In this document: one piece after another, positions 1 through 64,000 of the stretch
Position numbering within the stretch: position 1 is the stretch's first letter
How the letters are laid out: each line of letters starts with the position of its first letter
DNA from: Candidatus Omnitrophota bacterium
GTDB taxonomy: Bacteria; Omnitrophota; Gorgyraeia; Gygaellales; Profunditerraquicolaceae
Assembly: GCA_028716245.1 (NCBI GenBank)
Contig: JAQUQW010000001.1
Span: 388,322 to 452,321, forward strand
Length of the DNA: 64,000 nt
Direction of reading: 5' to 3'
Position numbers and translations under genes: made by a program
The notes under the pieces: model-generated
What the model was told of the DNA's origin: nothing
The model's database searches: none
Seen by the model: the letters and a program-made list of their open reading frames with translations, nothing else

Positions 1-16
1 GTTATTCGCCTACTGG

Positions 17-529
17 ATGCGTTTTGTTTACCAGGAAAAAATGCGTTCCTTATCATTCGACGCTAAAAATCAGAAGGAAAAATTCCGCGATAATATCCAG
101 GAACTTATCCAGGAATTTTCCAGCCAATCCGTCAAGCCGCTGGCTAACCGCGTTAGCGAGCTGCTACAGCTTTTTGAAGATGACCTTATGCAGATCGAAC
201 GTAAAAAGGTCCGGCTTAATCATTTCCGCGAAGTAAAACCACTGGTATTTAATCATCGTTTTTTAAAAGAAGGCCTGCTGGGCCGTTCCAGCGACTCCCT
301 TTGGATTATGGCGATTAAATCCGACGCCCTTACCGAGCAGGATATTACTGAATTTGCCAAAGAATGCAAAAGATACCATCATAAATCGCAGCGAAAGATT
401 ATGGTTACTTTAAAAGAAGTTGATCCAAACGCGCGCTTAAGAGCGCTGGAAGAAAAAATCTGGACCTGGGATTTAAACAACCTGAATCAGATCTTGGATT
501 TATTTTCTAAACCCCGGGTAATCGCATGA
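17..529 (+). CDS. hypothetical protein, possibly 5'-truncated (frame is open back to the window edge)
   Basis: 170-aa ORF; no recognisable motif; no stop in frame between position 2 and the first ATG. Confidence 0.35.
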   Translation: MRFVYQEKMRSLSFDAKNQKEKFRDNIQELIQEFSSQSVKPLANRVSELLQLFEDDLMQIERKKVRLNHFREVKPLVFNHRFLKEGLLGRSSDSLWIMAIKSDALTEQDITEFAKECKRYHHKSQRKIMVTLKEVDPNARLRALEEKIWTWDLNNLNQILDLFSKPRVIA

Positions 530-1032
530 AAATAGGCGTAATCGCAGACACGCATATTCCGGATAAATGCGAGCATATTCCCGAAACAATCTTGAATGCC
601 TTTAAGCATGTAGATATGGTTGTGCATGCCGGAGATATGGTAGATCTGGGCGCAATTGATGAATTAAAGGTAATCTGCCCAAAAATAGTTGCCGTAGCAG
701 GAAATATGGATTCTCAAGCGGTGACGAAAAAGTTCCCGGTAAAACAAATTTTTGAAATTTCAGGCCGTAAGGTTGGCATTATGCACGGCTACGGAGCGCC
801 GTCGAATCTTATAAAAATCCTCAAGAATGCTTTTAAAAATGAGCACCCCGATGTAATTATTTTCGGGCATTCGCATAAATCCATGAATGAGGTTATTGAT
901 GGAATATTGTTTTTTAATCCGGGAAGCGCAACTGATCATTCCCTGGGATACGCTTCGTATGGTATAATCGAAATAAAAGATAAGCTGCAAGGCCATGGTT
1001 TGGCTATTGACGCTAAAATAATTAAAATTTAG
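526..1032 (+). CDS. YfcE/MJ0936-family metallophosphoesterase
   Basis: N-terminal GVIADTHIP and HAGD motifs and GNMD, typical of small calcineurin-like phosphodiesterases; ATGA overlap with upstream ORF. Confidence 0.7.
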   Translation: MKIGVIADTHIPDKCEHIPETILNAFKHVDMVVHAGDMVDLGAIDELKVICPKIVAVAGNMDSQAVTKKFPVKQIFEISGRKVGIMHGYGAPSNLIKILKNAFKNEHPDVIIFGHSHKSMNEVIDGILFFNPGSATDHSLGYASYGIIEIKDKLQGHGLAIDAKIIKI

Positions 1033-1034
1033 AT

Positions 1035-1505
1035 ATGGATAGGCTTTGGGCGCCATGGAGGATTAATTACGTAGGTAAAAAGAAAGAACAGAAGGGCTGT
1101 ATTTTTTGCCAGGCAAAAAAGAGCGCCCTTAATGATTACGTGATTTTTAAGACGGCAAAATCCATTTGTTTGCTCAACAGGTATCCGTACAATAACGGCC
1201 ATATAATGATTTGTCCGCTAAGGCATGTTCCGGACATATCCAGGCTTAAGGAGGATGAACTCCTTGATATTTTTAAATCTTTGGAGAAGGCAAAAGCATT
1301 GTTGCAAAAAGTTTTAAAACCCCGGGGTTATAATATCGGCCTTAACTTAGGCAGAGCTGCCGGAGCCGGAATCACCGGGCACCTGCATTTACATATTGTG
1401 CCTCGCTGGTTTGGGGATACCAATTTCATGCCCGCAGTTTCCGGCAACAGGGTGATTTCCCAATCCCTGGATGAGTTGGCTAAACGTTTAAAGAAGCATG
1501 CATAA
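1035..1505 (+). CDS. HIT (histidine triad) family protein
   Basis: C-terminal HLHLHIVPR histidine-triad motif; about 156 aa. Confidence 0.7.
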   Translation: MDRLWAPWRINYVGKKKEQKGCIFCQAKKSALNDYVIFKTAKSICLLNRYPYNNGHIMICPLRHVPDISRLKEDELLDIFKSLEKAKALLQKVLKPRGYNIGLNLGRAAGAGITGHLHLHIVPRWFGDTNFMPAVSGNRVISQSLDELAKRLKKHA

Positions 1506-2643
1506 AATTAACGAATACGAAGAAAAATTTCTTGCTCCTTACGCCAGCAAGAGCTTTAATTCACGGGGCCGGGTGCATAAAGAAGAGGAGCATCCTTACC
1601 GCTCATGCTATCAGCGCGACCGGGACCGGATTATCCACTCCGCGGCGTTTAGAAGATTGGAATATAAAACCCAGGTCTTTGTCAATCATGAAGGCGACTA
1701 TTACCGGACCCGCCTGACCCACAGCATCGAGGTCTCCCAGATTGCCCGCACGATTGCCTACGCCTTAGGTTTGAATATGGACCTGACCGAAGCCATTGCT
1801 TTGGCGCATGATTTAGGGCACACTCCTTTTGGCCACTCCGGGGAAGAAATACTCAATGAATTAATGGCTAAATCCGGAGGTTTCAACCATAATCTCCAGG
1901 GCTTAAGAGTAGTGGATTACCTGGAGGAGCGTTATCCGGAATTCCCGGGATTAAATTTAAGCTGGGAGGTAAGGGAAGGAATAGTAAAACATTCATCCGT
2001 TTTTGATATTGCGGTAAAGATTAAAGAGTTTTTACCCCGCTTGATGCCTTCACTGGAAACCCAGGTGGTTGATATAGCCGATGAGATAGCCTACGATAAC
2101 CATGATCTTGATGACGGCCTGACTTCAGGGCTGATAAAAGAAAGCGACCTTGAGGGTCTTGGGATCTGGAAAAAAATAAATCGCAAAATCGACCAGAAAT
2201 ATGCTAAAATTAATTCCAATTACCGTAAGTACCTGATTATCCGCGGCCTAATTGATTTACAGGTTACCGATCTTATCCAGCACACGCAATCAGAGCTTAC
2301 CCGGCTTAAGATTAAAAAATACACCGATCCGTATAAGGTGGGTTTTAAAATAGTAAATTTCAGCAAAGAGGTCAAAGAGCTAAGAAAACCGCTTCGGCAG
2401 TTTCTCATGCAAAAGCTTTATCACCATTACCGGGTAATGCGCATGAGCATAAAAGCCAAACGTTTTATCCGGGAGTTGTTCAATGAATACATTAAACGCC
2501 CGCAGCAGATGCCCGCTGAAATACAGCTTAAGATCCCTAAAGAGGGGGTAAAACGGGTAGTTTGTGATTATATCGCCGGAATGACTGACCGGTACGCCTT
2601 GGATGAATATAAAAAACTATTCAACCCCTACGAAAAAGTATAG
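1498..2643 (+). CDS. dgt: dGTPase-like dNTP triphosphohydrolase (HD domain)
   Basis: HD-domain motifs (HSIEVSQIAR, LAHDLGHTPFGH, DIADEIAYDNHDLDD) characteristic of the Dgt family; 381 aa. Confidence 0.8.
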   Translation: MHKINEYEEKFLAPYASKSFNSRGRVHKEEEHPYRSCYQRDRDRIIHSAAFRRLEYKTQVFVNHEGDYYRTRLTHSIEVSQIARTIAYALGLNMDLTEAIALAHDLGHTPFGHSGEEILNELMAKSGGFNHNLQGLRVVDYLEERYPEFPGLNLSWEVREGIVKHSSVFDIAVKIKEFLPRLMPSLETQVVDIADEIAYDNHDLDDGLTSGLIKESDLEGLGIWKKINRKIDQKYAKINSNYRKYLIIRGLIDLQVTDLIQHTQSELTRLKIKKYTDPYKVGFKIVNFSKEVKELRKPLRQFLMQKLYHHYRVMRMSIKAKRFIRELFNEYIKRPQQMPAEIQLKIPKEGVKRVVCDYIAGMTDRYALDEYKKLFNPYEKV

Positions 2644-3676
2644 GTTTTTAATCTCGGCGGTGCACAGTATTTACCGCCTGCTCAATTCTACTTATACTGT
2701 TAATGATTTGATCTGCCGCATGGGCCGCTTGTTTTGCCAATTTTTTAACGCCCAATATTGCCAGGTTATCCTATTAGATTCTAATAAGAAATATTCTATT
2801 GTTAAATGCACAATTGTCGATAATAAGAAATGCGATGTCCTTAAAAAGACCAGGGTCAGCGGCAGGGTCGAAGAAAAAATCCTTAAGCGCGCATCCGTAG
2901 TCAGGGAGAGCAACCTTTTGGGTATCCCGCTTATCTGCGAAGACCTGATCGGGCTGATTATTATAAAACGCTCCAAAACCAGCCAGCCGTTTGACATATT
3001 CGATCAAGAGATGCTGATGACCATGGCCGAACAGGCGGTTGTCGGGATCAAGAATCTGCAGCTTTATGAAGAGCAGCAAAGAATAGTTTTTGGCAGTATC
3101 AAATCGTTAGTTACGCTTTTGGATACCCGGGTTTCCAGGGAATACACGCATTCGCCGCATTTTAGCAAGTTGGTTTGTTCCCTGGGCTGCGAAATTCATT
3201 TGAATGAAAAACAGTTGGAAAGCCTTAAATATGCCAGCCTTTTGCACGATGCCGGAAAAGCGGGCATACCAGCTGAAATTTTAACCAAGACCACCAAACT
3301 TACAGCTGAAGAATATGATATTATTAAAAAACATCCGGTTAAGGGAGCGCAGATTTTAAGGCCTTTACAGGTTTTACGCCCGGTTATTCCGATTATTATG
3401 TATCATCATGAAAAATATAACGGAACAGGTTATCCGTCGCGCCTCAAAGGAAACCAGATTCCGCTTGGGGCCCGCATTATGGCGGTAGCCGATGCTTTTG
3501 AAGCCATGGTTTACGGACGGCCTTACCGGCAAAGAATGAACATCCAAGCGGCGATAAGGGAAATAAAGAAAAAGAGCGGAACGCAATTTGACCCTAAAAT
3601 CGTTGATGCTTTTTTGAAGGTAATCAAAAAGTTTAACAAAAGAATCTACTTGAAACAGGATAACCCTAAGTTATAA
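2603..3676 (+). CDS. GAF-like sensor fused to an HD-GYP phosphodiesterase (c-di-GMP hydrolase family)
   Basis: HD motif LLHDAGK and the HHEKYNGTGYP HD-GYP signature; the N-terminal 150 aa resemble a GAF fold; start overlaps the dgt end. Confidence 0.7.
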   Translation: MNIKNYSTPTKKYRFLISAVHSIYRLLNSTYTVNDLICRMGRLFCQFFNAQYCQVILLDSNKKYSIVKCTIVDNKKCDVLKKTRVSGRVEEKILKRASVVRESNLLGIPLICEDLIGLIIIKRSKTSQPFDIFDQEMLMTMAEQAVVGIKNLQLYEEQQRIVFGSIKSLVTLLDTRVSREYTHSPHFSKLVCSLGCEIHLNEKQLESLKYASLLHDAGKAGIPAEILTKTTKLTAEEYDIIKKHPVKGAQILRPLQVLRPVIPIIMYHHEKYNGTGYPSRLKGNQIPLGARIMAVADAFEAMVYGRPYRQRMNIQAAIREIKKKSGTQFDPKIVDAFLKVIKKFNKRIYLKQDNPKL

Positions 3677-3685
3677 TATTAGGTT

Positions 3686-4129
3686 ATGGCAGAAAAACAG
3701 GATTACTCGCAATCCGAACTTTTTACCCAGTCTTTAGATAACGGGCATTATAAGCCGCATATCCCAAAGAACCCTTTTTTTTTACGTATCCGAGGGTATG
3801 AAAAAGCTATGCTTTTGATAATGGGGCTGGTTTTAGTAAGCATTATTTCTTTTTCCATGGGAGTAGAAAACGGGAAAAGGGCGGCTTTTGCTAAAAACAG
3901 CGGGCAGGATCAAAACGGTTACACGATTCAGGTAGCATCTTTTAAAAACAAAGAACTTGCTTTGCGCTACGCCCAGTCATTAAAAAGTGACGGGTTGGCT
4001 CCGATGGTTTTTGCTAAAGGAAATTACATTATTTTGTGCGTAGGCAAATTTTCTAATCAAGAGAACGCGCAACCTTTACTCATTCAGCTGCAGAGGACCT
4101 ACGCTGGTTGCCGCATAAGGAGGTTATAA
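3686..4129 (+). CDS. SPOR-domain (peptidoglycan-binding) membrane protein
   Basis: Single TM, then C-terminal SPOR-like segment (YTIQVASFKNKELALRYAQSLK...ILCVGKF). Confidence 0.6.
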   Translation: MAEKQDYSQSELFTQSLDNGHYKPHIPKNPFFLRIRGYEKAMLLIMGLVLVSIISFSMGVENGKRAAFAKNSGQDQNGYTIQVASFKNKELALRYAQSLKSDGLAPMVFAKGNYIILCVGKFSNQENAQPLLIQLQRTYAGCRIRRL

Positions 4130-4132
4130 AAC

Positions 4133-4435
4133 ATGTCAATACATCCGTCGTTAACTATTTCGGAAAAGGACAAAAAGGTCCGCTCAGTATTATCGCGCAC
4201 CGAGCGCATAAGACAGATGCAGGAAAAGAGCAAATGGAAACAAGGGGATTCAGTCTACGGCTTACCGAAACTTAAAACCCTGAGGATTAAAATTAAAAAG
4301 GAGAAGGTCGAGAAAGCTGAGACTGCAGCAACTCCCGCAGCCGGAGGAGCAGCGCCGGCGGCAGGTGGCGGAACAAAAGAAGCTTCTAAGGCCGCTGCCC
4401 CTAAGGCCGCTGCTAAAGGACAGGAGAAAAAATGA
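4133..4435 (+). CDS. small basic protein with Ala/Pro/Gly-rich C-terminus, hypothetical
   Basis: 100-aa ORF with RBS; low complexity tail AAGGAAPAAGGG. Confidence 0.4.
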   Translation: MSIHPSLTISEKDKKVRSVLSRTERIRQMQEKSKWKQGDSVYGLPKLKTLRIKIKKEKVEKAETAATPAAGGAAPAAGGGTKEASKAAAPKAAAKGQEKK

Positions 4436-5202
4436 GGATAGCCAAGCTAATATCCACTTTCCTGATGGTAAGTTTGATTTTCTGCGCGCCTGTTTTTGCA
4501 GCTGCCTTTAGCGGGCAAATCAATGCGGACAATATAAACGCGCGGGTAGACGCGACAGTAGGTTCGGCTGTGATTTGCAGCCTTCCCAAAGGCCAATTGG
4601 TTGAAGTCGTCTCAGAAGCTTATGATTGGTACAAGATCCGCCTGCCGAAAGAAGCGCCATCATATGTAAAAAAAGATCTGGTCGAATGTATCAATCCCGA
4701 TCCTGTAACCAGCCCGGGAAAATGCCTTACTGCCAAGGTAATTAAAGACCGGATAAATATCCGGCTGGGGCCCAGTGAATCCACCTGGATCCTGGGGAAA
4801 GCGGATAAACTGACCGTAGTTAATATTTTGGCTCAAGAAAGCGGCTGGTATAAAATCCAGCCGATTTATCAAAGCTATGGCTGGGTAAATAAAAAATTTA
4901 TCAGCAAAGAAATAACGCTGCCTAAAAAGCAAAAAGCTGCGGAATTATCTGCCAAAGATATTCCATCCCATGGGGATCTTCTGGTTGTCGAAGGCACGGT
5001 TACTCCATATGGGGTAATTTTATGGCGCAAGGCAACGCATAAATTGGTTACTTCCGATAACAAGATTTATTTCCTAAAGGGTAACCGTAAAAGCTTAGAC
5101 AGCCTTAATTATCATAAGGTTAAAGTTACCGGAAAACTGATTAGCCCGGCCGCAAGCAAATACCCGATTATCCAGATCGACATTATCGAGGCATTAAGTT
5201 GA
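4432..5202 (+). CDS. secreted protein with tandem bacterial SH3-like domains
   Basis: Signal peptide; two repeats of the WYKI...GWV pattern typical of SH3b. Confidence 0.5.
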   Translation: MRIAKLISTFLMVSLIFCAPVFAAAFSGQINADNINARVDATVGSAVICSLPKGQLVEVVSEAYDWYKIRLPKEAPSYVKKDLVECINPDPVTSPGKCLTAKVIKDRINIRLGPSESTWILGKADKLTVVNILAQESGWYKIQPIYQSYGWVNKKFISKEITLPKKQKAAELSAKDIPSHGDLLVVEGTVTPYGVILWRKATHKLVTSDNKIYFLKGNRKSLDSLNYHKVKVTGKLISPAASKYPIIQIDIIEALS

Positions 5203-5828
5203 GTTTTTTAAGCCTGATTATCTCTTTTATCATATCCTTCGCGCTTTTGTTAATCGCGATGACTGTGCATGAATTCGCCCACGGTCTGGTTGCCTATAAG
5301 CGCGGGGATTCTACGGCCAGGTTAAGCGGACGGCTGACCCTGAATCCGCTGGCCCATATCGATCCGTTCTGGACGCTTCTTTTGCCGCTTATACTTTTCT
5401 TATCCACAGCCGGGCGTTTTGTTTTTGGCGCGGCCAAACCTGTTCCCATAAATTACTGGGCGCTGAAGAATCCCAAGAAAGACATTATTTGGATTGGTTT
5501 AAGCGGCCCGCTGGCTAACCTTATTTTAGCCTGGATTATTGCCGGCGTATTAAAATTTATCCCGCTCTCCGGTATCTTAGCCTACCTGCTGTTCCATTTG
5601 CTCACCATTAATGTCATTTTGGCAATATTCAACCTTATACCGATTCCTCCTCTTGACGGTTCGCGCGTTTTAATGGGCCTGTTACCGCCCGATCTTTCAG
5701 AGCAATACGCCAATTTAGAGCGTTATGGCTTTATTATTCTTTTTGCGCTTATCTGGCTGGGCATCTTTGACCGCATACTCTGGCCGCTGGTGGGACTGGT
5801 GATCAGAATGATGGGAGCGGGTTCTTAA
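5199..5828 (+). CDS. site-2 protease family (M50) integral membrane metalloprotease
   Basis: HEFAHG zinc motif in the first TM and the LDG motif (NLIPIPPLDGSRV); multi-TM. Confidence 0.65.
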   Translation: MSFLSLIISFIISFALLLIAMTVHEFAHGLVAYKRGDSTARLSGRLTLNPLAHIDPFWTLLLPLILFLSTAGRFVFGAAKPVPINYWALKNPKKDIIWIGLSGPLANLILAWIIAGVLKFIPLSGILAYLLFHLLTINVILAIFNLIPIPPLDGSRVLMGLLPPDLSEQYANLERYGFIILFALIWLGIFDRILWPLVGLVIRMMGAGS

Positions 5829-5829
5829 T

Positions 5830-6915
5830 ATGCCGAAAGTAAAAGTTAATTTAGGTAAACGGTCTTACGCGATAATTATCGGATGCGGCGTCCTCAATCA
5901 GCTTGGCGAAAATTTAGGTAAATTAAATCTCGGCACAGACGCCTTTATTATTACCAATAATTTCTTAAAAGATAAATACGGGGCAAAGTTATCCTGCGTT
6001 TTATCAAACGCCGGGTTTAATTGGCGTTTTAAGATTGTCGCGGATAGCGAGAAAAGCAAATCCATCCAAACAGCAAGCTCGGTAATTAAAGATCTAGCTA
6101 AATTCGACCGGAAGAAAAAAGTTTTTATTATAGCCTTCGGCGGGGGAGTAGTTGGGGACCTAGCCGGTTTTGTGGCTTCGGTTTATAAGCGGGGAACCAG
6201 TTACGTTCAGGTACCGACGACCCTGCTGGCTCAGGTAGATTCAGCTATCGGCGGAAAAACAGCGGTTGACCTGGATTCAGGCAAAAATTTAGTCGGCGCC
6301 TTTTATCAGCCAAGGCTTGTTTTTAGCGACATTGATTTTTTAAAAAGTTTAAATAAAGAACAGCTTTGTTCGGGAATGGCGGAGGTCATCAAATACGCGG
6401 TAATCAAAGATAAGGGGCTTTTTAATTTCCTGGAGAACAAACATAAGGAAGTAATTGCGGGCAAGGCATCCGCTCTTGAAACGATAATTTGTTCCTGCAG
6501 TAAGATCAAGGCAAAGATAACCAGCAGCGATGAAAAAGAAACTTTGGGGATAAGGACTATTCTTAACTTTGGGCATACGATAGGGCATGCAATCGAAGCC
6601 GCAGGCGGCTATCGCGGCTGTAATCACGGCCAGGCAGTTGGGTTAGGCATGATTGTTGCTGTCGATCTAAGCAGCAAACTTAACCTGATTGACGCCAAAT
6701 CCGCCGCCCGCATTGAAAATTTAATTAAACTTTACGGCTTGCCTGCCAAAATTAAAGGCCTGTCCACGGATAAGATTATTCAAGCCCATTATCACGATAA
6801 GAAATTTTCGGGTAAAGAAAATAAATTTGTGCTTATCCGCGGAATTGGCATACCTAAAATTATCCGTAATATTAGACTGGATTTAATAAAAGAGGCAATC
6901 GCAAGGATAGTTTAG
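5830..6915 (+). CDS. aroB: 3-dehydroquinate synthase
   Basis: GGGVVGDLAGF nucleotide-binding motif and HAIE metal-binding histidines; 361 aa. Confidence 0.85.
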   Translation: MPKVKVNLGKRSYAIIIGCGVLNQLGENLGKLNLGTDAFIITNNFLKDKYGAKLSCVLSNAGFNWRFKIVADSEKSKSIQTASSVIKDLAKFDRKKKVFIIAFGGGVVGDLAGFVASVYKRGTSYVQVPTTLLAQVDSAIGGKTAVDLDSGKNLVGAFYQPRLVFSDIDFLKSLNKEQLCSGMAEVIKYAVIKDKGLFNFLENKHKEVIAGKASALETIICSCSKIKAKITSSDEKETLGIRTILNFGHTIGHAIEAAGGYRGCNHGQAVGLGMIVAVDLSSKLNLIDAKSAARIENLIKLYGLPAKIKGLSTDKIIQAHYHDKKFSGKENKFVLIRGIGIPKIIRNIRLDLIKEAIARIV

Positions 6916-6930
6916 AACCTCACCTGTGGT

Positions 6931-7401
6931 TTATCTGCGGGTGGAAAGGGTAATAAGCTTTTCTTGGTTGTTAAGTTCTACGGTATTTGCAGCAATCTTC
7001 ATTACTTTGGCCCCGTCTACCGAATCATTCTCCCGGACAATTTGGTTGTTGATTAAAGCGTAGCCGTCGTTATCGGAAAAGAAAATTCCGTTTAAAACAA
7101 AAGCAGCTTCCGGGATATTCTTTTCTTCTTTTTTAGCTAAGGCAGGTTCTTCGGGCAGGGGAGCCAAAACAACGGGTTGCTGGAGGGCGATTGCAGTTTT
7201 ATTTGGCGCCTGCGCGGTTTTTATTTTATCTCCCAACAGGCTAAAAATAAAGCTGCTCAAGGAAATTCCTAAGAGTAGAATTAAGATATAGAGCAAGAAT
7301 GGCCTGGGACCGGATTTTTTATCCAGAAATGAATTCTTTTTCGCTTCATTTTGCTGGATGTACTGCTCGGTTTTCTTTAATGCTTCATTAATAATGCTCA
7401 T
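6931..7401 (-). CDS. gspB: general secretion pathway protein B-like (GspB/ExeB)
   Basis: Bitopic protein immediately downstream of the ExeA-like ATPase, overlapping its stop; C-terminal region resembles the GspB family. Confidence 0.45.
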   Translation of the reverse strand: MSIINEALKKTEQYIQQNEAKKNSFLDKKSGPRPFLLYILILLLGISLSSFIFSLLGDKIKTAQAPNKTAIALQQPVVLAPLPEEPALAKKEEKNIPEAAFVLNGIFFSDNDGYALINNQIVRENDSVDGAKVMKIAANTVELNNQEKLITLSTRR

Positions 7402-8228
7402 ATATTTTGGGCTACCGAGTAGCTATCCAATTCTTCAACACATTTTTTGATAATATTAAAATCTATCTGGCTGGTTTCGCTGACAAATCCGGCTAAAAGC
7501 GCGCGATCACAGATCATATTAATTAATCGGGGGGTGCCCCCGGAAAAACGGCTGATCATATCCACAGCTTCAGCGCTAAATTCAATTTGCGGCCTATTGT
7601 CTGCGCCGGCAATCTCAAGGCGCCAGTTAATATAACTGCTTATCTCAGCGTTATCTAGCGGCCCAATATGGTATCTGACCATGATTCTTTGGCGCAATTG
7701 CCTTAAATCGTAGAGATTAAGGCGTTGGTTTAATTCCGGCTGCCCCACTAAAATCACCTGCAATAGTTTATCTTTTTCGGTTTCTAGATTTGATAGCAGG
7801 CGTATCTGTTCGAGCAAACCGGGCTTCAGGTTCTGAGCTTCATCAACGATTAATACCAGGTTATTGCCGGCGGCGGATTCTCTAAGCAGGAAGTTATTTA
7901 GCTCCAGCACCATGCCTAATTTAGTTTTATCCTTAGTGTTTATTCCGAAATCCCTGATGATCGATTCTAACAGTTGGACTTCAGAAAAGGTGGGATTTAG
8001 AATGAAAGCGGTTTTAACGTTTTTACCGACCTGATTCAGGAAAAAACGGCAGATCGTTGTTTTACCTGTGCCGATTTCTCCGGTTAAGACGATAATTCCT
8101 TTTCTCTGGGAGACTCCGTAGAGCAAGTGAGAGATAGCTTCTTTATGTTTTTTACTGGAAAAAAAGAAAGCCGGATCGCTGGTAACATTAAATGGCCTTT
8201 CTTTTAATCCATAGTATTTACAGTACAT
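7398..8228 (-). CDS. gspA: ExeA/GspA-like AAA+ ATPase
   Basis: Walker A GEIGTGKTT and Walker B LVLIVDEAQNL; ExeA-like N-terminus (LTGEIGTGKTT); 276 aa, lacks a peptidoglycan-binding extension. Confidence 0.7.
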   Translation of the reverse strand: MYCKYYGLKERPFNVTSDPAFFFSSKKHKEAISHLLYGVSQRKGIIVLTGEIGTGKTTICRFFLNQVGKNVKTAFILNPTFSEVQLLESIIRDFGINTKDKTKLGMVLELNNFLLRESAAGNNLVLIVDEAQNLKPGLLEQIRLLSNLETEKDKLLQVILVGQPELNQRLNLYDLRQLRQRIMVRYHIGPLDNAEISSYINWRLEIAGADNRPQIEFSAEAVDMISRFSGGTPRLINMICDRALLAGFVSETSQIDFNIIKKCVEELDSYSVAQNI

Positions 8229-8338
8229 TTTTCACCCGCCATTATTATAACACAGAATCAGGGAACGTTTCTATTTTTTTTCAAAAAAAATAGAAAAAAA
8301 ATAGAAACGTTCCTGGTTTCTCGTTTTTAAAATATTTA

Positions 8339-8374
8339 TTGACAAATTGACAGTATTATTATAAAATTTATAAT
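8339..8374 (+). promoter_or_regulatory. sigma-70 type promoter (tandem TTGACA; -10 TAAAAT/TATAAT) for the guaB-like/guaA/dnaE operon
   Basis: TTGACAAATTGACA then 16-17 nt spacer to TATAAT, about 85 nt upstream of ATG 8461 (RBS AAGGAGAA). Confidence 0.5.
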
Positions 8375-8460
8375 CCTTTCATTAGTTTTCCCAAAGCGGG
8401 CGAAATATTCATAACTTATTACAAAACAACGGGTTAATACTATAATAAGGAGAATTTAAG

Positions 8461-9621
8461 ATGGCGGAGTGGATCGGTATAAACAGGCGCGCAAGAAGGT
8501 GCTATGGCTTTGATGAGGTTGCCCTGGTTCCCGGAGCGCAAACTGTAAATCCTAATGAAGTCGATACGAGCTTTGAATTTAACGGGAAAAAGTTTAAAAT
8601 ACCCATCCTGGCGGCGGCTATGGATGGAGTGGTCAACGTTAAGTTTGCAATTGAAATGTCCCGCTTAGGCGGAATCGCGGTCTTAAACCTCGATGGGATC
8701 CAAACCCGTTACGAAAATCCGGATGAAGTACTGGAAGAAATTGCCAAAGCTACACCGCAAAAAGCTACCGAATTAATCCAAGTAGTTTATACTACTCCCA
8801 TAAAAGAGAAACTGGTTACCAAAAGGGTAGCCGAAATTAAAAAAGCCAAAGCTATGGCTGTGGTCAGCTGCATCCCGGCTAATGCCGAAAAATTCTCAAA
8901 ATTAGCGGTTAGCGCTGGAGCGGACATCTTTATCATCCAATCCACAGTCACTACGATTAAACACGTCTCTACGCAATATAAAACGCTGAATTTAATAAAA
9001 TTCTGTAAATCCATGAAAATCCCCGTGCTCCTGGGAAACTGCGTAACCTATGAGACAACTTTAGAGCTTATGCAAACCGGAGCCAGCGGCTTACTTATTG
9101 GCGTGGGCCCGGGGGCGGCTTGTACAACGCGCGGGGTATTGGGTATCGGAGTTCCTCAGGTCACCGCTACTGTTGATGCTTCCGGCGCGCGCGATTTTCA
9201 TTATAAACGCACGGGAAAATACGTCTCCATTATTACTGACGGCGGAATGAACCGGGGAGGGGATATCTGCAAGGCATTTGCCTGCGGGGCCGACGCGGTG
9301 ATGATCGGTTCGAGTTTTGCCCGCGCCCAAGAAGCTCCCGGCAGAGGATTTCACTGGGGGATGGCCACTTCACATGTTAACCTGCCCCGCGGAACCCGGA
9401 TTCAAGTCGGCACAACCGGCTCATTAAAAGAAATTTTACTCGGTCCCGCAAAAGTAGATGATGGCTCACAAAACCTTTTAGGCGCTTTAAAAACCTCCAT
9501 GGGTTCATTGGGTGCCTCAAACTTAAAAGAAATGCATGACGTAGAAATCATTATCGCTCCTTCAATCCAGACCGAAGGGAAAATATTCCAAGTAGGCCAA
9601 AGAGTGGGAATGGGAAAATGA
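8461..9621 (+). CDS. guaB: IMP dehydrogenase family protein lacking the CBS pair (GuaB-like)
   Basis: IMPDH TIM-barrel with catalytic-loop Cys ([11 protein letters not shown]); 386 aa, so no CBS subdomain; ATGA coupling to guaA. Confidence 0.7.
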
Positions 9622-11159
9622 CCAGACAAACAATTTTAATCTTGGATTTCGGCTCACAATACACGCAATTAATCGCCCGCCGGGTACGGGAAAACAAAGT
9701 TTTTTCAATAATTATTCCTTACAATACCCCGGCAAAAGAGATCGCCGCCCTAAACCCCAAAGGTTTAATCCTTTCCGGCGGTCCGGCTTCGGTAGTGAAT
9801 AAAAAATCTCCTTATCCTGACCCGGGAATCTTTAAACTTGGGGTACCTATTCTAGGCATCTGCTATGGAATGCAGGTTATTTGCGAGCTCTTGGGAGGAA
9901 AAGTAAAACATACCCGTGAGCGCGAATATGGAAAAGTAGAATTATTTATTGATGACAACCGCGACCTTTTCAGCCACCTGCCGGGTAATTTTACCTGCTG
10001 GGCCAGCCACGGGGATTATGTAACGAAAATGCCGGCGGGTTTTCACACCTCAAGCCACACTACCAATACGCCGATTGCCGCAATATCCAATCAAAAAAGA
10101 AAAATATACGCGGTACAATTCCACCCTGAAGTGACCCACACGGAAAAAGGCAATCAAATATTAAGTAACTTTTTATTCAAAATTTGCGGTGCTTCGGGAA
10201 GATGGAACATGCAGTCATTTATTAAAGAATCCGTCGAACATATTAAAAAAACTATCGGTCGTGATAAGGTCGTGCTGGGGCTAAGCGGAGGGGTGGATTC
10301 TTCGGTTGCCGCTCTATTAATCCATAAAGCGATCGGTAAAAACCTGCGTTGTATTTTTATCGATAACGGCCTGCTGCGCAAAGGCGAAGCTGAACAGGTT
10401 AAAAGCGTTTTTAAAGATATGTACCATCTCAATCTCAGTTATGTCGACAGGAGCAAAAGATTCCTTGAGCGCCTGAAGGGAATAACTGACCCGGAAGAAA
10501 AAAGAAAAATAATCGGTGATGAATTCATCAAAGTATTCGAAGAAGAAGCAAAAAAGACAAAAGGGGCAAAGTTTTTAGGACAGGGGACCCTTTATCCGGA
10601 TGTTATTGAATCTGTTTCACCCACCGGAGGCCCCAGCAGAAAGATCAAAAGCCACCATAATGTCGGAGGGCTTCCGGCGCAAATGAAGCTTAAACTTATT
10701 GAGCCCTTAAGGGAATTATTCAAAGATGAAGCGCGCGAAATCGGAAGGCAGTTGGGATTACCTGAAAATATCATCCAGCGCCAGCCATTTCCCGGCCCGG
10801 GCCTGGCCGTCAGGATCATCGGAGAGATAGATATCCAACGCTTAAATCTTTTACGTGAAGCGGATAAACGGGTAATCGAAGAAATTTCAAAAGCCGGCCT
10901 ATATGAACAAATCTGGCAATCCTTTGCCGTATTATTACCGATAAAAAGCGTGGGAATAATGGGTGATGAACGCACATATGAAAATGTCGCAGCACTTCGC
11001 TGCGTCTCCAGCTTTGACGGTATGACCGCCGACTGGGTAAAACTTCCTTATGAAGTTATGGAAAAAATCTCCAATCGGATCATTAACGAAGTGAAGGGGA
11101 TCAACCGGGTTGTTTACGATATCAGTTCCAAACCTCCTGCAACCATCGAGTGGGAATAA
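9618..11159 (+). CDS. guaA: GMP synthase (glutamine-hydrolysing)
   Basis: GATase1 domain (GICYGMQ) plus PP-loop SGGVDSS and the conserved C-terminal dimerisation domain ending ATIEWE. Confidence 0.92.
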
Positions 11160-11185
11160 ATAAAGGGAACGCTCCCTAGTTTCCT

Positions 11186-14100
11186 ATGTCTTCTGAATTC
11201 GTTCACCTGCATTTACACACGCAATACAGCCTGCTTGACGGGGCCTGCCGTATACCTGAAATACTGTCCATCGCCAAAAGTTTCAAAATGGATTCTCTGG
11301 CCATCACCGACCATGGCAGTATGTTCGGGGCAATCGAATTCTACCTGGAAGCGCAAAAAACAGGAATCAAGCCAATTATCGGTTGTGAAGTTTACGTTGC
11401 TCCGCAAAGCCGGCTGGATAAAGGCGGAAGCGGTATTGAAGACGTGGCGAATCATTTAATCCTCTTGGCCCGCGATGAAGAGGGCTACCGCAACTTAATG
11501 AAACTGGTCTCCATCGGTTACTTGGAAGGTTTCTATTACCGTCCGCGCATCGACAAAGAGGTATTAGCTACGCACGCCAAAGGATTAATCGCATCAAGTG
11601 CCTGCCTTAAAGGAGAGATCCCATCCCTTATATTGCAAAAACGTTTCAATGACGCGCTCAAAGCAGCTGATACTTATCAGAATATCCTGGGAAAAGGGAA
11701 CTTCTACTTAGAGATCCAAAGCAATTCTATTGCCGAGCAACTTGTTGTAAATGAAGGGATGTTTAAAATTTCCAAGGAACTGGGGATATCCTTGGTCGCC
11801 ACTAACGACGTACATTACCCCACCAGGGATAAAGCCGCCGCTCATGAGGCATTACTTTGCATCCAAACACAATCCACCCTTGACGATCCCAAGCATATGC
11901 GTTTTCAAACGGATGAATTTTATTTCCGTTCCCCCGAAGAGATGAAAAAATTATTTAAGGACTGCCCGCAGGCCTTACAAAATACCGTTGAGATTGCCCG
12001 GCGCTGTAATCTGGAACTGGATTTTAGCAAAATGCACCTGCCTAAATACGTGCCTCCGGAAGGAAAAGATAAGGAAAAGTTCCTGTTTGAGCTTTGCGAA
12101 AAAGGGTTAACTGCTAAAAATTTAAAAAATAACCCCGAAGTGCAAAAACGACTGGATCATGAATTAAAAATTATCCAGGATATGGGTTTTATCAGCTACT
12201 TCCTGATTGTCTGGGATTTCATCCACTATGCCAAAAGCCAGGGGATCCCGGTGGGCCCGGGAAGAGGCTCAGCCGCCGGAAGCCTGGTCAGTTTTCTTTT
12301 GGGAATTACCGATTTAGATCCGTTAAAATACGGGCTGCTTTTCGAAAGGTTCCTTAATCCGCAGCGTATGGGGCTGCCGGATATTGATATCGACTTTTGT
12401 TATGAACGCCGGCAAGAGGTCATCGATTATGTTACCAATAAATACGGGCAGGATAATGTCGCCCAGATTATTACCTTTGGAACAATGCAGGCTCGCGCCG
12501 TAATCAGGGACGTCGGCCGGGTCATGGGCGTTGCTTACGCGGATGTTGACCGGCTGGCTAAAATGATCCCGGCTGAACTGGACATAACCCTTAAAAAAGC
12601 CCTGGAGAGTGAACCGGAATTAAACAACCTTTACCAGAATGACCCGCAAATAACCAAACTGATCAATATCGCTTTGTCCTTAGAGGGATTAAACCGCCAT
12701 GCCTCGGTACACGCCGCCGGCGTAATTATCACGGACAAGCCGTTAAATAACTACATGCCCATATTTAAAACCGCGGATGACCAGATTACCACCGGCTATA
12801 GCATGGGAACCCTGGAAAAAATCGGTTTACTTAAAGTTGATTTTCTGGGTTTAAGAACACTTACTGTAATCGATGAAACCCTAAAACTCATCAAGCAAAC
12901 CCGGAGCATCCAAATTGATATTGAAAAAATACCGTTGGATGATCAAAACACTTACGCGCTGTTATCTTCAAGCCATACTATTGGAATATTCCAGGTAGAA
13001 AGTTCAGGGATGCGCGATTTACTTAAAAAACTTATGCCTGAACGCTTTGAGGATTTAATCGCCCTTCTTGCGCTTTACCGGCCCGGGCCAATTGGCTCAG
13101 GAATGCTGGATGACTTTATGAAACGTAAACACGGAACAATTCCGATTAAATACGAACACGCAAAACTTGAGCCCATCCTCAAAGAAACTTACGGAATTAT
13201 GGTTTATCAGGAACAGATTATGCAGATTGCCTCAAGCCTTGCAGGATTTTCTCTTGCCCAGGCGGATATTCTGCGTAAAGCTATGGGTAAAAAGATCCCG
13301 GAAGTAATGGAGAAGGAGCGAAAAAATTTCATCAACGGCTGCATTAAAAACGGGATAAAAGAGAGCACCGCCAGTAAAATATTCGATCTGATTGAATATT
13401 TCTCCGGATACGGATTTAATAAGTCGCATTCAACCGCTTATGCCTTAATTTCATACCGCACCGCTTATTTAAAAGCGAATTATCCGGTGGAATTCATGAC
13501 TGCCCTGCTTACCTCCGAACGTGATAACACGGATAAAATCGTCGAATATGTTAATGAATCAGCCCGCATGGGTTTAAAAGTGCAGCCACCGGATATAAAT
13601 GAGAGCGAAGTGCTTTTTAAAGTCGAGAATGAACAGACAATCCGTTTTGGCCTAATCGCCATAAAAAATGTGGGCCGAGGCGCTGCTGAATCGATCGTCA
13701 AGGCCAGGGAAAGCCTGAAGTTTAAAACCTTAGATGAACTCTGCCAACACGTAGATTTAAGATTGGCCAACCGTAAAGTCCTGGAAAGCCTGATCAAATG
13801 CGGGGCGCTGGATTGCTTCGGGGCATCCCGAGCCGGAATGTTTGCCAGCCTGGATATAATTTTAGAAGGGGCACAAAGAAGCCAGAAGGAAAAATCCAGC
13901 GGCCAGCTTTCATTCTTCGACCAAGCCCAGAAAGAGAATGGGTTTAAGAAAACTGAAAATAATCTACCCGTTGTGAAGGAGTGGCCGGAACCCCAGCTGC
14001 TTGCTTTTGAAAAAGATATGCTGGGCTTCTATGTCAGCGGCCATCCTTTGGCCCGTTATGCCAAGCAACTTAAACGTTTTGTTTCCTGCTCAACCTCTAA

Positions 14101-14638
14101 TCTTCATGAATATAAAGATCAAGATACGGTCAAAATGGTCGGGTTAATCGTGAAAATCAAGCATACGGTTACCCGGGCAAAGCAAGAGAAAATGGCAATA
14201 TTAAAACTGGAGGACCTAGAGGGAGCAGTGGAGATCCTGGTCTTTCCGCGCGCTTTTGCCAGAATAAGCAGCTATATCCAGATGAATTCCATAGTCCATA
14301 TTCGCGGCATATTGGACCTCAAAGAAGAGACACCTAAAATAATCGTAGAAGACCTTTTTCCGTTTGAGGAGATTTACAAGTTAATCACGGCGATGAATAT
14401 TAATTTATCCGGGATAAAAGAAAATATCTTTGAATCCTTAAAAACCCTGCTTAGCGATTACCGCGGGAATATTCCTGTTTATTTACACCTGGACAGCGGG
14501 CTTACCGGCAAACAGGCGCAGGCGCGCTCCCGCGTGCAGTTAGTTGTCGGCGAAGGGCTCTATGTTTCGCCTAATGAAAAACTCATTCAGGACCTAGATG
14601 AATTATTAGGGGAAGAGCGTTTATCTCTTGTAATCTAG
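11186..14638 (+). CDS. dnaE: DNA polymerase III alpha subunit
   Basis: PHP domain start FVHLHLHTQYSLLDG, polymerase core and OB fold; 1150 aa. Confidence 0.95.
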   Translation: MSSEFVHLHLHTQYSLLDGACRIPEILSIAKSFKMDSLAITDHGSMFGAIEFYLEAQKTGIKPIIGCEVYVAPQSRLDKGGSGIEDVANHLILLARDEEGYRNLMKLVSIGYLEGFYYRPRIDKEVLATHAKGLIASSACLKGEIPSLILQKRFNDALKAADTYQNILGKGNFYLEIQSNSIAEQLVVNEGMFKISKELGISLVATNDVHYPTRDKAAAHEALLCIQTQSTLDDPKHMRFQTDEFYFRSPEEMKKLFKDCPQALQNTVEIARRCNLELDFSKMHLPKYVPPEGKDKEKFLFELCEKGLTAKNLKNNPEVQKRLDHELKIIQDMGFISYFLIVWDFIHYAKSQGIPVGPGRGSAAGSLVSFLLGITDLDPLKYGLLFERFLNPQRMGLPDIDIDFCYERRQEVIDYVTNKYGQDNVAQIITFGTMQARAVIRDVGRVMGVAYADVDRLAKMIPAELDITLKKALESEPELNNLYQNDPQITKLINIALSLEGLNRHASVHAAGVIITDKPLNNYMPIFKTADDQITTGYSMGTLEKIGLLKVDFLGLRTLTVIDETLKLIKQTRSIQIDIEKIPLDDQNTYALLSSSHTIGIFQVESSGMRDLLKKLMPERFEDLIALLALYRPGPIGSGMLDDFMKRKHGTIPIKYEHAKLEPILKETYGIMVYQEQIMQIASSLAGFSLAQADILRKAMGKKIPEVMEKERKNFINGCIKNGIKESTASKIFDLIEYFSGYGFNKSHSTAYALISYRTAYLKANYPVEFMTALLTSERDNTDKIVEYVNESARMGLKVQPPDINESEVLFKVENEQTIRFGLIAIKNVGRGAAESIVKARESLKFKTLDELCQHVDLRLANRKVLESLIKCGALDCFGASRAGMFASLDIILEGAQRSQKEKSSGQLSFFDQAQKENGFKKTENNLPVVKEWPEPQLLAFEKDMLGFYVSGHPLARYAKQLKRFVSCSTSNLHEYKDQDTVKMVGLIVKIKHTVTRAKQEKMAILKLEDLEGAVEILVFPRAFARISSYIQMNSIVHIRGILDLKEETPKIIVEDLFPFEEIYKLITAMNINLSGIKENIFESLKTLLSDYRGNIPVYLHLDSGLTGKQAQARSRVQLVVGEGLYVSPNEKLIQDLDELLGEERLSLVI

Positions 14639-14794
14639 TATTAAGATTTCCGGCTTTTGCTAGAGGCACAATTAGAAGATTTTCGGCAAAAGTGTGCGAG
14701 GAATTACGTTGAGCGCAGGCAATATTATTACGCGTAAGGAAACTGCGCTGCCGGAGCGAGACGTAAGCCGAAGCAAAAGACGGAAAGCTTGTTT

Positions 14795-14813
14795 CCTTGC
14801 GCTTCGCGCAAGG
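14795..14813 (+). terminator. GC-rich hairpin downstream of dnaE (CCTTGCGC-TTC-GCGCAAGG)
   Basis: Perfect 8-bp stem seen in sequence, nested inside a longer AAGGAAAC...GTTTCCTT inverted repeat (14736-14798); T-tract weak. Confidence 0.35.
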
Positions 14814-14851
14814 ATTTCGCTAGATCAAACTTTAAAGGTGCTTAATTTTTC

Positions 14852-14880
14852 TTGACACTGTAACGTTTTGCTGTTATTAT
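14852..14880 (+). promoter_or_regulatory. sigma-70 promoter for hup (TTGACA-17-TATTAT)
   Basis: Exact -35 hexamer, 17-nt spacer, near-consensus -10; predicted TSS just before the conserved leader motif. Confidence 0.55.
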
Positions 14881-14893
14881 ACTTAGCAAATAC

Positions 14894-14931
14894 ACCCGCG
14901 TTGCGCGGGTACGCCCTTGTGGGCTAGGAGG
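14894..14931 (+). promoter_or_regulatory. conserved 5'-leader motif copy 1 (CCCGCG-ttg-CGCGGG-tac-GCCC-ttgt-GGGC-t-AGGAGG)
   Basis: Two tandem hairpins ending in the SD 8 nt before the hup ATG; near-identical copies at 17823-17876 and 57384-57473. Confidence 0.5.
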
Positions 14932-14938
14932 ATTTAAA

Positions 14939-15211
14939 ATGACCAAAAAGGATATTGTCTTAAAAGTATCTGACGACAGCAATTTAAAACAAATAGACGT
15001 CAAGGAAGTAGTGCAAAAGACCTTCGATTGTATCGTTGAGGCTTTAGTCAGGGGCGAAAAGATTGAATTACGTAATTTCGGTGTTTTTAAAGTAAAACAA
15101 AGAAAAAGCCGCACTGGCAGAAATCCGCGCACTAATCAGGTTATCCCTGTCCCGCCAAGAAAAGTTGTCATCTTCAAAGCTGGCTTGGAAATGAAACAAA
15201 AAATAAAATAA
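14939..15211 (+). CDS. hup: DNA-binding protein HU
   Basis: 90 aa; conserved HU arm GRNPRTNQ.I..P and an N-terminal MTKKDIV-type start. Confidence 0.85.
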   Translation: MTKKDIVLKVSDDSNLKQIDVKEVVQKTFDCIVEALVRGEKIELRNFGVFKVKQRKSRTGRNPRTNQVIPVPPRKVVIFKAGLEMKQKIK

Positions 15212-16449
15212 TGTTCAAAAGAGTAGCAGGTACTAAAGATATTCTGCCTGAAGAAACGCCTTCCTGGCAAAGAATCGAACAAACAGCGCATAAGATATTC
15301 TCACTTTACAATTATCGGGAAATGCGCACCCCCATAATCGAAGAAGCATCGCTTTTTAACCGCACCCTGGGCATAACTGCCGAAATTGTACAAAAACAGA
15401 TGTTTCTCATCCATAACCAGGATGAGACTTACGCCCTGCGTCCGGAAGGCACCGCCTCAATCGTGCGCAGCTATCTGGAAAATAATTTAGATAAGGCCGC
15501 CGGTTTTACAAAGTTATATTATATCGGCCCGATGTTCCGCCTGGAGCGGCCGCAAAAAGGAAGATTACGCCAATTCCATCATGTCGGCTGCGAAGCAATC
15601 GGCTCCCAGGAGGCCGCACTTGACGTAGAGATAATCGCCTTAGCGGACCAGATGCTTAAGGCTTTTGGCATCATCGGTTATGAAATTAAGGCCAACAGCC
15701 TGGGTTGTTCCAAAGATAAAGAGGCTTTAGCTTTAAGTTTAAAAGAATGTTTGCAGAAAAAAACAAAAGAACTTTGCGCCGACTGCCAGCAGAGATTAAA
15801 AAATAACGTATTAAGGGTATTGGACTGTAAAAACGAAACTTGCCAGAAAATCGTTAGAACCGTCTGCCCGGATCAAGGGCACCTTTGCCCGGATTGCCTG
15901 GCGCATTTTGAAGAAGTAAAAAATGGATTAAATAACCTGGATATACCGTTTCAGGTCCACCCGCTTTTGGTGCGCGGACTGGATTACTACAACCGCACGG
16001 TATTTGAAATCACCCATGCCGGTTTAGGCAGCCAAGATGCTATTGGAGCAGGCGGCCGTTATAATAACTTAGTCCACCAGTTAGGCGGCCCGGATCTGGG
16101 AGGGATAGGTTTTGCTTTCGGCGTTGAAAGGCTGCTTTTGGCATCGCAAAACCTGGCCGAAAAATCGCAGAAAAAATTAGTATACTTGATCACCCTCGGA
16201 AAAGCCGCCAAATTAGCCGGCCTAAAATTACTAAACCAGCTGCGCAAATCCGAAATTACCTGCGACACGGATTACCTGAACAAATCATTAAAAGGAGCAA
16301 TGCGCGCCGCCAATGACGCGGGGGCAAATTTGGTTTTGATTTTAGGAGACGATGAATTAAAAAAGAATGTTGTCACCGTTAAAAACATGTCTGAAAGCAC
16401 CCAAAAAGAAATTTCGCTGGATAAGTTGATCGGAGAATTAAAATGTTAA
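15211..16449 (+). CDS. hisS: histidyl-tRNA synthetase
   Basis: Class II motifs; HisRS-specific GGRYD-like segment (GAGGRYNNL) and C-terminal anticodon-binding domain; TAATG overlap with hup. Confidence 0.9.
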   Translation: MFKRVAGTKDILPEETPSWQRIEQTAHKIFSLYNYREMRTPIIEEASLFNRTLGITAEIVQKQMFLIHNQDETYALRPEGTASIVRSYLENNLDKAAGFTKLYYIGPMFRLERPQKGRLRQFHHVGCEAIGSQEAALDVEIIALADQMLKAFGIIGYEIKANSLGCSKDKEALALSLKECLQKKTKELCADCQQRLKNNVLRVLDCKNETCQKIVRTVCPDQGHLCPDCLAHFEEVKNGLNNLDIPFQVHPLLVRGLDYYNRTVFEITHAGLGSQDAIGAGGRYNNLVHQLGGPDLGGIGFAFGVERLLLASQNLAEKSQKKLVYLITLGKAAKLAGLKLLNQLRKSEITCDTDYLNKSLKGAMRAANDAGANLVLILGDDELKKNVVTVKNMSESTQKEISLDKLIGELKC

Positions 16450-17837
16450 GGACTCATACCTGCGCCCAGCTCAATGCCGCTGATACTGGAAAACTGGTTA
16501 CGCTTTGCGGCTGGGTTGCCAATCGGCGCGACCACGGCAAGTTAATCTTTATTGATATCCGCGACCGCTACGGCCTCACCCAGGCCGTCTTTATCCCCAA
16601 AGAATCAGGGGAAGCTCATAAATTGGCGCAAGAACTAAGGAGTGAATTCGTAATTAAATTAAGCGGCCTGGTAAATAAGCGGCCGGCCGGAACCATTAAT
16701 CCAAAATTAGCAACCGGAGAAGTAGAAATTTTAGCTAAAGAGCTGGAAATATTGAATCCCAGCAATACCCCGCCGTTTGAAATCCAGGATGATATTGAAA
16801 TAACCGAAGAGATCCGCCTTAAATACCGCTACCTTGATTTAAGAAGAAGTAAAGTTTTTAAAAACCTGCTCTTACGAAGCAATCTCTATAAAGTTATCCG
16901 CTCTTATTTAGGAAACAAAGATTTCATCGAGTGCGAAACTCCGATACTGACCAAATCCACCCCTGAAGGCGCCCGGGATTATCTGGTCCCTTCACGATTA
17001 AGCATCGGCCAATTTTTTGCCCTTCCTCAATCTCCGCAATTATTCAAACAGATCCTGATGGTTGCCGGAATTGAAAAGTACTATCAGATTGCCAAATGTT
17101 TCCGCGATGAAGACCTGCGCGCCGACCGCCAGCCGGAATTTACCCAGCTGGATATCGAAATGTCCTTTATCAACCAGGAAGATATCTTTTCTTTAACTGA
17201 AGGATTAATGAAAATTATTTTCAAGGAATTAAAAAACATAGATCTACCCGCTCCATTTACCCGAATAAGCTATAAAGATGCCCTGGAAAAATATAAATCG
17301 GATAAACCTGACTTACGGCCTGAAACAAAAACAGAATTCGCTTTCTGCTGGATAGTGGATTTTCCGCTTTTCAAATTCAACGCCGAAGAAAAACGCTGGG
17401 AAAGCGAACATCATCCTTTTACCGCACCGAACGCCCAAGACCTTCCAAACCTGAAAGAATCCCCGGATAAAGTAAGATCCTGCTCATATGATTTGGTTTT
17501 AAACGGTATGGAACTGGGTTCAGGATCAATAAGGATCCACCGTCCGGAGCTTCAAGAAAAAATCTTTAAGATTATCGGTATAGACAAGGAAGAGGCCGCT
17601 AAACGTTTCGGCTTCCTGCTGGAGGCTTTTACATTCGGGGCGCCTCCCCATGGAGGGGTCGCTTTTGGGCTAGACAGGCTCTTAGCCATACTTTGTGCGG
17701 AATCAAGTATACGTGAAGTCATTACTTTTCCTAAAACCTCGGCCGCGTTCTGCCCGTTAACTAACGCGCCTTCGGATGTTGCAGATAAGCAATTAAAAGA
17801 ACTGGGTATAACCATTATTAACACCCCGCGCTCATAA
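16443..17837 (+). CDS. aspS: aspartyl-tRNA synthetase, short form lacking the GAD insertion domain
   Basis: N-terminal OB fold, bacterial-type QSPQLFKQ and FRDEDLRADRQPEFTQLD motifs, motif 3 GAPPHGGVAFGLDRL; only 464 aa. Confidence 0.8.
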   Translation: MLRTHTCAQLNAADTGKLVTLCGWVANRRDHGKLIFIDIRDRYGLTQAVFIPKESGEAHKLAQELRSEFVIKLSGLVNKRPAGTINPKLATGEVEILAKELEILNPSNTPPFEIQDDIEITEEIRLKYRYLDLRRSKVFKNLLLRSNLYKVIRSYLGNKDFIECETPILTKSTPEGARDYLVPSRLSIGQFFALPQSPQLFKQILMVAGIEKYYQIAKCFRDEDLRADRQPEFTQLDIEMSFINQEDIFSLTEGLMKIIFKELKNIDLPAPFTRISYKDALEKYKSDKPDLRPETKTEFAFCWIVDFPLFKFNAEEKRWESEHHPFTAPNAQDLPNLKESPDKVRSCSYDLVLNGMELGSGSIRIHRPELQEKIFKIIGIDKEEAAKRFGFLLEAFTFGAPPHGGVAFGLDRLLAILCAESSIREVITFPKTSAAFCPLTNAPSDVADKQLKELGITIINTPRS

Positions 17838-17876
17838 GGAATTGCGCGGGTACGCCCTTGTGGGCGAAAGGAGGGA
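17823..17876 (+). promoter_or_regulatory. conserved 5'-leader motif copy 2
   Basis: CACCCCGCG...GCGCGGGTACGCCCTTGTGGGCGAAAGGAGGG; the aspS stop codon lies in the loop of stem 1; 6 nt before ATG 17883. Confidence 0.5.
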
Positions 17877-17882
17877 AGTAAA

Positions 17883-18422
17883 ATGGACGGATTTAGATTA
17901 GCAGGAATTTGCGTATTGGCATCGACAATGGCACTATCAGGATGCGTGGCCAGGACCTACAACTTAACCCGCGATAGAGTTGACCAGGATTTATCTTCCG
18001 CCTCAGGAAACCGCGGTTACCTTACTGGCCAGGCCCCTGAACCAAAAGAAAGAGCAACTACCCGCACCGTCAGAGTCTTTGAGATAGAATTAGGAAAAAC
18101 TAAAAAATCTAATGTCAGCTGCCCGGCAACTACCCCACTAGGAACTAATATCGAAGAATCGACCGCCGGTCTTCAGGAAACGCTAAGCGAACCGGCCCAG
18201 GGCTTTGAGAAATACTCGGTAGCCAAAAACGATACCTTACAAAAAATTTCTAAAAAATTTTATGGCACAACCAAAAAATGGATGAAGATTTATAATGCCA
18301 ATAAAAATGTTTTATCCGCTCCGGACAAACTTTATCCCGGGCAAACTTTAAATATCCCTTCTGCCCCCGCATCAAAAACTGGAACTGAAAAAACGGCAGA
18401 AATAAAAGAAAACCTCAAGTAA
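17883..18422 (+). CDS. LysM-domain lipoprotein
   Basis: Lipobox LSGC; C-terminal LysM (YSVAKNDTLQKISKKFYGTTKKWMKIYNANKNVL...LYPGQTLNIP). Confidence 0.6.
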   Translation: MDGFRLAGICVLASTMALSGCVARTYNLTRDRVDQDLSSASGNRGYLTGQAPEPKERATTRTVRVFEIELGKTKKSNVSCPATTPLGTNIEESTAGLQETLSEPAQGFEKYSVAKNDTLQKISKKFYGTTKKWMKIYNANKNVLSAPDKLYPGQTLNIPSAPASKTGTEKTAEIKENLK

Positions 18423-18434
18423 GCCAGTCATTAA

Positions 18435-19385
18435 ATGGATAAAATAATTAAGCTGCAGTCCCAGGCAGAAGCGCAGAGCCTGATTGGGACCCAGGATACC
18501 AATATTAAAATCATCGAAAAAGAATTTAAGGTCAGGCTTATCCTGCGCGGCGAACACCTAAAATTAAGCGGCTCAGCCAGCAATATTAAGAAAGCAAACC
18601 AGCTGATTGAACATCTACTTACAGGGATCCGCTCGAAAACCCCGGAGATCAGCCAGAGCGATTTAAATTATTTAATTGCCAATCTAAAAAAAGGCAAAAA
18701 ATCATCGCCAATAGCGCAATTAGATACCGGAATCACGCGTTCCTGCGCGGGTAAACAGATCGGGCCAAAAACTACCGGGCAAAGAGAATACGTCCAGGCA
18801 ATCCAGGAACATGATATTGTTTTTGGCATTGGCCCGGCCGGAACAGGGAAAACTTACCTGGCGATGGCCTGCGCGGTGGAAGAGTTAAAAAAACAGCAGG
18901 TACGCCGGATTATCCTGACCCGGCCGGCGATTGAAGCAGGGGAGTCGCTGGGATTTCTTCCCGGAGATATGCAAGCCAAAATCTCACCCTATTTACGCCC
19001 GCTTTATGACGCCTTATACGATATGATGGAAGGCCAACGCATTGAAAAATATATCGAAACCGGGATTATTGAAGTTGCCCCGCTTGCCTATATGCGCGGC
19101 AGGACCTTAAACGATGCCTTTATTATCCTTGATGAAGCTCAAAATTGCACTGCCGAACAAATGAAAATGTTTTTGACCCGCCTGGGTTTTGATTCCAAAG
19201 CGGTAATTACCGGCGATATTACTCAAAGCGACTTGCCGGGGGCTAATCCTATCGGCCTGCTTCAGGCGCAAGATATACTTAAAGAAATCCAAGGTATAAA
19301 ATTTATTTACTTCAGCGGAGCCGATGTTGTCCGGCACTCGCTGGTGCAAAGGATAATCGAAGCTTATGAAAAAACTATTCGCTAA
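18435..19385 (+). CDS. phoH: PhoH-like ATPase
   Basis: Walker A GPAGTGKTYLA and PhoH family body; 316 aa; conserved phoH-yqfF-ybeY synteny. Confidence 0.85.
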   Translation: MDKIIKLQSQAEAQSLIGTQDTNIKIIEKEFKVRLILRGEHLKLSGSASNIKKANQLIEHLLTGIRSKTPEISQSDLNYLIANLKKGKKSSPIAQLDTGITRSCAGKQIGPKTTGQREYVQAIQEHDIVFGIGPAGTGKTYLAMACAVEELKKQQVRRIILTRPAIEAGESLGFLPGDMQAKISPYLRPLYDALYDMMEGQRIEKYIETGIIEVAPLAYMRGRTLNDAFIILDEAQNCTAEQMKMFLTRLGFDSKAVITGDITQSDLPGANPIGLLQAQDILKEIQGIKFIYFSGADVVRHSLVQRIIEAYEKTIR

Positions 19386-20676
19386 AATAGGAATAGGTAT
19401 TTTTATATTTTTATTCAGCTACTACATCATCGGCCTGAATCCGGCAATACCATTCCTTTTAATCATCCTTTATTTGTGTTTTTATGAAAATTTTTCTAAG
19501 ATAAAAAGCGCGACCCTGGCTAATTTAAGCTTACTTTATCTGGTTTCTTTCTCAATCGGCTATACTCTGCTCAAAAACGGAATAACCATTTACCTTATTC
19601 CGATCACGATTATCCCGATGCTGGGGGTTCTTTTATTCAATAATCTGGCGATAGCTTACTTTTTATCATTAGGCACCTGCCTATCCCTGGCAATCCTAAG
19701 TCCGGAGCCATTTAAGGCGGGGTTTGTTTTAATGACCTCATGCGTAGGCGCAATACTCTGGGTAAAAGGAGCCCGTAAACGCACAAAGGTAATCCAGGCA
19801 GGGGCAATTGCCGGGATCCTGCAGTTGGCCAGCTTAATCCTTCTTGAACACTTGTGGATCAATCAACCGCAGCGGTATTTAATAATTTTAATTAACGGCC
19901 TGCTTTGCGGAGTGGTTACCTTGGGCGTTCTTCCGCTATTTGAATATCTCCTGCAGAGAGTAACCAACATCAGCTTGCTGGAACTGGCTGATTTTAACCA
20001 ACCGCTCTTACAACGCATGATCCTTGAAGCACCCGGTACTTATCACCACAGCCTGGTTGTCGGTAATCTTGCAGATACCGCTTCCGTCGCCATCGGGGCC
20101 AACGGCTTGTTGGCCAGAATCGGAGCATATTATCACGATATAGGAAAATTGCAGAAACCGGAATATTTTATCGAAAACCAAGATATAAGAAAAAACGCGC
20201 ATGATACTCTTTCTCCGACCATGAGTAAATTAATTATTATGAACCATGTCAAAGAAGGGCTGGAACTTGCCAAAAAATACTCATTAACCCCTGTACTACG
20301 GGATTTTATCCAACAGCATCACGGCAGCAGCCTGGTTTATTATTTTTACCGCCGGGCCCTGGAAGGCAAAGAAGAGGACCAGGAGGTAACCGAAGAGGGA
20401 TTCCGATATCCGGGCCCAAAACCGGAAACTTTAGAAACGGCAATCGTGCTATTAGCCGACTCCGTAGAGGCGGCCACCCGCTCCCTGAAAGACCCCGCTC
20501 CGGATAAAATCGAAGAGATGGTGCATAAAATAATAAATAATAAATTTATTGACGGCCAGCTTGATGAATGCGAATTGACCTTAAAAGATATCGAGAAGAT
20601 ATCCAGCGTTTTTACTAAAATATTAAGCGGCATATACCACAGCCGGCTAAATTACCCTCAAGAACCAGAGAAATGA
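19366..20676 (+). CDS. 7TM receptor with intracellular HD/HDIG hydrolase domain (YqfF-like)
   Basis: 7 predicted TM helices followed by the HD motif HHSLVVGNLA...YYHDIGK. Confidence 0.75.
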   Translation: MKKLFAKIGIGIFIFLFSYYIIGLNPAIPFLLIILYLCFYENFSKIKSATLANLSLLYLVSFSIGYTLLKNGITIYLIPITIIPMLGVLLFNNLAIAYFLSLGTCLSLAILSPEPFKAGFVLMTSCVGAILWVKGARKRTKVIQAGAIAGILQLASLILLEHLWINQPQRYLIILINGLLCGVVTLGVLPLFEYLLQRVTNISLLELADFNQPLLQRMILEAPGTYHHSLVVGNLADTASVAIGANGLLARIGAYYHDIGKLQKPEYFIENQDIRKNAHDTLSPTMSKLIIMNHVKEGLELAKKYSLTPVLRDFIQQHHGSSLVYYFYRRALEGKEEDQEVTEEGFRYPGPKPETLETAIVLLADSVEAATRSLKDPAPDKIEEMVHKIINNKFIDGQLDECELTLKDIEKISSVFTKILSGIYHSRLNYPQEPEK

Positions 20677-21086
20677 AAATAACCATAAAAAACCTGCAGA
20701 ATAAAATAGCTGTTCATCCGAAAAAAATAAAAAATTTAATCCATAAGGTCCTTAAGGGAGAACGGGTAAAAGAATCGGGCTGGATAAATATTTGTTTTGT
20801 AAATAATTCGCTGATTAAAAAATTCAACGCAAAATTCCTGAAAACCAACAGCGCAACCGATGTTTTGGCCTTTAACTTAGGATATGGAAAAAAAATTATC
20901 TTAGCCGATATTATGATCTCTACCGATACCGCAATAGAACAGGCCGCTGTTTTTAAAACCACTCCTGATTATGAATTACTGCTCTACATAGTCCACGGCA
21001 TATTGCATATATTAGGTTACAACGACCGCACTCAACCCCAGACCAAGCTGATGCGCAAAAAAGAAAGCCAATATGTCGATAGATAA
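20673..21086 (+). CDS. ybeY: rRNA maturation endoribonuclease YbeY
   Basis: H..HG.LH..GY zinc-binding motif (HGILHILGYNDRT); 137 aa. Confidence 0.8.
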   Translation: MKITIKNLQNKIAVHPKKIKNLIHKVLKGERVKESGWINICFVNNSLIKKFNAKFLKTNSATDVLAFNLGYGKKIILADIMISTDTAIEQAAVFKTTPDYELLLYIVHGILHILGYNDRTQPQTKLMRKKESQYVDR

Positions 21087-21831
21087 AGCCCAGGGCATCG
21101 TATTGAACAAGCGTGATTTACGGGAAACCTCGATAATTGCCGATTTTTATACCAAAGAATTCGGAAAAATAAGCGGGATACTCAAAGGGATCCGGACTGA
21201 GCCGGAAAAATTTGCCTCAAACTTAGAACCATTTTCTTTGAATGAAATCATCTTCTACAGAAAAACTAATTCCAACTTACATTTGATAAGCCAGGCGGAT
21301 AAACTAGATAACTTTACCTGTGCCCGGCAAAGTATCGACCGGACAACCACCGCCGGCTTTATGGTCGAACTGATCAATTCCATAATGCAACCTGAGGACA
21401 AAAATGAGGAGATCTTTAATCTGGCCCTGGCCAGCCTTAAAGAACTGGAAACCAACTATAACCCGGAAAAAATCGCAACTATTTTTAAAATAAAGATACT
21501 GAGCCTTTCCGGGTTTAAACCGCATTTTGACTCCTGTGTTTGCTGCATGGATAAAATAATGGGCCAATCCAAGTTCAGCCTTTCTTTAGGCGGGCTGCTT
21601 TGCCCGCGCTGCATGCCAAAAGATCCTAGCAGCCGTGCGATCTTCCGGGGAACCATCGCCACAGTTTTACATATCGAAAGAAACAGCTTTACCAGCAGCC
21701 TTAGCCTGGGAATGAACCCGCAGATAAAAAAGGAGCTGGATTTAATCCTGAATTCATTCTTAAACTTTCATCTTGGCCGTGAACTGAAATCGCAGAAACT
21801 GATTAATAAATTAGAGGTCGCCGTAGGATAA
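21073..21831 (+). CDS. recO: DNA repair protein RecO
   Basis: N-terminal OB fold (GIVLNKRDLRETS) and a C-terminal CxxC...CxxC zinc motif; conserved position after ybeY. Confidence 0.75.
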   Translation: MSIDKAQGIVLNKRDLRETSIIADFYTKEFGKISGILKGIRTEPEKFASNLEPFSLNEIIFYRKTNSNLHLISQADKLDNFTCARQSIDRTTTAGFMVELINSIMQPEDKNEEIFNLALASLKELETNYNPEKIATIFKIKILSLSGFKPHFDSCVCCMDKIMGQSKFSLSLGGLLCPRCMPKDPSSRAIFRGTIATVLHIERNSFTSSLSLGMNPQIKKELDLILNSFLNFHLGRELKSQKLINKLEVAVG

Positions 21832-21846
21832 ACAAGGATAAAGCAT

Positions 21847-22773
21847 ATGAAAATTGTCGTTGTCGGTTCAGGAGCAATGGGATCACTTTTTGCCGCCTTT
21901 TTAACCAAGTCAAAAGAGGAACTCTGGCTCCTGGATAAAAATAAAGAGAGTGCCGCCAAAATAAACGCGTCCGGGATCTCTTTAGAAGGGGTGTCGGGAT
22001 CCTGGCAGGCAAAAGTAAAAACTACAGCCAATACCGAAGATATCGGCAAGGCCGATTTAGTGCTGATCTGCGTAAAGGCATTCAATACCAAATCCGCGGT
22101 TGAACAAATCAAGCCCATCCTTGGCCAAAATACCAAAATCTTAACCTTGCAAAACGGGATTGGAAATGTCGAAATTATTTCCGAAATAGCCGGAGAACAA
22201 AGGGTGATTGCCGGAATAACCAGCCAAGGCGCAACCCTGATTGAAACCGGAAAAATCCGCCACGCCGGAAGCGGTGAGACCATCATCGGGGCAATCGACG
22301 GCAAAACCCCGGTTGAACTGCGGGCAATCCGCGAAATATTTAATAAGGTTGGCCTTGAAACTAAAATGTCCCGCGATATAAAAAGCCTGATCTGGTCGAA
22401 ATTAATTATTAACGTAGGCATTAATGCCCTCACGGCAATTACCCGGCTGCCCAATGGGAAGCTGCCTGAATACGAAGGGACAAAAAGAATCCTAAGAGAC
22501 GCGGTCACCGAAGCCGCGCGCATCGCTAAAAGAAAACGCATAAAATTAATCTTTGATGACCCCCTGGCAAAAGTTGAAGCTGTTTGCGAGGGCACATCGG
22601 ATAATCTTTCATCGATGCTCCAGGATGTATTAAGAAAAAAACGTACCGAGATTGACTTTATTAACGGAGTAATCGTGCGTTTAGGGCAAGAGATGGGCAT
22701 CAGCGTGCCAACCAATAAACTCCTGCTGGATTTAATAAAGACTATTGAATCAAGCTACGAGTATTCAGCATAG
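21847..22773 (+). CDS. panE: 2-dehydropantoate 2-reductase
   Basis: N-terminal Rossmann IVVVGSGAMGS and the ApbA/KPR C-terminal domain; 308 aa. Confidence 0.8.
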   Translation: MKIVVVGSGAMGSLFAAFLTKSKEELWLLDKNKESAAKINASGISLEGVSGSWQAKVKTTANTEDIGKADLVLICVKAFNTKSAVEQIKPILGQNTKILTLQNGIGNVEIISEIAGEQRVIAGITSQGATLIETGKIRHAGSGETIIGAIDGKTPVELRAIREIFNKVGLETKMSRDIKSLIWSKLIINVGINALTAITRLPNGKLPEYEGTKRILRDAVTEAARIAKRKRIKLIFDDPLAKVEAVCEGTSDNLSSMLQDVLRKKRTEIDFINGVIVRLGQEMGISVPTNKLLLDLIKTIESSYEYSA

Positions 22774-22875
22774 ATCTTAAGATGGCTTTTAGTTCAAAAA
22801 CCCGCAAGTATTTAGTAGTTTTTTTAATAACCGGCTGGCTGGTCAGTTTAATTTATTTTATTTTTAAGAACAAAT

Positions 22876-23700
22876 ATGGACATTAAAGATATCCTGGAAT
22901 TAAAAAATAAACGTAAAATTACCATGCTCACTGCTTACGACTATCCTACCGCTAATCTAGTCGATAAGGCGGGAATAGACATGGTCCTGGTCGGAGACTC
23001 ACTGGCTAATGTTGTGCTTGGCCTGGAATCAACTACCCAAGTGGGCATGGCTGAAATGCTGCATCATACCAAAGCCGTAAGGCGCGCTGTTAAAAGCGCC
23101 CTGCTTATCGCGGATATGCCTTTTGACTCTTATCAGGCTAATCCGCAAGATGCGGTAAAAAACGCAAAACGATTTATTGAAGAAACCGGAGCTCAGGCAG
23201 TTAAATTAGAATGGTTTGCGCTCTGCCCGGAAATAACCAAACAGATCATTAACGCGGGTATACCGGTTATGGGCCATATCGGCTTGACTCCCCAGACTGC
23301 GGATAAAATCGGAGGATTTAAAGTGCAAGGCAAGGACGCCCAAGCCGCCCAAAAGCTGATTGATCAAGCTGTGGCATTAGAAAAATTGGGGTGCTTTGCT
23401 GTTGTTTTAGAGTGCGTGCCTGATAAAATATCCGAGTTGATTACTAAAAAAATTAAAATACCGACTATCGGAATTGGAGCAGGGGTACATTGCGATGGGC
23501 AGGTCCTGGTTATTAACGATATGCTGGGCCTCTTTGAACGCTATACCCCGAAATTTGTCAAAAAATACGCTCATCTTTCTGAGATAATTCTAAAAGCTGT
23601 TGAGGATTTTAAAGACGAAGTTATCCGAGAAAAATTCCCGGATTTAGAGCATTCTTTTACGATCAAAGAAGAGGAATTTAAAAAACTACATGGCAACTAA
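22876..23700 (+). CDS. panB: 3-methyl-2-oxobutanoate hydroxymethyltransferase
   Basis: KPHMT family (MLTAYDYPTA, VGDSLANV, MGHIGLTPQ); 274 aa. Confidence 0.9.
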   Translation: MDIKDILELKNKRKITMLTAYDYPTANLVDKAGIDMVLVGDSLANVVLGLESTTQVGMAEMLHHTKAVRRAVKSALLIADMPFDSYQANPQDAVKNAKRFIEETGAQAVKLEWFALCPEITKQIINAGIPVMGHIGLTPQTADKIGGFKVQGKDAQAAQKLIDQAVALEKLGCFAVVLECVPDKISELITKKIKIPTIGIGAGVHCDGQVLVINDMLGLFERYTPKFVKKYAHLSEIILKAVEDFKDEVIREKFPDLEHSFTIKEEEFKKLHGN

Positions 23701-24418
23701 ACGGTTTTTCAAATATTTAATCGGTATAATTGTGCTTAGTTTAAGTTTGGCTTTTGTAATCAAGTTTGCCGGGCCAAATATCCTAAAGCAGTATATCTCC
23801 TACGGCATAGGAAATTGTAAAAACATCCCTATTCTCTGCATGCAGCCGCAAGATACTACCTTTAAGCCTGAAATTAATAAAGAATATCTGGACACCTTAA
23901 TTCCGCAGAATTTCCCGAAAATGTCGGTTGCGGTACCCAGGGGCTTTACCCTGGTGCAGGAATTAATCAAACGGGTCTACTACAAAAAAAATCATTTTAA
24001 TAATCACACCAATAATAAAGCGGTTATTTATCTTTTGTTCCAGGAACCGGGGGCATTTATCAAGCTTTACCCGGACGTGCGAAAACAGGGGATAAAGGAT
24101 AATGCCGAATTCCTCCGCCGCCTTATGCGTGCCAATCTTGACCAAGTTAATAATATCACCGACGCCTTCTTTGTGATTATGAAAAGCGTATTTACTCCTG
24201 ATATCGGAAACCAAAGCACGGCTAAAATGATCAAATTCGAATTAGGCCAGATTAAAGGTTTCATCAATTACACAATGGCAAAACCGGATAATTATTTTGA
24301 TTGCAATGTCCTTGATGAAAAAGACAACTTTTTTAAAGTATATATAAAAGATGGCGGAGCGCGCCTGGACCTAAACAACGTATTTGCAATAATCTCAACG
24401 CTAAAGCCGATTAAATAA
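23690..24418 (+). CDS. membrane-anchored hypothetical protein
   Basis: N-terminal TM or signal anchor; no recognisable domain. Confidence 0.4.
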   Translation: MATKRFFKYLIGIIVLSLSLAFVIKFAGPNILKQYISYGIGNCKNIPILCMQPQDTTFKPEINKEYLDTLIPQNFPKMSVAVPRGFTLVQELIKRVYYKKNHFNNHTNNKAVIYLLFQEPGAFIKLYPDVRKQGIKDNAEFLRRLMRANLDQVNNITDAFFVIMKSVFTPDIGNQSTAKMIKFELGQIKGFINYTMAKPDNYFDCNVLDEKDNFFKVYIKDGGARLDLNNVFAIISTLKPIK

Positions 24419-24426
24419 TTATAAAA

Positions 24427-27030
24427 TTGACCAAAGAACAATTAACCATGGATATTTTTAAAACAAAAAATAATGTAATAAATATCGGCCCAAAAAACCA
24501 GATATTGGATTTTGATTATCTGGGATGCGCTAAAGAGGTCCTTTTTGATAAATTAAAAACTTCGCAAAAAGGGATTACGGAACAAGAGGCCAAAAAACGG
24601 CTTCTGGAGTATGGGCTCAATGAGCCAGCCAAGAAAAAGAAACGCAACATACTTAAAGAAATTTTTTCCAAGTTCCTTAACCCTCTGGTTATAGTATTGC
24701 TGGTTATTTGCGCTTTTTCGTTGTTTTTCGGCGAGAAAATCAGCGCCCTGATCGTTTTCCTTATGGCGGTGATGAGCGTGATGCTTGCTTTTATCCAAGA
24801 GCACCGCGCCAGTAAAGCCGCCGAAAAACTCAGCGAAATGGTGCGCACTACCGCCACGGTGCTGCGTAACGGAAAATCCAAAGAAATAAGCATCCGGGAA
24901 ATCGTCCCCGGGGATATAGTTGACCTTTTCGCAGGAGACATGATCCCTGCCGACTTAAGGATCATATCCTGCAAAGACCTGTTCATCAATCAGGCTTCTT
25001 TGACCGGCGAATCCTTCCCAATCGAAAAAATATGCGTACCCATTACGCCAAAAAATAATTCCATAACCGAATTGACCAATATCGCTTTTATGGGCTCAAG
25101 CGTGGTCAGCGGGACCGCCCTGGCGGTAGTCATCAAAACCGGTATCGCTACTCAATTCGGCGAACTTTCCCGCAAACTGGCAACCATGCGCATTGAAACC
25201 AGTTTTGATAAAGGTGTAAACAAATTTACCATGCTCATGGTCAAAGCAATGGTTTGTATGGTGGTATTTATTTTTGCGATCATCGCCTTGCGGCACGGAA
25301 ATTTTATCGAAGCCCTGCTTTTTTCATTGGGCGTGGCCGTCGGGCTTGCCCCGGAGATGCTGCCGATGATCGTAACCTTAAATCTTTCTAAAGGCGCTAT
25401 CGCCATGTCCAAAAAAGATGTGATCGTTAAACGCCTTAATTCCATCCAGAATTTCGGCGCCATGGATGTCTTATGCACGGATAAGACCGGCACCCTGACC
25501 ATGGATAAGATTATCTTAGAAAAACATTGCGATGTGGTCAGAAAAGAAGACGCCGATACCTTACGTTACGCTTATATTAATAGTTTTTATCAGACCGGAC
25601 TGAAAAACCTCTTAGACCGGGCAATCCTTAAACATGAAAAATTACTGGTTCAGGAATATACAAAAATAGATGAGATACCTTTTGATTTCTCCAGGAAAAT
25701 CATGTCGGTAGTGGTGGCGGCAGAAGACAAGCACAAAATTATTTCCAAGGGCGCTCCGGAAGAGATTTTCAAAAGATGCCTGCAATATGAATTGGACGGA
25801 GAAATTTTTGACATCGACCCGCTGATTATTTCGGATTTAAAGGAAGAATTCGATTCTTTAAGCGCCGACGGTTTCCGGGTTTTGGCCATTGCCTATAAAA
25901 ATTTCGAAAATAATAAAGAGGCCTATTCAAAAGACGATGAAAAAGAATTGATCCTTAAAGGCTATATCGCTTTTCTTGACCCTCCCAAACCCAGCGCCAG
26001 AAGGGCAATCCAAGCGCTTAAAAAGTTAGGAATAGATTTTAAGGTCTTAACCGGAGACAACGAACTGGTTACCAAAAAAATATGCAGTGAGGTTGGCTTG
26101 GACGTTAAGGGGCTGGTTACCGGGGAGCGGGTCGAAAAATCAGATGATCTCCAATTGCGGGAATTAGTAAAAACAACCAATATTTTTGCCCGGCTGTCGC
26201 CGATGCAAAAGGAAAGAGTGATTGCCGCTCTCCATGTAAACGGCCACATTGTGGGGTATCTGGGTGACGGCATAAACGACGCTCCGGCTTTAAAAACTTC
26301 GGATGTCGGCATTTCGGTGAATAACGCCGTAGATATCGCCAAAGAATCAGCGGATATCATCCTGCTTAAAAAGAGCCTGATGGTCTTAGAGGACGGGGTA
26401 ATCGAAGGCAGGAAAACATTCGGAAATATCGTTAAGTACATTAAAATGGGCTCGAGCTCCAACTTCGGCAATATGTTCAGTATGACCGGCGGCAGCCTGT
26501 TTCTGCCTTTCTTGCCGATGCTGCCGATCCAGATACTTCTCAATAATTTCCTTTATGATGTGTCGCAGATAGCCATACCTACGGATCAGGTTGATAAAGA
26601 ATACGTGATTAAACCCCGGCCCTGGAATATTAAGTATATCCGGAATTTTATGGTAATTATCGGGCCAATCAGCTCGATATATGACTTTCTTACTTACGGG
26701 GTGATGTTATTTATTTTTCACGCCCAAGCCGAGCTTTTTCATACCGGGTGGTTTATCGAATCATTGTGCACCCAGACCTTGGTGATCCATATAATCCGGA
26801 CGGGAAAAATCCCTTTTATCGAGAGCCGGCCAAGCCGGTTCTTAATGTTCATGTCGGTGATCATCGTTTCCATAGGCATGGCCATACCGTTTACTCCGCT
26901 GGCTAAACCTTTTGGATTTGTCAAACCGCCTCCGATGTACTTCCTAGCCTTATTCATTATGGTAGTTACGTATTTATTTTTTGTGCAAGCAGTCAAAAAA
27001 TGGTTTATCCGAAAATACGGTTATGAATAA
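24427..27030 (+). CDS. mgtA: magnesium-translocating P-type ATPase
   Basis: DKTGTLT phosphorylation motif, TGES, GDGINDAPAL; MgtA-like N-terminus and 10-TM layout; 867 aa. Confidence 0.85.
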   Translation: MTKEQLTMDIFKTKNNVINIGPKNQILDFDYLGCAKEVLFDKLKTSQKGITEQEAKKRLLEYGLNEPAKKKKRNILKEIFSKFLNPLVIVLLVICAFSLFFGEKISALIVFLMAVMSVMLAFIQEHRASKAAEKLSEMVRTTATVLRNGKSKEISIREIVPGDIVDLFAGDMIPADLRIISCKDLFINQASLTGESFPIEKICVPITPKNNSITELTNIAFMGSSVVSGTALAVVIKTGIATQFGELSRKLATMRIETSFDKGVNKFTMLMVKAMVCMVVFIFAIIALRHGNFIEALLFSLGVAVGLAPEMLPMIVTLNLSKGAIAMSKKDVIVKRLNSIQNFGAMDVLCTDKTGTLTMDKIILEKHCDVVRKEDADTLRYAYINSFYQTGLKNLLDRAILKHEKLLVQEYTKIDEIPFDFSRKIMSVVVAAEDKHKIISKGAPEEIFKRCLQYELDGEIFDIDPLIISDLKEEFDSLSADGFRVLAIAYKNFENNKEAYSKDDEKELILKGYIAFLDPPKPSARRAIQALKKLGIDFKVLTGDNELVTKKICSEVGLDVKGLVTGERVEKSDDLQLRELVKTTNIFARLSPMQKERVIAALHVNGHIVGYLGDGINDAPALKTSDVGISVNNAVDIAKESADIILLKKSLMVLEDGVIEGRKTFGNIVKYIKMGSSSNFGNMFSMTGGSLFLPFLPMLPIQILLNNFLYDVSQIAIPTDQVDKEYVIKPRPWNIKYIRNFMVIIGPISSIYDFLTYGVMLFIFHAQAELFHTGWFIESLCTQTLVIHIIRTGKIPFIESRPSRFLMFMSVIIVSIGMAIPFTPLAKPFGFVKPPPMYFLALFIMVVTYLFFVQAVKKWFIRKYGYE

Positions 27031-27132
27031 TGTACGCTCTTATAGCGGGTGACGATGACTGGATTCGACGACGCTTCAGGCGGAGGAGAAACAGTCATCG
27101 GCAGGACCCGCGCATATAATCTCACTTGACTT

Positions 27133-27151
27133 TTAACTTAATTTAAGTTAA
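27133..27151. promoter_or_regulatory. 19-bp perfect palindrome TTAACTTAA-T-TTAAGTTAA upstream of glyQS
   Basis: Seen in sequence, 13 nt upstream of ATG 27164; candidate operator. Confidence 0.3.
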
Positions 27152-27163
27152 AAATAAAAGACT

Positions 27164-28468
27164 ATGGCAGAAAACTTAATGGATAAGATTGCTTCCCTGT
27201 GCAAACGCAGGGGATTTATTTTCCAGGGAAGCGAAATTTACGGCGGCTTAAGCAATACCTGGGATTACGGCCCCTACGGCGTAGAATTAAAAAATAGCCT
27301 TAAACGCGCCTGGTGGAAGGCTTGCGTCTATGAGAGAAATGATGTCTTAGGCATGGATGCCGCCATTCTTATGCACCCTAAGGTCTGGGAAGCCAGCGGA
27401 CATGTTGAAAATTTCTTTGATTTAAAAAGCGACTGCAAGGTATGTAAAAAACGTTTTAAGACCGCGGATTTAAAAGATAGATCTATTTGCCCCGAATGTT
27501 CCGGTGAACTTACCGAATCCCGCCCGTTTAATTTAATGTTTAAGACTCACCAGGGCCCGATAGAAGATGCCTCTAACTCAATCCACCTGCGTCCGGAAAC
27601 TGCCCAGGGTATGTTTGTAAATTTCCAGAATATCCTGGATTCAAAACACCCCAAACTCCCTTTTGGCTTAGCCCAAATCGGAAAATCTTTTCGCAATGAA
27701 ATCACTCCGGGAAACTTTACCTTCCGCACCCGCGAATTTGAACAGATGGAGATTGAATATTTTGTTAAACCGGCTGATGCCGAAAAAGCTCATCAAGAAT
27801 GGGTCAAAAACCGCTTCGACTGGTATCTGGGGCTGGGAATTAAAAAAGAAAACTTGCGGCTGCGCCAGCATGGTAAAGATGAACTAGCGCATTATGCCCA
27901 TGCCTGCCTGGATATTGAATATAATTTTCCTTTTGGCTGGTCGGAGCTGGAGGGGATCGCCAACCGCTCGGATTTTGATTTAAAGCAGCACGCCCGATAC
28001 AGCGGCAAAGACCTGCAATTCTTCGATGACTCCACAAAAGAAAAATTTTATCCTTATATAATCGAGCCTTCCGGCGGCGTTGACCGGGCAGTCTTGGCTT
28101 TTCTAATTGACGCTTATCATGAAGAAAAAGTCAGGGAAGATACCCGGGTGGTCTTAAAATTAAACAAAGAACTTTCACCTGTTAAAGTCGCGGTGCTGCC
28201 GCTTCTGAGAAACCGGCCGGAGATTGTTGAGCTGGCTAAAAAAATCACCCAGGAGCTGAAAAAAATTACGATTGCAGTTTATGATGATACCGGCTCAATC
28301 GGCAAGCTTTACCGCCGGCAGGATGAAGTAGGCACTCTTTACTGCCTAACTGTGGATGTGCAAACACTGGAAGATAAACAGGTAACCGTGCGCGATCGCG
28401 ACACTATGCAGCAAGTAAGGATTTCAATCGATAAATTAAAAGAATATTTGATCAACCAACTAACTTAA
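27164..28468 (+). CDS. glyQS: glycyl-tRNA synthetase (alpha2 dimeric type)
   Basis: Class II core with a Zn-knuckle-like insertion (CKVCKK...CPEC) and C-terminal anticodon-binding domain; 434 aa. Confidence 0.9.
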   Translation: MAENLMDKIASLCKRRGFIFQGSEIYGGLSNTWDYGPYGVELKNSLKRAWWKACVYERNDVLGMDAAILMHPKVWEASGHVENFFDLKSDCKVCKKRFKTADLKDRSICPECSGELTESRPFNLMFKTHQGPIEDASNSIHLRPETAQGMFVNFQNILDSKHPKLPFGLAQIGKSFRNEITPGNFTFRTREFEQMEIEYFVKPADAEKAHQEWVKNRFDWYLGLGIKKENLRLRQHGKDELAHYAHACLDIEYNFPFGWSELEGIANRSDFDLKQHARYSGKDLQFFDDSTKEKFYPYIIEPSGGVDRAVLAFLIDAYHEEKVREDTRVVLKLNKELSPVKVAVLPLLRNRPEIVELAKKITQELKKITIAVYDDTGSIGKLYRRQDEVGTLYCLTVDVQTLEDKQVTVRDRDTMQQVRISIDKLKEYLINQLT

Positions 28469-28494
28469 TTAGGAAAGGAAGGGTTTAAAAAGTA

Positions 28495-31227
28495 ATGGCA
28501 AAGAAATATGTTTACTCTTTCGGGGGCGGTAAAGCAGACGGTAATGAGAGCATGAAGAATCTTTTGGGTGGCAAAGGCGCCAACCTCGCGGAGATGGCCG
28601 GAAATAAAGATTTATTGCTGCCTGTGCCTCCAGGTTTTACCTGCACCACTGAAGTCTGCACATATTATTATCAGAATAAAAAGAAATACCCCAAAGAATT
28701 AAAAGCTCAAGTTATGGCCGCCCTGGAAAAGGTGGAGAAACTAATGGGCAGAAAATTCGGAGATGCCAATAATCCGCTTCTATTTTCAGTGCGCTCCGGA
28801 GCAAGAAAATCCATGCCCGGAATGATGGAGACAGTTTTAAATGTCGGCCTGACTGAAAAAACTATACCCGGCCTGGTTAAACAAAGCGGCTCAAACAGCC
28901 GTTTTGTTTATGATGCTTACCGCCGGCTGATTATGATGTACTCTGATGTCGTTATGGAAAAAGCCGCCGGTATCGAACCTAAAGGAGAAGAGGGAATCCG
29001 TAAGCAGTTGGAAGTTATTATGGCCCAGCTTAAAAAATCCAAAAACTATACCAGCGATACGGATTTAAATGTCGACGACCTCAAAAAACTCTGCGGACAG
29101 TTTAAAATCAGGATCAAAGAAGTCCTGGGCAAAGAATTCCCCGATGAACCTGTGGAGCAATTGTGGGGCGGGATTGGCGCGGTATTTTCTTCCTGGAACG
29201 GAAAACGCGCGATCAGCTATCGCCGCATCGAAAATATCCCGGATGAATGGGGCACAGCCGTAAACGTGCAGACCATGGTCTTCGGAAATATGGGAGATGA
29301 TTCGGCAACCGGAGTTGCCTTTACGCGTAACCCGGGAAATGGAGAAAATAATTTCTACGGTGAATATTTAATTAACGCGCAGGGTGAAGACGTAGTTGCC
29401 GGTATCCGCACTCCTGCTCCGATCAATGAATATTCAACCTCAAGCCACAATAAAGAACTGCTTACTTTGGAAAAAGCAATGCCCAGGATTTACCAAGAAC
29501 TGTATTCCATCCAGAACCGGCTGGAAAAACATTACCATGATATGCAGGATATTGAGTTTACCATTGAAAAAGGCAGGCTCTTTATGCTCCAATGCCGCGT
29601 GGGTAAACGCAACGGCCCGGCAGCCGTACGCATGGCAGTAGATATGGTCAAAGAAAAAATGATTAAAAAGGAACAGGCGGTAATGCGGGTAACTCCATCA
29701 CAGCTTGATGAATTACTGCACCCGATTATCGACCCTAAAACAGAATTAACGGTCAAGCCTTTTGCCAAAGGATTGCCGGCAGGACCGGGAGGAGCAAGCG
29801 GACAGATTGTCTTTTCATCCAATGACGCGGTAGAATGGGCTAAAGCCGGAAAAAAAGTAATCCTGGTGCGCGAAGAGACCAATCCTGAAGATGTTGAAGG
29901 AATGCGGGCATCCCAGGCGATCCTTACCGCCCGGGGAGGAATGACCAGCCACGCGGCTTTAGTTGCCCGCGGTTGGGGCAAATGCTGTATTGTCGGCTGC
30001 AACGCGATGCATGTTGATACCGAAAATAAATTGGTGCATATGGATAATAAAACCCTTAAAGAAGGGGACTGGGTTACCTTAAACGGAACCAAAGGCAATG
30101 TTTATGAAGGCAAGCTGCCGATGATGGATGCCTCCGAAGAAAATATGATTCTTTCGGCGTTTTTAAAGCTGTGCGACGGAGTAAGAAAATTAGGTGTTCG
30201 TACCAATGCGGATACCCCGGATGATGCCAAAAAAGCATTGCAGTTTGGAGCCGAAGGTATCGGGCTTTTCCGCACCGAACATATGTTCTACGGCCGTGGC
30301 GCTGATCAACCATTATTCCTGCTGCGTAAAATGATTGTTTCCAATACGCTTGAGGAACGGCAAAAAGCCTTGGATGAATTATTCCCGTTTGTGAAAAAAG
30401 ATATTAAGGGAACGATCGAAGCCATGGATGGATATCCTGTGGTTATCCGTTTGCTTGACCCGCCGCTGCATGAATTTGTGCCGCGCGAGCAGGCAAAGCT
30501 TGAGCAGCTGGCAGCCGACTTAAAGATCAGTATGCAGGAGTTATCCAAGAGGGCCGAAGGCCTGCATGAATCCAACCCGATGATGGGGCATCGCGGAGTG
30601 CGCCTGGGAATTACCTATCCGGAAGTAAGCGCTATGCAGATCCGCGCGATTTTAGAAGCAGCCGCGGAATTAGTTAAAGAAGGCAAAGATCCGTATCCGG
30701 AAATTATGATCCCGGTGGTCTGCGATGTAAAAGAACTGGAGGATCAATTTGCCATTGCCGAAAAGATTTATAAGGAAGTGCTGGCAAAATACGGATTGAA
30801 GAAATTGAAATTTCTACTGGGAACCATGATTGAGATCCCCCGCGCGGCTTTTGTCGCCGATAAACTGGCAAGTATCGCCAAATTCTTCTCCTTTGGGACC
30901 AATGATATGACCCAGATGGGTTTTGGTTTTTCAAGAGACGATATCGGCGGTTTTCTGCCGGAATACCTTAAAAAAGAAATCTTGCCTGAAGACCCGTTCC
31001 AAAGCATCGATCAGGAAGGCATCGGCGAGCTGATTAAATTAGGTATCAAGCGCGGACGCTTAACCAATAAAAAATTAGAAGTGGGAATCTGCGGGGAACA
31101 CGGCGGTGAGCCTAAATCCGTGGAGTTCTGCCATAATATAGGTATGGATTATGTCAGCTGCTCGCCTTTTAGGGTCCCGATCGCAAAATTAGCCGCAGCG
31201 CAAGCTGTATTGAAAAACAAAAAGTAA
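28495..31227 (+). CDS. ppdK: pyruvate, phosphate dikinase
   Basis: ATP-grasp N-terminus, phosphohistidine domain (GGMTSHAALVARGWGK), PEP-utilising C-terminus with catalytic Cys (ICGEHGG); 910 aa. Confidence 0.95.
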   Translation: MAKKYVYSFGGGKADGNESMKNLLGGKGANLAEMAGNKDLLLPVPPGFTCTTEVCTYYYQNKKKYPKELKAQVMAALEKVEKLMGRKFGDANNPLLFSVRSGARKSMPGMMETVLNVGLTEKTIPGLVKQSGSNSRFVYDAYRRLIMMYSDVVMEKAAGIEPKGEEGIRKQLEVIMAQLKKSKNYTSDTDLNVDDLKKLCGQFKIRIKEVLGKEFPDEPVEQLWGGIGAVFSSWNGKRAISYRRIENIPDEWGTAVNVQTMVFGNMGDDSATGVAFTRNPGNGENNFYGEYLINAQGEDVVAGIRTPAPINEYSTSSHNKELLTLEKAMPRIYQELYSIQNRLEKHYHDMQDIEFTIEKGRLFMLQCRVGKRNGPAAVRMAVDMVKEKMIKKEQAVMRVTPSQLDELLHPIIDPKTELTVKPFAKGLPAGPGGASGQIVFSSNDAVEWAKAGKKVILVREETNPEDVEGMRASQAILTARGGMTSHAALVARGWGKCCIVGCNAMHVDTENKLVHMDNKTLKEGDWVTLNGTKGNVYEGKLPMMDASEENMILSAFLKLCDGVRKLGVRTNADTPDDAKKALQFGAEGIGLFRTEHMFYGRGADQPLFLLRKMIVSNTLEERQKALDELFPFVKKDIKGTIEAMDGYPVVIRLLDPPLHEFVPREQAKLEQLAADLKISMQELSKRAEGLHESNPMMGHRGVRLGITYPEVSAMQIRAILEAAAELVKEGKDPYPEIMIPVVCDVKELEDQFAIAEKIYKEVLAKYGLKKLKFLLGTMIEIPRAAFVADKLASIAKFFSFGTNDMTQMGFGFSRDDIGGFLPEYLKKEILPEDPFQSIDQEGIGELIKLGIKRGRLTNKKLEVGICGEHGGEPKSVEFCHNIGMDYVSCSPFRVPIAKLAAAQAVLKNKK

Positions 31228-31231
31228 ATAA

Positions 31232-31263
31232 CAGGGGACGGTTCTCTAAAGAGAACCGTCCCC
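31232..31263 (+). terminator. REP-like hairpin copy B (CAGGGGACGGTTCTCT..AGAGAACCGTCCCC) between ppdK and the sigma factor gene
   Basis: 14-bp GC-rich stem seen in sequence, followed by AATAAAAAC; only 10 nt before the ATG at 31274, which has no SD, so more likely an attenuator or processing hairpin than a full terminator. Confidence 0.45.
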
Positions 31264-31273
31264 AATAAAAACG

Positions 31274-32089
31274 ATGGAAGCGTTAAAAACATATCTTAAA
31301 GAAGTCCGGCAGATACCTCTTTTGACTGCCAAGCAGGAGATCGAGTTAAATAAGCGGATCCGCAAGGGGGATGAAATGGCGCGCAAAGAAATGATTCGCG
31401 CCAATCTGCGTTTAGTAATTAATATCGCCAAGAGATACATGCGCCTGGGGACACCTTTTCTTGATCTGATCGAAGAAGGGAACCTAGGGCTGATGAAGGC
31501 GGTTGAAAAATTCGATCACCGTAAGGGTTTTCGTTTCTCAACTTACGCTGCCTGGTGGATCAAACAGGGAATTACCCGCTCAATCAGCGAACAAGGAAAG
31601 ATGATTCGCGTCCCGGTGTATATGAACGACTTGATCACCAAATGGAAAAAGAACAAAGAGAGCTTAAGCCAAAAATTAAAACGCGTCCCTTCAAATGAAG
31701 AGATCGCCAAGAAATTAAAACTTTCCCCTGAAAAAATGGACCAGATTAATTTCTGGATGTCCAGCACCACTTCCTCCTTGGAAGCGCCAATCGGGGAAAC
31801 CGATGAAAATCAGATATCGGACTTAGTGGAAGATAAAAATGCCGTGCCGCCGGACGCCGGCATCCAACGGCTGCTTAACCGGGAAAGGCTGGATAACCTT
31901 TTAGAAATTATGTCAGAGCGGGAAAAGGAAATTTTAAACCTGCGTTTTGGCCTGGCTAACGATAAACCGCAGACCTTGGCTGAGGTTGCCAAAAAACTGG
32001 GAGTTTCCCGCGAGAGGATCCGCCAGATTGAAGAGACGGCTTTAAGGAAACTAAGGAAATTCGTCGTCAGCCAGGAAAAGGAGCTTTAG
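31274..32089 (+). CDS. RNA polymerase sigma factor, sigma-70 family (regions 1.2, 2, 3, 4)
   Basis: Region 2 (LIEEGNLGLMKAVEKFD...FSTYAAWWIKQ) and region 4 HTH (TLAEVAKKLGVSRERIRQIE); 271 aa, so alternative (RpoS/RpoH-size) rather than primary. Confidence 0.8.
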   Translation: MEALKTYLKEVRQIPLLTAKQEIELNKRIRKGDEMARKEMIRANLRLVINIAKRYMRLGTPFLDLIEEGNLGLMKAVEKFDHRKGFRFSTYAAWWIKQGITRSISEQGKMIRVPVYMNDLITKWKKNKESLSQKLKRVPSNEEIAKKLKLSPEKMDQINFWMSSTTSSLEAPIGETDENQISDLVEDKNAVPPDAGIQRLLNRERLDNLLEIMSEREKEILNLRFGLANDKPQTLAEVAKKLGVSRERIRQIEETALRKLRKFVVSQEKEL

Positions 32090-32620
32090 ATGAATAATTC
32101 TCTGTTGGAAAAATCCATAAGAAACATTCCTGATTTCCCTAAACCGGGAATTCTTTTCCGCGATGTCACTACTTTAATTCAAAATAAAGAAGCTTTTAAA
32201 AAAGCCGTTGATTTGTTAGCCAAGAGGTACAAAGCAAAGGGGTTTGATAAAGTCGTCGGGGTGGAGGCGCGGGGATTTATTTTTGGAGCCGCAGTCGCCT
32301 ATAAAATCGGCGCGGGGTTTGTGCCGGTGCGCAAAAAAGGAAAACTCCCCTCTAAGACAATTTCTACGACTTACCAGCTGGAATACGGCACGGATACTTT
32401 GGAAATCCACCAAGACGCGATTGCTCCCGGTGAAAAAGTTTTAATTATCGATGACCTTTTGGCTACCGGCGGAACGGTTAAGGCGGCAACTGAGCTGGTC
32501 AGCCAGTTGGGAGGAAATATCGCAGAAATTGCTTTTGTCATAGAGTTGGTGGATTTAAAAGGAAAAGATAAGCTCAAAGAGTATCCGGTGTATTCTTTGA
32601 TTAAGTTTAAAGGAGAATAA
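32090..32620 (+). CDS. apt: adenine phosphoribosyltransferase
   Basis: PRPP-binding motif [13 protein letters not shown]; 176 aa; ATGA overlap with the sigma gene stop. Confidence 0.9.
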
Positions 32621-32623
32621 TCT

Positions 32624-32697
32624 GCCCCTGTAGCTCATAAGGATAGAGCAGCAGTTTCCTAAACTGCGTGCGGCAGGTTCGATTCCTGCCAGGGGCA
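32624..32697 (+). tRNA. tRNA-Arg(CCT)
   Basis: 74-nt cloverleaf folded by eye: acceptor GCCCCTG/CAGGGGC, D-arm GCTC/GAGC, anticodon stem GCAGT/ACTGC with loop TTCCTAA (anticodon CCT), T-arm GCAGG-TTCGATT-CCTGC; CCA not encoded. Confidence 0.9.
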
Positions 32698-32706
32698 CTT
32701 AACTTT

Positions 32707-33360
32707 ATGTATAACTTACACGCGCACACATTTTTAAGCGACGGTGACCTGCTCCCGTCAGAGGTAGCGGTACGCTATCAGGATAAAGGTTATAAGGTGA
32801 TCGCCATCACCGACCATGCCGACTATAGCAACATCAAACAAACCGCAAAAGCAATTGTGGAATTTTGTAAACGCTGGCCGAAGAATTCCGGAATTAAAGT
32901 TTTACCGGGAATCGAATTAACCCACCTGCCTCCTGAACAGTTTAAACCGCTGGCATCCCTGGCCAGAAAAGAAGGAATTAAAATTATTATTGCTCACGGA
33001 GAAACTCCGGTTGAGCCTGTTGCAAAAGATACTAATCATTTAGCCTTAATGGCTGATATTGATATTTTGGCCCACCCCGGATTAATTACTGATGAAGATA
33101 CAAAACTTGCCAAAGAACGCGGGGTGTTTCTGGAAATCACCAGCCGCCGCGGCCATAAAGAAACAAATACCCACGTAATCAATCAGGCCAGAAAATTCGG
33201 GGCAAAATTAATTTTAAACAACGACAGCCATACTCCGGAAGATATTATTACCCCGGGCCAATTAATCAAGGAAGGCTTGGATTCCGGATTAACCCAAACT
33301 GAAATTAACACAATTTATCAAAATATAAAAGAACTCTTAGCCAAAAAGGAGGTAAAATGA
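32707..33360 (+). CDS. PHP-domain metal-dependent phosphoesterase
   Basis: LHAHTFLSDG...ITDHADY PHP motifs; the track ORF start (32668) lies inside the tRNA, so start reassigned to the internal ATG (MYNLHAHT). Confidence 0.6.
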   Translation: MYNLHAHTFLSDGDLLPSEVAVRYQDKGYKVIAITDHADYSNIKQTAKAIVEFCKRWPKNSGIKVLPGIELTHLPPEQFKPLASLARKEGIKIIIAHGETPVEPVAKDTNHLALMADIDILAHPGLITDEDTKLAKERGVFLEITSRRGHKETNTHVINQARKFGAKLILNNDSHTPEDIITPGQLIKEGLDSGLTQTEINTIYQNIKELLAKKEVK

Positions 33361-33821
33361 AGTTTGCAAAACCTTTTTCCTTTATCTCTATAAGCTGCCT
33401 GCTGGCTATTGCCCTGTTAGGCTGCTCGACTTTTTCCGATAATCCAAAATCCCTAAACTCGGGAGCGCTTGAACCTCAGGCAATTTTAAAATTCAGCGAT
33501 GTGCCGGTGCCTGTAGGCTTAAAATCCCTGCCCCAGGCATCATATTCTTTTGAAAGCTCGGGGGTGCGCGTAGGAGTTTTAAAATACCAGGGCAAAGCCA
33601 ATGCCGACCAGGTAATTGGTTTCTATAAGGAGCAAATGGCGATATACAACTGGAACCTGGTAAACATCGTCGAGTACGGGCAGAGGTTGATCAACTTCGA
33701 ACGTGAAAATGAAACCTGTATTATCACTATAGAACCCAAAGGTAATACCGTAATTTTAACTATTTCTCTTGGCCCAAAATCACAAAATTTGGCTAAAAAG
33801 GCCAGGGCGCCGGTAAAATAA
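33357..33821 (+). CDS. lipoprotein, hypothetical
   Basis: Lipobox LLGCS; ATGA overlap with the PHP gene. Confidence 0.45.
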   Translation: MKFAKPFSFISISCLLAIALLGCSTFSDNPKSLNSGALEPQAILKFSDVPVPVGLKSLPQASYSFESSGVRVGVLKYQGKANADQVIGFYKEQMAIYNWNLVNIVEYGQRLINFERENETCIITIEPKGNTVILTISLGPKSQNLAKKARAPVK

Positions 33822-33971
33822 ACTAAACCGGACCCTGTTTTAAAAAAACTCTTGACAAATATAGAGTTATGTGCAAAAATTATTCAAATGAAATTATCCT
33901 AGGCAATAAGATTATTAGCCTAGTTAACCATATATCCATAAACAGTTAACAAAAAAAGGAGGAGTAAAAAA

Positions 33972-35303
33972 ATGGGTAAACGCTTGATTTTAGTATTAGC
34001 GCTTGCTTTACTAGTCGGCCTGACATTTAGCGCCGCCTACGCAGAAGTGCAGAATGTAAAGGTATCCGGAGACATTTTAGTAAGTGGCGTAGACAGAAAT
34101 CACTTTAACTTAATTAATTCAAATCCGGGAGACAAAAGTGTTCTAAAGCAGAACTTTTTAATGTCTCAGGTCAGATTACGTATTGACGCAGATCTTACAG
34201 ATAACGTCATCGCGACAGTAAGACTGATCAATGAAAGAATCTGGAACGGACAGATGGATTCCGGAGCTGCTAGTACCAATAACCAAAATATTGATGTCGA
34301 CCTCGCTTATGCTACTATGAAAGAATTTTTGTATTCGCCTTTAACTCTAACTGTCGGCCGCCAGGAAATTAAATTCGGCAACGGTTTGGTTATTGGTAAT
34401 TCAAAAATTGCCGGTAGTTCATCAAGCATTCCTAATGACTTAACGGAACAAAAAGCTTTTGATGCAATCCGCGCAACCTTAAACTATGATCCATTAATTG
34501 TGGACTTAGTTTATGCTCAAGTCAAACAAAGTAATTCAGTTGACAGAAACACTGTCAGCCTAACTGGTATGAATGCCGCATATGCTTTAAACAAGAAGAC
34601 TGATGTTTCTGTCTATTATTGGCTTAAGGATAATAACAACAATGCTGCTATCGGTACCAGCAGAGATGATAAACTCTCTACAGTTGGCGCTTTAATTTCC
34701 AACTCTTCGATTGAGAATTTAGCCGCTTCTTTAGAAGCTGCCTATCAGTTTGGCAAAAATACTGAAATGGCTAGCGCAAAAAGGCATGATGCCTGGGCTT
34801 TACAAGCAATGGCAGATTATACTTTTGCCAAAGTTAAGACAACTCCTAAGATCGGTGCTTCTTATACTTTTCTTTCCGGATCTAACACCGGTGGCACCAG
34901 AAATCAGGGTTGGGATCCTATGTTCTACGATCAAAAACTCAACAGTATAGTTTACACGCTGCTACCTTTTTCAAATATGAATGCTTATAATTTAAGAGGC
35001 AGCATGAAACCGGTTGATGATGTTACAGTATCCTTAGTTTATGGATACTATGATGTAGCACAAAAGAATAGCGCGGCATTTACTGCTCCATTCACCTATG
35101 ATAATGGAATTGCATACCTAGGATCTACAGCATATACCGGAAAAAGACATCTGGGTAGTGCGCTGGACGGGTCTATAACTTATGATTACACTGAAGATGT
35201 CCAGTTTGGTTTAACCGGCGGTTATTTTACAGCAGGTGACGCGCTCACCACTAAAACAGCCAATGCAACCCAGTTAATCGGATCAATGAAAGTAATATTC
35301 TAA
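33972..35303 (+). CDS. outer-membrane beta-barrel protein (porin-like)
   Basis: Signal peptide (AAYA-EV), alternating amphipathic beta-strand pattern, C-terminal aromatic residue (..MKVIF); 443 aa. Confidence 0.5.
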   Translation: MGKRLILVLALALLVGLTFSAAYAEVQNVKVSGDILVSGVDRNHFNLINSNPGDKSVLKQNFLMSQVRLRIDADLTDNVIATVRLINERIWNGQMDSGAASTNNQNIDVDLAYATMKEFLYSPLTLTVGRQEIKFGNGLVIGNSKIAGSSSSIPNDLTEQKAFDAIRATLNYDPLIVDLVYAQVKQSNSVDRNTVSLTGMNAAYALNKKTDVSVYYWLKDNNNNAAIGTSRDDKLSTVGALISNSSIENLAASLEAAYQFGKNTEMASAKRHDAWALQAMADYTFAKVKTTPKIGASYTFLSGSNTGGTRNQGWDPMFYDQKLNSIVYTLLPFSNMNAYNLRGSMKPVDDVTVSLVYGYYDVAQKNSAAFTAPFTYDNGIAYLGSTAYTGKRHLGSALDGSITYDYTEDVQFGLTGGYFTAGDALTTKTANATQLIGSMKVIF

Positions 35304-35326
35304 TACAACTTATGTAGAAACACTTG

Positions 35327-35361
35327 AAACCCTCGGGGGAGAAATCCTCCGAGGGTTTTTT
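35327..35361 (+). terminator. rho-independent terminator after the porin gene
   Basis: AAACCCTCGG-loop-CCGAGGGTTT followed by TTTTTT. Confidence 0.75.
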
Positions 35362-35376
35362 CTTGATACTTAAATC

Positions 35377-36924
35377 ATGTTAAATCTTGCCTTTATCTTT
35401 CATATGCACCAGCCGTATTATAAGGACCTCTTAACGCAAGAGAGTGATCTTCCCTGGGTCAGGTTACACGGCGTTAAGGATTACCTGGATATGGTACAGA
35501 TCCTGGAAAAATTCCCTAAGATCAAACAAACCTTTAATGTTGTGCCGTCTTTATTCGAGCAGGTCGAAGATTATAATAATGGAAAAGTAAGCGATAAATA
35601 TCTTGAGTTAAGTAAAAAACCGGCAGCGGAATTATCCAAACATGATCAGGAATTTGTCCTGCAGAATTTCTTTTCCATAAACAACGAAAAAGTGATCTCC
35701 ACTTTTCCGCGTTATTACCAACTCCACTTCAAAAAACACCATCGCCTGGAATTCTTGACCCAGGATTACCTGGACTTGCAGCTTTTGTTTAATCTGGCCT
35801 GGATCGATCCGTCTTTCCGGCAGAATATCCCTGAACTTAAAAAAATAGTCTTAAAGGAAAGATTCTTTAATGAACAGGATAAGGCAACTGTCCTGGATAA
35901 ACAGTTAAGCATCTTAAAAGAAATTATCCCTGCCTACTGCCTTTTTAAACAGAATAACCAGATTGAGATCAGCGTTACTCCTTATTATCATCCCATCTTG
36001 CCGCTTCTTTGCTCGACGAACACCGCCAAAGAAGCAAACCATAAAACAATCTTGCCCAAAGAAGAGTTTCGCTATCCGCAAGACGCAAAAGATCAAATTG
36101 ACAGCGCAGTAAAATATTATCGGGAGAGGTTTGGCTGTCCGCCGCACGGTATGTGGCCGTCGGAAGAAGGAGTAAGCGAAGAGATCCTGCCGTTTATTAT
36201 TAAATCCGGGATAAAGTGGGTAGTTACCGACGAGGCAATTTTATTTAAATCTTTAAAGATAAAAAAACGTGACACTAAGCTCCTTTATCAGCCTCACCTG
36301 TTAAAAAGGAAGGAGGGGGAGCTGAATATTGTTTTTCGCGACCGCAACCTCTCGGATTTAATCGGTTTCTCTTATCACAAGATGAAAGAAACTGAGGCGG
36401 TAAATAACTTTATGGCGCATTTGGAAAATATCCACAAAACCTTCAAAAACAAGGATATCCTGGTAACCGTAGCCATGGACGGAGAAAACGCCTGGGAATA
36501 TTTCCGCAATGACGGCCATGATTTCCTGGAATTATTTTATAAACATCTATCCGAAGCGCCTTTTGTAAAAACTACCACCGTCAGCGAATATTTAAAAAAT
36601 AACCCGCCGGAAAAATCAGAAATAAAACACTTAAGCGCGGGCAGCTGGATCTATGGAGAATTCGGCAAATGGATCGGCAGCCCCTATAAAGTAAAAGCCT
36701 GGGAGTGGCTGACGCAGGCGCGCAAAGCAATAAAAGAAACTAAAGAACCAGGCGAGCTGGCCTGGAAGCAAATGTATATCTTAGAGGGCAGTGATTGGTT
36801 CTGGTGGGCAGGAGAAGACCCGGATGGCTCATTTGACCGGCTGTTCAGGCTGCACCTGACTAACTTTTATAAGCTAATTGACAAAGAGCCGCCGGCATAT
36901 CTCTCCAAGCCCTTAACCCCTTGA
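35377..36924 (+). CDS. glycoside hydrolase family 57 (alpha-glucan branching/amylase type)
   Basis: GH57 N-terminal signature FHMHQPYY and a typical 515-aa length. Confidence 0.85.
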   Translation: MLNLAFIFHMHQPYYKDLLTQESDLPWVRLHGVKDYLDMVQILEKFPKIKQTFNVVPSLFEQVEDYNNGKVSDKYLELSKKPAAELSKHDQEFVLQNFFSINNEKVISTFPRYYQLHFKKHHRLEFLTQDYLDLQLLFNLAWIDPSFRQNIPELKKIVLKERFFNEQDKATVLDKQLSILKEIIPAYCLFKQNNQIEISVTPYYHPILPLLCSTNTAKEANHKTILPKEEFRYPQDAKDQIDSAVKYYRERFGCPPHGMWPSEEGVSEEILPFIIKSGIKWVVTDEAILFKSLKIKKRDTKLLYQPHLLKRKEGELNIVFRDRNLSDLIGFSYHKMKETEAVNNFMAHLENIHKTFKNKDILVTVAMDGENAWEYFRNDGHDFLELFYKHLSEAPFVKTTTVSEYLKNNPPEKSEIKHLSAGSWIYGEFGKWIGSPYKVKAWEWLTQARKAIKETKEPGELAWKQMYILEGSDWFWWAGEDPDGSFDRLFRLHLTNFYKLIDKEPPAYLSKPLTP

Positions 36925-36959
36925 CATAGATAGGGTTTTGTGTTATAAGATATATTCAA

Positions 36960-37532
36960 ATGAATAAGAAAGAAATCTACGAACATCTGGCGAATATTTA
37001 TCTGGATGCCTCTTCTAAATCATCAAAGAAAAAAAATAAATTCAGCCCTTATCCTAAAGCAATATGGGGCATCGTAATTTTGGGATTGGTAACCGCCTTA
37101 GGTTTAGGCAGCGCGGTTACTTATTTCCATATTAATAACCGCAGTCCCAAAGGGCAAATCGCCTTATTTTTATATCAAGATTCGGCTAAAATAAATTTTA
37201 ACTTTGATCCCGCCAAAAGAGAAACTTTTTCCATCAACCTTAAACAATTAAATTTATCCAAATATAAAGCCTTGGCCTTTAGCGTAAGAAAAACTAACTC
37301 TAAAGATATAATTTCATTAAGGGTGGAATTTATTAACCGCTTTAATGAAAAATCCGAAGTTTACGTGAAAGATATTTCCGGTAAATGGACGCAGGAAAAC
37401 TTGGATTTTAGCCGTTTTGCTAAAATGAACGACTGGACCCAGATGAAGGCATTGGCTTTTAGCATTGAAGAATGGAACGCCCGCGAAAAATCAGGCATAG
37501 TTTATCTTGATAATATAAAGGTAATCAAATAA
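36960..37532 (+). CDS. membrane-anchored protein with internally repeated beta-rich ectodomain (possible carbohydrate-binding module)
   Basis: Basic N-terminus, one TM, two repeats (KYKALAFSVRK / QMKALAFSIEE); ends in a CBM-like ..IVYLDNIKVIK. Confidence 0.35.
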   Translation: MNKKEIYEHLANIYLDASSKSSKKKNKFSPYPKAIWGIVILGLVTALGLGSAVTYFHINNRSPKGQIALFLYQDSAKINFNFDPAKRETFSINLKQLNLSKYKALAFSVRKTNSKDIISLRVEFINRFNEKSEVYVKDISGKWTQENLDFSRFAKMNDWTQMKALAFSIEEWNAREKSGIVYLDNIKVIK

Positions 37533-37547
37533 TAAGAAGGAGGATGA

Positions 37548-38642
37548 ATGCGCATAATTTCAATTGCTAATCAAAAAGGCGGCTGCGGCAAAACAACTAC
37601 ATCCATAAATTTAGCTGCCTCACTGGCATCCAATAGCCGCCGCGTCCTGCTTATTGATCTTGACCCGCAAGCCCATGCCACCAGCGGCTTAAACATCAAA
37701 GCGGAATTAAGTATCTACAATGTCCTTTCTAAAATCACGCATAAAAAAGCAAGGATTGACGAAATTATCCAGAACATCGGAGTTAATTTTGATATCGCCC
37801 CATCTTCGATTATTTTAAGCACGCTGGAACAGGAGTTAAGCGGTGAAATCGGAAGAGAGAGCCGCCTTTGGGATATCTTAAAAAGTTTTCAGAACAACTA
37901 CGATTACATTTTAATCGATTGCCCTCCAAACCTGGGGATCCTGACCATTAACGCCTTGCGGGCGGCAAACGAAATTATTATTCCGGTTGAAGCCAGCAGG
38001 TTCTCCTTAGAAGGGGTAAGCCAGTTAACCAGCATTATTAACCTGGTCAAAGAAAGGTTAAACCATAGCGTGGATTTCCGGATCCTGGTAACCAACTTTG
38101 ATTCCCGGCTGCAGCATTCGTTTAAAATGCTTGAGAAAATCAAGACTGACTACAAAAACAGAATGTTCTCTAACATTATCCACGTGAATGTAAAATTAAA
38201 GGAAGCCCAAAACGAAGGCCTGCATATACATGTTTACGATAAATACTGCCGGGGGGCAAAAGATTATTTCTCGCTTTCCCGTGAAATTATCACCCAGGAA
38301 AATACGCCTCCTGCGCCTGTTCCGCCAACAGAAAAAAACCTGGAAAAACGCATGCAAGATATCCTTAAGGAGAACCTGCCAAAATTAAATGAAACTGTTC
38401 TTTCGGTTAAAGCTCCTGATGCAAAAGAAGTTTATTTGGCGGGAGAATTCAACAACTGGAAGCTTGATGAACACAGCCGCATGGAGCAGAATAACGGCTG
38501 TTGGACCAAACACCTGGCCTTAAATAAGGGTAAATACCGTTACCGTTTCGTAATCGATGGAAATTGGGCCGAAGACCCGGAGAACCCATCAAGGCAAATG
38601 AATGCTTACGGCACCATGGATTCGTTGATTGAAATTAATTAG
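37548..38642 (+). CDS. ParA/MinD-family ATPase fused to a C-terminal CBM48 (AMPK-beta glycogen-binding) domain
   Basis: Deviant Walker A KGGCGKTTT and ParA body (about 250 aa), a Pro-rich linker, then CBM48 signature VYLAGEFNNWK...GKYRYRFVIDGNWAEDPENP. Confidence 0.75.
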   Translation: MRIISIANQKGGCGKTTTSINLAASLASNSRRVLLIDLDPQAHATSGLNIKAELSIYNVLSKITHKKARIDEIIQNIGVNFDIAPSSIILSTLEQELSGEIGRESRLWDILKSFQNNYDYILIDCPPNLGILTINALRAANEIIIPVEASRFSLEGVSQLTSIINLVKERLNHSVDFRILVTNFDSRLQHSFKMLEKIKTDYKNRMFSNIIHVNVKLKEAQNEGLHIHVYDKYCRGAKDYFSLSREIITQENTPPAPVPPTEKNLEKRMQDILKENLPKLNETVLSVKAPDAKEVYLAGEFNNWKLDEHSRMEQNNGCWTKHLALNKGKYRYRFVIDGNWAEDPENPSRQMNAYGTMDSLIEIN

Positions 38643-38666
38643 CAGGTAAAAAATAGGAGAGTTAGT

Positions 38667-38993
38667 ATGTCTGCTCTGGAAAATGAACAAGAGATACGTG
38701 ATGGAAAATTTTTTGCCATAATTTCGTACGTTTCTTTTCTGTGCATCATTACTTTAATCTTAAAAAAAGACAATAAATTCGCCCTTTATCATGCTAAGCA
38801 GGGGCTGGTGCTTTTTGTAATGGAAGTTGTGGCATTTATACTTTCGATTATACCTTTATTAGGCTGGTTAATCGGAGTTCTTGGGTATGCGTTATTCCTG
38901 CTGGTTTCTCTATGGGGAATTATGCAGGCTTTTCTGGGTATTTACTGCCGGATCCCGGTTATAACTAAGATATCTGAGAAAGTCGTCATCTAA
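38667..38993 (+). CDS. small integral membrane protein (DUF4870-like)
   Basis: 108 aa with 2-3 TM helices; strong RBS AGGAGAG. Confidence 0.45.
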   Translation: MSALENEQEIRDGKFFAIISYVSFLCIITLILKKDNKFALYHAKQGLVLFVMEVVAFILSIIPLLGWLIGVLGYALFLLVSLWGIMQAFLGIYCRIPVITKISEKVVI

Positions 38994-39004
38994 GCAAGGA
39001 GGGC

Positions 39005-39415
39005 TTGTCAATGGCTTTAAAAAAGTTGAGCACCAATAAAAAAATAGCGAAATCCTCGCGCTTAGCGCGAGGAAAAAAGAAAATTACCAAAAAAGCTGTT
39101 AAAAAAACCAAAAAGAAACTGATCAAGAAGATGCCTGTAGCCAAGAAAAAACCGGCTGCTAAGAAAAAAGAAGGCAACCTTATCGGCACAGTCACGCATT
39201 ATTTTCCCCATGTGCAAGCCGCGGTAATCAAATTAAAAGGGCCTCTGGCAATGGGAGATACGGTAAAAATAAAAGGGCACACCACCGACCTTACCCAGGC
39301 GGTAACTTCAATGCAAATCGACCGGGTAGTGATTTCAAATGCCAAAAAAGGGGATGAAATCGGGCTGCAGGTAAATTCCCGGGTCAGGCAAGGCGATAAA
39401 ACTTATAAATTATAA
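39005..39415 (+). CDS. lysine-rich histone H1-like N-terminal tail fused to an EF-Tu domain-2-like beta-barrel
   Basis: N-terminal 60 aa are KKAVKKTKKKLIKK-type repeats; C-terminus shows a GTV...GD.VKIKG....GDEIGLQV pattern like translation-factor domain II. Confidence 0.4.
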   Translation: MSMALKKLSTNKKIAKSSRLARGKKKITKKAVKKTKKKLIKKMPVAKKKPAAKKKEGNLIGTVTHYFPHVQAAVIKLKGPLAMGDTVKIKGHTTDLTQAVTSMQIDRVVISNAKKGDEIGLQVNSRVRQGDKTYKL

Positions 39416-39517
39416 CTTCTAAGGGCCTGTTAAGCACAAAGCAGGCCCTAAAAAACGCCTATTTATAAGTAGGTACTCATAATAAATACGGCGTTAAACT
39501 TGGGTAAATCTAGGTAA

Positions 39518-39844
39518 ATGCGCTTGCGAGGAAGGCCGAAAAAATACAGGATAGTCAAAGTTGACCCTAAAATCAGCTATTTTAGCCCTAGAGGCCGGCC
39601 GGGAAGGCCTGATGAAGTCCAGATAAAAATGGATGAATTTGAGGCCTTAAGGCTGGCTGATTACCAAGGATTAGGCCAAAAAGAATCAGCCAAGTCTATG
39701 CGCATATCCCAGCAAACCTTTAGCCGGATATTAAAGAAGGCGCGCAAGCAAGTAGCTAAGGGAATTACTACCGGATCAACCATAAGAATCCAGGGTGGCC
39801 AATACGTGTTGCTTCCCGGGAGCAGAAATGAGAAAATTAGCTGA
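39518..39844 (+). CDS. DUF134/UPF0251 family predicted DNA-binding protein
   Basis: Characteristic N-terminus RGRPKK...V...P....F.P and C-terminal HTH (ESAKSMRISQQTFSRILKKAR). Confidence 0.7.
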   Translation: MRLRGRPKKYRIVKVDPKISYFSPRGRPGRPDEVQIKMDEFEALRLADYQGLGQKESAKSMRISQQTFSRILKKARKQVAKGITTGSTIRIQGGQYVLLPGSRNEKIS

Positions 39845-40670
39845 CTTAACTAAGGAAAAGTTAATCGATTTATATCTAAATGAAAGAAAATCCTTGGGTG
39901 ATATAGCTAAAATCTATAGCGTTTCCCGGACAGCAATATATAAAAAACTTAACACTCATGGTATAAAACAACGCTCTAAATCAGAGGCAAGAATTGAAGC
40001 GCAGAAACAAAATAAGGTTCCACAGCAATTTTATGATATAGATGAGGATTTTTTCAGTACTTGGTCACCTGAAATGGCGTACGTTTTTGGCTTAATTCTT
40101 ACTGATGGATGTATTTCTGATAACGGAGTGATATCGCTTTGTATAAACGACAGAGAATTACTAGAAAAGGTTAAAAAAGCATTGCAATCCGAACATAAAA
40201 TAACACTGTCTAAGCATCAAGAAGGCTTGCATTATTTTCATTTTGCCAGGGAAAAACTTGTGGCGGACTTAGCAAAACTTGGTGTTTTACCCAGAAAAAG
40301 TCTTACGGTCAAATTCCCAAAGATTCCAGAAAGCTTCCTAGTTGATTTCATAAGAGGAGTTTTTGATGGCGATGGAAGTGTTTTCTTTGATAAACGCCGA
40401 ATAAACTGTCCATTAAGGTCTAAATTTGTTAGTGGCTCCTGTGATTTTATAGCCGGTTTACAACAAAAGTTAGAATCTTTGAATATGCCCGAAAGAACAA
40501 TCTATAAACAAAAAACCAAAAATGGATGGAGTTATATGTTTATATATGATCATAAAGATAGCTTAAAGTTATTTGAAATTTTATATAAAAATATCCAAAA
40601 TAAGCTATTTTTAGAACGCAAATATAGGCGGTTTTTAGAAGGTATAAAAGGCATTAAGGCAAAAACATAG
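39828..40670 (+). CDS. free-standing LAGLIDADG homing endonuclease with N-terminal HTH
   Basis: Two LAGLIDADG motifs (FGLILTDGCI and FIRGVFDGDGSV) after an HTH (SLGDIAKIYSVSRTAIYKKL); start moved to ATG 39828 (RBS GGGAGCAG); visibly AT-rich versus neighbours. Confidence 0.7.
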   Translation: MRKLADLTKEKLIDLYLNERKSLGDIAKIYSVSRTAIYKKLNTHGIKQRSKSEARIEAQKQNKVPQQFYDIDEDFFSTWSPEMAYVFGLILTDGCISDNGVISLCINDRELLEKVKKALQSEHKITLSKHQEGLHYFHFAREKLVADLAKLGVLPRKSLTVKFPKIPESFLVDFIRGVFDGDGSVFFDKRRINCPLRSKFVSGSCDFIAGLQQKLESLNMPERTIYKQKTKNGWSYMFIYDHKDSLKLFEILYKNIQNKLFLERKYRRFLEGIKGIKAKT

Positions 40671-40693
40671 GGAAATAAGCAAGGAGGTTTTTT

Positions 40694-40990
40694 ATGAATA
40701 CCCAAATAGAATTAGAATATTTAAAACAACTAACTCAAAAATACGGTAGCCGCTATATAAAGAGTTATTTTGGTTTTACTATGAGAGATTTTGCAAGAAG
40801 AATGGGCATTGCAGATAATACTTTTAGCCAAATATTAAAAGGCGTACGTAAAATGCAGGAGAAATATGAACAAGCATTCTTACAGGCTTTTAAAGATTTG
40901 CAGGTAGAGGAAAAATCAAAGGGTTTCAAAGAAACCCCAAATCAGGTACAAATGAAACAGCTCTATCAAAAAAAGAACAGCTTATTCTGA
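40694..40990 (+). CDS. small HTH-containing hypothetical protein
   Basis: 98 aa; RBS AAGGAGG; HTH-like FTMRDFARRMGIADNTFSQILKG; AT-rich. Confidence 0.4.
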   Translation: MNTQIELEYLKQLTQKYGSRYIKSYFGFTMRDFARRMGIADNTFSQILKGVRKMQEKYEQAFLQAFKDLQVEEKSKGFKETPNQVQMKQLYQKKNSLF

Positions 40991-41666
40991 ATACAGGACA
41001 TCTTTGGGAACTGGATATAATATATCTTATGTTAACTTGTCTATCTTGGCTAAGTGTACTTAACCCTATATGAGACAATAAGTTATTAAGAGATGTTTTT
41101 AACCTGTGGAAAAGGTAATTCTTGTTTACTTAAACTTACCGCTTTATTTTATTCCTAACAATTCAGGCAAAATTTATGAATCATCTTCCCTGGATTTTTT
41201 GCTTTTAATTAAAGATTTTATTTATGAACCTGGCCGGGTTAAAACAGTAATTGCGGGATAAATTGACCTCTCTCCGAAGCGGTTATTAACGCGGTCTAGA
41301 GCCTAAATAAGGCCTTCCCTGCGGATTTCTTCCTAAGTAAACTATTAAGAGATGCCCATAGCAAGTGACCCCGATTGCCCGATTTCCGGGCCGTTTAGCC
41401 AAAGATACACCACATTGCGCTGACTAAATTTTGCTGCCTGAGCCTTGTAGCCACCATTTCAGACAACAGCCTGATCCAAGCTGGATAACCTGGGGGTTTA
41501 TTTGAGCTCTAGGTAAAGTATATGGATGGCTGATTGACTTGGGTTTTCACTGGACTTACCGGAACTTTCCTCAAACTTACCACAGTTACCATAACTCTCA
41601 TTAAAAAAATGCAGTAATGTTAAAGTTTGCACAGATTCTCTCGTGGAATTATCATCTGATCCATAT

Positions 41667-42270
41667 TTAATATTTCCTGATTACGGTGATGAGCTTGCCG
41701 ATTACCTCAAACTCTTCAAAGATTGGCGCGTAATTTGGATTAGCCGCTTCTAAATGAAACTTACCGGCTTTACTGCGCAGCCTTTTTAAAGTCACCTCAT
41801 TATTGTCTAAAAGTGCGGCAACTATATCATTATTGTCGGCATGGGGGCGTTTCTTGATAATGGCAATATCGCTATCTAGTATCCCGGCATCAATCATGCT
41901 GTCGCCTTTAACCTTTAAAGCGAAAACATCATCAAAACCCAGGCGGCCAAGAAATAAATCATCAGCATCAACATAACCCTGAATTTCTTCATAAGCTAAA
42001 TCCGGCTTACCGGCCATGATCGTACCGATTATGGGAATTTTAAAAGACGCGCGCTGCGTTAACCCGATTGCCCGTGATTTATTATTCATCCGCCTCACCA
42101 AACCTTTCTGTATTAGGGCCTTTAAATAGTCCCTGACTGTCCCGGTAGATTTAAACCCCAGCTCCTCTCCTATTTCTCTAATTGTAGGAGGGAGCCTCTC
42201 CCCTATCCGTTTGCGGATAAAATTAAGCACCTTTTCCTGCTTTGGCGTCAAATACGGCTTCTTTTCCATG
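41667..42270 (-). CDS. lexA: LexA repressor (SOS regulator, S24 peptidase)
   Basis: N-terminal wHTH (LTPKQEKVLNFI...GEELG), Ala-Gly cleavage site (IMAGKPD), Ser/Lys dyad (GDSM...KRL); start set to the internal Met MEKKPYLT rather than the track start 42290. Confidence 0.85.
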
Positions 42271-42282
42271 GCTATAGATATA

Positions 42283-42298
42283 CCACACATTTGTGTGG
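42283..42298. promoter_or_regulatory. candidate LexA operator: perfect palindrome CCACACA-TT-TGTGTGG
   Basis: Seen in sequence 13 nt upstream of the lexA start; autoregulated lexA genes typically carry their own operator here. Confidence 0.45.
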
Positions 42299-42333
42299 TT
42301 TGTCAAGAAAAATTAAAGGGGCGCCTCTAAAAT

Positions 42334-42381
42334 AAAGGGGACGGTTCTATTCCTTGGTTAAAAAATAGAACCGTCCCCTTT
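42334..42381 (-). terminator. REP-like hairpin copy C (AAAGGGGACGGTTCTAT-loop-ATAGAACCGTCCCCTTT)
   Basis: 17-bp stem with A/T-rich flanks, between the zinc-ribbon sORF and lexA on the minus strand. Confidence 0.55.
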
Positions 42382-42389
42382 ATTCTTAT

Positions 42390-42554
42390 TTAACGGCTTT
42401 GCCCCTTGCTCTTTTGATAACACTCTCTGCATAATATCGGTTTGCCGCCCTCTCTGGGTTTAAAAGGCACTTCGCATTCTTTTTTGCACTCTGCGCAAAT
42501 TGCCTTGTGCATTTCCCGGGGCCCGCCAAATCCACCACCTTGTTGATACGCCAT
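42390..42554 (-). CDS. 54-aa zinc-ribbon protein (CxxC-x17-CxxC)
   Basis: Below the 60-aa track threshold; translated by hand: MAYQQGGGFGGPREMHKAICAECKKECEVPFKPREGGKPILCRECYQKSKGQSR; perfect SD AAAGGAGGAAAC before the ATG; hairpin follows. Confidence 0.55.
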   Translation of the reverse strand: MAYQQGGGFGGPREMHKAICAECKKECEVPFKPREGGKPILCRECYQKSKGQSR

Positions 42555-42620
42555 GTTTCCTCCTTTTAGTTACTTAAATAATTATATAACTTTCTAAAAT
42601 AATCTCAAGTATTTTTAGTA

Positions 42621-42653
42621 AGGGGCTGGATAATCAAATCCAGCCCCTTTTTT
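42621..42653 (+). terminator. hairpin AGGGGCTGGAT-aatcaa-ATCCAGCCCCT plus TTTTT
   Basis: 11-bp stem with T-tract on the plus strand and A-tract on the minus; sits after the msrBA/sORF unit (minus) and could act in both directions. Confidence 0.5.
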
Positions 42654-42670
42654 AACCTATACAAATAAAC

Positions 42671-42727
42671 TTATTTCTTTTTCTTCTTTGCCTTTTTCTT
42701 CGGTTTCTTGCAGCTTCCGCAGCTCAT
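42671..42727 (-). CDS. 18-aa lysine-rich sORF (MSCGSCKKPKKKAKKKKK), possible micropeptide or leader
   Basis: Consensus SD AAAGGAGGTG 5 nt upstream, placed directly after the msrBA TGA stop; hand-translated. Confidence 0.25.
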   Translation of the reverse strand: MSCGSCKKPKKKAKKKKK

Positions 42728-42739
42728 ACCCACCTCCTT

Positions 42740-43639
42740 TCATCTTTTAGGTATATGGCAAGCCGGCTTTAAACCGTGTTTTATATAATAATCCTGATGA
42801 TAGCCTTCAGCTTTATAGAAATCTCCGGCTGCGATAATTTCGGTGGTAATCGGCTTTTTGTATCTGCCGGATTTCTCCAGCTTCTCCTTGGAAGCCAAGG
42901 CCGATTTTTTCTGCTCAGGCGTGTAATAAAATATCACTGAACGATACTGGCTGCCGATATCCGGGCCCTGTTGGTTTGGCGTGGTAGGATCATGGATATC
43001 CCAGAAAATATCCAGCAGCTTCTCATAAGCAACAACCTGAGGGTTAAACTCTAGCTCTACCGTTTCCGCATGCCCGGTCTTATCCGTACAGACATCTGCA
43101 TAACTGGGATTTTTCAGTTTTCCACCAGCGTAACCAGCTGTAGTTTTAACCACGCCTTTTATTCCTGTAAATGCTGCCTGGACGCCCCAGAAACATCCGG
43201 CGGCAAAAGCAGCTTTTTCGAGTTCTTCTTTTTTCGGCAGATTAATTTTGGCAAATTTAAGCGCTGCCGCATTAATACAATAACGTTTGCCGGTTGGCGG
43301 CGGGCCATCGTCAAAAACATGGCCCAGATGCGCGTCGCAACGGGCGCAAAGCACTTCCACCCTGGATGCCCCCAAAGTATTATCGATTCGTGTTTTGATA
43401 TTTAATTCAGAAACCGGTTCCCAGAAACTCGGCCAGCCGGTGCCGGATTCAAATTTGGTAGTAACTAAAAATAAATCCGTGCCGCAACAAATGCATTTAT
43501 ATACACCCTGCTCATTCTTCTTGGGCAGAACGCAGTGGCCGCTAAAAGGTACTTCCGTTACTTTAAGCCTGGTAACCCTGTATTGTTCAGGAGTAAGGAT
43601 CTTCTTCCATTGGGCATCGGTTTTATAGACCCGCTCCAC
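42740..43639 (-). CDS. msrAB: bifunctional peptide methionine sulfoxide reductase MsrB-MsrA
   Basis: N-terminal MsrB (two CxxC pairs, RYCINAAAL) and C-terminal MsrA (GCFWG); the track start is a GTG. Confidence 0.85.
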
Positions 43640-43766
43640 TTCCTCAACTTGGCCGTTGCAAGATTAAAGATTTTAACCTTTTCTGGTTCTTTTGAAGAAA
43701 CTTCCATCTGCCCTCCAAGTAACAATATAAATCCAACTAACATCACAATTATACTGCTATACTTAT

Positions 43767-44189
43767 TCATCTTTTGACTTTACGCGGCGCCACCATTTTT
43801 GCATCCTTTAAAACATCATACATAAAACTGATCATGGATATTTCCGTTTTGGGTATTTCTTCATTTATTTTATTTACGCCATAATCCAGAGCCCTGACAG
43901 TACGGAAACTATCGGTTACGGTTATAACCACCGCTTCGTTTCTTTCTAATTCCTTGATCCCTTCAAGAACAAACATAAGTTTCTGGTATTCGGTCAGCTG
44001 ATTCCAGTTTTTATTAGTAAGTTTATAGCCATCCCATTTTGCCTGGGCCTTAGGAAAAAAACAAATATGCGGGGTCTGGTTATACCGGTAAATATTGCCT
44101 GAATTTTTAATACCCGGACCGGATGTTGAAGCGCAGCCGTTTAACAGGAATACTGCGGTTAAAACAGAAATCACCGATCCTATTTTCAT
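43767..44189 (-). CDS. lipoprotein, hypothetical
   Basis: Lipobox LLNGCAS; 140 aa. Confidence 0.45.
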   Translation of the reverse strand: MKIGSVISVLTAVFLLNGCASTSGPGIKNSGNIYRYNQTPHICFFPKAQAKWDGYKLTNKNWNQLTEYQKLMFVLEGIKELERNEAVVITVTDSFRTVRALDYGVNKINEEIPKTEISMISFMYDVLKDAKMVAPRKVKR

Positions 44190-44818
44190 TTTTGATCTCC
44201 TTTCCAGGAATCGATAAATCTCTTAACCTCCCGGCCAATTGCGGAGAAATTTTTGGCGGCCAACCATTCTTTTCTAAAAACACTGGCGCCAAAAGAAACC
44301 GCACTAGCCCCACTGGCAAAGTAGTCCTTCAGGTCATCCGCAGTTACTCCGGAGCAGGCCAAAAGTTCTATTTGATTAAAAGGCCCTTTGATCTCCCGAA
44401 AATACTCCGGCCCAAAAAATTTTGCCGGAAACACTTTGACCATCGTTGCCCCTGCCTCCCAGGCATAATAGATCTCCTGAGGGCTAAGGGCTCCGGGAAA
44501 TACCGGAATTTTATTTTTCACGCAATATTTCACAACATCATTGACTAAAACCGGCATCACGATAAAAGTCGCTCCACTCTTGAGAGCAATTTTTAAATCT
44601 TGCAAAGTAAGCACTGTGCCTGCGCCTAAAATCAAACGGCCTCGAGATACTTGCTTTGCCTTTTTAATTAAATCCGAAACTCCAGAAGTATTCATGGTAA
44701 TTTCTAAAGTTTCAAGCCCAGCCTCAATTACCGTTTCAACTAAAGGCTCAATCTGACTTACTTCGACACCCCGAAGAATCCCAAGAATAGGTTTTTCCTT
44801 AAATTTTATTATATCCAT
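44186..44818 (-). CDS. eda: KDPG / 4-hydroxy-2-oxoglutarate aldolase
   Basis: Eda family TIM barrel (GILRGV...LEITMNT...GAGTVLT, Schiff-base Lys region KVFPA); 210 aa. Confidence 0.75.
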   Translation of the reverse strand: MDIIKFKEKPILGILRGVEVSQIEPLVETVIEAGLETLEITMNTSGVSDLIKKAKQVSRGRLILGAGTVLTLQDLKIALKSGATFIVMPVLVNDVVKYCVKNKIPVFPGALSPQEIYYAWEAGATMVKVFPAKFFGPEYFREIKGPFNQIELLACSGVTADDLKDYFASGASAVSFGASVFRKEWLAAKNFSAIGREVKRFIDSWKGDQK

Positions 44819-44864
44819 ATAGAAACTTATTTAAGGGTGTCCCCTTTCAGGACGTCCCCCTTAT

Positions 44865-45815
44865 TTATTCTTCAACCTCCCCGACTAAATTCTCGTAAAA
44901 CTCACGGTAATTTTCTTTTTTATCGCTCCCCCGCAGGGCAATTGCCGTGCGCGGATGCTCATTAAGGATCCCGGTAATCGCGTAAGGGATAAAGTATCCC
45001 CATTCTATCTTTTTCTGCAAAGGGATAAACTCCTTGGAAATCACATCCAGGATCGGCCGGATATCATATTTAGGGTTCTTCAGAAATCCCAGGATCAACT
45101 CAGTGGGACAATTGCCCGCTGCCCTGCCTAAACCAAAGATGCTCGTATCCACGTAATTGGCCTCATGAATAATAGCCTCGATGGTATTGGCAAAGGCAAG
45201 CTGCTGATTATTATGCGCGTGCATCCCGACTTCCTTGCTTTTCAAAATACCTTTTGCTTTCTTGATCAGAAATTCCGTGGTTTCCTGATACAATGAGCCG
45301 AAGCTGTCCACGATATTGATTATCTTGGCCTTACATTCTTTTTCAAGCTGCTGCAGGCATTCGGTAAGTTCATTATCCAGCGCCCGGGATATGGCCATAA
45401 TATTTACCGCGGTTTCATAACCTTTATCCGCAAAGTGATTTGCCAGAAGGATCGCCTTATCCACATCCTTGACATAAGTAGCCACCCTGACCATATCAAC
45501 CGGGCTGTCTTGCTTAGGTAAAATATCGTCGATATCCACCCTGTCCACATCCACCATCACCGAGATCTTGGTCCGGGAAGCAATCCCCTCAACTACTTTC
45601 TTGATATCCTGATCCTCGCAAAATTTCCATTTACCAAACTCTTTGGGATTAAAAATCCGTTTGGAATTCTTATAGCCAATCTCCATATAATCTATACCCG
45701 CCTCAGAGAGCGCCTTATAAACTTCGCGCACAAAACGCAGGTCAAAATCATGATTATTCATTAATCCGCCGTCCCTGATCGTGCAGTCCAAAACCTTAAT
45801 CTTTTCCCTAAACAT
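44865..45815 (-). CDS. HMGL-like (DRE-TIM metallolyase) aldolase/synthase family protein
   Basis: N-terminal IKVLDCTIRDGG and downstream HxH (GMHAHNN) metal site; 316 aa. Confidence 0.6.
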   Translation of the reverse strand: MFREKIKVLDCTIRDGGLMNNHDFDLRFVREVYKALSEAGIDYMEIGYKNSKRIFNPKEFGKWKFCEDQDIKKVVEGIASRTKISVMVDVDRVDIDDILPKQDSPVDMVRVATYVKDVDKAILLANHFADKGYETAVNIMAISRALDNELTECLQQLEKECKAKIINIVDSFGSLYQETTEFLIKKAKGILKSKEVGMHAHNNQQLAFANTIEAIIHEANYVDTSIFGLGRAAGNCPTELILGFLKNPKYDIRPILDVISKEFIPLQKKIEWGYFIPYAITGILNEHPRTAIALRGSDKKENYREFYENLVGEVEE

Positions 45816-45826
45816 CAGCTCCTCCT

Positions 45827-46870
45827 TTAATCCCTGTTAATAACACCAACCATCTGGCAAAGCCGGCCGTAATCGCGCAGATTAAAGTTCATGATCAGCC
45901 GGGGCAACTGCGGATACTCCCCCTTTTGGATCTCCTCTTCGGTGGGAGGAGAAAAACAAATTTCGCCGCTTGCCAGAATATCTTTAAATTCCCGGTTGAT
46001 CAGATCCAAAGTTTTATCGGAAATTTTTTTATTCAGCCGCATTACCGTCAAACCGGCAACATACCTGATCGAGTGGTAGATCCGATAAAAATCTTCGATA
46101 TATTTGATTGCTTCATCGATGCTTTTAGCCATGTAAAAAAGGTTAAAATCCTCTTTTTTCACAAAGTCATTTTTAAACAGCTGGTTATTTATGAAACGCT
46201 TCCAATCAACCCAATAGGTAGAGCCTTTAGGTTCCATTAAAACTATCGGCCGGGGCTTGGATTTTCCGGTTTGAATGAGCGTAAGCATTTCAAAGCCTTC
46301 GTCATTTGTGCCAAACCCGCCCGGAAATAAAGCGGTGGCGTCGGTTTCTTTGACAAAAACCAGCTTTCTGGTAAAAAAATATTTAAAATTAATCAACCTC
46401 TCTTTTTCATCGATATAAGGATTGGGCTTTTGCTCAAAAGGCAGGCGGATGTTTAAGGCGAAATCTTTTCCAGCCAATGCCCCCTTATTGCCGGCCTCCA
46501 TAATCCCGGGGCCGCCTCCGGTTACCACCATATAGCCTTTTTCAGTTAGCTTCCTTGAAAATTCTTCAGCCATCTTATATTCAGCTGATGCTTTTTTAGA
46601 TCTAGCTGAACCAAAGATAATTACTTTTTTAATATTTCTATAGGGAGAAAACACCCTAAAGGAATAGCGTAATTCTTTAAGCACGTTATTTACAAGCTTA
46701 AGGTCACCCTTATCATCAGACTCCCTGCCTAATTTAACCGCGGTGGTGATTATTTCCCTTAACAAATGCGCGCTTTCCGCAGAGCTGATTTTTTTAACCA
46801 GCTCATCGATTAAATTATCTATGGCTTTGTCGCCAATTTCATAATCTTTTGCTATCCTGGCCATAACCAA
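45827..46870 (-). CDS. LOG-family (TIGR00730) nucleotide 5'-monophosphate nucleosidase with N-terminal extension
   Basis: IIFGSARS...VVTGGGPGIMEA and PGGFGT..E LOG motifs. Confidence 0.7.
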   Translation of the reverse strand: MVMARIAKDYEIGDKAIDNLIDELVKKISSAESAHLLREIITTAVKLGRESDDKGDLKLVNNVLKELRYSFRVFSPYRNIKKVIIFGSARSKKASAEYKMAEEFSRKLTEKGYMVVTGGGPGIMEAGNKGALAGKDFALNIRLPFEQKPNPYIDEKERLINFKYFFTRKLVFVKETDATALFPGGFGTNDEGFEMLTLIQTGKSKPRPIVLMEPKGSTYWVDWKRFINNQLFKNDFVKKEDFNLFYMAKSIDEAIKYIEDFYRIYHSIRYVAGLTVMRLNKKISDKTLDLINREFKDILASGEICFSPPTEEEIQKGEYPQLPRLIMNFNLRDYGRLCQMVGVINRD

Positions 46871-46888
46871 CCCTTCTTTACCCGATAC

Positions 46889-47284
46889 TTATTTTTTATC
46901 CTTCTGGACAAAATCCCTTATCGCGGCTTTATCTTCCTCTGAAATTTTATCAAAACGAATCCCGATCCTATGGCTTTCATCAGGCATAACCGAATTCGAC
47001 ATGACCTGCGCGATAACCTCAATACGCCTCAAACGCTTTTCGCCAACCAAACGCAAATTCATGAGATTAAATTTTACCCGAAGAAGCGTTCCTAACGGTA
47101 TGTCGTACTTAGTAATAATCGCCGCGCCCAGATCGCTTAAGTCCCGCATTAAAGCGCCGGTTTCATCGGGTAACCCCAAAGTAATGCGTAATTCAAACGG
47201 CTTCTCTATGCTATAGCTAAGCGTAAAAGCAGCCTCAGTACGAGCGGACTTGCGGTGATTTTGGCCATTCTTGCCATTTTCCAT
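46889..47284 (-). CDS. PilZ-domain protein (c-di-GMP receptor)
   Basis: RKSAR (RxxxR) and DLSDLGA (DxSxxG) motifs. Confidence 0.6.
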   Translation of the reverse strand: MENGKNGQNHRKSARTEAAFTLSYSIEKPFELRITLGLPDETGALMRDLSDLGAAIITKYDIPLGTLLRVKFNLMNLRLVGEKRLRRIEVIAQVMSNSVMPDESHRIGIRFDKISEEDKAAIRDFVQKDKK

Positions 47285-47298
47285 ACCCGCCCCCCCCT

Positions 47299-48366
47299 CT
47301 ACAATTCGATTAACTCATAATCAAGGCTGCCCAGCCCTATTTCCTGGGCGTATTTAAGCTGCTTCATCCCGTCTTGCTCAGGATGCGTTGCTTTAAAGAT
47401 ATCCGTGCCGCTTGCTTTATTCACCAAATCAAAACTTGCTTTGTCGATACTTACCGGGTCAAGCGATGCCAATATCCCGACATCAGGGGCAATCCGCGGA
47501 TTTTCCATTCCCCAGTAATCACATTCCTTATTAATTTTTACGGCAAAATTTATGAAACCGGATTTATTTTCTTTTCCTTTGAGCACTGCCAGGATATATT
47601 CTGCCATCTTCTCCTGCACCTTATCCCCCGCCTTAAAATCGATGAACATCGCCATAGTCGGACATACCGCCAGGCAGCTGGCGCAGCCAATGCACTTTGA
47701 ACTATCTACCACGGATTTTTTATTCTCAAGGTGAATCGCCTTTACCGGACAAACTATTTGGCACTCACCGCAGCCGATACATCTTTCTGTATGGACAACC
47801 GGCGCCACATCGCAATGCTGGGCAAGTTTCCCCTGCCTGGAAGCGCACCCCATACCGATATTTTTTAGCGCTCCGCCAAAACCGGTTAGAATATGCCCCT
47901 TGAAATGGCTGACCGCGACAATTGCCTCCGCATCGATAAAAATGCGCATTAGGCTGGCGCTTTTGATAAATTTTTGATTAATCGGTATGGCAACCACATT
48001 TTCTTTTTTTGTATCATCCGGTATGATCACATCCGCGCCGGTGACCACCTTGGTAAATCCGTGCTCATAAGCTAACTTCAGATGATCGCTGGAATTCAGG
48101 CGTTTTCCCCGATACAGAGTGTTGGCATCCGCTAAGAAAGTGTTTGCCCCGCATCTTATAATTGCATCGCAGACCGGACGTAAATGCTCTGGCCTCACAA
48201 AACCCGTATTTCCTTCTTCCCCGAAATGAAGCTTGACTGCAACTTGATCATTTTTATGGATAAAATCTAAAACCTTGCTCTCTTCAATCAATCTTTTGAG
48301 CTTTTGGTTAACCGACTGAAGATCATTAGAGTCATTTACCGGGATAAAATATACCTTGCTTTTCAT
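47299..48366 (-). CDS. DUF362-domain protein with two 4Fe-4S ferredoxin clusters
   Basis: CIGCGECQIVCP and CIGCASCLAVCP motifs inside a DUF362-like body; 355 aa. Confidence 0.65.
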   Translation of the reverse strand: MKSKVYFIPVNDSNDLQSVNQKLKRLIEESKVLDFIHKNDQVAVKLHFGEEGNTGFVRPEHLRPVCDAIIRCGANTFLADANTLYRGKRLNSSDHLKLAYEHGFTKVVTGADVIIPDDTKKENVVAIPINQKFIKSASLMRIFIDAEAIVAVSHFKGHILTGFGGALKNIGMGCASRQGKLAQHCDVAPVVHTERCIGCGECQIVCPVKAIHLENKKSVVDSSKCIGCASCLAVCPTMAMFIDFKAGDKVQEKMAEYILAVLKGKENKSGFINFAVKINKECDYWGMENPRIAPDVGILASLDPVSIDKASFDLVNKASGTDIFKATHPEQDGMKQLKYAQEIGLGSLDYELIEL

Positions 48367-48367
48367 T

Positions 48368-48943
48368 TTATGCGCAAACCTTCTGCATAAGCCAAGCCAT
48401 GTTCTTGCCCAATATGCTCATCGTATTCAAACCTTCTTCGTCTTTTTCTACTTCTCCGATTTGGCGGCCAATCCCGATATTCCAATATAATGAACCCACA
48501 ATGATCATCTCCCCTATTGTAAAAAAATGATTGATCGTATCAAAAACATGGATTGCCCCGCCGCGCCTTACCGCAACAACTGCGGCGCCGATCTTACGCA
48601 TGAACATATTATCATTGGCTCTGGCTACCATACCCGCGCGTTCAATTAAGGCTTTGGCATTGGCCGTGCAATCGGCAAAATAAGTCGGTGAGCCAATAAT
48701 GATCCCGTCTGCCGCAATCATCTTGGCGATATACGCATTAACCGGATCATTATTCACGGCGCACTTTTTATTTTTTTTCGTAAAACACACCCCGCAACCG
48801 GCGCACCCCTGAATTTTCTCACCGGCCAACTGGATGAGCTCAGTTTCAATTCCTTTATTTTCCAATTCCTTAAAAACTTTCTTGATAAGAATCGCAGTAT
48901 TGCCGTCTTTGCGGGCGCTGGTGTTAAAAGCAACCACTTTCAT
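48368..48943 (-). CDS. iron-sulfur flavoprotein / NADPH-dependent FMN reductase family
   Basis: Flavodoxin-like fold (MKVVAFNTSARKDGNT), compact Cys cluster CAGCGVC...C, GSPTYF motif. Confidence 0.65.
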   Translation of the reverse strand: MKVVAFNTSARKDGNTAILIKKVFKELENKGIETELIQLAGEKIQGCAGCGVCFTKKNKKCAVNNDPVNAYIAKMIAADGIIIGSPTYFADCTANAKALIERAGMVARANDNMFMRKIGAAVVAVRRGGAIHVFDTINHFFTIGEMIIVGSLYWNIGIGRQIGEVEKDEEGLNTMSILGKNMAWLMQKVCA

Positions 48944-50568
48944 AGATTTACCCCCTTATATAACTGGTGGCGCTGCTCTTTAATTTGCTCATTGGCCAGA
49001 TATTCATCAAAGGTGGTGCTGATGCGATCAATGTATCCTCTGGGAGTGATCTCAATAATACGGTTGGCTACAGTCTGGATTAATTCGTGGTCATGCGAAG
49101 AAAATAAAATTGTCCCGGGAAATTTGTTCAGGCCCCGGTTTAAAGAAGTGATTGATTCTAAGTCCAGGTGGTTAGTCGGCTCATCTAAAATAAGGACGTT
49201 TGGCTGGATAACCATCATCCGCGTAAACATACAGCGGGCCTTTTCCCCTCCGGATAAAACATTCACCGGCTTAAGCGCTTCTTCCCCTGAAAAAAGCATA
49301 CGGCCTAAAAAAGATCGGATATACTCCTCTTCGGTATTGAGTGAATATGTTTTAAGCCAATCAGGAATATTTAATGGTGAATTAAAAAATTTAGAATTGT
49401 CCTTTGGAAAATAAGCCCGGCGGGTGGAAACCCCCCATTTAAAAGTTCCGCCATCAGCCGGAGTTTCATTCATCAGGATTTCAAAAAGCATGGTCTTAGC
49501 AAGGTCATCGGGCCCGACAAAAGCGACTTTATCCCCCTTGTGGATAGTAATATTAAGCCGCTCAAACATAGTCTCCCCGTCTGAGCGCTTAAACAGGTTA
49601 TTTATACTTAAAAGGTCATTACCGGCTTCCCGCTCCGGCTCAAAATTAATATACGGGTATTTACGCGAGGAAGGCTGGATATCTTCAACGGTAAGTTTTT
49701 CCAGGATCTTTTTACGGCTGGTTGCCTGGCGCGATTTAGCGGCGTTATTGGCAAAACGCATGATAAAATTCTTTAAGTCTTTGCGTTTTTCTTCTATTTT
49801 TTTATTGGTTTCGCTGCGCTGGCGGGCGGCAAGCTGGCTGGCTTCTGACCAAAAAGAATAATTACCGGCGTAAAGATGGATTTTAGAAAAATCAATATCG
49901 GCAATATGCGTACAGACTTTATCCAAAAAATGCCGGTCGTGCGAAACAACGATAGCGATATTTTGGAAATCACAAAGGAATTCCTCAAGCCACATACTCG
50001 ATTCCACATCTAAATGGTTAGTCGGTTCATCCAGAAGCAGGATATCCGGGGTGCCGAATAATGCCTGCGCTAATAAAACGCGAAATTTCAGCCCGGCTTC
50101 CAACTGGCTCATCTGCGCCGCGTGCAAAGATTCTTCGATACCCAAATCACTTAAAAGCTTGGCCGCGTCAGACTCGGCATTCCAGCCTCCCAATTCGTTA
50201 AACTCTTCCTCCAGCTTCGAAGCATGCATGCCATCTTCATCGGTAAACGGGGCCTTGGAATAAATAGCCTCCTTCTCAGCCATAATTTCATAGAGCCTTT
50301 TATGGCCCATAATAACCGTAGTCAAAACTGTATATTGGTCAAAAGCAAACTGGTCCTGCTTTAAGACTGAAATCCGCTTTCCCGGAGATACGTTAACTTC
50401 CCCGCTGGTCGAATCAATCTCGCCTGAGAGAATTTTTAAAAAAGTGGATTTACCCGAACCATTGGCGCCGATTAAACCATAGCAATTACCGGGGGAGAAA
50501 ACGATATTTACGTTTGAGAAGAGTTTGCGCTGGCCAAATTGCAGTGATACGTTATTTACGGAAATCAT
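48940..50568 (-). CDS. ABC-F family ATPase (tandem ABC domains, no TMD)
   Basis: Two Walker A (GANGSGKST, GPDDLAKTML-like), two ABC signatures (LSGG) and an inter-domain linker; 542 aa. Confidence 0.85.
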   Translation of the reverse strand: MISVNNVSLQFGQRKLFSNVNIVFSPGNCYGLIGANGSGKSTFLKILSGEIDSTSGEVNVSPGKRISVLKQDQFAFDQYTVLTTVIMGHKRLYEIMAEKEAIYSKAPFTDEDGMHASKLEEEFNELGGWNAESDAAKLLSDLGIEESLHAAQMSQLEAGLKFRVLLAQALFGTPDILLLDEPTNHLDVESSMWLEEFLCDFQNIAIVVSHDRHFLDKVCTHIADIDFSKIHLYAGNYSFWSEASQLAARQRSETNKKIEEKRKDLKNFIMRFANNAAKSRQATSRKKILEKLTVEDIQPSSRKYPYINFEPEREAGNDLLSINNLFKRSDGETMFERLNITIHKGDKVAFVGPDDLAKTMLFEILMNETPADGGTFKWGVSTRRAYFPKDNSKFFNSPLNIPDWLKTYSLNTEEEYIRSFLGRMLFSGEEALKPVNVLSGGEKARCMFTRMMVIQPNVLILDEPTNHLDLESITSLNRGLNKFPGTILFSSHDHELIQTVANRIIEITPRGYIDRISTTFDEYLANEQIKEQRHQLYKGVNL

Positions 50569-50571
50569 GGG

Positions 50572-51240
50572 TTAAAAATAATATATGCCTTTCCAATAAT
50601 CCATATATTCGGCTTCGGATATTTTGCCATCCTTATTCTTGTCCATTTGCTTAAAGTATTCGCTAAATTGCAAACTGGATTCATCCTTGGTAATTTTACC
50701 GTCTTTATCTTTATCGGCATTTTTAAGCATTTTTGTATTATCAACTGCCAGTTCTTTTGAGTCAATAACCCCATTTTTATCTTTGTCTAATTTCTCAAAT
50801 TTTCCGGCTTGATACGCCTGCATTTCTTTTGAGCTAATGAACCCGTCTTTATTCGTATCCATTTTCTGAAACTCCGGCTTAATTACCGCAAGCATATCCG
50901 CCTGTCCGGCAAAAGCATTAACGCCGCTGAATAAAATTATACAGAAAAATAAAGTAACGGCCCTGGATGAATTCAGCATCATTTTCTCCTTTCGTTTTTT
51001 CGATCTAGACAATTCTACTTTTTTCTTTGGCGGCAGGCGCTTGATCGCAGCTTCCCGTTTTAAAGCAGCAGACCTGCTTGCGGCTTTTTCAGCGTGCACC
51101 AATTTTACCGGAGCTCTGCCCCTGGTAAACCTGCAGCCGCATCCAGCATTATGCTCTTTTATCCTGCGGGCTAAATCTGTGGTGATGCCGGTATATAACA
51201 AAGCGCCCTTACACTTGATGATATAAATATACCAGGGCAT
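50572..51240 (-). CDS. in-frame fusion: GIY-YIG (YhbQ/UPF0213-like) nuclease domain, then signal peptide and four EF-hand calcium-binding motifs
   Basis: N-terminal YIYIIKCKGALLYTGITTDLARRIKEHN (GIY-YIG); after about 95 aa an internal MMLNSS..signal peptide, then DTNKDG, DKDKNG, DKDKDG, DKNKDG loops. Confidence 0.5.
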   Translation of the reverse strand: MPWYIYIIKCKGALLYTGITTDLARRIKEHNAGCGCRFTRGRAPVKLVHAEKAASRSAALKREAAIKRLPPKKKVELSRSKKRKEKMMLNSSRAVTLFFCIILFSGVNAFAGQADMLAVIKPEFQKMDTNKDGFISSKEMQAYQAGKFEKLDKDKNGVIDSKELAVDNTKMLKNADKDKDGKITKDESSLQFSEYFKQMDKNKDGKISEAEYMDYWKGIYYF

Positions 51241-51248
51241 AAATTAAG

Positions 51249-51782
51249 CTACTTCTTTTGATATAAGCCGACTAACTGGGCCTGATCCAAAATATGGCCG
51301 GTCATAGCAAACTCTAAATTCGTTTTACTTATTCCGGCCTTTAAATTCAACAGTGTATCTAAGGCGTATATTTTAAAAAAATAACGGTGGACTCCGGCGG
51401 GCGGACAGGGGCTGACATAACCTGACTTACCCAAAGAATTAACACCCTGTTTTCCAAAAACACTGTTTTCTTCTACGCGGCTAGTAACCGGTGCGTCATA
51501 GACCACCCAGTGCACAAAATCACCGCCCGGAGCATCGGGGTCATCGACAATTAAGGCCAGGCTCTTGGTTTCTTTGGGCAACCCTTCAATAGATAGGGGC
51601 GGATTTACACCCTTACCTTGACAAGTGAATTTTACAGGAATAAAGGCATTATGTTCAAATGCCGGACTGGATATGCGCATATTAGCACCCTCCTCTGCCT
51701 TAGATTCGATATTTAAGGCTAATGATATTAATCCTAACAACAATATAATAAATGGTATTTTGATTCTCAAATTATGCACCAT
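51249..51782 (-). CDS. YbhB/YbcL (PEBP/Raf-kinase-inhibitor-like) family protein, secreted
   Basis: Signal peptide; PEBP motifs DPDAP...HWVV and GY.GP.PP.G.HRYFF. Confidence 0.7.
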   Translation of the reverse strand: MVHNLRIKIPFIILLLGLISLALNIESKAEEGANMRISSPAFEHNAFIPVKFTCQGKGVNPPLSIEGLPKETKSLALIVDDPDAPGGDFVHWVVYDAPVTSRVEENSVFGKQGVNSLGKSGYVSPCPPAGVHRYFFKIYALDTLLNLKAGISKTNLEFAMTGHILDQAQLVGLYQKK

Positions 51783-51795
51783 CTTATGGATTAAA

Positions 51796-51975
51796 TTAAT
51801 AAAGAGTCAACTCTCTAATCTTCTTTTCAATCAGTACTTTATGCTTCTCTTCTTCGGTTAGTAAAAACGAGAGCAGTTCTTTTAAGCCGGGATGGTCCAC
51901 CAACATCTTTTGGTAGGTTTCAATCGAGTTGTTTTCTCTGGATAACGCAATTTTAAGCGCTTCAAGATCGATCAT
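51796..51975 (-). CDS. 59-aa hypothetical protein (sub-threshold ORF)
   Basis: Hand-translated MIDLEALKIALSRENNSIETYQKMLVDHPGLKELLSFLLTEEEKHKVLIEKKIRELTLY; strong SD AAAGGAGGGC; packed between gpmA and the PEBP gene. Confidence 0.45.
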   Translation of the reverse strand: MIDLEALKIALSRENNSIETYQKMLVDHPGLKELLSFLLTEEEKHKVLIEKKIRELTLY

Positions 51976-52011
51976 TTAGCCCTCCTTTAAGCGTTAAGAG
52001 ATTTTAACCCT

Positions 52012-52779
52012 CTATTTTGCCTTACCCTGATTCGCTACTGCCTCCATAGCTTTCTTTACTTCTTCTGGATCACCTAAATAATAACTTTTGATCGGCTTTA
52101 GATTATCATTCAACTCATAGACCAAAGGCAAACCGGTGGGAATATTTAAATTTACAATTTTTTCATCAGAGATATGATCAAGGTATTTCACTAAAGCCCG
52201 CAGTGAATTTCCGTGCGCGGCAATGATCACCCGCTTTCCGGCTTTTACGCTGGGGGCGATTGTTTTATACCAATACGGCAGGAACCTGGCAACGGTGTCC
52301 TTTAAACATTCGGTAAGCGGCAGCTCTTTAGGCTTAAGTTCTTTATAACGCCGGTCGTTACCCGGATAACGCGGGTCATTTTTTTCTAATGCCATCGGAG
52401 GGACATCATAGCTTCTTCTCCAAATCAAAACCTGCTCTTCTCCATATTTTGCGGCAGTTTCTGATTTATTCAAACCCTGCAGCGCCCCGTAATGCCTTTC
52501 ATTGAGCCGCCAGGAATTATATACCGGTATCCACATTAAATCCATTTCATCAAGAGTTATCCAAAGCGTGCGGATTGCCCTCTTTAATACCGAAGTATAA
52601 GCTACATCAAACACAAAACCCTCTTTTTTAAGCACCTCTCCGGCCTTCCCGGCTTCCTGCAATCCTTTTTCCGATAAATCAACATCAGTCCAGCCGGTAA
52701 AACGGTTCTCTTTATTCCAGGCGCTTTCACCGTGCCTGAGTAAAACTATTTTTTTCATCAAGCCCCCCCTCTTAATCAT
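52012..52779 (-). CDS. gpmA: 2,3-bisphosphoglycerate-dependent phosphoglycerate mutase
   Basis: LLRHGES.WN catalytic His motif and AHGNSLRAL second His motif; 255 aa. Confidence 0.9.
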
Positions 52780-52884
52780 TAATTTAGGATATTATTTTAA
52801 CTCTTAAAAAGCTTTTTAGCAAGTGCAAATAAATCTTGTATTATCGAATAATTTTGCTAAAATACAAATTGAAAGGAGGTTTCT

Positions 52885-53199
52885 ATGAAAAAAATAAGTT
52901 TTATTGTTTTAGTATTGTTTCTGGCGGTAATGCTTAACGGTTGCGCCACACCATATCCTATGGGGGCATTCTACACCGAAATTAAAGCTCCTGTAGCTGC
53001 CGGTGACGGAACAATGTCTTACAGCAAAGTCGGAACATCTAAAGCTACCTCTATATTAGGATTAGTTGCTACAGGCGACTGCAGTATTAAAACCGCTGCG
53101 GCAAACGGCGGGATCAAAAATATTAAATATGTTGACTATGACGCCAGGAATATCTTGGGCATCTACGGCGAATACACCACTACTGTTTACGGAGATTAA
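52885..53199 (+). CDS. TRL-like family lipoprotein
   Basis: Lipobox MLNGCA; short Gly/Thr-rich beta protein ending TTTVYGD. Confidence 0.5.
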   Translation: MKKISFIVLVLFLAVMLNGCATPYPMGAFYTEIKAPVAAGDGTMSYSKVGTSKATSILGLVATGDCSIKTAAANGGIKNIKYVDYDARNILGIYGEYTTTVYGD

Positions 53200-53221
53200 T
53201 AGCCGTCAGGGTAGCTGATAA

Positions 53222-53263
53222 AATAATAATGCCGGTATCTAAAAAAGATGCCGGCATTATTAT
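53222..53263. terminator. bidirectional terminator (18-bp stem AATAATAATGCCGGTATC / GATGCCGGCATTATTATT)
   Basis: Between convergent genes ending at 53199 and 53273; A/T tracts on both sides. Confidence 0.7.
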
Positions 53264-53272
53264 TTTAATAAA

Positions 53273-53821
53273 TTACGCGGATTTTTCTAAGTCAATCGTG
53301 CGGGTATCGCCGTGGATTGCCATTGATTCAACCTTGCTTAGCTTCGACATCCTCTCCATAACGTCGCGGATTTTTTGAAAATTATTATGCATAGTCTCAA
53401 TCCTATTGCGGGTCTTTTCGTTTAGTTCAATATGTTTAAGTTCGAGTTCAAGCAACTCAAGGTTTCCGCTAATAGCCAAAAGCGGATTATTCACCTGGTC
53501 CCCTAAAGCAAGCGCGGTTTCGGTAATTGCCGCCAGGCGGCTCTTTTCAATCAATTCCTGCTGCATAAGCAGGATCTTACGGTTATCGTCGATTAATTTA
53601 AAAATTACCGACATCAGCATCCTTCTGCCGACGACAATCCCCATAATAAAAACGCCGATGGTCGCCAACACAATATAGCCGGCCTCTGCGGCTAAAAGAT
53701 TAAAATTAGCAAACTTATCCACGATCAAATAGATAAATACCAAGAGAGGAATAATACCGACAAGGCTTAATGCGCGGTTAAAATCTTTTTTGATATTATA
53801 GGTGAATTGTCTTACTTCCAT
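53273..53821 (-). CDS. 2-TM protein with a degenerate HisKA-like dimerisation domain (no phosphoacceptor His, no ATPase domain)
   Basis: Two N-terminal TMs, then a coiled coil and H-box-like LALGDQVNNPLLAISGNLELLE with D/Q where His is expected. Confidence 0.4.
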   Translation of the reverse strand: MEVRQFTYNIKKDFNRALSLVGIIPLLVFIYLIVDKFANFNLLAAEAGYIVLATIGVFIMGIVVGRRMLMSVIFKLIDDNRKILLMQQELIEKSRLAAITETALALGDQVNNPLLAISGNLELLELELKHIELNEKTRNRIETMHNNFQKIRDVMERMSKLSKVESMAIHGDTRTIDLEKSA

Positions 53822-54278
53822 ATAAATTCCTCCTGATTATTAAGAGGGTTATTAGGTAACAAAGCGCCCCTAAAACTAAACCGATAACCAGATAGCCGGT
53901 GATAACCGGCAGAAGCACCTCAAAAAATGAAAGTTTAAAAAATTTAAACCAGGTAAAATCCTGCACCAGGCCTTGCGCTTTCTGCTGCACCTGCCGCCAA
54001 TCCATTTTAAGTATAACAGAACCGGCTTTTATTGCCAAGATAAAAGTTACCAGGCTTAACCAGGTATTGGTAAGTAAACTGCCGAATAATGCCGCGGCGC
54101 GGTTGGCCCGAAAAATAAAAGCCAAAAATACCGCGGCAACCGGACCGGTTCCGGGCATCAGGCCGCTAAATACGCCAAGGCCGGCGCCCAAAGCAATTTT
54201 TTGCGCGGAATCATTGATCTTAAAAAGCCTGGAAAAAATAAAATTGATGATTTTCTTAAATCCGGATTCTTCGGCCAT
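53796..54278 (-). CDS. small polytopic membrane protein, hypothetical
   Basis: 160 aa with 4 predicted TM helices. Confidence 0.4.
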   Translation of the reverse strand: MAEESGFKKIINFIFSRLFKINDSAQKIALGAGLGVFSGLMPGTGPVAAVFLAFIFRANRAAALFGSLLTNTWLSLVTFILAIKAGSVILKMDWRQVQQKAQGLVQDFTWFKFFKLSFFEVLLPVITGYLVIGLVLGALCYLITLLIIRRNLYGSKTIHL

Positions 54279-54280
54279 AT

Positions 54281-55240
54281 TTAAATAGGTTTAATATTTA
54301 CTCCGGCAAATCTCTCCTGGCCGTAGGACTCCTGGATCCAACCGTTAAGCAAATGGTATTTTTCCAATATCCGCCTGGCTTCTGCATACTCCCCAGCTTT
54401 GAGGCGACGATTGACTTTAGGATTGCCGGATGCTTTATGATAAGGCAAATACTGGCTCATTAAGCTTATATAAACGTTTTCGGATAATTCTTCGGCGATA
54501 AATTCCATTACCTTCTCGGTTGCGCAAATCCGGTTGGGCAATACCAAGTGCCGGATAATTAAGCCCTTCCTGATTAGTCCGTCTTCGCTAAACCCAGCCG
54601 GCTCCACCTGCCTGTACATTTCCTTAAGCGCTGCCTGATTAAATTCCACGTAATCGTCAGCTTGTGATAATTCCTTGGCAATCAGGTTATCCCCATAGCG
54701 GCTATCGGCAAGATAAATATCAACGATGCCCTCGAGTAATTTAATAATTTCGGCTAATTCATAACCACTGGTGTTGTAAACCAGCGGAATCTTTAATCCT
54801 TGGGGGATAGCTAATTCTAAACTTTTAAGTATCTGCGGTAAAACATGGGTTGGGGTAACCAGATTAATATTATGGCAGCCTAAACCCTGTAACTCCAGCA
54901 TAATTTGCGCCAATTGCTCAAAAGTATATTCTTTACCGGCCCCCAGCTGGCTAAACTCATAATTCTGACAATACAGGCAGGCCAGATTACAATGACTAAA
55001 AAATATCGTCCCGCTTCCTTTTGTGCCGGAAACCGGCGGCTCTTCGCCATAATGGGGCATAAAACTGTAAATCTTAGGAAGTTGAGCGGTTTTACAAAAA
55101 CCGATTTTATTCTCTAACCGGTTGACCTTACAACGGCGCGGGCAAATCTGGCAGGATTTAAGAGAAGTAAACAACTGTTGAGATATCTTCTTTAATCTGC
55201 CGCTTTTATAAGCGCTAAGATATGCTGGATACTCTGGCAA
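54281..55240 (-). CDS. radical SAM protein (PFL-activating-enzyme-like)
   Basis: CNLACLYCQN CxxxCxxC cluster motif; 319 aa. Confidence 0.75.
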   Translation of the reverse strand: MPEYPAYLSAYKSGRLKKISQQLFTSLKSCQICPRRCKVNRLENKIGFCKTAQLPKIYSFMPHYGEEPPVSGTKGSGTIFFSHCNLACLYCQNYEFSQLGAGKEYTFEQLAQIMLELQGLGCHNINLVTPTHVLPQILKSLELAIPQGLKIPLVYNTSGYELAEIIKLLEGIVDIYLADSRYGDNLIAKELSQADDYVEFNQAALKEMYRQVEPAGFSEDGLIRKGLIIRHLVLPNRICATEKVMEFIAEELSENVYISLMSQYLPYHKASGNPKVNRRLKAGEYAEARRILEKYHLLNGWIQESYGQERFAGVNIKPI

Positions 55241-55246
55241 TTTATT

Positions 55247-55759
55247 TTACGGTGTATAGAGTTTCCTGATCTGGTTGAAAATATCGATATACTCTTTACT
55301 GCGGTAATCCGGATAAGTCCAGTCATTGCCGGAAAATGAATTGTCCCTGAAAGAAAGGGTCACCTCGGCAAAAATACCTTTACGTAAGAATATCCTGTGG
55401 GCGTAATCCTTGGTGGAAGCAAGTACCAGCTTAGCCGAATCTAGATATCCCGGATCAAGATTTAGCTGCCGCGATTTGGAAATGGATAATTTTCCCTCAA
55501 GCCTGTTGGTATAAAGTTTGATGCGGTATAAATCCTGCATCGGGATCAGCTTATGAAAGCTGATGAACCTCCTTTTTAACCCTGCGCCCATCTCTGCTTC
55601 ATAATAATCGGTGTAGTTAAAATCAATCTGTCCTGATTCAAAATCGATTTTCCCGAATTTTCTTGCTAATTTATTCCTAGCTTTGATAAAAACAGCTTCA
55701 TCTTTGTAGATGAAGCCGATAATTAACTTAACCGGATTATATTTTCTGATTTTTCCCAA
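55247..55759 (-). CDS. DUF4416-like protein (tentative)
   Basis: 170 aa; N-terminal PVKLIIGFIY pattern recalled from DUF4416; family assignment not verifiable here. Confidence 0.4.
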   Translation of the reverse strand: MGKIRKYNPVKLIIGFIYKDEAVFIKARNKLARKFGKIDFESGQIDFNYTDYYEAEMGAGLKRRFISFHKLIPMQDLYRIKLYTNRLEGKLSISKSRQLNLDPGYLDSAKLVLASTKDYAHRIFLRKGIFAEVTLSFRDNSFSGNDWTYPDYRSKEYIDIFNQIRKLYTP

Positions 55760-55766
55760 TGATTTT

Positions 55767-56114
55767 TTAAGGCAAGAGCTTGCTTATATAGCGGGCGATC
55801 TTTTTACGCTGTTCATCGCGCATTTCGTTAAAAAATATGGCCAGGTTAAATCCGCCGTTGGCTTCATCCTCAGTCCTTACCACCACCCCCCGGCATTCAA
55901 CAATCGTGCCTTTACCGGGCTGGTCCTTATCAGGCAGGCTCAACTTTACGGAAATCTTGGTAAACGGCGGCATATATTTATCCAAGTGGCAATAAGCGCC
56001 CACGCAGCTGATATTACGCGTTGAGGTGGAAAAATGATAACCGTCTACCGCCAGATTAAGCGGTAACTTCTGGTCTAATCGCGGATGTAACCTGCGTTCC
56101 TTGATACTTTTCAT
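55767..56114 (-). CDS. PilZ-domain protein
   Basis: RRLHPR (RxxxR) and NISCVGA (DxSxxG-like) motifs. Confidence 0.6.
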   Translation of the reverse strand: MKSIKERRLHPRLDQKLPLNLAVDGYHFSTSTRNISCVGAYCHLDKYMPPFTKISVKLSLPDKDQPGKGTIVECRGVVVRTEDEANGGFNLAIFFNEMRDEQRKKIARYISKLLP

Positions 56115-56302
56115 TATTTTTTCTCTTCTGCCTTTGATTTTTTAATAAATTCCCGCCAGCATTTCTTGCTGCAGTAGTATTTACCGTTTCGGTAATACCT
56201 TTTCAGCTTCTTAACCACTTTATTACAAGCCAGGCAATTAACGCGTTTATCCGCCTTGGGCTTTGCTTCTGCTTCTTTTACTTTGGGTGCTTCCGGTGCC
56301 AT
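56114..56302 (-). CDS. small zinc-ribbon protein (CxxC...CxxC), lysine-rich
   Basis: 62 aa; NCLACNK ... YCSKKCW; overlaps the PilZ start by 1 nt. Confidence 0.5.
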   Translation of the reverse strand: MAPEAPKVKEAEAKPKADKRVNCLACNKVVKKLKRYYRNGKYYCSKKCWREFIKKSKAEEKK

Positions 56303-56324
56303 GACTTATCTTCCTTTCATTTAG

Positions 56325-56690
56325 TTAAATTTGCCCAAGTTGCATATTGATAAAATCTTTAAGGTATATTTGTTCGTGCAGATTAAACTCGACAAACTCT
56401 ATACCCATTTGATTGCGATTAGAATGCGACAGGGGCGTTGACCAGGCTATTTTACCAACAGGCCTGAGTACGCGGTTTAAAACATTAATTTCAAGCATTA
56501 CCGCGGTAGAAGTGGGAACAAACCTGTCGTTAGTAAACCTTAAACCGCCGCAGCTTATGTCATTAGTGAGAGCGCTATTAAAATCCGGCTTGCCTCTGAT
56601 CTGATACTGTATCTTTGAATGAAAATCTATCCGGGGAAAACAACGATTTTCTTTCTGTCTTGCCAAAAACACCATAAAAAAATATAACAC
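56325..56690 (-). CDS. PilZ-domain protein
   Basis: RCFPR and DISCGG motifs; the true start may be Met6 (56675), which coincides with the predicted TSS. Confidence 0.6.
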   Translation of the reverse strand: MLYFFMVFLARQKENRCFPRIDFHSKIQYQIRGKPDFNSALTNDISCGGLRFTNDRFVPTSTAVMLEINVLNRVLRPVGKIAWSTPLSHSNRNQMGIEFVEFNLHEQIYLKDFINMQLGQI

Positions 56691-56709
56691 ATATTCGTAA
56701 ATATGTCAA
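56681..56709 (-). promoter_or_regulatory. sigma-70 promoter (TTGACA-17-TATATT) for the PilZ/zinc-ribbon/DUF4416/radical-SAM operon
   Basis: Read on the minus strand: TTGACATATTTACGAATATGTGTTATATT. Confidence 0.45.
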
Positions 56710-56730
56710 TACTTTACAAAAGGTGCAATA

Positions 56731-56770
56731 AAAAGGCCTCCTTTTAAATCTCAAAAAGAGGCCTTTTATT
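56731..56770 (-). terminator. rho-independent terminator (AAAGGCCTC...GAGGCCTTT plus TTTTATT)
   Basis: Follows the stop of the minus-strand gene at 56789. Confidence 0.7.
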
Positions 56771-56788
56771 AATATCTAAAAAAATAAA

Positions 56789-57235
56789 TTAGTTCTGGTT
56801 TTCGATTGAGACTAGGCTCAGCTCATCCCCAACCTGCTTGGCAGTAACGGTTACCTGTAACTTGCTGTCAGCTACTTTAAGAAACTCTGCAACTTTGGCG
56901 TTGGAATTTTTATCGAATTTGTAAAGCTTGCCGTCTGCAAAAATAGAATAACCACTCTCAATGCATCCGGGTTTTAAAGCACACTCCTTGGTATGTGTCT
57001 TGACAAATTCAGCCAGAGTGTCTTTATTAGCGCCTGCGCACATATTGTCGATAACATCGCCCTTTAACGTCAAAACTTCAGGAGTAACGGCAACTGTAGT
57101 CGCAGTAGCGGTTGTCGCAGCTGTAGCCTCAGTAGCAGTTGTAGCAGCAGGCACAGCGGTATCCTCAGCAAAAGCTAAAGAGCTTACAAAACAAAAAGCA
57201 ATAAGCACAAAAAATATCTTTTTCATTTTATTCAC
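56789..57235 (-). CDS. secreted Thr/Ala-rich protein with a Cys-containing C-terminal domain, hypothetical
   Basis: Signal peptide; low-complexity ATTATEATAATTATATT linker; 148 aa. Confidence 0.45.
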   Translation of the reverse strand: MNKMKKIFFVLIAFCFVSSLAFAEDTAVPAATTATEATAATTATATTVAVTPEVLTLKGDVIDNMCAGANKDTLAEFVKTHTKECALKPGCIESGYSIFADGKLYKFDKNSNAKVAEFLKVADSKLQVTVTAKQVGDELSLVSIENQN

Positions 57236-57349
57236 CTCCTTTCATTTAATTAAATTTTGAAACAAAAAATGGAAACAATTTCTATAATCATAACAAGGTG
57301 ATTGCCGCCTGTCAATAAATAAAATGCCGCCATCAAAAAAGTAAAATTA

Positions 57350-57376
57350 TTGACAGGCAATCAATTGTGGTATAAT
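57350..57376 (+). promoter_or_regulatory. sigma-70 promoter (TTGACA, extended -10 TGgTATAAT)
   Basis: Exact hexamers; the -35 lies inside an inverted repeat TTGCCGCCTGTCAATAA...TTATTGACAGGCAA. Confidence 0.55.
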
Positions 57377-57383
57377 TAATTGT

Positions 57384-57473
57384 CACCCCGCACTATAAGG
57401 CGCCCGGCGCAATAGGTATGCGCTTAGCATGCGCTTGTGCGCTAGCGCGGGTGTGCCCTTGTGGGCTAGGAGG
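57384..57473 (+). promoter_or_regulatory. conserved 5'-leader motif copy 3 (extended version)
   Basis: CACCCCGC...GCGGGTGTGCCCTTGTGGGCTAGGAGG with extra internal palindromes (GCGCTAGCGC; GCGC-TTGT-GCGC). Confidence 0.5.
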
Positions 57474-57478
57474 CCGAA

Positions 57479-57799
57479 ATGAATAAAATCTGCATTATTC
57501 TGCTGTTTATCGCCTTAAATCTCTTAGTTACCAATACTCCTGCCAAAGCAAACAATGATAATTCAAATCAACAAAAACCTCCTAGCGGCATGGAAATTAT
57601 AACTGTCGGAGATGGTCAACAGTTAATTCTCCCTAAAGGGACAAAGATGCGTAAAATAGGCGCCCAATTAATTATTGAGGACAATGCCGAATACGTATCG
57701 GAACGAATTTGGGATTTAGAGAAGCGCATAAAGAGATTGGAATCAGCCAATGAAGAACTTAAAAAACAGATACAGGAATTGAAAAATCCAGCCCCCTAA
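57479..57799 (+). CDS. secreted coiled-coil protein, hypothetical
   Basis: Signal peptide; C-terminal heptad-repeat segment (RIWDLEKRIKRLESANEELKKQIQELK). Confidence 0.5.
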   Translation: MNKICIILLFIALNLLVTNTPAKANNDNSNQQKPPSGMEIITVGDGQQLILPKGTKMRKIGAQLIIEDNAEYVSERIWDLEKRIKRLESANEELKKQIQELKNPAP

Positions 57800-58275
57800 G
57801 GTGCTTTACCTGCTTTTGTCGCCTTTTTTAACACAGAAACCCTGCTTAACTCAGAATCTATATTTTTGTTCAATTCGCTAAAATCGCTCCTTAATCTTTC
57901 TTTACAAACTTTCGTCTTAGGCTCAAGCGTTTGTGTTACTGCATCCAAACTCTTAATATTCAATTCGCTTGTGCTCTTGATTATCTTGAGCCAATTAATC
58001 AGATAATTGACAGCATCTTCATTGGGGATTTTTACACTGTTAAAAATCCCTACCATATAAAAATAAGCATCCAGCTGCATCATCGTCATAACAGAAGAAT
58101 CCCACATACTGCTCATCAAGACTATATCTTTTGACTGTAGGAACAAGGCTTTTATCTGTTTTGATTCCAAGGATATTTTATTACGCATTTCAAAAAGACC
58201 ATTCTCCAAAGCATAGCTGCGAACACTAAAAAATATAAATAAAATCAACAAAATTGAAATTTTCTTTTTCATCAC
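57796..58275 (-). CDS. secreted hypothetical protein, last gene of the pseudopilin operon
   Basis: Signal peptide; 159 aa; starts just downstream of the GspM-like gene. Confidence 0.4.
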   Translation of the reverse strand: MMKKKISILLILFIFFSVRSYALENGLFEMRNKISLESKQIKALFLQSKDIVLMSSMWDSSVMTMMQLDAYFYMVGIFNSVKIPNEDAVNYLINWLKIIKSTSELNIKSLDAVTQTLEPKTKVCKERLRSDFSELNKNIDSELSRVSVLKKATKAGKAP

Positions 58276-58312
58276 TTCCTCCTCGCCATTCTGCCCCTTT
58301 ATAAAATCAAAA

Positions 58313-58870
58313 CTAAAGAGTAATTATTTTAGAGATAACCATACTGCAGATTGCTACACTGGATTCTTTAGCCTTTGGGCTGATCTGGCATTTTTCAATG
58401 GTTAAAAGCTCCTTAGAGTTTTCTATATTATACATGAAGCGGATTAATTGCTCCATCTGTGCTTCGCAGTTTAAATTTATCAAATATTTTTTTGATGCCC
58501 CTGTTTCTTTCATACTTGCAGGCTTCATGTCAACTAAATAAACCGAAGCTTTATCAGCGTAATTTTCAATCTCTTTCATTAAAGAAGCCGCCTGGTCTTC
58601 GCCGGATTCAGGAGTATTTAAGAAAGAGCTATATCTGGCATTTTCAGCTAAAATCCTATCCTTCTGAGCTAATATGCGTAAATTCTTCTTAACCTCCGAT
58701 TCTTTCAATCGAATCTCTTTATCCAGGGATTTCATCCTAGAAAATACCGGAGATATTATTAAACGGTCCAAAACCACTAAAGAGATAAAGAAAATCACAA
58801 CATAAAGAATAAATTTTTCTTTTTTAGGTAAACGCGTAAAAGCTGCATAAAGGGACGGGGCCTTAAACAT
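58313..58870 (-). CDS. gspM: GspM/PilO-like bitopic inner-membrane protein
   Basis: Short cytoplasmic N-terminus, one TM, coiled coil plus periplasmic domain; follows the GspL-like gene. Confidence 0.5.
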   Translation of the reverse strand: MFKAPSLYAAFTRLPKKEKFILYVVIFFISLVVLDRLIISPVFSRMKSLDKEIRLKESEVKKNLRILAQKDRILAENARYSSFLNTPESGEDQAASLMKEIENYADKASVYLVDMKPASMKETGASKKYLINLNCEAQMEQLIRFMYNIENSKELLTIEKCQISPKAKESSVAICSMVISKIITL

Positions 58871-58876
58871 CCTATT

Positions 58877-60358
58877 TTATCTAGCCTCCTTATTCAACAA
58901 AGCAGTTATTTCAAAATCTGTCAGATCCTTATAACCATCTTTTCTTTTTGTAGTATATTTAGTTTTAACATCTTGAAAATATTTTAATTTTTTCATGCTG
59001 TCAACGAATGAAAAAACTATGGACATCGACTCTGCGGTGCCCCTGACGGAAAATTTATCCTGCTCATCAAAACGAATATCATTTAGTTCTAAATCCAAGG
59101 GGCTGATATTGTGTAATTCGGTTAATGCCTCCAAGAAGAAACCGCGGCTGGATAGATAATTCCTTACTGTTTTTACCTTTAAAGATTCCTTTTCTAATTT
59201 TTGCGACTCTTGATCTAGTGTTTGATATTTATTACTTAACTCCTTAAGATATACGCTCTTAAAATAAATCTTGCTTAGCAATATAAAGAATAATAAAATA
59301 AAAATCGTAAGCGTAAAGACCCCTATCTTTATCAGGTCATTGCCTCTTTCCTCAAGCGACCTCTTTATTTTTATCTCCTCAGGGATAAAGCTGACCCGCA
59401 TCTCTTCCAAGCTAAATAAAGGGGCAATTACATTTAGGAATGACGAATATCTGGTCTTAAACGCTGCCTTCAAGGGCTCATCCGGAATTATCAAATTACT
59501 CAAATAGGCTACTATCTTGACGGATAAATGCAAGTTATTATTTAAAATAGTCTCTACGTCTTTTAATTCTTCTATGGCGCCGGTCAAAAAGAGCGTTTTA
59601 GGATAACTCTCGATCTCCTCGGCCTGATAGGCCTCTAAAGACCTCTTTATTTCTTCTATAAATTTCACCACAAACTTTTCCTTTTCATCCAAAAGGCTGC
59701 GGGCGCCGATAGGAATGCTCCTTATGAATAAAACTTTACTTTTAAAAACAATGGAAAAATCTGTGCAGCTTTCATCGATATGGAGAATGCCTACCGGTGC
59801 GTTTTCAGTTTCAATTTTTAATATTCTAGAGATAGACCGGGCAAGCCCCTCAGGGGCAAGAAACACATTTGTTAATTTAAGCCCGGCTTTTTCCAGTATT
59901 TCAAATTGCCTTTTTATGACATTGCGCGCAACAATCACCAAAAGAATCTTGGTATAAGTATGTTTATAAGTGCATATATCAATATAATCACTGATTATTT
60001 CTTCCCGGGAATACGGAGTATGCCGGGGCGCCTGTAAATCTATGATCTTCTTTATGACACCGTGGTCGATAGATGGTATCTCGATATTTTTAGTCAAGAT
60101 CAAATGTGACGCAACGGTATTGACAATATTGGCATCTTTTACCGTTAAATTATTAAAACAAGCACGGATGACTTTAGAAATTTCGGCATCAGGCAGGCCG
60201 GTAATATCGCAGCTTTTGATATTAACTATCTTTCTTTTATTAGCAAGGCCTCTGGCGTGGACAAGCTTTAAAGTATTGGAACTAAAATCTATCCCGACAA
60301 AATCCCGTTTGCCGTTATCAGCCAAAAATTTTAATCTTCCGATATTCATTCCCAACAT
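58877..60358 (-). CDS. gspL: GspL-like protein (PilM-like actin-fold cytoplasmic domain, TM, PilN-like periplasmic domain)
   Basis: 493 aa; single TM near residue 350 (IKIGVFTLTIFILLFFILL) followed by a coiled coil. Confidence 0.6.
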   Translation of the reverse strand: MLGMNIGRLKFLADNGKRDFVGIDFSSNTLKLVHARGLANKRKIVNIKSCDITGLPDAEISKVIRACFNNLTVKDANIVNTVASHLILTKNIEIPSIDHGVIKKIIDLQAPRHTPYSREEIISDYIDICTYKHTYTKILLVIVARNVIKRQFEILEKAGLKLTNVFLAPEGLARSISRILKIETENAPVGILHIDESCTDFSIVFKSKVLFIRSIPIGARSLLDEKEKFVVKFIEEIKRSLEAYQAEEIESYPKTLFLTGAIEELKDVETILNNNLHLSVKIVAYLSNLIIPDEPLKAAFKTRYSSFLNVIAPLFSLEEMRVSFIPEEIKIKRSLEERGNDLIKIGVFTLTIFILLFFILLSKIYFKSVYLKELSNKYQTLDQESQKLEKESLKVKTVRNYLSSRGFFLEALTELHNISPLDLELNDIRFDEQDKFSVRGTAESMSIVFSFVDSMKKLKYFQDVKTKYTTKRKDGYKDLTDFEITALLNKEAR

Positions 60359-60361
60359 ACC

Positions 60362-61366
60362 TTAAGACTCCCGCCAATATAGTATATTTCCGTTACGGTT
60401 AATCACGCAAATCAATTCCACGGTATCTACTCTGTTGTTTAATTTAGCAGACGCCTTGATCATAAAATTTTTAGAATTTGCAACCAAGTATTGGTCAACT
60501 ACCGCACTAAGCTCTGCCAGCTCAGAAACACTCAGATGATAAGACTGGCTAAGTTTTGGGATTATATTAGCAGTTGTATCGAAAATTTTATCGTCGGCAG
60601 TAGCCATAACCCCATCTTCACCTGCCCTAAAAGACATAATATCACCTGCAATATTATCATCTAAGCCTAAAGCCAGAAGCACCGGCCTTGAAGCAGTATT
60701 GATATTAACCCTGCCGCTGCTATAAATAGTAACATAATCCTTGATTTTTTCAAAGATATCCTTGTTCATCCCTTTAACCAGAAGAATTTCATCCAGAACT
60801 TCAAAATCCTGGTTCCTTGCTTCATAAGGATATTGCATGCTTCTGTAATCAAAATTCTCGGCACTGCCCAAAGGTATTGATAATTGGCTATCGCTGTCCC
60901 TCCAGTCAATTATGCAAGCCGCCAGCTCCTGAGCGCCTGTTTCATCCAGACCAGCGACAATCTGAAAAAGATGCTTAAGCACCGGCATCCCTGCTTTATT
61001 AATATTTATTTTTCTTTCTTCATCAACCAGCCCATACCGGGTTTGGCAAATTCCTGATTTCTCGTCTATATAACCATATGAAATATCGACCTCGCCATCG
61101 CCTATAGCCATCCCTTTAAAGGCGCCAAGATTATTGCTCCAGGTATCCCCTAAAGCATCATAAGGCTTCTCTTCTTCTTTTTTCAATTCCACGATTGCTT
61201 TCATTACCGCAGCCTGGGCAATAAAATGTAATTTGCTTTTTTCATCCAGCCTTTGGGCTAAGGTTAATTTCTGCCTGACTTGATATCCTAAAACCACGCT
61301 AAAAATAGTTAACAGGCAAACCGTCCACAAAGAGATAAACAATATGCTGCCGCCTTTAGTCTGCAC
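60362..61366 (-). CDS. gspK: GspK-like minor pseudopilin
   Basis: Hydrophobic N-terminal helix without the conserved Glu5, large periplasmic domain; 334 aa; follows gspJ. Confidence 0.6.
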   Translation of the reverse strand: MQTKGGSILFISLWTVCLLTIFSVVLGYQVRQKLTLAQRLDEKSKLHFIAQAAVMKAIVELKKEEEKPYDALGDTWSNNLGAFKGMAIGDGEVDISYGYIDEKSGICQTRYGLVDEERKININKAGMPVLKHLFQIVAGLDETGAQELAACIIDWRDSDSQLSIPLGSAENFDYRSMQYPYEARNQDFEVLDEILLVKGMNKDIFEKIKDYVTIYSSGRVNINTASRPVLLALGLDDNIAGDIMSFRAGEDGVMATADDKIFDTTANIIPKLSQSYHLSVSELAELSAVVDQYLVANSKNFMIKASAKLNNRVDTVELICVINRNGNILYWRES

Positions 61367-61392
61367 GCTGGCCTTTTAAATAATCCATTAAA

Positions 61393-61980
61393 TTAATTGC
61401 TAACCGGAATACTGACCGTTTTAACAAACTCACTGCTTTGCCTGCCCTGGCCTAAACTCAACTCTACCCTTACCGCCAAAGGCAACCCATCTTTTGACCA
61501 CTCATCAAGCCAAAGATACTCTTTTATCCCTTGGTCATAGAAATAATATTGGAATCTCAATGATTCCACATTCCTTACTAATTGTTGAGTTAGGCCTGCG
61601 CTGCCCTCGTAAATTTGGCTATAATCCAAAGAAGATCTGCTTATTATCCTTGACTCCGGATCATAAAGATAGATAACTTTGCCTACCGTATTCTTCTGCA
61701 TTCTCTGGCTATCTACAAGAGTAATGAATTCAACCTGTTTTTCTTTCCCTGAGAAATTGTACCCGCTGAATTTAAAAGCATTTCTTAAATCTAAAACAAA
61801 CTTCTCAAAGAAAATATCCAAATCCTCTTCAACTGCCTGCTCATTTATTTTCTGCCAAATTTTTATACCATTGTTAAAAGTGGCATATATTGCCAGGGAT
61901 ACAACGGCTAAAAGCGCCGTAACAATAAGCAATTCAACCAGGGTAAAAGCTTCTTTATTCCTTCTTCTTATACTCTGCAT
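61393..61980 (-). CDS. gspJ: GspJ-like minor pseudopilin (prepilin-type N-terminus)
   Basis: KEA-FTLVELLIVTALLAVV class-III signal with Glu5; start set to the internal Met (MQSIRRRNKEAFTLVEL) rather than the track start 62058. Confidence 0.55.
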   Translation of the reverse strand: MQSIRRRNKEAFTLVELLIVTALLAVVSLAIYATFNNGIKIWQKINEQAVEEDLDIFFEKFVLDLRNAFKFSGYNFSGKEKQVEFITLVDSQRMQKNTVGKVIYLYDPESRIISRSSLDYSQIYEGSAGLTQQLVRNVESLRFQYYFYDQGIKEYLWLDEWSKDGLPLAVRVELSLGQGRQSSEFVKTVSIPVSN

Positions 61981-62344
61981 ATGCGCTTCTTGATAGCCCC
62001 GCTTTTCTTTGGCCTTGTTGCCAATAAAGATCCAGGTCGATTTTGTATAAACCACCATCGATCAAGCTGTAATTTAGGCCCCAGCTAAAAGTCTTACCCG
62101 ACTTTTGAAATTCACCTGTTGTTTGCAGCTGGGCCAAAGCGCCAAACTTATTCAAACCATCCTGCGCCTGCCAAAGCTGTTCATCCATCCACGGAATAAG
62201 GTTGAGATAATTGGTGTAACGGTTAAAGGCATCTAAGGAAGTAAAAAATGCCCCATATATCAGAACAGTCCCCAGAGACAAAACCACTGTGGTAACCATT
62301 ACCTCTATAAGGGTAAACCCTTTATTCCCAATTTTTAACGTCAT
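61955..62344 (-). CDS. gspI: GspI-like minor pseudopilin
   Basis: KG-FTLIEVMVTTVVLSLG prepilin signal; start ambiguous (62344, 62365 or 62389). Confidence 0.55.
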   Translation of the reverse strand: MTLKIGNKGFTLIEVMVTTVVLSLGTVLIYGAFFTSLDAFNRYTNYLNLIPWMDEQLWQAQDGLNKFGALAQLQTTGEFQKSGKTFSWGLNYSLIDGGLYKIDLDLYWQQGQRKAGLSRSAYAEYKKKE

Positions 62345-63083
62345 CCTCGGTTCCTTCTTGGCCATCCCTTCCCAATGAATACAGATCATAATCGGCCCGA
62401 TGGTTACCCGGTGATTTATATTTATACTCTCTTCCCCAGGGGTCCAGGGGCTGCTTCTCTAAATAAGGGCCGTTCCATTTTCGGCTGGAAGCCGGCTTAT
62501 TCAACAAAGCATTTAAACCTTCTTCGGTGGTAGGAAAAATACCATTATCTAACTCGTAAAGTTTTAAAGCAGTGGCAATATTGGCGCGGATATCGGCTTC
62601 GGCGGTAGCCACGCGTGCCTGCTCGGTCCTTCCGGTAAGCCGAGGCATTACCATTGCGACCAAGGCTCCAATGATTATAACCACCAGCATCAGTTCAATC
62701 AGAGTAAAACCCTTAGGCGCCGTTACTTTTTCAATAGCCGATATGACCGTATCTATTTCTACCGGTTTAGTGATATAATCCAGTACCCCTAACTCATAAG
62801 CCTTAAGCTTATCTGCGTCCTTACTCAAAGCAGAAAGAATTATTATGGGGGTTTTACTGCCCACAGGATCACTGTTGAGCAGCTGGCAGGCATCCATACC
62901 TCCTATATCCGGCATAAGCAAATCAAGCAATAAACAATCGGGCTTATATTTATCTACTTGCGCGACAATATCTTTAGCGTTGGATAAAGCAATCACTTCA
63001 TAACCTTTACCTTCCAGGTTCAGTTGCAATATTCTCAAGAAATCTACCTCATCGTCAACCAGCATTATCTTCTTTTTCTTCAT
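62322..63083 (-). CDS. gspG: response-regulator receiver (REC) domain fused in frame to the major pseudopilin GspG
   Basis: Residues 1-120 are a complete REC (DD at 11-12, phospho-Asp in LLLDLLMPD, ILSALS, ITKP Lys), followed directly by TAPKG-FTLIELMLVVIIIGALVA (prepilin cleavage/methylation signal) and a GspG body with C-terminal Ca-binding loop DYDLYSLGRDGQEGTEDDV; no internal start or SD before the pilin part. Confidence 0.8.
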   Translation of the reverse strand: MKKKKIMLVDDEVDFLRILQLNLEGKGYEVIALSNAKDIVAQVDKYKPDCLLLDLLMPDIGGMDACQLLNSDPVGSKTPIIILSALSKDADKLKAYELGVLDYITKPVEIDTVISAIEKVTAPKGFTLIELMLVVIIIGALVAMVMPRLTGRTEQARVATAEADIRANIATALKLYELDNGIFPTTEEGLNALLNKPASSRKWNGPYLEKQPLDPWGREYKYKSPGNHRADYDLYSLGRDGQEGTEDDVKNWE

Positions 63084-64000
63084 GTTGTCCTTTCCTCCCC
63101 TATCTTAAAACTAAGAACCGCCTTAGTAAACTTGCCTTCCTGGCTAACTATATCAATGACCCCTCTATGCATCAGCATAATATTACGCGTAACTGACAGG
63201 CCTAAACCCAGTCCTTTATTGGGGCCTTTGGTGGTAAAAAAGGGCAGAAAAAGCTTATCCGTATTCTCTTTAGAAATACCTGTCCCTGTATCTTCTATTT
63301 CTACAATCAGGGCCTCTTCCCCTAAGGCAAACATATCGCTTTTTCTCTTGCCCACTCCATTTTTTATTTCATCGAGTTTTTTTGAATAAACGCGGATAAA
63401 GATCTTGCCGCCACCCGGCATTGCTTCAATGGCATTTAATAAGATATTCACCAGCGCCTGTTCAATTTTTTGCCGGTCAACAAAGATTTTAGGTAAATCT
63501 GCCTGGAATTGCCTGCTGATTTCAATATTACCCAGCTTAATTTTATGCTCAACCAGGACCAAAGAACTTTCTAATATAGATTCTATACTCTCATTTTGCT
63601 TGGATAACTCTGTTTTTCGGGAAAAACTAAATATTCCATCAATAATATTGTCGCTTCTTTTGACATTATCCTTAATCATATTCAAGGTATCAGAAATATT
63701 CCGAGGGCAAGGCTTAAGCTTGCCTTCTAAAAAATTCACCCCCTGCAAAATTACAGCTAAAGGATTCCTTATTTCATGGGCCACACCGCTGGCCAAAACA
63801 CCTACCGCGGCTAATTTTTCCGAATCCATCAACTCTGTCTGGACCTTATGTAATTCTACATAGGCCCTCTTTAGCTCCTCCGCCTTTTGCTGGCGTTCGG
63901 TAACATCCCGGCTAATGTGGACAAATTCATTAATCTGGTTTTTTTCATCCACAAGAGGATAAACGCTTACTTCAAAAAATCTTGGGTGGTTATTATTATC
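63080..64000 (-). CDS. PAS-domain sensor histidine kinase (HisKA + HATPase_c), 5'-partial
   Basis: H-box HEIRNPL, N/G1/F/G2 boxes (LLNAIEAM, EDTGTGI, GLGLGLS); the frame stays open beyond position 64000 with PAS-like sequence; its TGA overlaps the ATG of the REC-GspG gene (ATGA). Confidence 0.8.
   Translation of the reverse strand, partial: DNNNHPRFFEVSVYPLVDEKNQINEFVHISRDVTERQQKAEELKRAYVELHKVQTELMDSEKLAAVGVLASGVAHEIRNPLAVILQGVNFLEGKLKPCPRNISDTLNMIKDNVKRSDNIIDGIFSFSRKTELSKQNESIESILESSLVLVEHKIKLGNIEISRQFQADLPKIFVDRQKIEQALVNILLNAIEAMPGGGKIFIRVYSKKLDEIKNGVGKRKSDMFALGEEALIVEIEDTGTGISKENTDKLFLPFFTTKGPNKGLGLGLSVTRNIMLMHRGVIDIVSQEGKFTKAVLSFKIGEERTT

Follow-up and report, generated by a model that had tools for sequence, protein, structure and literature searches.

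A conserved Omnitrophota operon encoding stand-alone PilZ proteins, a zinc ribbon, DUF4416 and a radical-SAM enzyme

Here we describe a previously undescribed operon of Candidatus Omnitrophota, encoding PilZ, zinc-ribbon (ZnR), DUF4416, radical-SAM and DUF2062 proteins, that lies within a 64,000-nucleotide stretch of DNA (the window, to which all coordinates refer). Seven tightly packed genes form a single minus-strand transcription unit with one promoter and a strong terminator hairpin at each edge, in the order PilZ-A, ZnR, PilZ-B, DUF4416, radical-SAM enzyme, DUF2062 and a membrane protein with a degenerate HisKA domain, with neighbouring genes either overlapping or separated by at most 22 nt. 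The upstream edge is marked by the terminator hairpin (56726..56771, minus strand) of the preceding gene (56789-57235), where the minus-strand fold of 56722-56785 reaches -21.8 kcal/mol (z -4.9) and is followed by a U run; the operon itself ends in a hairpin with a 14-bp stem (53222..53264, minus strand), for which the minus-strand fold of 53222-53275 reaches -22.5 kcal/mol (z -7.7). The genes named in the original prediction, which was made from the sequence alone, are all found where it had placed them, every Pfam call among them exceeds its gathering score, and the two membrane-protein genes that it had noted after the radical-SAM gene encode the DUF2062 and HisKA-domain proteins. Its range of 54281-56690 does fall within an operon, but the transcription unit extends further, to about 53222. 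A reading of the operon as a defence system was dropped because PADLOC was negative, the one match of the operon proteins to its defence models being a weak hit to pVip over the radical-SAM motif (E 0.0033, 15 bits).

The predicted TTGACA-17-TATATT promoter is present at 56681..56709 on the minus strand as a sigma-70-type sequence with a TG-extended -10 box, agreeing with the consensus at 11 of 12 positions in our scan. An identical TTGACA-17-TATATT stands upstream of PilZ-A in 58 of 62 related loci, and we saw no conserved promoter inside the operon. The GTG at 56690 from which the open reading frame listing (56325-56690) begins PilZ-A falls within this promoter, and the likelier start is the ATG at 56675. 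As 5 nt separate the end of the -10 box from this ATG, the operon mRNA is probably leaderless. A leader is absent from the window and from about half of the relatives, whereas many relatives share a conserved 5′ leader hairpin whose AGCCACGG loop is invariant; this leader can pair in two alternative ways around the ribosome-binding site. The leader of the relatives has no matching Rfam family, and the long leader of one of them (L010) returned nothing below E 0.39 from Rfam. The best match at that E-value was an unrelated snoRNA model. A preQ1-I riboswitch, which the long leader resembles by eye in its hairpin and A-rich tail, was considered and dropped, there being no Rfam match. We likewise set aside AGCCACGG as a general regulatory motif, since it occurs once in the window, at chance level.

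PilZ-A (56325..56675, minus strand; 116 aa from the ATG) is a stand-alone PilZ protein scoring 32.6 bits against a cut-off of 22.5 for Pfam PilZ (PF07238), with the motifs R11xxxR15 and D39xS41xxG44 conserved across 63 orthologues, and it was found in 55 of 70 evaluable related loci. PilZ-B (55767..56114, minus strand; 115 aa), also stand-alone, scores 48.0 bits against the same 22.5; its motifs, R7R8xxxR12 and N34xS36xxG39, are at least 90% conserved in 78 orthologues, and the gene is present in 66 of 70 related loci. Outside the operon, a third PilZ gene (46889-47284; 37.7 bits versus 22.5) carries R11xxxR15 and D48xS50xxG53. All three PilZ calls, therefore, lie above the profile threshold, and the predicted RxxxR and D/NxSxxG motifs occur in each and are conserved in orthologues. 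The window had been said to hold four PilZ genes; three are detectable, and neither a Pfam census of 71 open reading frames nor our own HMMs built from PilZ orthologues, run on window reading frames of at least 50 aa, produced a fourth. Stand-alone PilZ proteins such as MapZ/PA4608, FlgZ, DgrA and PlzA are known c-di-GMP adaptors, often acting on targets encoded elsewhere than next door. The two operon proteins are like these adaptors in consisting of a single PilZ domain of ~115 aa with RxxxR and D/NxSxxG intact, and by analogy would be expected to make protein-protein contacts after binding c-di-GMP. They are unlike them in flanking, as a pair of paralogues, a translationally coupled Cys4 zinc ribbon and in sharing a transcript with the genes for DUF4416, a radical-SAM enzyme and DUF2062. 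Judged by title and abstract, none of the papers listed for PilZ and radical SAM together describes such a system, and we found none linking the two.

The ZnR gene (56114..56302, minus strand) encodes a lysine-rich Cys4 zinc ribbon and, as predicted, a 62-aa product bracketed by two PilZ genes, but the proposed CxxC...CxxC motif is in fact C23xxC26-x17-C44xxxC48. Its stop codon shares bases with the start codon of PilZ-B (TAATG), an overlap seen in 68 of 74 loci. The gene was found in 66 of 70 related loci, with all four cysteines at least 90% conserved in 76 orthologues, and the protein is conserved over its entire length, unlike a RiPP precursor. Searches of Pfam and NCBIfam gave only weak matches below cut-off (Metallothio_Pro, LIM and PP0621_fam), that to the PP0621 family (NF041023) having E 1.6e-4 and 21.8 bits against a cut-off of 45, and no profile detected a DNA- or RNA-binding domain. 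ZnR resembles the Cys4 ribbons of the TRASH/FCS type in its C-x2-C ... C-x3-C arrangement, its (F/Y)-C-S-K-x-C sequence and its existence as a small stand-alone protein; it differs from TRASH, where the spacer is 19-22 residues, in having a spacer of 17.

The gene that follows PilZ-B (55247..55759, minus strand; 170 aa, cytoplasmic) had been called DUF4416-like and proves to be a full member of DUF4416 (Pfam PF14385), scoring 206.5 bits against a cut-off of 27 over profile positions 2-162 of 162. The protein has a ferredoxin-like alpha/beta fold for which HPPK is the nearest solved structure, although the Foldseek E-values are not significant (nothing below E 0.01) and ferredoxin-like folds of the ACT, PII and S6/S10 types score almost as high. 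We rejected true homology to HPPK and retain it as a fold-level lead only, given that hhalign against E. coli FolK returned a probability of 0.1%, that Pfam found no HPPK match and the PDB no sequence match, and that Foldseek was also against it. Where HPPK has D-x-D, DUF4416 has N100-x-D102, so that one of the two Mg-binding aspartates of HPPK is an asparagine. A role as a glycyl-radical protein was also rejected, except as part of an improbable alternative discussed below: the glycyl-radical motif is R-V-x-G-Y, and the corresponding stretch of DUF4416 is L-R-K-G-I-F, with G128 80-95% conserved family-wide rather than invariant. The family is widespread (2247 clusters at 50% identity), and in eight sampled contexts outside the clade (~38-51% identical) it had no PilZ or radical-SAM neighbour, which indicates that DUF4416 does not generally need these partners. 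Elsewhere, it is fused to M48 and AnmK or adjoins GpsA or a PfkB kinase. No mention of DUF4416 or COG1313 was found in the literature.

The radical-SAM enzyme (54281..55240, minus strand; 319 aa) scores 38.3 bits against 29.5 for Pfam Radical_SAM (PF04055) and has the CX3CX2C cluster motif as C84x3C88x2C91, together with an additional invariant N-terminal Cys4 motif (C30, C33, C37 and C49). The JGI annotation of its orthologues is “putative pyruvate formate lyase activating enzyme”, and its fold is closest to PFL-AE. Nevertheless, its scores lie far below the family cut-offs for TIGR02493 PFLA (19.5 versus 231.75) and TIGR02495 NrdG2 (27.1 versus 131.15), both matches spanning residues 76-118 only, and it differs from PFL-AE and other glycyl-radical activases in having ~75 extra N-terminal residues with the invariant Cys4 as well as a C-terminal extension. 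No cognate glycyl-radical enzyme was found in the operon or the window: the window reading frames of at least 700 aa are a 1150-aa frame (11186-14638), a P-type ATPase and a 910-aa frame (28495-31227), the first and last of which were assigned by size to the DNA pol III alpha and PEP-utiliser/PPDK domains present in the Pfam census, and none of the 25 families listed, of 154 in that census, is a glycyl-radical family. The operon also bears some likeness to AmmeMemoRadiSam, in which a radical-SAM enzyme of unassigned substrate is likewise co-encoded with small uncharacterised partners. The corresponding profile (TIGR04337) matches weakly over the N-terminal Cys-rich region and cluster motif (residues 29-98, E 0.0034), but at 16.3 bits against a cut-off of 220, and neither AMMECR1 nor Memo was among the Pfam domains of the operon. 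The literature matches listed for “PflX” were unrelated.

Two membrane proteins complete the unit. The DUF2062 gene (53796..54278, minus strand; 160 aa, Pfam PF09835, 82.1 bits versus 27.4) starts 2 nt past the radical-SAM stop, encodes an integral membrane protein and was found in 49 of 56 related loci. The DUF2062 literature is mostly concerned with the Brucella effector BspA or with taxonomy. Overlapping it by 26 nt is the gene for an accessory membrane protein (53273..53821, minus strand; 182 aa) with a HisKA (DHp) domain (29.4 bits versus 26.9), present in only 16 of 56 related loci. This protein has no HATPase_c match in Pfam and does not qualify as a sensor histidine kinase; its H-box reads by eye as G-D-Q-V-N-N-P-L, and the phospho-acceptor histidine appears to be replaced by aspartate.

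Comparisons against the best 80 of 346 genome matches, all of them Omnitrophota species genomes (two loci, L051 and L083, share one MAG), revealed that the genes are syntenic in most; a lack of synteny in every relative would have told against the original prediction. Since roughly 90% of these 80 genomes carry the block, and one conserved near-consensus promoter serves it, the operon is likely core to Omnitrophota physiology. In the distant half of the set, where DUF4416 is 55-63% identical, ZnR and PilZ-B are each retained in 29 of 33 loci, the radical-SAM enzyme in 30 of 34, DUF2062 in 22 of 28 and PilZ-A in 20 of 33, PilZ-A thus being absent from about a third. About 88% of these distant loci keep the block with its PilZ/ZnR and DUF4416/radical-SAM halves adjacent, as against just 0-1 of 19-25 for the ten genes that flank it in the window, and the block has therefore been retained more than chance would allow. 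In three relatives (L001-L003) it adjoins genes (2603-8228) from which ~48 kb separate it in the window, which indicates that in the window's arrangement the block was parted from them intact. On this evidence, the block is very probably a real, selectively conserved operon. The two halves are split by inserted genes in L052 (a nitroreductase), L064 (4 kb), L065 and L081, and in L066, L070 and L076 DUF4416 is found with neither PilZ nor radical SAM. In 21 loci the block also encloses a gene for an M48 lipoprotein protease, and in 12 one for an acyl-CoA synthetase; the window has neither.

The description of the window as dense in c-di-GMP functions was overstated. It does contain the three PilZ genes and one HD-GYP gene (2603-3676), a predicted c-di-GMP phosphodiesterase with an HD_5 match (E 2e-44) and both the LLHDAG and HHEKYNGTGYP motifs, but no cyclase (no GGDEF or EAL motif in reading frames of at least 150 aa) and no c-di-GMP riboswitch, the sole gathering-score match of Rfam to the window being one tRNA. 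The 7TM-HD protein that had been counted alongside them is indeed present (19366-20676), but its domains (7TM-7TMR_HD and HD) make it PgpH-type, a family that hydrolyses c-di-AMP rather than c-di-GMP. One GGDEF gene occurs in the relative L065, and this and the HD-GYP gene of the window suggest that c-di-GMP turnover occurs in the clade.

Our preferred interpretation is of a clade-specific operon in which two modules are held together by selection. Module 1 (PilZ-A, ZnR and PilZ-B) would supply two single-domain c-di-GMP receptors whose binding motifs are intact, with the small basic ZnR, to which PilZ-B is translationally coupled, probably in complex with it. Module 2 would comprise DUF4416, whose conserved Arg, Lys, Asp and Asn side chains might together accommodate a phosphorylated ligand, as well as the radical-SAM enzyme and DUF2062 as an inner-membrane protein; the M48 lipoprotein protease and/or acyl-CoA synthetase within this module in many relatives point to a cell-envelope process involving lipids or lipoproteins, at which the M48 and AnmK fusions of DUF4416 elsewhere and its GpsA or PfkB neighbours also hint. 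The PilZ proteins presumably bind c-di-GMP as other stand-alone adaptors do, and in that state may contact the co-encoded enzyme or membrane module, turning a radical-SAM-dependent envelope modification on or off. We put the probability of this whole mechanism at roughly 35%. Its link between the PilZ proteins and the enzymes is drawn from gene order. Against the mechanism stand the loss of PilZ-A from about a third of the distant loci, an HPPK likeness of DUF4416 confined to the fold, and the absence of both the M48 protease and the acyl-CoA synthetase from the window. Synteny by itself makes c-di-GMP control of the operon enzymes plausible, and the control of a modification reaction put forward in the original prediction is partly supported, but the module splits and the eight DUF4416 contexts outside the clade count against it.

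These same observations suit a reading that we regard as somewhat unlikely, in which the modules are independent and share only a promoter, the PilZ/ZnR unit acting on targets elsewhere (for example, type IV pilus/T2SS-like machinery or other enzymes) and module 2 performing a housekeeping reaction outside c-di-GMP control. Inserts do separate the halves in four loci, DUF4416 is widespread and has unrelated neighbours in the eight outside contexts, and published stand-alone PilZ proteins often have their targets encoded elsewhere; however, independence is hard to square with halves that stay adjacent in about 88% of distant loci despite fully reshuffled flanks, and with a single conserved promoter for both and no conserved internal one. 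That gene order merely reflects inherited history within one phylum and is functionally meaningless seems very improbable. All of the compared loci are Omnitrophota, so that shared descent and not selection may account for part of the synteny, and the closer half often conserves the downstream flank (GpmA, PEBP, GIY-YIG and ABC-F) as well, yet the block persists in the distant half where the flanks are lost, a control that already disfavours this explanation, and both the gene overlaps and the promoter are conserved, while the separation from neighbours of the L001-L003 type left the block intact.

The chemistry could also be that of a PFL-type activase acting on an operon-encoded protein (DUF4416, ZnR or PilZ), generating a protein radical or another radical-mediated modification. 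We consider this distinctly unlikely, as DUF4416 lacks the glycyl-radical signature and has no adjacent radical-SAM gene in the eight outside contexts, the enzyme falls below the activase cut-offs and ZnR is not conserved in the manner of a RiPP precursor. The more specific version in which radical-SAM modification of the co-encoded DUF4416 or ZnR is gated by c-di-GMP, with the two PilZ receptors licensing it, strikes us as quite improbable. Alternatively, PilZ and the basic ZnR might form a c-di-GMP-responsive nucleic-acid-binding regulator that autoregulates the operon, for example through the leader hairpin of the relatives. The lysine-rich ZnR with its TRASH/FCS-like Cys4 spacing, a AGCCACGG loop that could be a protein-binding site, and the published PilZ-containing nucleic-acid binders MrkH and PlzA all lend it some appeal, but the same three genes occur in the window and in about half of the relatives where the leader is missing, and the profile searches detected no nucleic-acid-binding domain; this too we rate as having little chance.

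Little is known of signalling in Omnitrophota, an uncultured group of bacteria that are often ultra-small and may be predators or depend on a host. The operon ties predicted c-di-GMP receptors to three families that lack an assigned function, namely DUF4416, the radical-SAM subfamily annotated as a putative PFL activase, and DUF2062, and provides a testable starting point for each of them. Should the PilZ proteins control the enzyme module, the processes governed by c-di-GMP would extend to radical-SAM chemistry; if the c-di-GMP-gated modification of DUF4416 or ZnR is true, it would be the first case of second-messenger control of a radical-SAM enzyme via PilZ adaptors and would give a first function to DUF4416 and to this radical-SAM subfamily. 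Quite apart from this, the leader hairpin of the relatives is itself a candidate new cis-regulatory RNA, with AGCCACGG enriched in the related loci only at the PilZ-A leader, where 22 of its 39 occurrences lie.

Seven minus-strand genes, overlapping or at most 22 nt apart, form a single transcription unit that runs from 56709 to about 53222. They encode PilZ-A (56325-56675/56690; Pfam PilZ score 32.6 vs a gathering score of 22.5), the 62-aa Cys4 zinc-ribbon protein ZnR (56114-56302; profile matches all sub-threshold), PilZ-B (55767-56114; 48.0 vs 22.5), a DUF4416 protein (55247-55759; 206.5 vs 27), a radical-SAM enzyme (54281-55240; Radical_SAM 38.3 vs 29.5), a DUF2062 protein (53796-54278; 82.1 vs 27.4) and a 182-aa HisKA-domain membrane protein (53273-53821; 29.4 vs 26.9). 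All Pfam calls within the operon (PilZ, DUF4416, Radical_SAM, DUF2062 and HisKA) therefore lie above their gathering scores. The original prediction had placed an operon at 54281-56690; this range does belong to one transcription unit, but the actual unit is somewhat larger, extending to about 53222. The TTGACA-17-TATATT promoter it named is present on the minus strand at 56709-56681, where it is near-consensus and carries an extended -10 box. A strong hairpin followed by a U run lies on either side of the operon: the upstream one, in 56722-56785, folds at -21.8 kcal/mol (z -4.9) and the downstream one, in 53222-53275, at -22.5 kcal/mol (z -7.7). The annotated GTG start of PilZ-A (56690) falls within the promoter, and an in-frame ATG (56675) lies only 5 nt past the -10 box, so that the operon transcript is probably leaderless.

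To assess conservation, we took the 80 best DUF4416 loci from 346 matches in a collection in which each species is represented by a single genome and scanned them with the window proteins, restricting counts to loci with sufficient flanking DNA. All 80 loci belong to Omnitrophota, with DUF4416 identities to the window copy of 55-91%. The window itself is from a Candidatus Omnitrophota genome, and its close homologues, wherever an organism is named, are all labelled Omnitrophota or Omnitrophica. ZnR and PilZ-B each occupy the expected position in 66/70 loci, PilZ-A in 55/70, the radical-SAM gene in 63/67, DUF2062 in 49/56 and the HisKA gene in 16/56, and the promoter precedes PilZ-A in 58 of 62 loci. 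The key control compared loci at different divergence: among the more distant half (55-63% DUF4416 identity) the block is still retained (ZnR and PilZ-B in 29/33 each, radical SAM in 30/34, DUF2062 in 22/28, PilZ-A in 20/33), whereas the ten window genes flanking the operon were found in just 0-1 of 19-25 loci. The predicted association extends to most of the 80 loci. In three relatives (L001-L003) the block adjoins AAA_22, DHQ-synthase, M50, SH3, SPOR and HD-GYP genes, which in the window lie at 2603-8228, ~48 kb away and on the other strand; the window arrangement therefore differs by a rearrangement in which the block parted intact from these neighbours. One metagenome-assembled genome (JBDRLN01) carries a copy of the PilZ/DUF4416 block on each of two contigs (L051 and L083), which could be strain heterogeneity, contamination or true duplication.

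The c-di-GMP-binding motifs of both operon PilZ proteins are intact, namely R11xxxR15 and D39xS41xxG44 in PilZ-A, kept across 63 orthologues, and R8xxxR12 and N34xS36xxG39 in PilZ-B, kept across 78; both simply add to a known family. ZnR is lysine-rich, with the cysteine pattern C23xxC26-x17-C44xxxC48 and a conserved core, KPKxEKQTNCxxCNKxIKKLKRYYRxGKFYCSKKCW. Its profile searches gave no match above cut-off, with the Metallothio_Pro, LIM and PP0621 families sub-threshold, and its cysteine spacing resembles that of TRASH/FCS zinc ribbons. The ZnR stop overlaps the PilZ-B start (TAATG), as in 68/74 related loci, which suggests that the two genes are translationally coupled and that their proteins probably form a complex. 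No ATPase domain was found by Pfam search in the HisKA protein, whose H-box, read by eye as G-D-Q-V-N-N-P-L, apparently has Asp in place of the phospho-acceptor His, making a functional kinase unlikely.

Inserts and absences among relatives make the block look like two modules, PilZ-A/ZnR/PilZ-B and DUF4416/(M48)/radical SAM/(acyl-CoA synthetase)/DUF2062, which are usually, not always, joined. In 21 loci DUF4416 and the radical-SAM gene have a lipoprotein M48 metalloprotease between them, and in 12 an acyl-CoA synthetase lies between the radical-SAM gene and DUF2062; neither insert is present in the window. In L064 a 4-kb insert separates PilZ-B from DUF4416, which forms one continuous ORF with M48 (6995-8392), and L052 holds a nitroreductase within the block. 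PilZ-A is genuinely missing, rather than overlooked, in about eleven loci, and in L066, L070 and L076 neither PilZ nor radical SAM accompanies DUF4416. With 2247 clusters at 50% identity, the DUF4416 family is large, and none of eight contexts sampled outside the clade (~38-51% identical) has a PilZ or radical-SAM gene beside it, so the association is observed only inside this Omnitrophota clade. Neighbours in those contexts include GpsA (twice), a PfkB kinase, an AIRS-family protein and YicC, while fusion proteins (P0148, P0193, P0172 and P0246) join DUF4416 to AnmK, Ste24-type M48 protease, cytidylyltransferase-like and ThiS-like domains. Several Omnitrophota have DUF4416 beside or continuous with M48 even without PilZ and radical SAM, with M48 peptidases near DUF4416 in L066 (6992-11543) and L070; this recurring link may be the older association. 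The recurrent M48, AnmK and GpsA links hint at a role in cell-envelope metabolism.

The reading we favour, at a probability of roughly 35% for the mechanism as a whole, including ligand binding, complexes and target process, is that the PilZ receptors switch a co-encoded envelope modification module. The PilZ proteins would act as c-di-GMP receptors, PilZ-B probably pairing with the zinc ribbon, and, if they behave as other stand-alone PilZ adaptors do, would switch the co-encoded enzyme/membrane module by contacting it; the process switched would be an envelope-related, radical-SAM-dependent modification, as the accessory genes suggest. The operon is conserved and its PilZ motifs are intact. 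The main rival, under which two modules that are not always joined merely share a promoter, is only slightly less probable. The fold of the radical-SAM enzyme resembles that of PFL-AE, and it might modify a co-encoded protein in the same fashion, but it falls outside the glycyl-radical activases in their membership tests, no cognate glycyl-radical substrate enzyme is encoded nearby, and DUF4416 lacks a glycyl-radical motif and its G128 is not invariant, leaving this unlikely. We also regard as doubtful an account in which the PilZ/zinc-ribbon unit, with its lysine-rich ZnR, is a nucleic-acid-binding autoregulator. That the gene order is purely inherited synteny is least probable, being disfavoured by the flank control.

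Three of the operon proteins (DUF4416, DUF2062 and the zinc ribbon) are uncharacterised; literature searches yielded no paper on DUF4416 or COG1313 and none connecting PilZ with radical-SAM enzymes. What is new here is the conserved and so far undescribed set of partners of a PilZ receptor module; the operon that encodes them is real, occurs widely in a phylum that is poorly understood, and can be tested directly. A comparison with known defence systems gave no match for any operon protein.

Like the window, which lacks the structured leader, roughly half of the related loci are leaderless; the remainder have a 41-57-nt leader upstream of PilZ-A (for example L010 about 6021-6080, L014, L017-L020, L023-L027, L029, L046, L051, L053, L056, L059, L062, L068, L077 and L083). 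In most leaders a loop bearing an almost invariant AGCCACGG is closed by pairing between an SD-like purine arm and a pyrimidine arm that resembles an anti-SD, and the arms vary by clade with pairing kept (GAGGUA/UGCCUC, GAUGGA/UUCAUC, GGAAG/CUUCC, GGGAAA/UUUCCU). Folding without constraint yields two other pairings: the pyrimidine arm with the true ribosome-binding site, and the loop GCCA with the AUGGC start. Shuffled controls fold less stably than the hairpin (mean z -2.2, twelve representative leaders), the octamer is position-specific (22 of its 39 occurrences in 887 kb of related loci are PilZ-A leaders), and no Rfam family matches. From its sequence the leader looks like a candidate new translational switch, which would respond to a ligand or factor. 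Thirteen of the 16 loci with the HisKA gene have the leaderless promoter type, not the structured leader.

The window had also been described as dense in c-di-GMP genes, with four PilZ genes; a Pfam census and orthologue HMMs found three. The claimed HD-GYP gene is present, as the only one in the window, with both HD and GYP motifs intact, but the 7TM-HD protein at 19366-20676 (+), comprising 7TM-7TMR_HD and HD domains, is PgpH-like by its domains. The PgpH type hydrolyses c-di-AMP, and so this protein should not be counted as c-di-GMP machinery. GGDEF and EAL motifs are absent from all window ORFs of 150 aa or more, and an Rfam search found no riboswitch in the window. One clear GGDEF protein in the flank of a relative (L065) indicates that cyclases occur in the clade. 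The third PilZ gene (46889-47284, minus strand) lies between DUF362/4Fe-4S (47299-48366) and LOG-family Lysine_decarbox/SLOG (45827-46870) genes, in a neighbourhood (43767-48943) with HMGL-like and KDPG-aldolase genes downstream and an FMN reductase upstream.

Gene orientation is plus over 1-40.7 kb and minus over 41.7-64 kb, and about 40700-42700 the GC skew changes sign, cumulative skew peaks and GC content falls to 0.36, so that this looks like a replication-terminus region. At 62322-63083 (-), a 253-aa ORF fuses a response-regulator receiver domain (residues 6-117) to a GspG-type major pseudopilin in a single reading frame; the receiver domain occupies the usual place of the short prepilin leader, and the prepilin site G|FTLIELM lies at about residue 124. 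An overlapping HisKA+HATPase kinase gene (63080-63952, minus strand) lies upstream, and GspJ-like, GspK-like and PilM-PilN genes lie downstream.

What the first reader, a model, noticed from the sequence alone, without database searches (positions are those of the whole stretch)
58313..64000. Major pseudopilin GspG fused behind a full REC domain, coupled to a PAS histidine kinase, ahead of gspI-J-K-L-M
On the minus strand a PAS/HisKA/HATPase kinase, which continues past the window end, stops with TGA inside the ATG (ATGA) of a 253-aa ORF. The first 120 aa of that ORF are a canonical response-regulator receiver with all phospho-acceptor residues. It continues with no stop, start codon or SD into TAPKG-FTLIELMLVVIIIG..., a textbook prepilin cleavage/methylation signal, and a GspG body with the C-terminal calcium-binding loop. 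Prepilin leaders are normally 6-25 aa. Here the leader would be a 120-aa phosphorylatable signalling domain that prepilin peptidase should release into the cytoplasm. Genes for GspI, GspJ, GspK, GspL and GspM follow with small overlaps, so the whole unit reads as a pseudopilus operon. This suggests a two-component system whose output is processing or assembly of a type II secretion pseudopilus, or a signalling domain liberated by pilin maturation. Such a system may be undescribed.
Basis: partly seen in the sequence, partly recalled or inferred. Interest (0 to 1): 0.92.

Follow-up and report, generated by a model that had tools for sequence, protein, structure and literature searches.

The report
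Receiver domain fused onto a pseudopilin
In some groundwater Omnitrophota, the main subunit of a secretion-type pilus is made with a complete phosphorylatable signalling domain in place of its usual short leader peptide, which suggests that a two-component system acts directly on the subunit protein and not on its gene.

Summary
Window 62322-63083 (-) is one 253-aa ORF. Residues 6-117 are a canonical receiver (REC) domain with every phospho-acceptor residue. Four residues later comes an intact prepilin cleavage and methylation signal (KG125|F126TLIE), followed by a GspG body that scores above NCBI's equivalog cut-off. A PAS histidine kinase overlaps the start by ATGA. Minor pseudopilin, PilM-PilN and GspM genes follow.

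It is not an assembly error. The window and an 85%-identical orthologue differ at 150 nucleotides with no indel, and dN/dS is about 0.06 in both halves. The same fusion occurs in many independent metagenomes. At least three fusion groups appear to have arisen independently, because each half is closer to unfused relatives than to other fusions. Group (a) has no internal start codon or ribosome-binding site.

NCBI annotates this gene only as truncated "GspG" (137 aa and 122 aa), which hides the REC half. I found no description in the literature library.

Cleavage and any phospho-control of pilin maturation are inferred, not shown. No secretin, GspC or prepilin peptidase was found nearby. I rate it a new variant of known kinds, real and easy to test.

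The parts
63080..64000 (-). C-terminal 306 aa of a sensor histidine kinase (end of PAS, HisKA with the H-box 'AHEIRNPL', HATPase_c). The gene continues beyond the window.
   Evidence: Pfam HisKA 1.7e-08 and HATPase_c 2.1e-17. The full-length orthologues in L005 (642 aa, 72% id) and L178 (636 aa) have about 5-6 N-terminal TM helices, then PAS, HisKA and HATPase.
63089..63100 (-). Shine-Dalgarno sequence GGGGAGGAAAGG, 5 nt upstream of the REC::gspG start codon and inside the end of the kinase gene
   Evidence: Read from the sequence. The kinase stop TGA overlaps the ATG at 63080-63083.
62322..63083 (-). REC::GspG fusion gene, 253 aa, a single ORF
   Evidence: An identical copy occurs in an independent Logan contig, L001. 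dN/dS is 0.06-0.07 in both halves against L005.
62733..63068 (-). Receiver (REC) domain, residues 6-117. The phospho-acceptor Asp54 codon is at 62922-62924.
   Evidence: Pfam PF00072 at 88.8 bits. Conserved D10/D11/D54/S84/Y103/K106. AF2 pLDDT 84-94 with a (beta-alpha)5 fold. Foldseek TM 0.94 and rmsd 1.2 A to RR468.
62646..62714 (-). Class III (prepilin) signal: K124-G125|F126-T-L-I-E130 plus the hydrophobic alpha1N helix. The predicted scissile bond lies between codons 62709-62711 (Gly) and 62706-62708 (Phe).
   Evidence: Pfam N_methyl 1.9e-05. G125, F126 and E130 are invariant across all fusion groups while residues -2 to -5 vary. F126 aligns to residue 1 of the mature subunit in the pseudopilus structure 5wda.
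62328..62639 (-). GspG globular head, residues 149-252, with the conserved C-terminal acidic loop (D231, D233, D240, D247, D248)
   Evidence: Pfam T2SSG 7e-36 and TIGR01710 above its cut-off. 86-89% identical to unfused short-leader GspG proteins of Omnitrophota.
61955..62344 (-). Minor pseudopilin (GspI/H-like), 129 aa from the start used in the orthologues, with leader MTLKIGNKG|FTLIE. It overlaps gspG by 23 nt.
   Evidence: N_methyl 8.1e-07 and TIGR02532. Orthologues in L004 and L178.
61393..61980 (-). Minor pseudopilin GspJ-like, 195 aa from the start used in the orthologues
   Evidence: Pfam T2SSJ 9.9e-08 and N_methyl. Orthologues.
60362..61366 (-). Minor pseudopilin GspK-like
   Evidence: Pfam T2SSK_1st 6.6e-15. 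NF037980 GspK scores 89.4 bits, below its cut-off of 130.
58877..60358 (-). PilM-PilN fusion protein, the assembly-platform component that takes the GspL role
   Evidence: Pfam PilM_2 3.1e-14 and PilN 4.9e-06.
58313..58870 (-). GspM / PilO-like protein
   Evidence: Pfam T2SSM_b 8.9e-06. NF040576 scores 53.9 bits against a cut-off of 60.
57796..58275 (-). Conserved 159-aa signal-peptide protein of unknown family that follows gspM in related operons
   Evidence: 69% identical in L010. Also present in L004, L007 and L179. No Pfam hit.

Best explanation
The gene encodes the major pseudopilin of a T2SS-like type 4 filament operon. Its usual short cytoplasmic leader has been replaced by a complete, phosphorylation-competent receiver domain. 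SHOWN: one ORF; both domains pass curated thresholds; both are under purifying selection; the fusion occupies the operon's only major-pilin slot; it recurs in several independent lineages; in this lineage a bifunctional-type histidine kinase is translationally coupled upstream. FROM ESTABLISHED PILIN BIOLOGY: the hydrophobic alpha1N segment inserts N-in/C-out, so REC sits on the cytoplasmic face against the membrane. A pilin with Gly-1/Phe+1/Glu+5 can polymerise only after an A24 prepilin peptidase cuts after Gly-1. INFERRED: the neighbouring membrane kinase phosphorylates Asp54. REC must then be cut off at G125|F126 before the subunit can enter the filament. Helix alpha5, part of the surface that changes on phosphorylation, ends only four residues before the scissile bond. 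The phosphorylation state of REC may therefore decide whether or how fast the prepilin is processed and assembled. On this model the output of the two-component system is post-translational licensing of the subunit pool, not transcription. The confidence given is for the whole chain including the gating step. The shown part alone (a real, functional REC::major-pseudopilin fusion) I put above 0.9, and cleavage at G125|F126 at about 0.65.
For: Domain calls and thresholds. All REC catalytic residues and the G-1/F+1/E+5 signal are invariant in every fusion, while the linker residues vary. dN/dS is 0.064 for REC, 0.095 for the junction and 0.069 for the pilin, with 150 nt differences and no indel. 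The identical gene appears in an independent assembly, L001. The 85% orthologue is on 12 contigs from NCBI, ENA and Logan samples with the same operon. Groups at 60% and 45% identity keep the fusion. Each half is nearer to unfused relatives than to other fusion groups, which argues for at least three independent fusions and hence a tolerated or advantageous architecture. The pilin half is 86-89% identical to unfused GspG in the same operon slot. The window has no other pilin. The window copy has no internal start codon or SD. AF2 shows REC 1-121, coil 122-127, then alpha1N. The kinase and REC also occur as a free-standing pair (L012) or appended to the same operon (L092), and REC or PilZ genes lie immediately upstream of gspG as separate genes in relatives (L136, L161, L099), which links this signalling module to this machine. 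An engineered N-terminal T18 domain on a pilin is processed unless the cleavage site is mutated (PMC7196804).
Against: Nothing demonstrates cleavage, phosphotransfer or any link between them. Only four residues separate a folded domain from the scissile bond, which might block an A24 peptidase altogether. No prepilin peptidase gene is in the window or in any related operon. Group (b) has the fusion but no adjacent kinase. Close unfused relatives exist (P0394, P0083), so REC is dispensable for pilin function as such. The rest of the genome could hold another gspG.
Confidence: 0.4

Rival explanations
1. Polyprotein or passenger model. REC is cut off constitutively by prepilin peptidase and then acts as the same free single-domain response regulator as its stand-alone relatives, for example on the GspE ATPase. 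The fusion only ensures membrane-proximal, one-to-one co-production with pilin, so the released REC reports pilin flux.
For: The closest relatives of this REC are abundant stand-alone 125-131-aa regulators at 53-70% identity. The fusion point is almost exactly at their natural C-terminus. Stand-alone REC genes occur at several positions in about a third of related operons. Fusion and fission appear frequent and recent.
Against: It does not explain why the architecture is kept over dS > 1 in group (a) or why it recurs. Seven positions that are consensus in the stand-alone relatives are replaced in all group (a) RECs examined, three of them (116, 120 and 121) in alpha5 next to the junction, which hints at adaptation to the fused state. 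It also depends on untested cleavage.
Confidence: 0.28
2. Uncleaved regulator model. REC::GspG is not processed. It stays in the inner membrane as a pilin-anchored response regulator that interacts with the platform (PilM-PilN, GspF, GspE) or blocks assembly, while another pilin elsewhere in the genome builds the filament.
For: The very short linker may prevent peptidase access. No peptidase is encoded nearby. Some Omnitrophota contigs carry two T2SS-like operons, for example L126.
Against: Gly-1, Phe+1 and Glu+5 are invariant while the neighbouring linker residues drift. The whole pilin head is as constrained as in bona fide major pseudopilins (dN/dS 0.069) and 86-89% identical to them. It occupies the operon's only major-pilin slot.
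Confidence: 0.15
3. Internal initiation. A normal short-leader GspG is translated from a start inside the ORF, as NCBI's annotations imply (ATT at Ile117, or ATG at Met132). The REC-containing product would then be minor or irrelevant.
For: NCBI records MDD5466091.1 (137 aa) and MDD5477071.1 (122 aa) use such starts. Group (d), P0095, does keep an AAGGAG + ATG six codons before Gly-1.
Against: In the window and L178 there is no ATG/GTG/TTG within 38-40 codons upstream of Gly-1, and in the window no SD-like core within 90 nt. ATT is a very rare initiator, and the equivalent Ile is ATC in group (c). A Met132 start would delete the cleavage site and Glu+5. REC shows dN/dS 0.064, so it is translated and selected.
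Confidence: 0.06
4. Artefact. A frameshift, a lost stop codon or a chimeric assembly joined two adjacent genes.
For: Separate REC-gspG and PilZ-gspG gene pairs do exist in relatives. The PilZ::GspG protein P0064 rests on one 1.8-kb contig.
Against: The identical junction appears in an independent assembly. The orthologue is on 12 contigs from different projects and assemblers. There are 150 substitutions with no indel across the gene and purifying selection at the junction. Deeper homologues at 60% and 45% identity keep the frame.
Confidence: 0.01

Closest known systems
PilS-PilR control of the major pilin PilA in Pseudomonas aeruginosa
   Same: A dedicated two-component system is tied to the supply of the major subunit of a type 4 filament. 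PilS is an atypical kinase with six transmembrane segments that contacts the pilin in the membrane (PMC6058289). The orthologous kinase here (L005) also has about 5-6 TM helices with short loops followed by PAS, HisKA and HATPase.
   Different: PilR is a separate sigma-54 transcription activator. Here there is no DNA-binding output, and the receiver is covalently part of the prepilin. No PilS family match was found; the best NCBIfam hits are AtoS/ZraS-like and far below their cut-offs.
Caulobacter PilA-PleC-PleD signalling (the inner-membrane pilin pool as a signal)
   Same: The pilin monomer in the inner membrane is itself part of a phosphorelay (PMC7196804).
   Different: In Caulobacter the pilin is an input ligand for the kinase and has a 14-aa leader. 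Here the pilin precursor carries the phospho-acceptor domain.
Single-domain response regulators and c-di-GMP receptors that act on type 4 filament motors (PilG/PilH; MshEN and PilZ on MshE/GspE/PilB)
   Same: These give post-translational control of the machine by small signalling domains. The same operons here carry an MshEN gene, a GspE::PilZ fusion and often stand-alone REC genes. The fused REC is 53-70% identical to stand-alone regulators.
   Different: Those are free proteins or are fused to the ATPase. None is fused to the filament subunit. The roles of PilG/PilH are cited from general knowledge and were not tested here.
Long-leader prepilins (type IVb pilins, Streptococcus sanguinis PilE) and modular pilins
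   Same: The class III signal has a variable-length cytoplasmic leader that is removed after Gly/Ala by the prepilin peptidase. Pilins can also carry grafted domains (PMC10191384).
   Different: Known leaders are short hydrophilic peptides, and the known grafted modules are adhesive domains displayed on the filament. Here the leader is a folded 121-residue signalling domain on the cytoplasmic side. Among 79 related GspG ORFs the maximal possible leader was 66 aa or less, and mostly 34 aa or less, except in the fusions, where it was 119-246 aa.
Engineered N-terminal T18/T25-pilin fusions used in bacterial two-hybrid assays
   Same: A folded cytoplasmic domain placed N-terminal to a prepilin is compatible with membrane insertion. 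It is removed by the peptidase unless the cleavage site is mutated (PMC7196804).
   Different: Those are artificial constructs with longer linkers, not a natural regulated protein.

Membership tests
Response regulator receiver domain (Pfam PF00072) | Profile score above the gathering threshold | tested here: met
   88.8 bits against a cut-off of 30.2, residues 6-117.
Response regulator receiver domain (Pfam PF00072) | Acidic pocket (DD), phospho-acceptor Asp, Thr/Ser, aromatic switch residue and Lys all present | tested here: met
   D10, D11, D54, S84, Y103 and K106(-P107) are conserved in all nine REC::GspG homologues.
Response regulator receiver domain (Pfam PF00072) | (beta-alpha)5 fold | tested here: met
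   AF2 pLDDT 84-94. Foldseek TM 0.94 and rmsd 1.2 A to RR468.
Response regulator receiver domain (Pfam PF00072) | Phosphotransfer from a cognate histidine kinase | not testable with these tools
   Only genomic coupling is seen: the ATGA overlap with a HisKA/HATPase kinase.
Major pseudopilin GspG (NCBIfam TIGR01710 equivalog; Pfam PF08334) | Equivalog score above the trusted cut-off | tested here: met
   151.9 bits against 88.85, model positions 1-134 of 134 on residues 124-253. PF08334 E 7e-36.
Major pseudopilin GspG (NCBIfam TIGR01710 equivalog; Pfam PF08334) | Class III signal: Gly-1, Phe+1, Glu+5 and about 20 hydrophobic residues | tested here: met
   KG125|F126TLIE130LMLVVIIIGALVAMVM. Aligns from F1 of the mature subunit in 5wda.
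Major pseudopilin GspG (NCBIfam TIGR01710 equivalog; Pfam PF08334) | Class III signal at the N-terminus behind a short hydrophilic leader | tested here: not met
   The leader is 125 residues and folds as a REC domain. Related unfused GspG proteins have leaders of about 4-34 aa.
Major pseudopilin GspG (NCBIfam TIGR01710 equivalog; Pfam PF08334) | Encoded directly ahead of the minor pseudopilin genes in the machine's operon | tested here: met
   gspI-like, gspJ and gspK follow with overlaps. The slot is the same as for unfused gspG in L010 and 30 or more other loci.
Major pseudopilin GspG (NCBIfam TIGR01710 equivalog; Pfam PF08334) | C-terminal calcium-binding loop | tested here: inconclusive
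   D231/D233/D240/D247/D248 are invariant and align with the C-terminal loop of solved GspG structures. The ligand identities were not checked against a structure.
Major pseudopilin GspG (NCBIfam TIGR01710 equivalog; Pfam PF08334) | Processed and N-methylated by a prepilin peptidase, then polymerised | not testable with these tools
   No experiment was possible. No A24 peptidase motif occurs in the window.
Type II secretion system (Gsp) | GspE ATPase and GspF platform protein | tested here: met
   Not inside the window, but present upstream in the orthologous operons L005, L178, L177 and L180.
Type II secretion system (Gsp) | Outer-membrane secretin GspD and its partner GspC | tested here: not met
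   Neither appears among the Pfam families of the genes called in the operons or their flanks of up to 10 kb (L010, L178, L180), and nothing secretin-like turned up in the window ORFs examined. They could be encoded elsewhere in the genome.
Type II secretion system (Gsp) | GspL/GspM assembly platform | tested here: inconclusive
   GspL is replaced by a PilM-PilN fusion, which is T4P-like. GspM passes the Pfam threshold but not the NCBIfam cut-off.
PilS-type pilin-sensing histidine kinase | Polytopic (about 6 TM) membrane domain, then PAS and a kinase core, encoded next to the pilin gene | tested here: inconclusive
   A hydropathy scan predicts about 5-6 TM helices in the L005 orthologue, and PAS, HisKA and HATPase are present. 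There is no sequence-family match to PilS. The group (c) kinase has only 2 TM helices and belongs to a different HisKA subfamily.

The most novel reading that the evidence does not exclude
Phosphorylation-gated subunit maturation. A histidine kinase phosphorylates a receiver domain that is itself the leader of the major pseudopilin, and the phospho-state determines whether prepilin peptidase can release the subunit for assembly. This would be a two-component system whose output is proteolytic licensing of a filament subunit. Each maturation event would also release one free receiver domain, which could feed pilin flux back to the motor ATPase.
Probability: 0.35. Interest if true: 0.9.

Novelty: new variant of a known kind. 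Interest (0 to 1): 0.75.

Why it matters
Type 4 filament machines (type IV pili, T2SS, competence pili) are known to be regulated through transcription of the pilin gene, for example by PilS-PilR. They are also regulated through small signalling proteins or c-di-GMP receptors acting on the ATPases. A receiver domain built into the prepilin would be a third point of control: the subunit itself, at the maturation step.

It also tests a basic assumption about class III signal peptides, namely that the leader is a short unstructured peptide. It asks whether A24 prepilin peptidases can handle a folded domain four residues from the scissile bond.

For two-component signalling, it adds a membrane-inserted structural protein to the list of receiver outputs.

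The recurrent independent origin, and the related fusions of PilZ or REC+PilZ to GspG, suggest a general tendency in Omnitrophota to wire signalling domains directly onto this machine.

On the practical side, public annotation truncates the gene in two different ways and hides the architecture. Domain-architecture surveys based on those records will therefore miss it.

The system is small and could be tested in E. coli with a heterologous peptidase.

Tried and rejected
1. Assembly or frameshift artefact: rejected.

2. Internal start codon producing a normal GspG: rejected for the window's group. There is no ATG/GTG/TTG within 38 codons and no SD. It is retained as a real possibility only for group (d), P0095, which keeps AAGGAG + ATG at -6.

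3. The idea that the fused REC is the operon's stand-alone REC (between MshEN and gspE in L010) moved to a new position: rejected. The two are only 34% identical. A survey of 36 operons shows REC genes at variable positions in about a third, and many canonical operons have none.

4. PilS membership of the kinase: not supported by sequence. Only the topology is similar.

5. Junction-centred profile search (A3) to count further fusions: uninformative, because it did not list even the known fusions. It did reveal the truncated NCBI record P0399.

6. The exhaustive representative search with the whole protein was swamped by multi-REC proteins. It yielded only unrelated tandem-GspG-head proteins and a DUF4190::GspG, so it gives no reliable count of REC::pilin fusions.

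7. The genome-contig scan with the REC profile found no fusion among GTDB species representatives, only free-standing kinase-REC pairs such as L012 and L013.

8. A mixed alignment of fusions, pilins and stand-alone RECs (A4) misaligned and was discarded in favour of A5.

9. Rfam, promoter and terminator scans found nothing relevant near the operon.

10. Literature searches on REC or response regulators with pilin, pseudopilin, prepilin or GspG, and on Omnitrophota pili, returned no description.

Full report
**What is in the sequence.**
On the minus strand, 62322-63083 is a single 253-codon ORF.
- Pfam places a Response_reg domain at residues 6-117 (88.8 bits; cut-off 30.2), an N_methyl motif at 124-146 and a T2SSG domain at 149-252 (E 7e-36).
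- NCBIfam's equivalog model for the major pseudopilin GspG (TIGR01710) matches residues 124-253 end to end at 151.9 bits, against a cut-off of 88.85.
- The receiver has the full catalytic set: D10, D11, D54, S84, Y103 and K106-P107.
- The junction reads ...IEKVTAPKG125|F126TLIE130LMLVVIIIG, so Gly-1, Phe+1 and Glu+5 are all present.
- F126 aligns with residue 1 of the mature subunit in the solved pseudopilus 5wda.
- AlphaFold models give a confident (beta-alpha)5 receiver (pLDDT 84-94) whose helix alpha5 spans 110-121. A coil at 122-127 contains the cleavage site. The pilin alpha1 helix and head follow.
- The receiver superposes on single-domain regulators such as RR468 (TM 0.94, rmsd 1.2 A). 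No solved chain combines the two folds.

**Neighbours.**
- Upstream, a histidine kinase frame is open to the window end. It has HisKA and HATPase_c domains, and its TGA stop overlaps the fusion's ATG (63080-63083). A strong GGGGAGGAAAGG lies five bases before that ATG.
- Downstream are a gspI/H-like minor pilin, gspJ, gspK, a PilM-PilN fusion protein (not GspL), a GspM/PilO-like gene and a conserved 159-aa signal-peptide ORF.
- The window contains no other pilin and no prepilin-peptidase motif.
- The closest relative with upstream context, L178 (92% group), shows what probably lies beyond position 64000: MshEN, GspE::PilZ, GspF, a secreted Peptidase_MA_2-like protein, a 636-aa kinase, then REC::GspG.
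- The orthologous kinase in L005 has about five or six transmembrane helices with short loops, then PAS, HisKA and HATPase.

**Is it real?** Yes.
- The identical gene occurs in an independently assembled Logan contig (L001).
- An 85%-identical orthologue (P0004) is on 12 contigs from NCBI, ENA and Logan samples, with the same operon around it. More copies occur in Hainich groundwater assemblies (L097, L172).
- The window and L005 genes differ at 150 nucleotides with no indel or stop. Nei-Gojobori dN/dS is 0.064 for the receiver, 0.095 across the junction and 0.069 for the pilin. Both halves are therefore translated and constrained in one frame.
- Fusions also exist at 60-62% identity (group b: P0005/P0006, L177) and at 45-48% (group c: P0011/P0028, L002/L180). 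All receiver and pilin-signal residues are conserved in them.

**Independent origins.**
- Group (a) receivers are 64-70% identical to stand-alone 125-131-aa regulators of Omnitrophota, but only 38-40% identical to the receivers of other fusion groups.
- Group (a) pilin halves are 86-89% identical to unfused short-leader GspG proteins, but 78-83% identical to other fusions.
- A canonical 8-residue-leader GspG (P0394) falls in the same 90% cluster as the group (c) fusion. The pilin half of the REC+PilZ::GspG protein P0095 is 97.7% identical to the unfused P0083.
- The partner kinases of groups (a) and (c) belong to different HisKA subfamilies and have different membrane topologies. Group (b) has no adjacent kinase.
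- Plausible precursor layouts exist. A separate REC gene lies 62-86 nt upstream of a normal gspG in L136, L139 and L161. A separate PilZ gene ends 4 nt before a normal gspG in L099. A kinase plus stand-alone REC (65% identical to the fused one) is appended after gspM in L092. The kinase-REC pair stands alone in L012.
- In a survey of 36 related operons, the core MshEN-GspE-GspF-peptidase-GspG-...-GspK-PilMN is constant, while REC genes appear at varying positions in about a third.
- The fusion is therefore a rare and repeatedly derived state in a clade that often attaches signalling domains to this machine.

**Could a normal GspG be made from an internal start?** For the window's group, almost certainly not.
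- There is no ATG, GTG or TTG within 38-40 codons upstream of Gly-1 in the window or L178. The window has no Shine-Dalgarno-like core in the 90 nt before F126. Unfused gspG genes, by contrast, carry clear GGAGG sites.
- NCBI nevertheless holds this gene only as two truncated 'GspG' records. MDD5466091.1 (137 aa) starts at Ile117, with ATT read as Met. MDD5477071.1 (122 aa) starts at Met132, inside the transmembrane helix, and so lacks the cleavage site.
- The equivalent Ile is ATC in group (c). It sits in helix alpha5, where a hydrophobic residue is expected anyway.
- These records look like start-site choices forced by the family model. They explain why the architecture is invisible in public annotation. 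No source gives any full-length fusion a name.
- Group (d), P0095, is a weaker case, because it keeps AAGGAG + ATG six codons before Gly-1. The PilZ::GspG protein P0064 rests on a single short contig.

**How it most likely works.**
- *Shown:* the architecture, its conservation, its position as the operon's only major-pilin gene, and its coupling to a kinase.
- *From established pilin biology* (PMC10191384): prepilins insert with the leader in the cytoplasm. The peptidase cuts after Gly-1 at the cytoplasmic membrane face, and only processed subunits polymerise. The receiver must therefore sit against the inner face of the membrane, and it must be removed if this pilin is to be assembled.
- Invariant Gly-1, Phe+1 and Glu+5 next to a drifting linker argue that cleavage is retained.
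- An engineered T18 domain on a pilin's N-terminus is processed unless the site is mutated (PMC7196804). A folded N-terminal domain is therefore not in principle a barrier.
- *Inferred:* the kinase phosphorylates Asp54. Helix alpha5 belongs to the phosphorylation-responsive surface and ends four residues from the scissile bond, so the phospho-state gates processing or entry into assembly.
- I give this about 0.4.
- The main rival (0.28) is that cleavage is constitutive and the released receiver acts as the free regulator it descends from, made one-to-one with pilin.
- An uncleaved, membrane-anchored regulator gets 0.15, internal initiation 0.06 and artefact 0.01.

**Comparison with what is known.**
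- The nearest systems in logic are PilS-PilR/PilA and Caulobacter PilA-PleC. In both, a membrane kinase and the inner-membrane pilin pool communicate. There, however, the regulator is a separate protein and the pilin has a short leader.
- Long-leader and modular pilins share the cleavage logic and the grafted-domain idea respectively, but none has a folded cytoplasmic leader.
- The protein passes the membership tests for both REC and GspG except for one defining feature of class III signals, an N-terminal short leader, which is not met.
- The machine as a whole fails the secretin and GspC tests in the sequence available and uses PilM-PilN. I therefore call it T2SS-like rather than a T2SS.
- Nine literature searches found no description. 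The library is incomplete, so this is absence of evidence only.

**Verdict.** This is a real, recurrent and previously unannotated domain architecture. It is a new variant of known kinds: a response regulator with a new output, and a prepilin with a new kind of leader. It suggests a testable and potentially new control point for type 4 filament assembly. Interest 0.75.

Noticed in passing
window 62322-63083 (-); NCBI proteins MDD5466091.1 and MDD5477071.1: Public annotation holds this gene only as truncated 'GspG'. One record is 137 aa and starts at Ile117 (ATT read as Met). The other is 122 aa and starts at Met132, inside the TM helix, so it lacks the cleavage site. The REC half is left unannotated.
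   Followed up: yes
window 55767-56114 (-), 56114-56302 (-), 56325-56690 (-): Two single-domain PilZ ORFs flank a 62-aa Cys-rich ORF about 2 kb downstream of the pseudopilus operon. These are further c-di-GMP-type signalling parts near the machine.
   Followed up: partly
L005 2495-3346; L010 8700-9635; L178 4646-5434 (probably just beyond window position 64000): A secreted HExxH Peptidase_MA_2-like protein sits between gspF and gspG in nearly all 36 surveyed operons and matches no NCBIfam family. It may be a substrate or an accessory factor of the machine.
   Followed up: partly
L009 2022-3149 (P0095); P0064; L099 about 1530-1960: Other signalling domains fused to GspG: REC+PilZ::GspG (375 aa, two contigs, keeps an internal SD + ATG) and PilZ::GspG (277 aa, one contig). 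L099 has the same PilZ as a separate gene ending 4 nt before gspG.
   Followed up: partly
L177 5302-6075: The group (b) REC::GspG directly follows gspF with no histidine kinase in the operon, so it is an orphan receiver on a pilin.
   Followed up: no
L010 5286-7433; L177 1929-4070; L178 1215-3377: The GspE ATPase carries a C-terminal PilZ domain in addition to its N-terminal MshEN, and is preceded by a separate MshEN-only gene.
   Followed up: no
window 57796-58275 (-) and 57479-57799 (+): A 159-aa signal-peptide ORF and a convergent 106-aa coiled-coil-like ORF, neither with a family, are conserved after gspM in L004, L007, L010 and L179.
   Followed up: partly
P0122, P0199, P0210, P0140, P0249 (from the representative search): Proteins from other, higher-GC lineages carry two tandem GspG head domains in one chain. 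P0249 joins an N-terminal DUF4190 membrane domain to a GspG head.
   Followed up: no
window 37548-38642 (+), next to 35377-36924 (+): A ParA/MinD-type ATPase has a C-terminal glycogen-binding CBM48/AMPK1_CBM domain, an unusual pairing. The neighbouring gene looked glycoside-hydrolase-like from its N-terminus, but I did not test that.
   Followed up: no
window 53273-53821 (-): A 182-aa membrane protein has a HisKA domain but no ATPase domain.
   Followed up: no
window residues 27, 50, 64, 101, 116, 120, 121 of the fusion protein: All seven group (a) fused receivers examined carry substitutions relative to the consensus of 118 stand-alone relatives: K27G, I50C, E64D, V101L, A120V and L121T in all seven, and K116A in six of seven. 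The last three lie in helix alpha5, next to the junction.
   Followed up: partly
L126: One metagenome contig carries two T2SS-like operons in tandem, so some Omnitrophota have more than one such machine.
   Followed up: no
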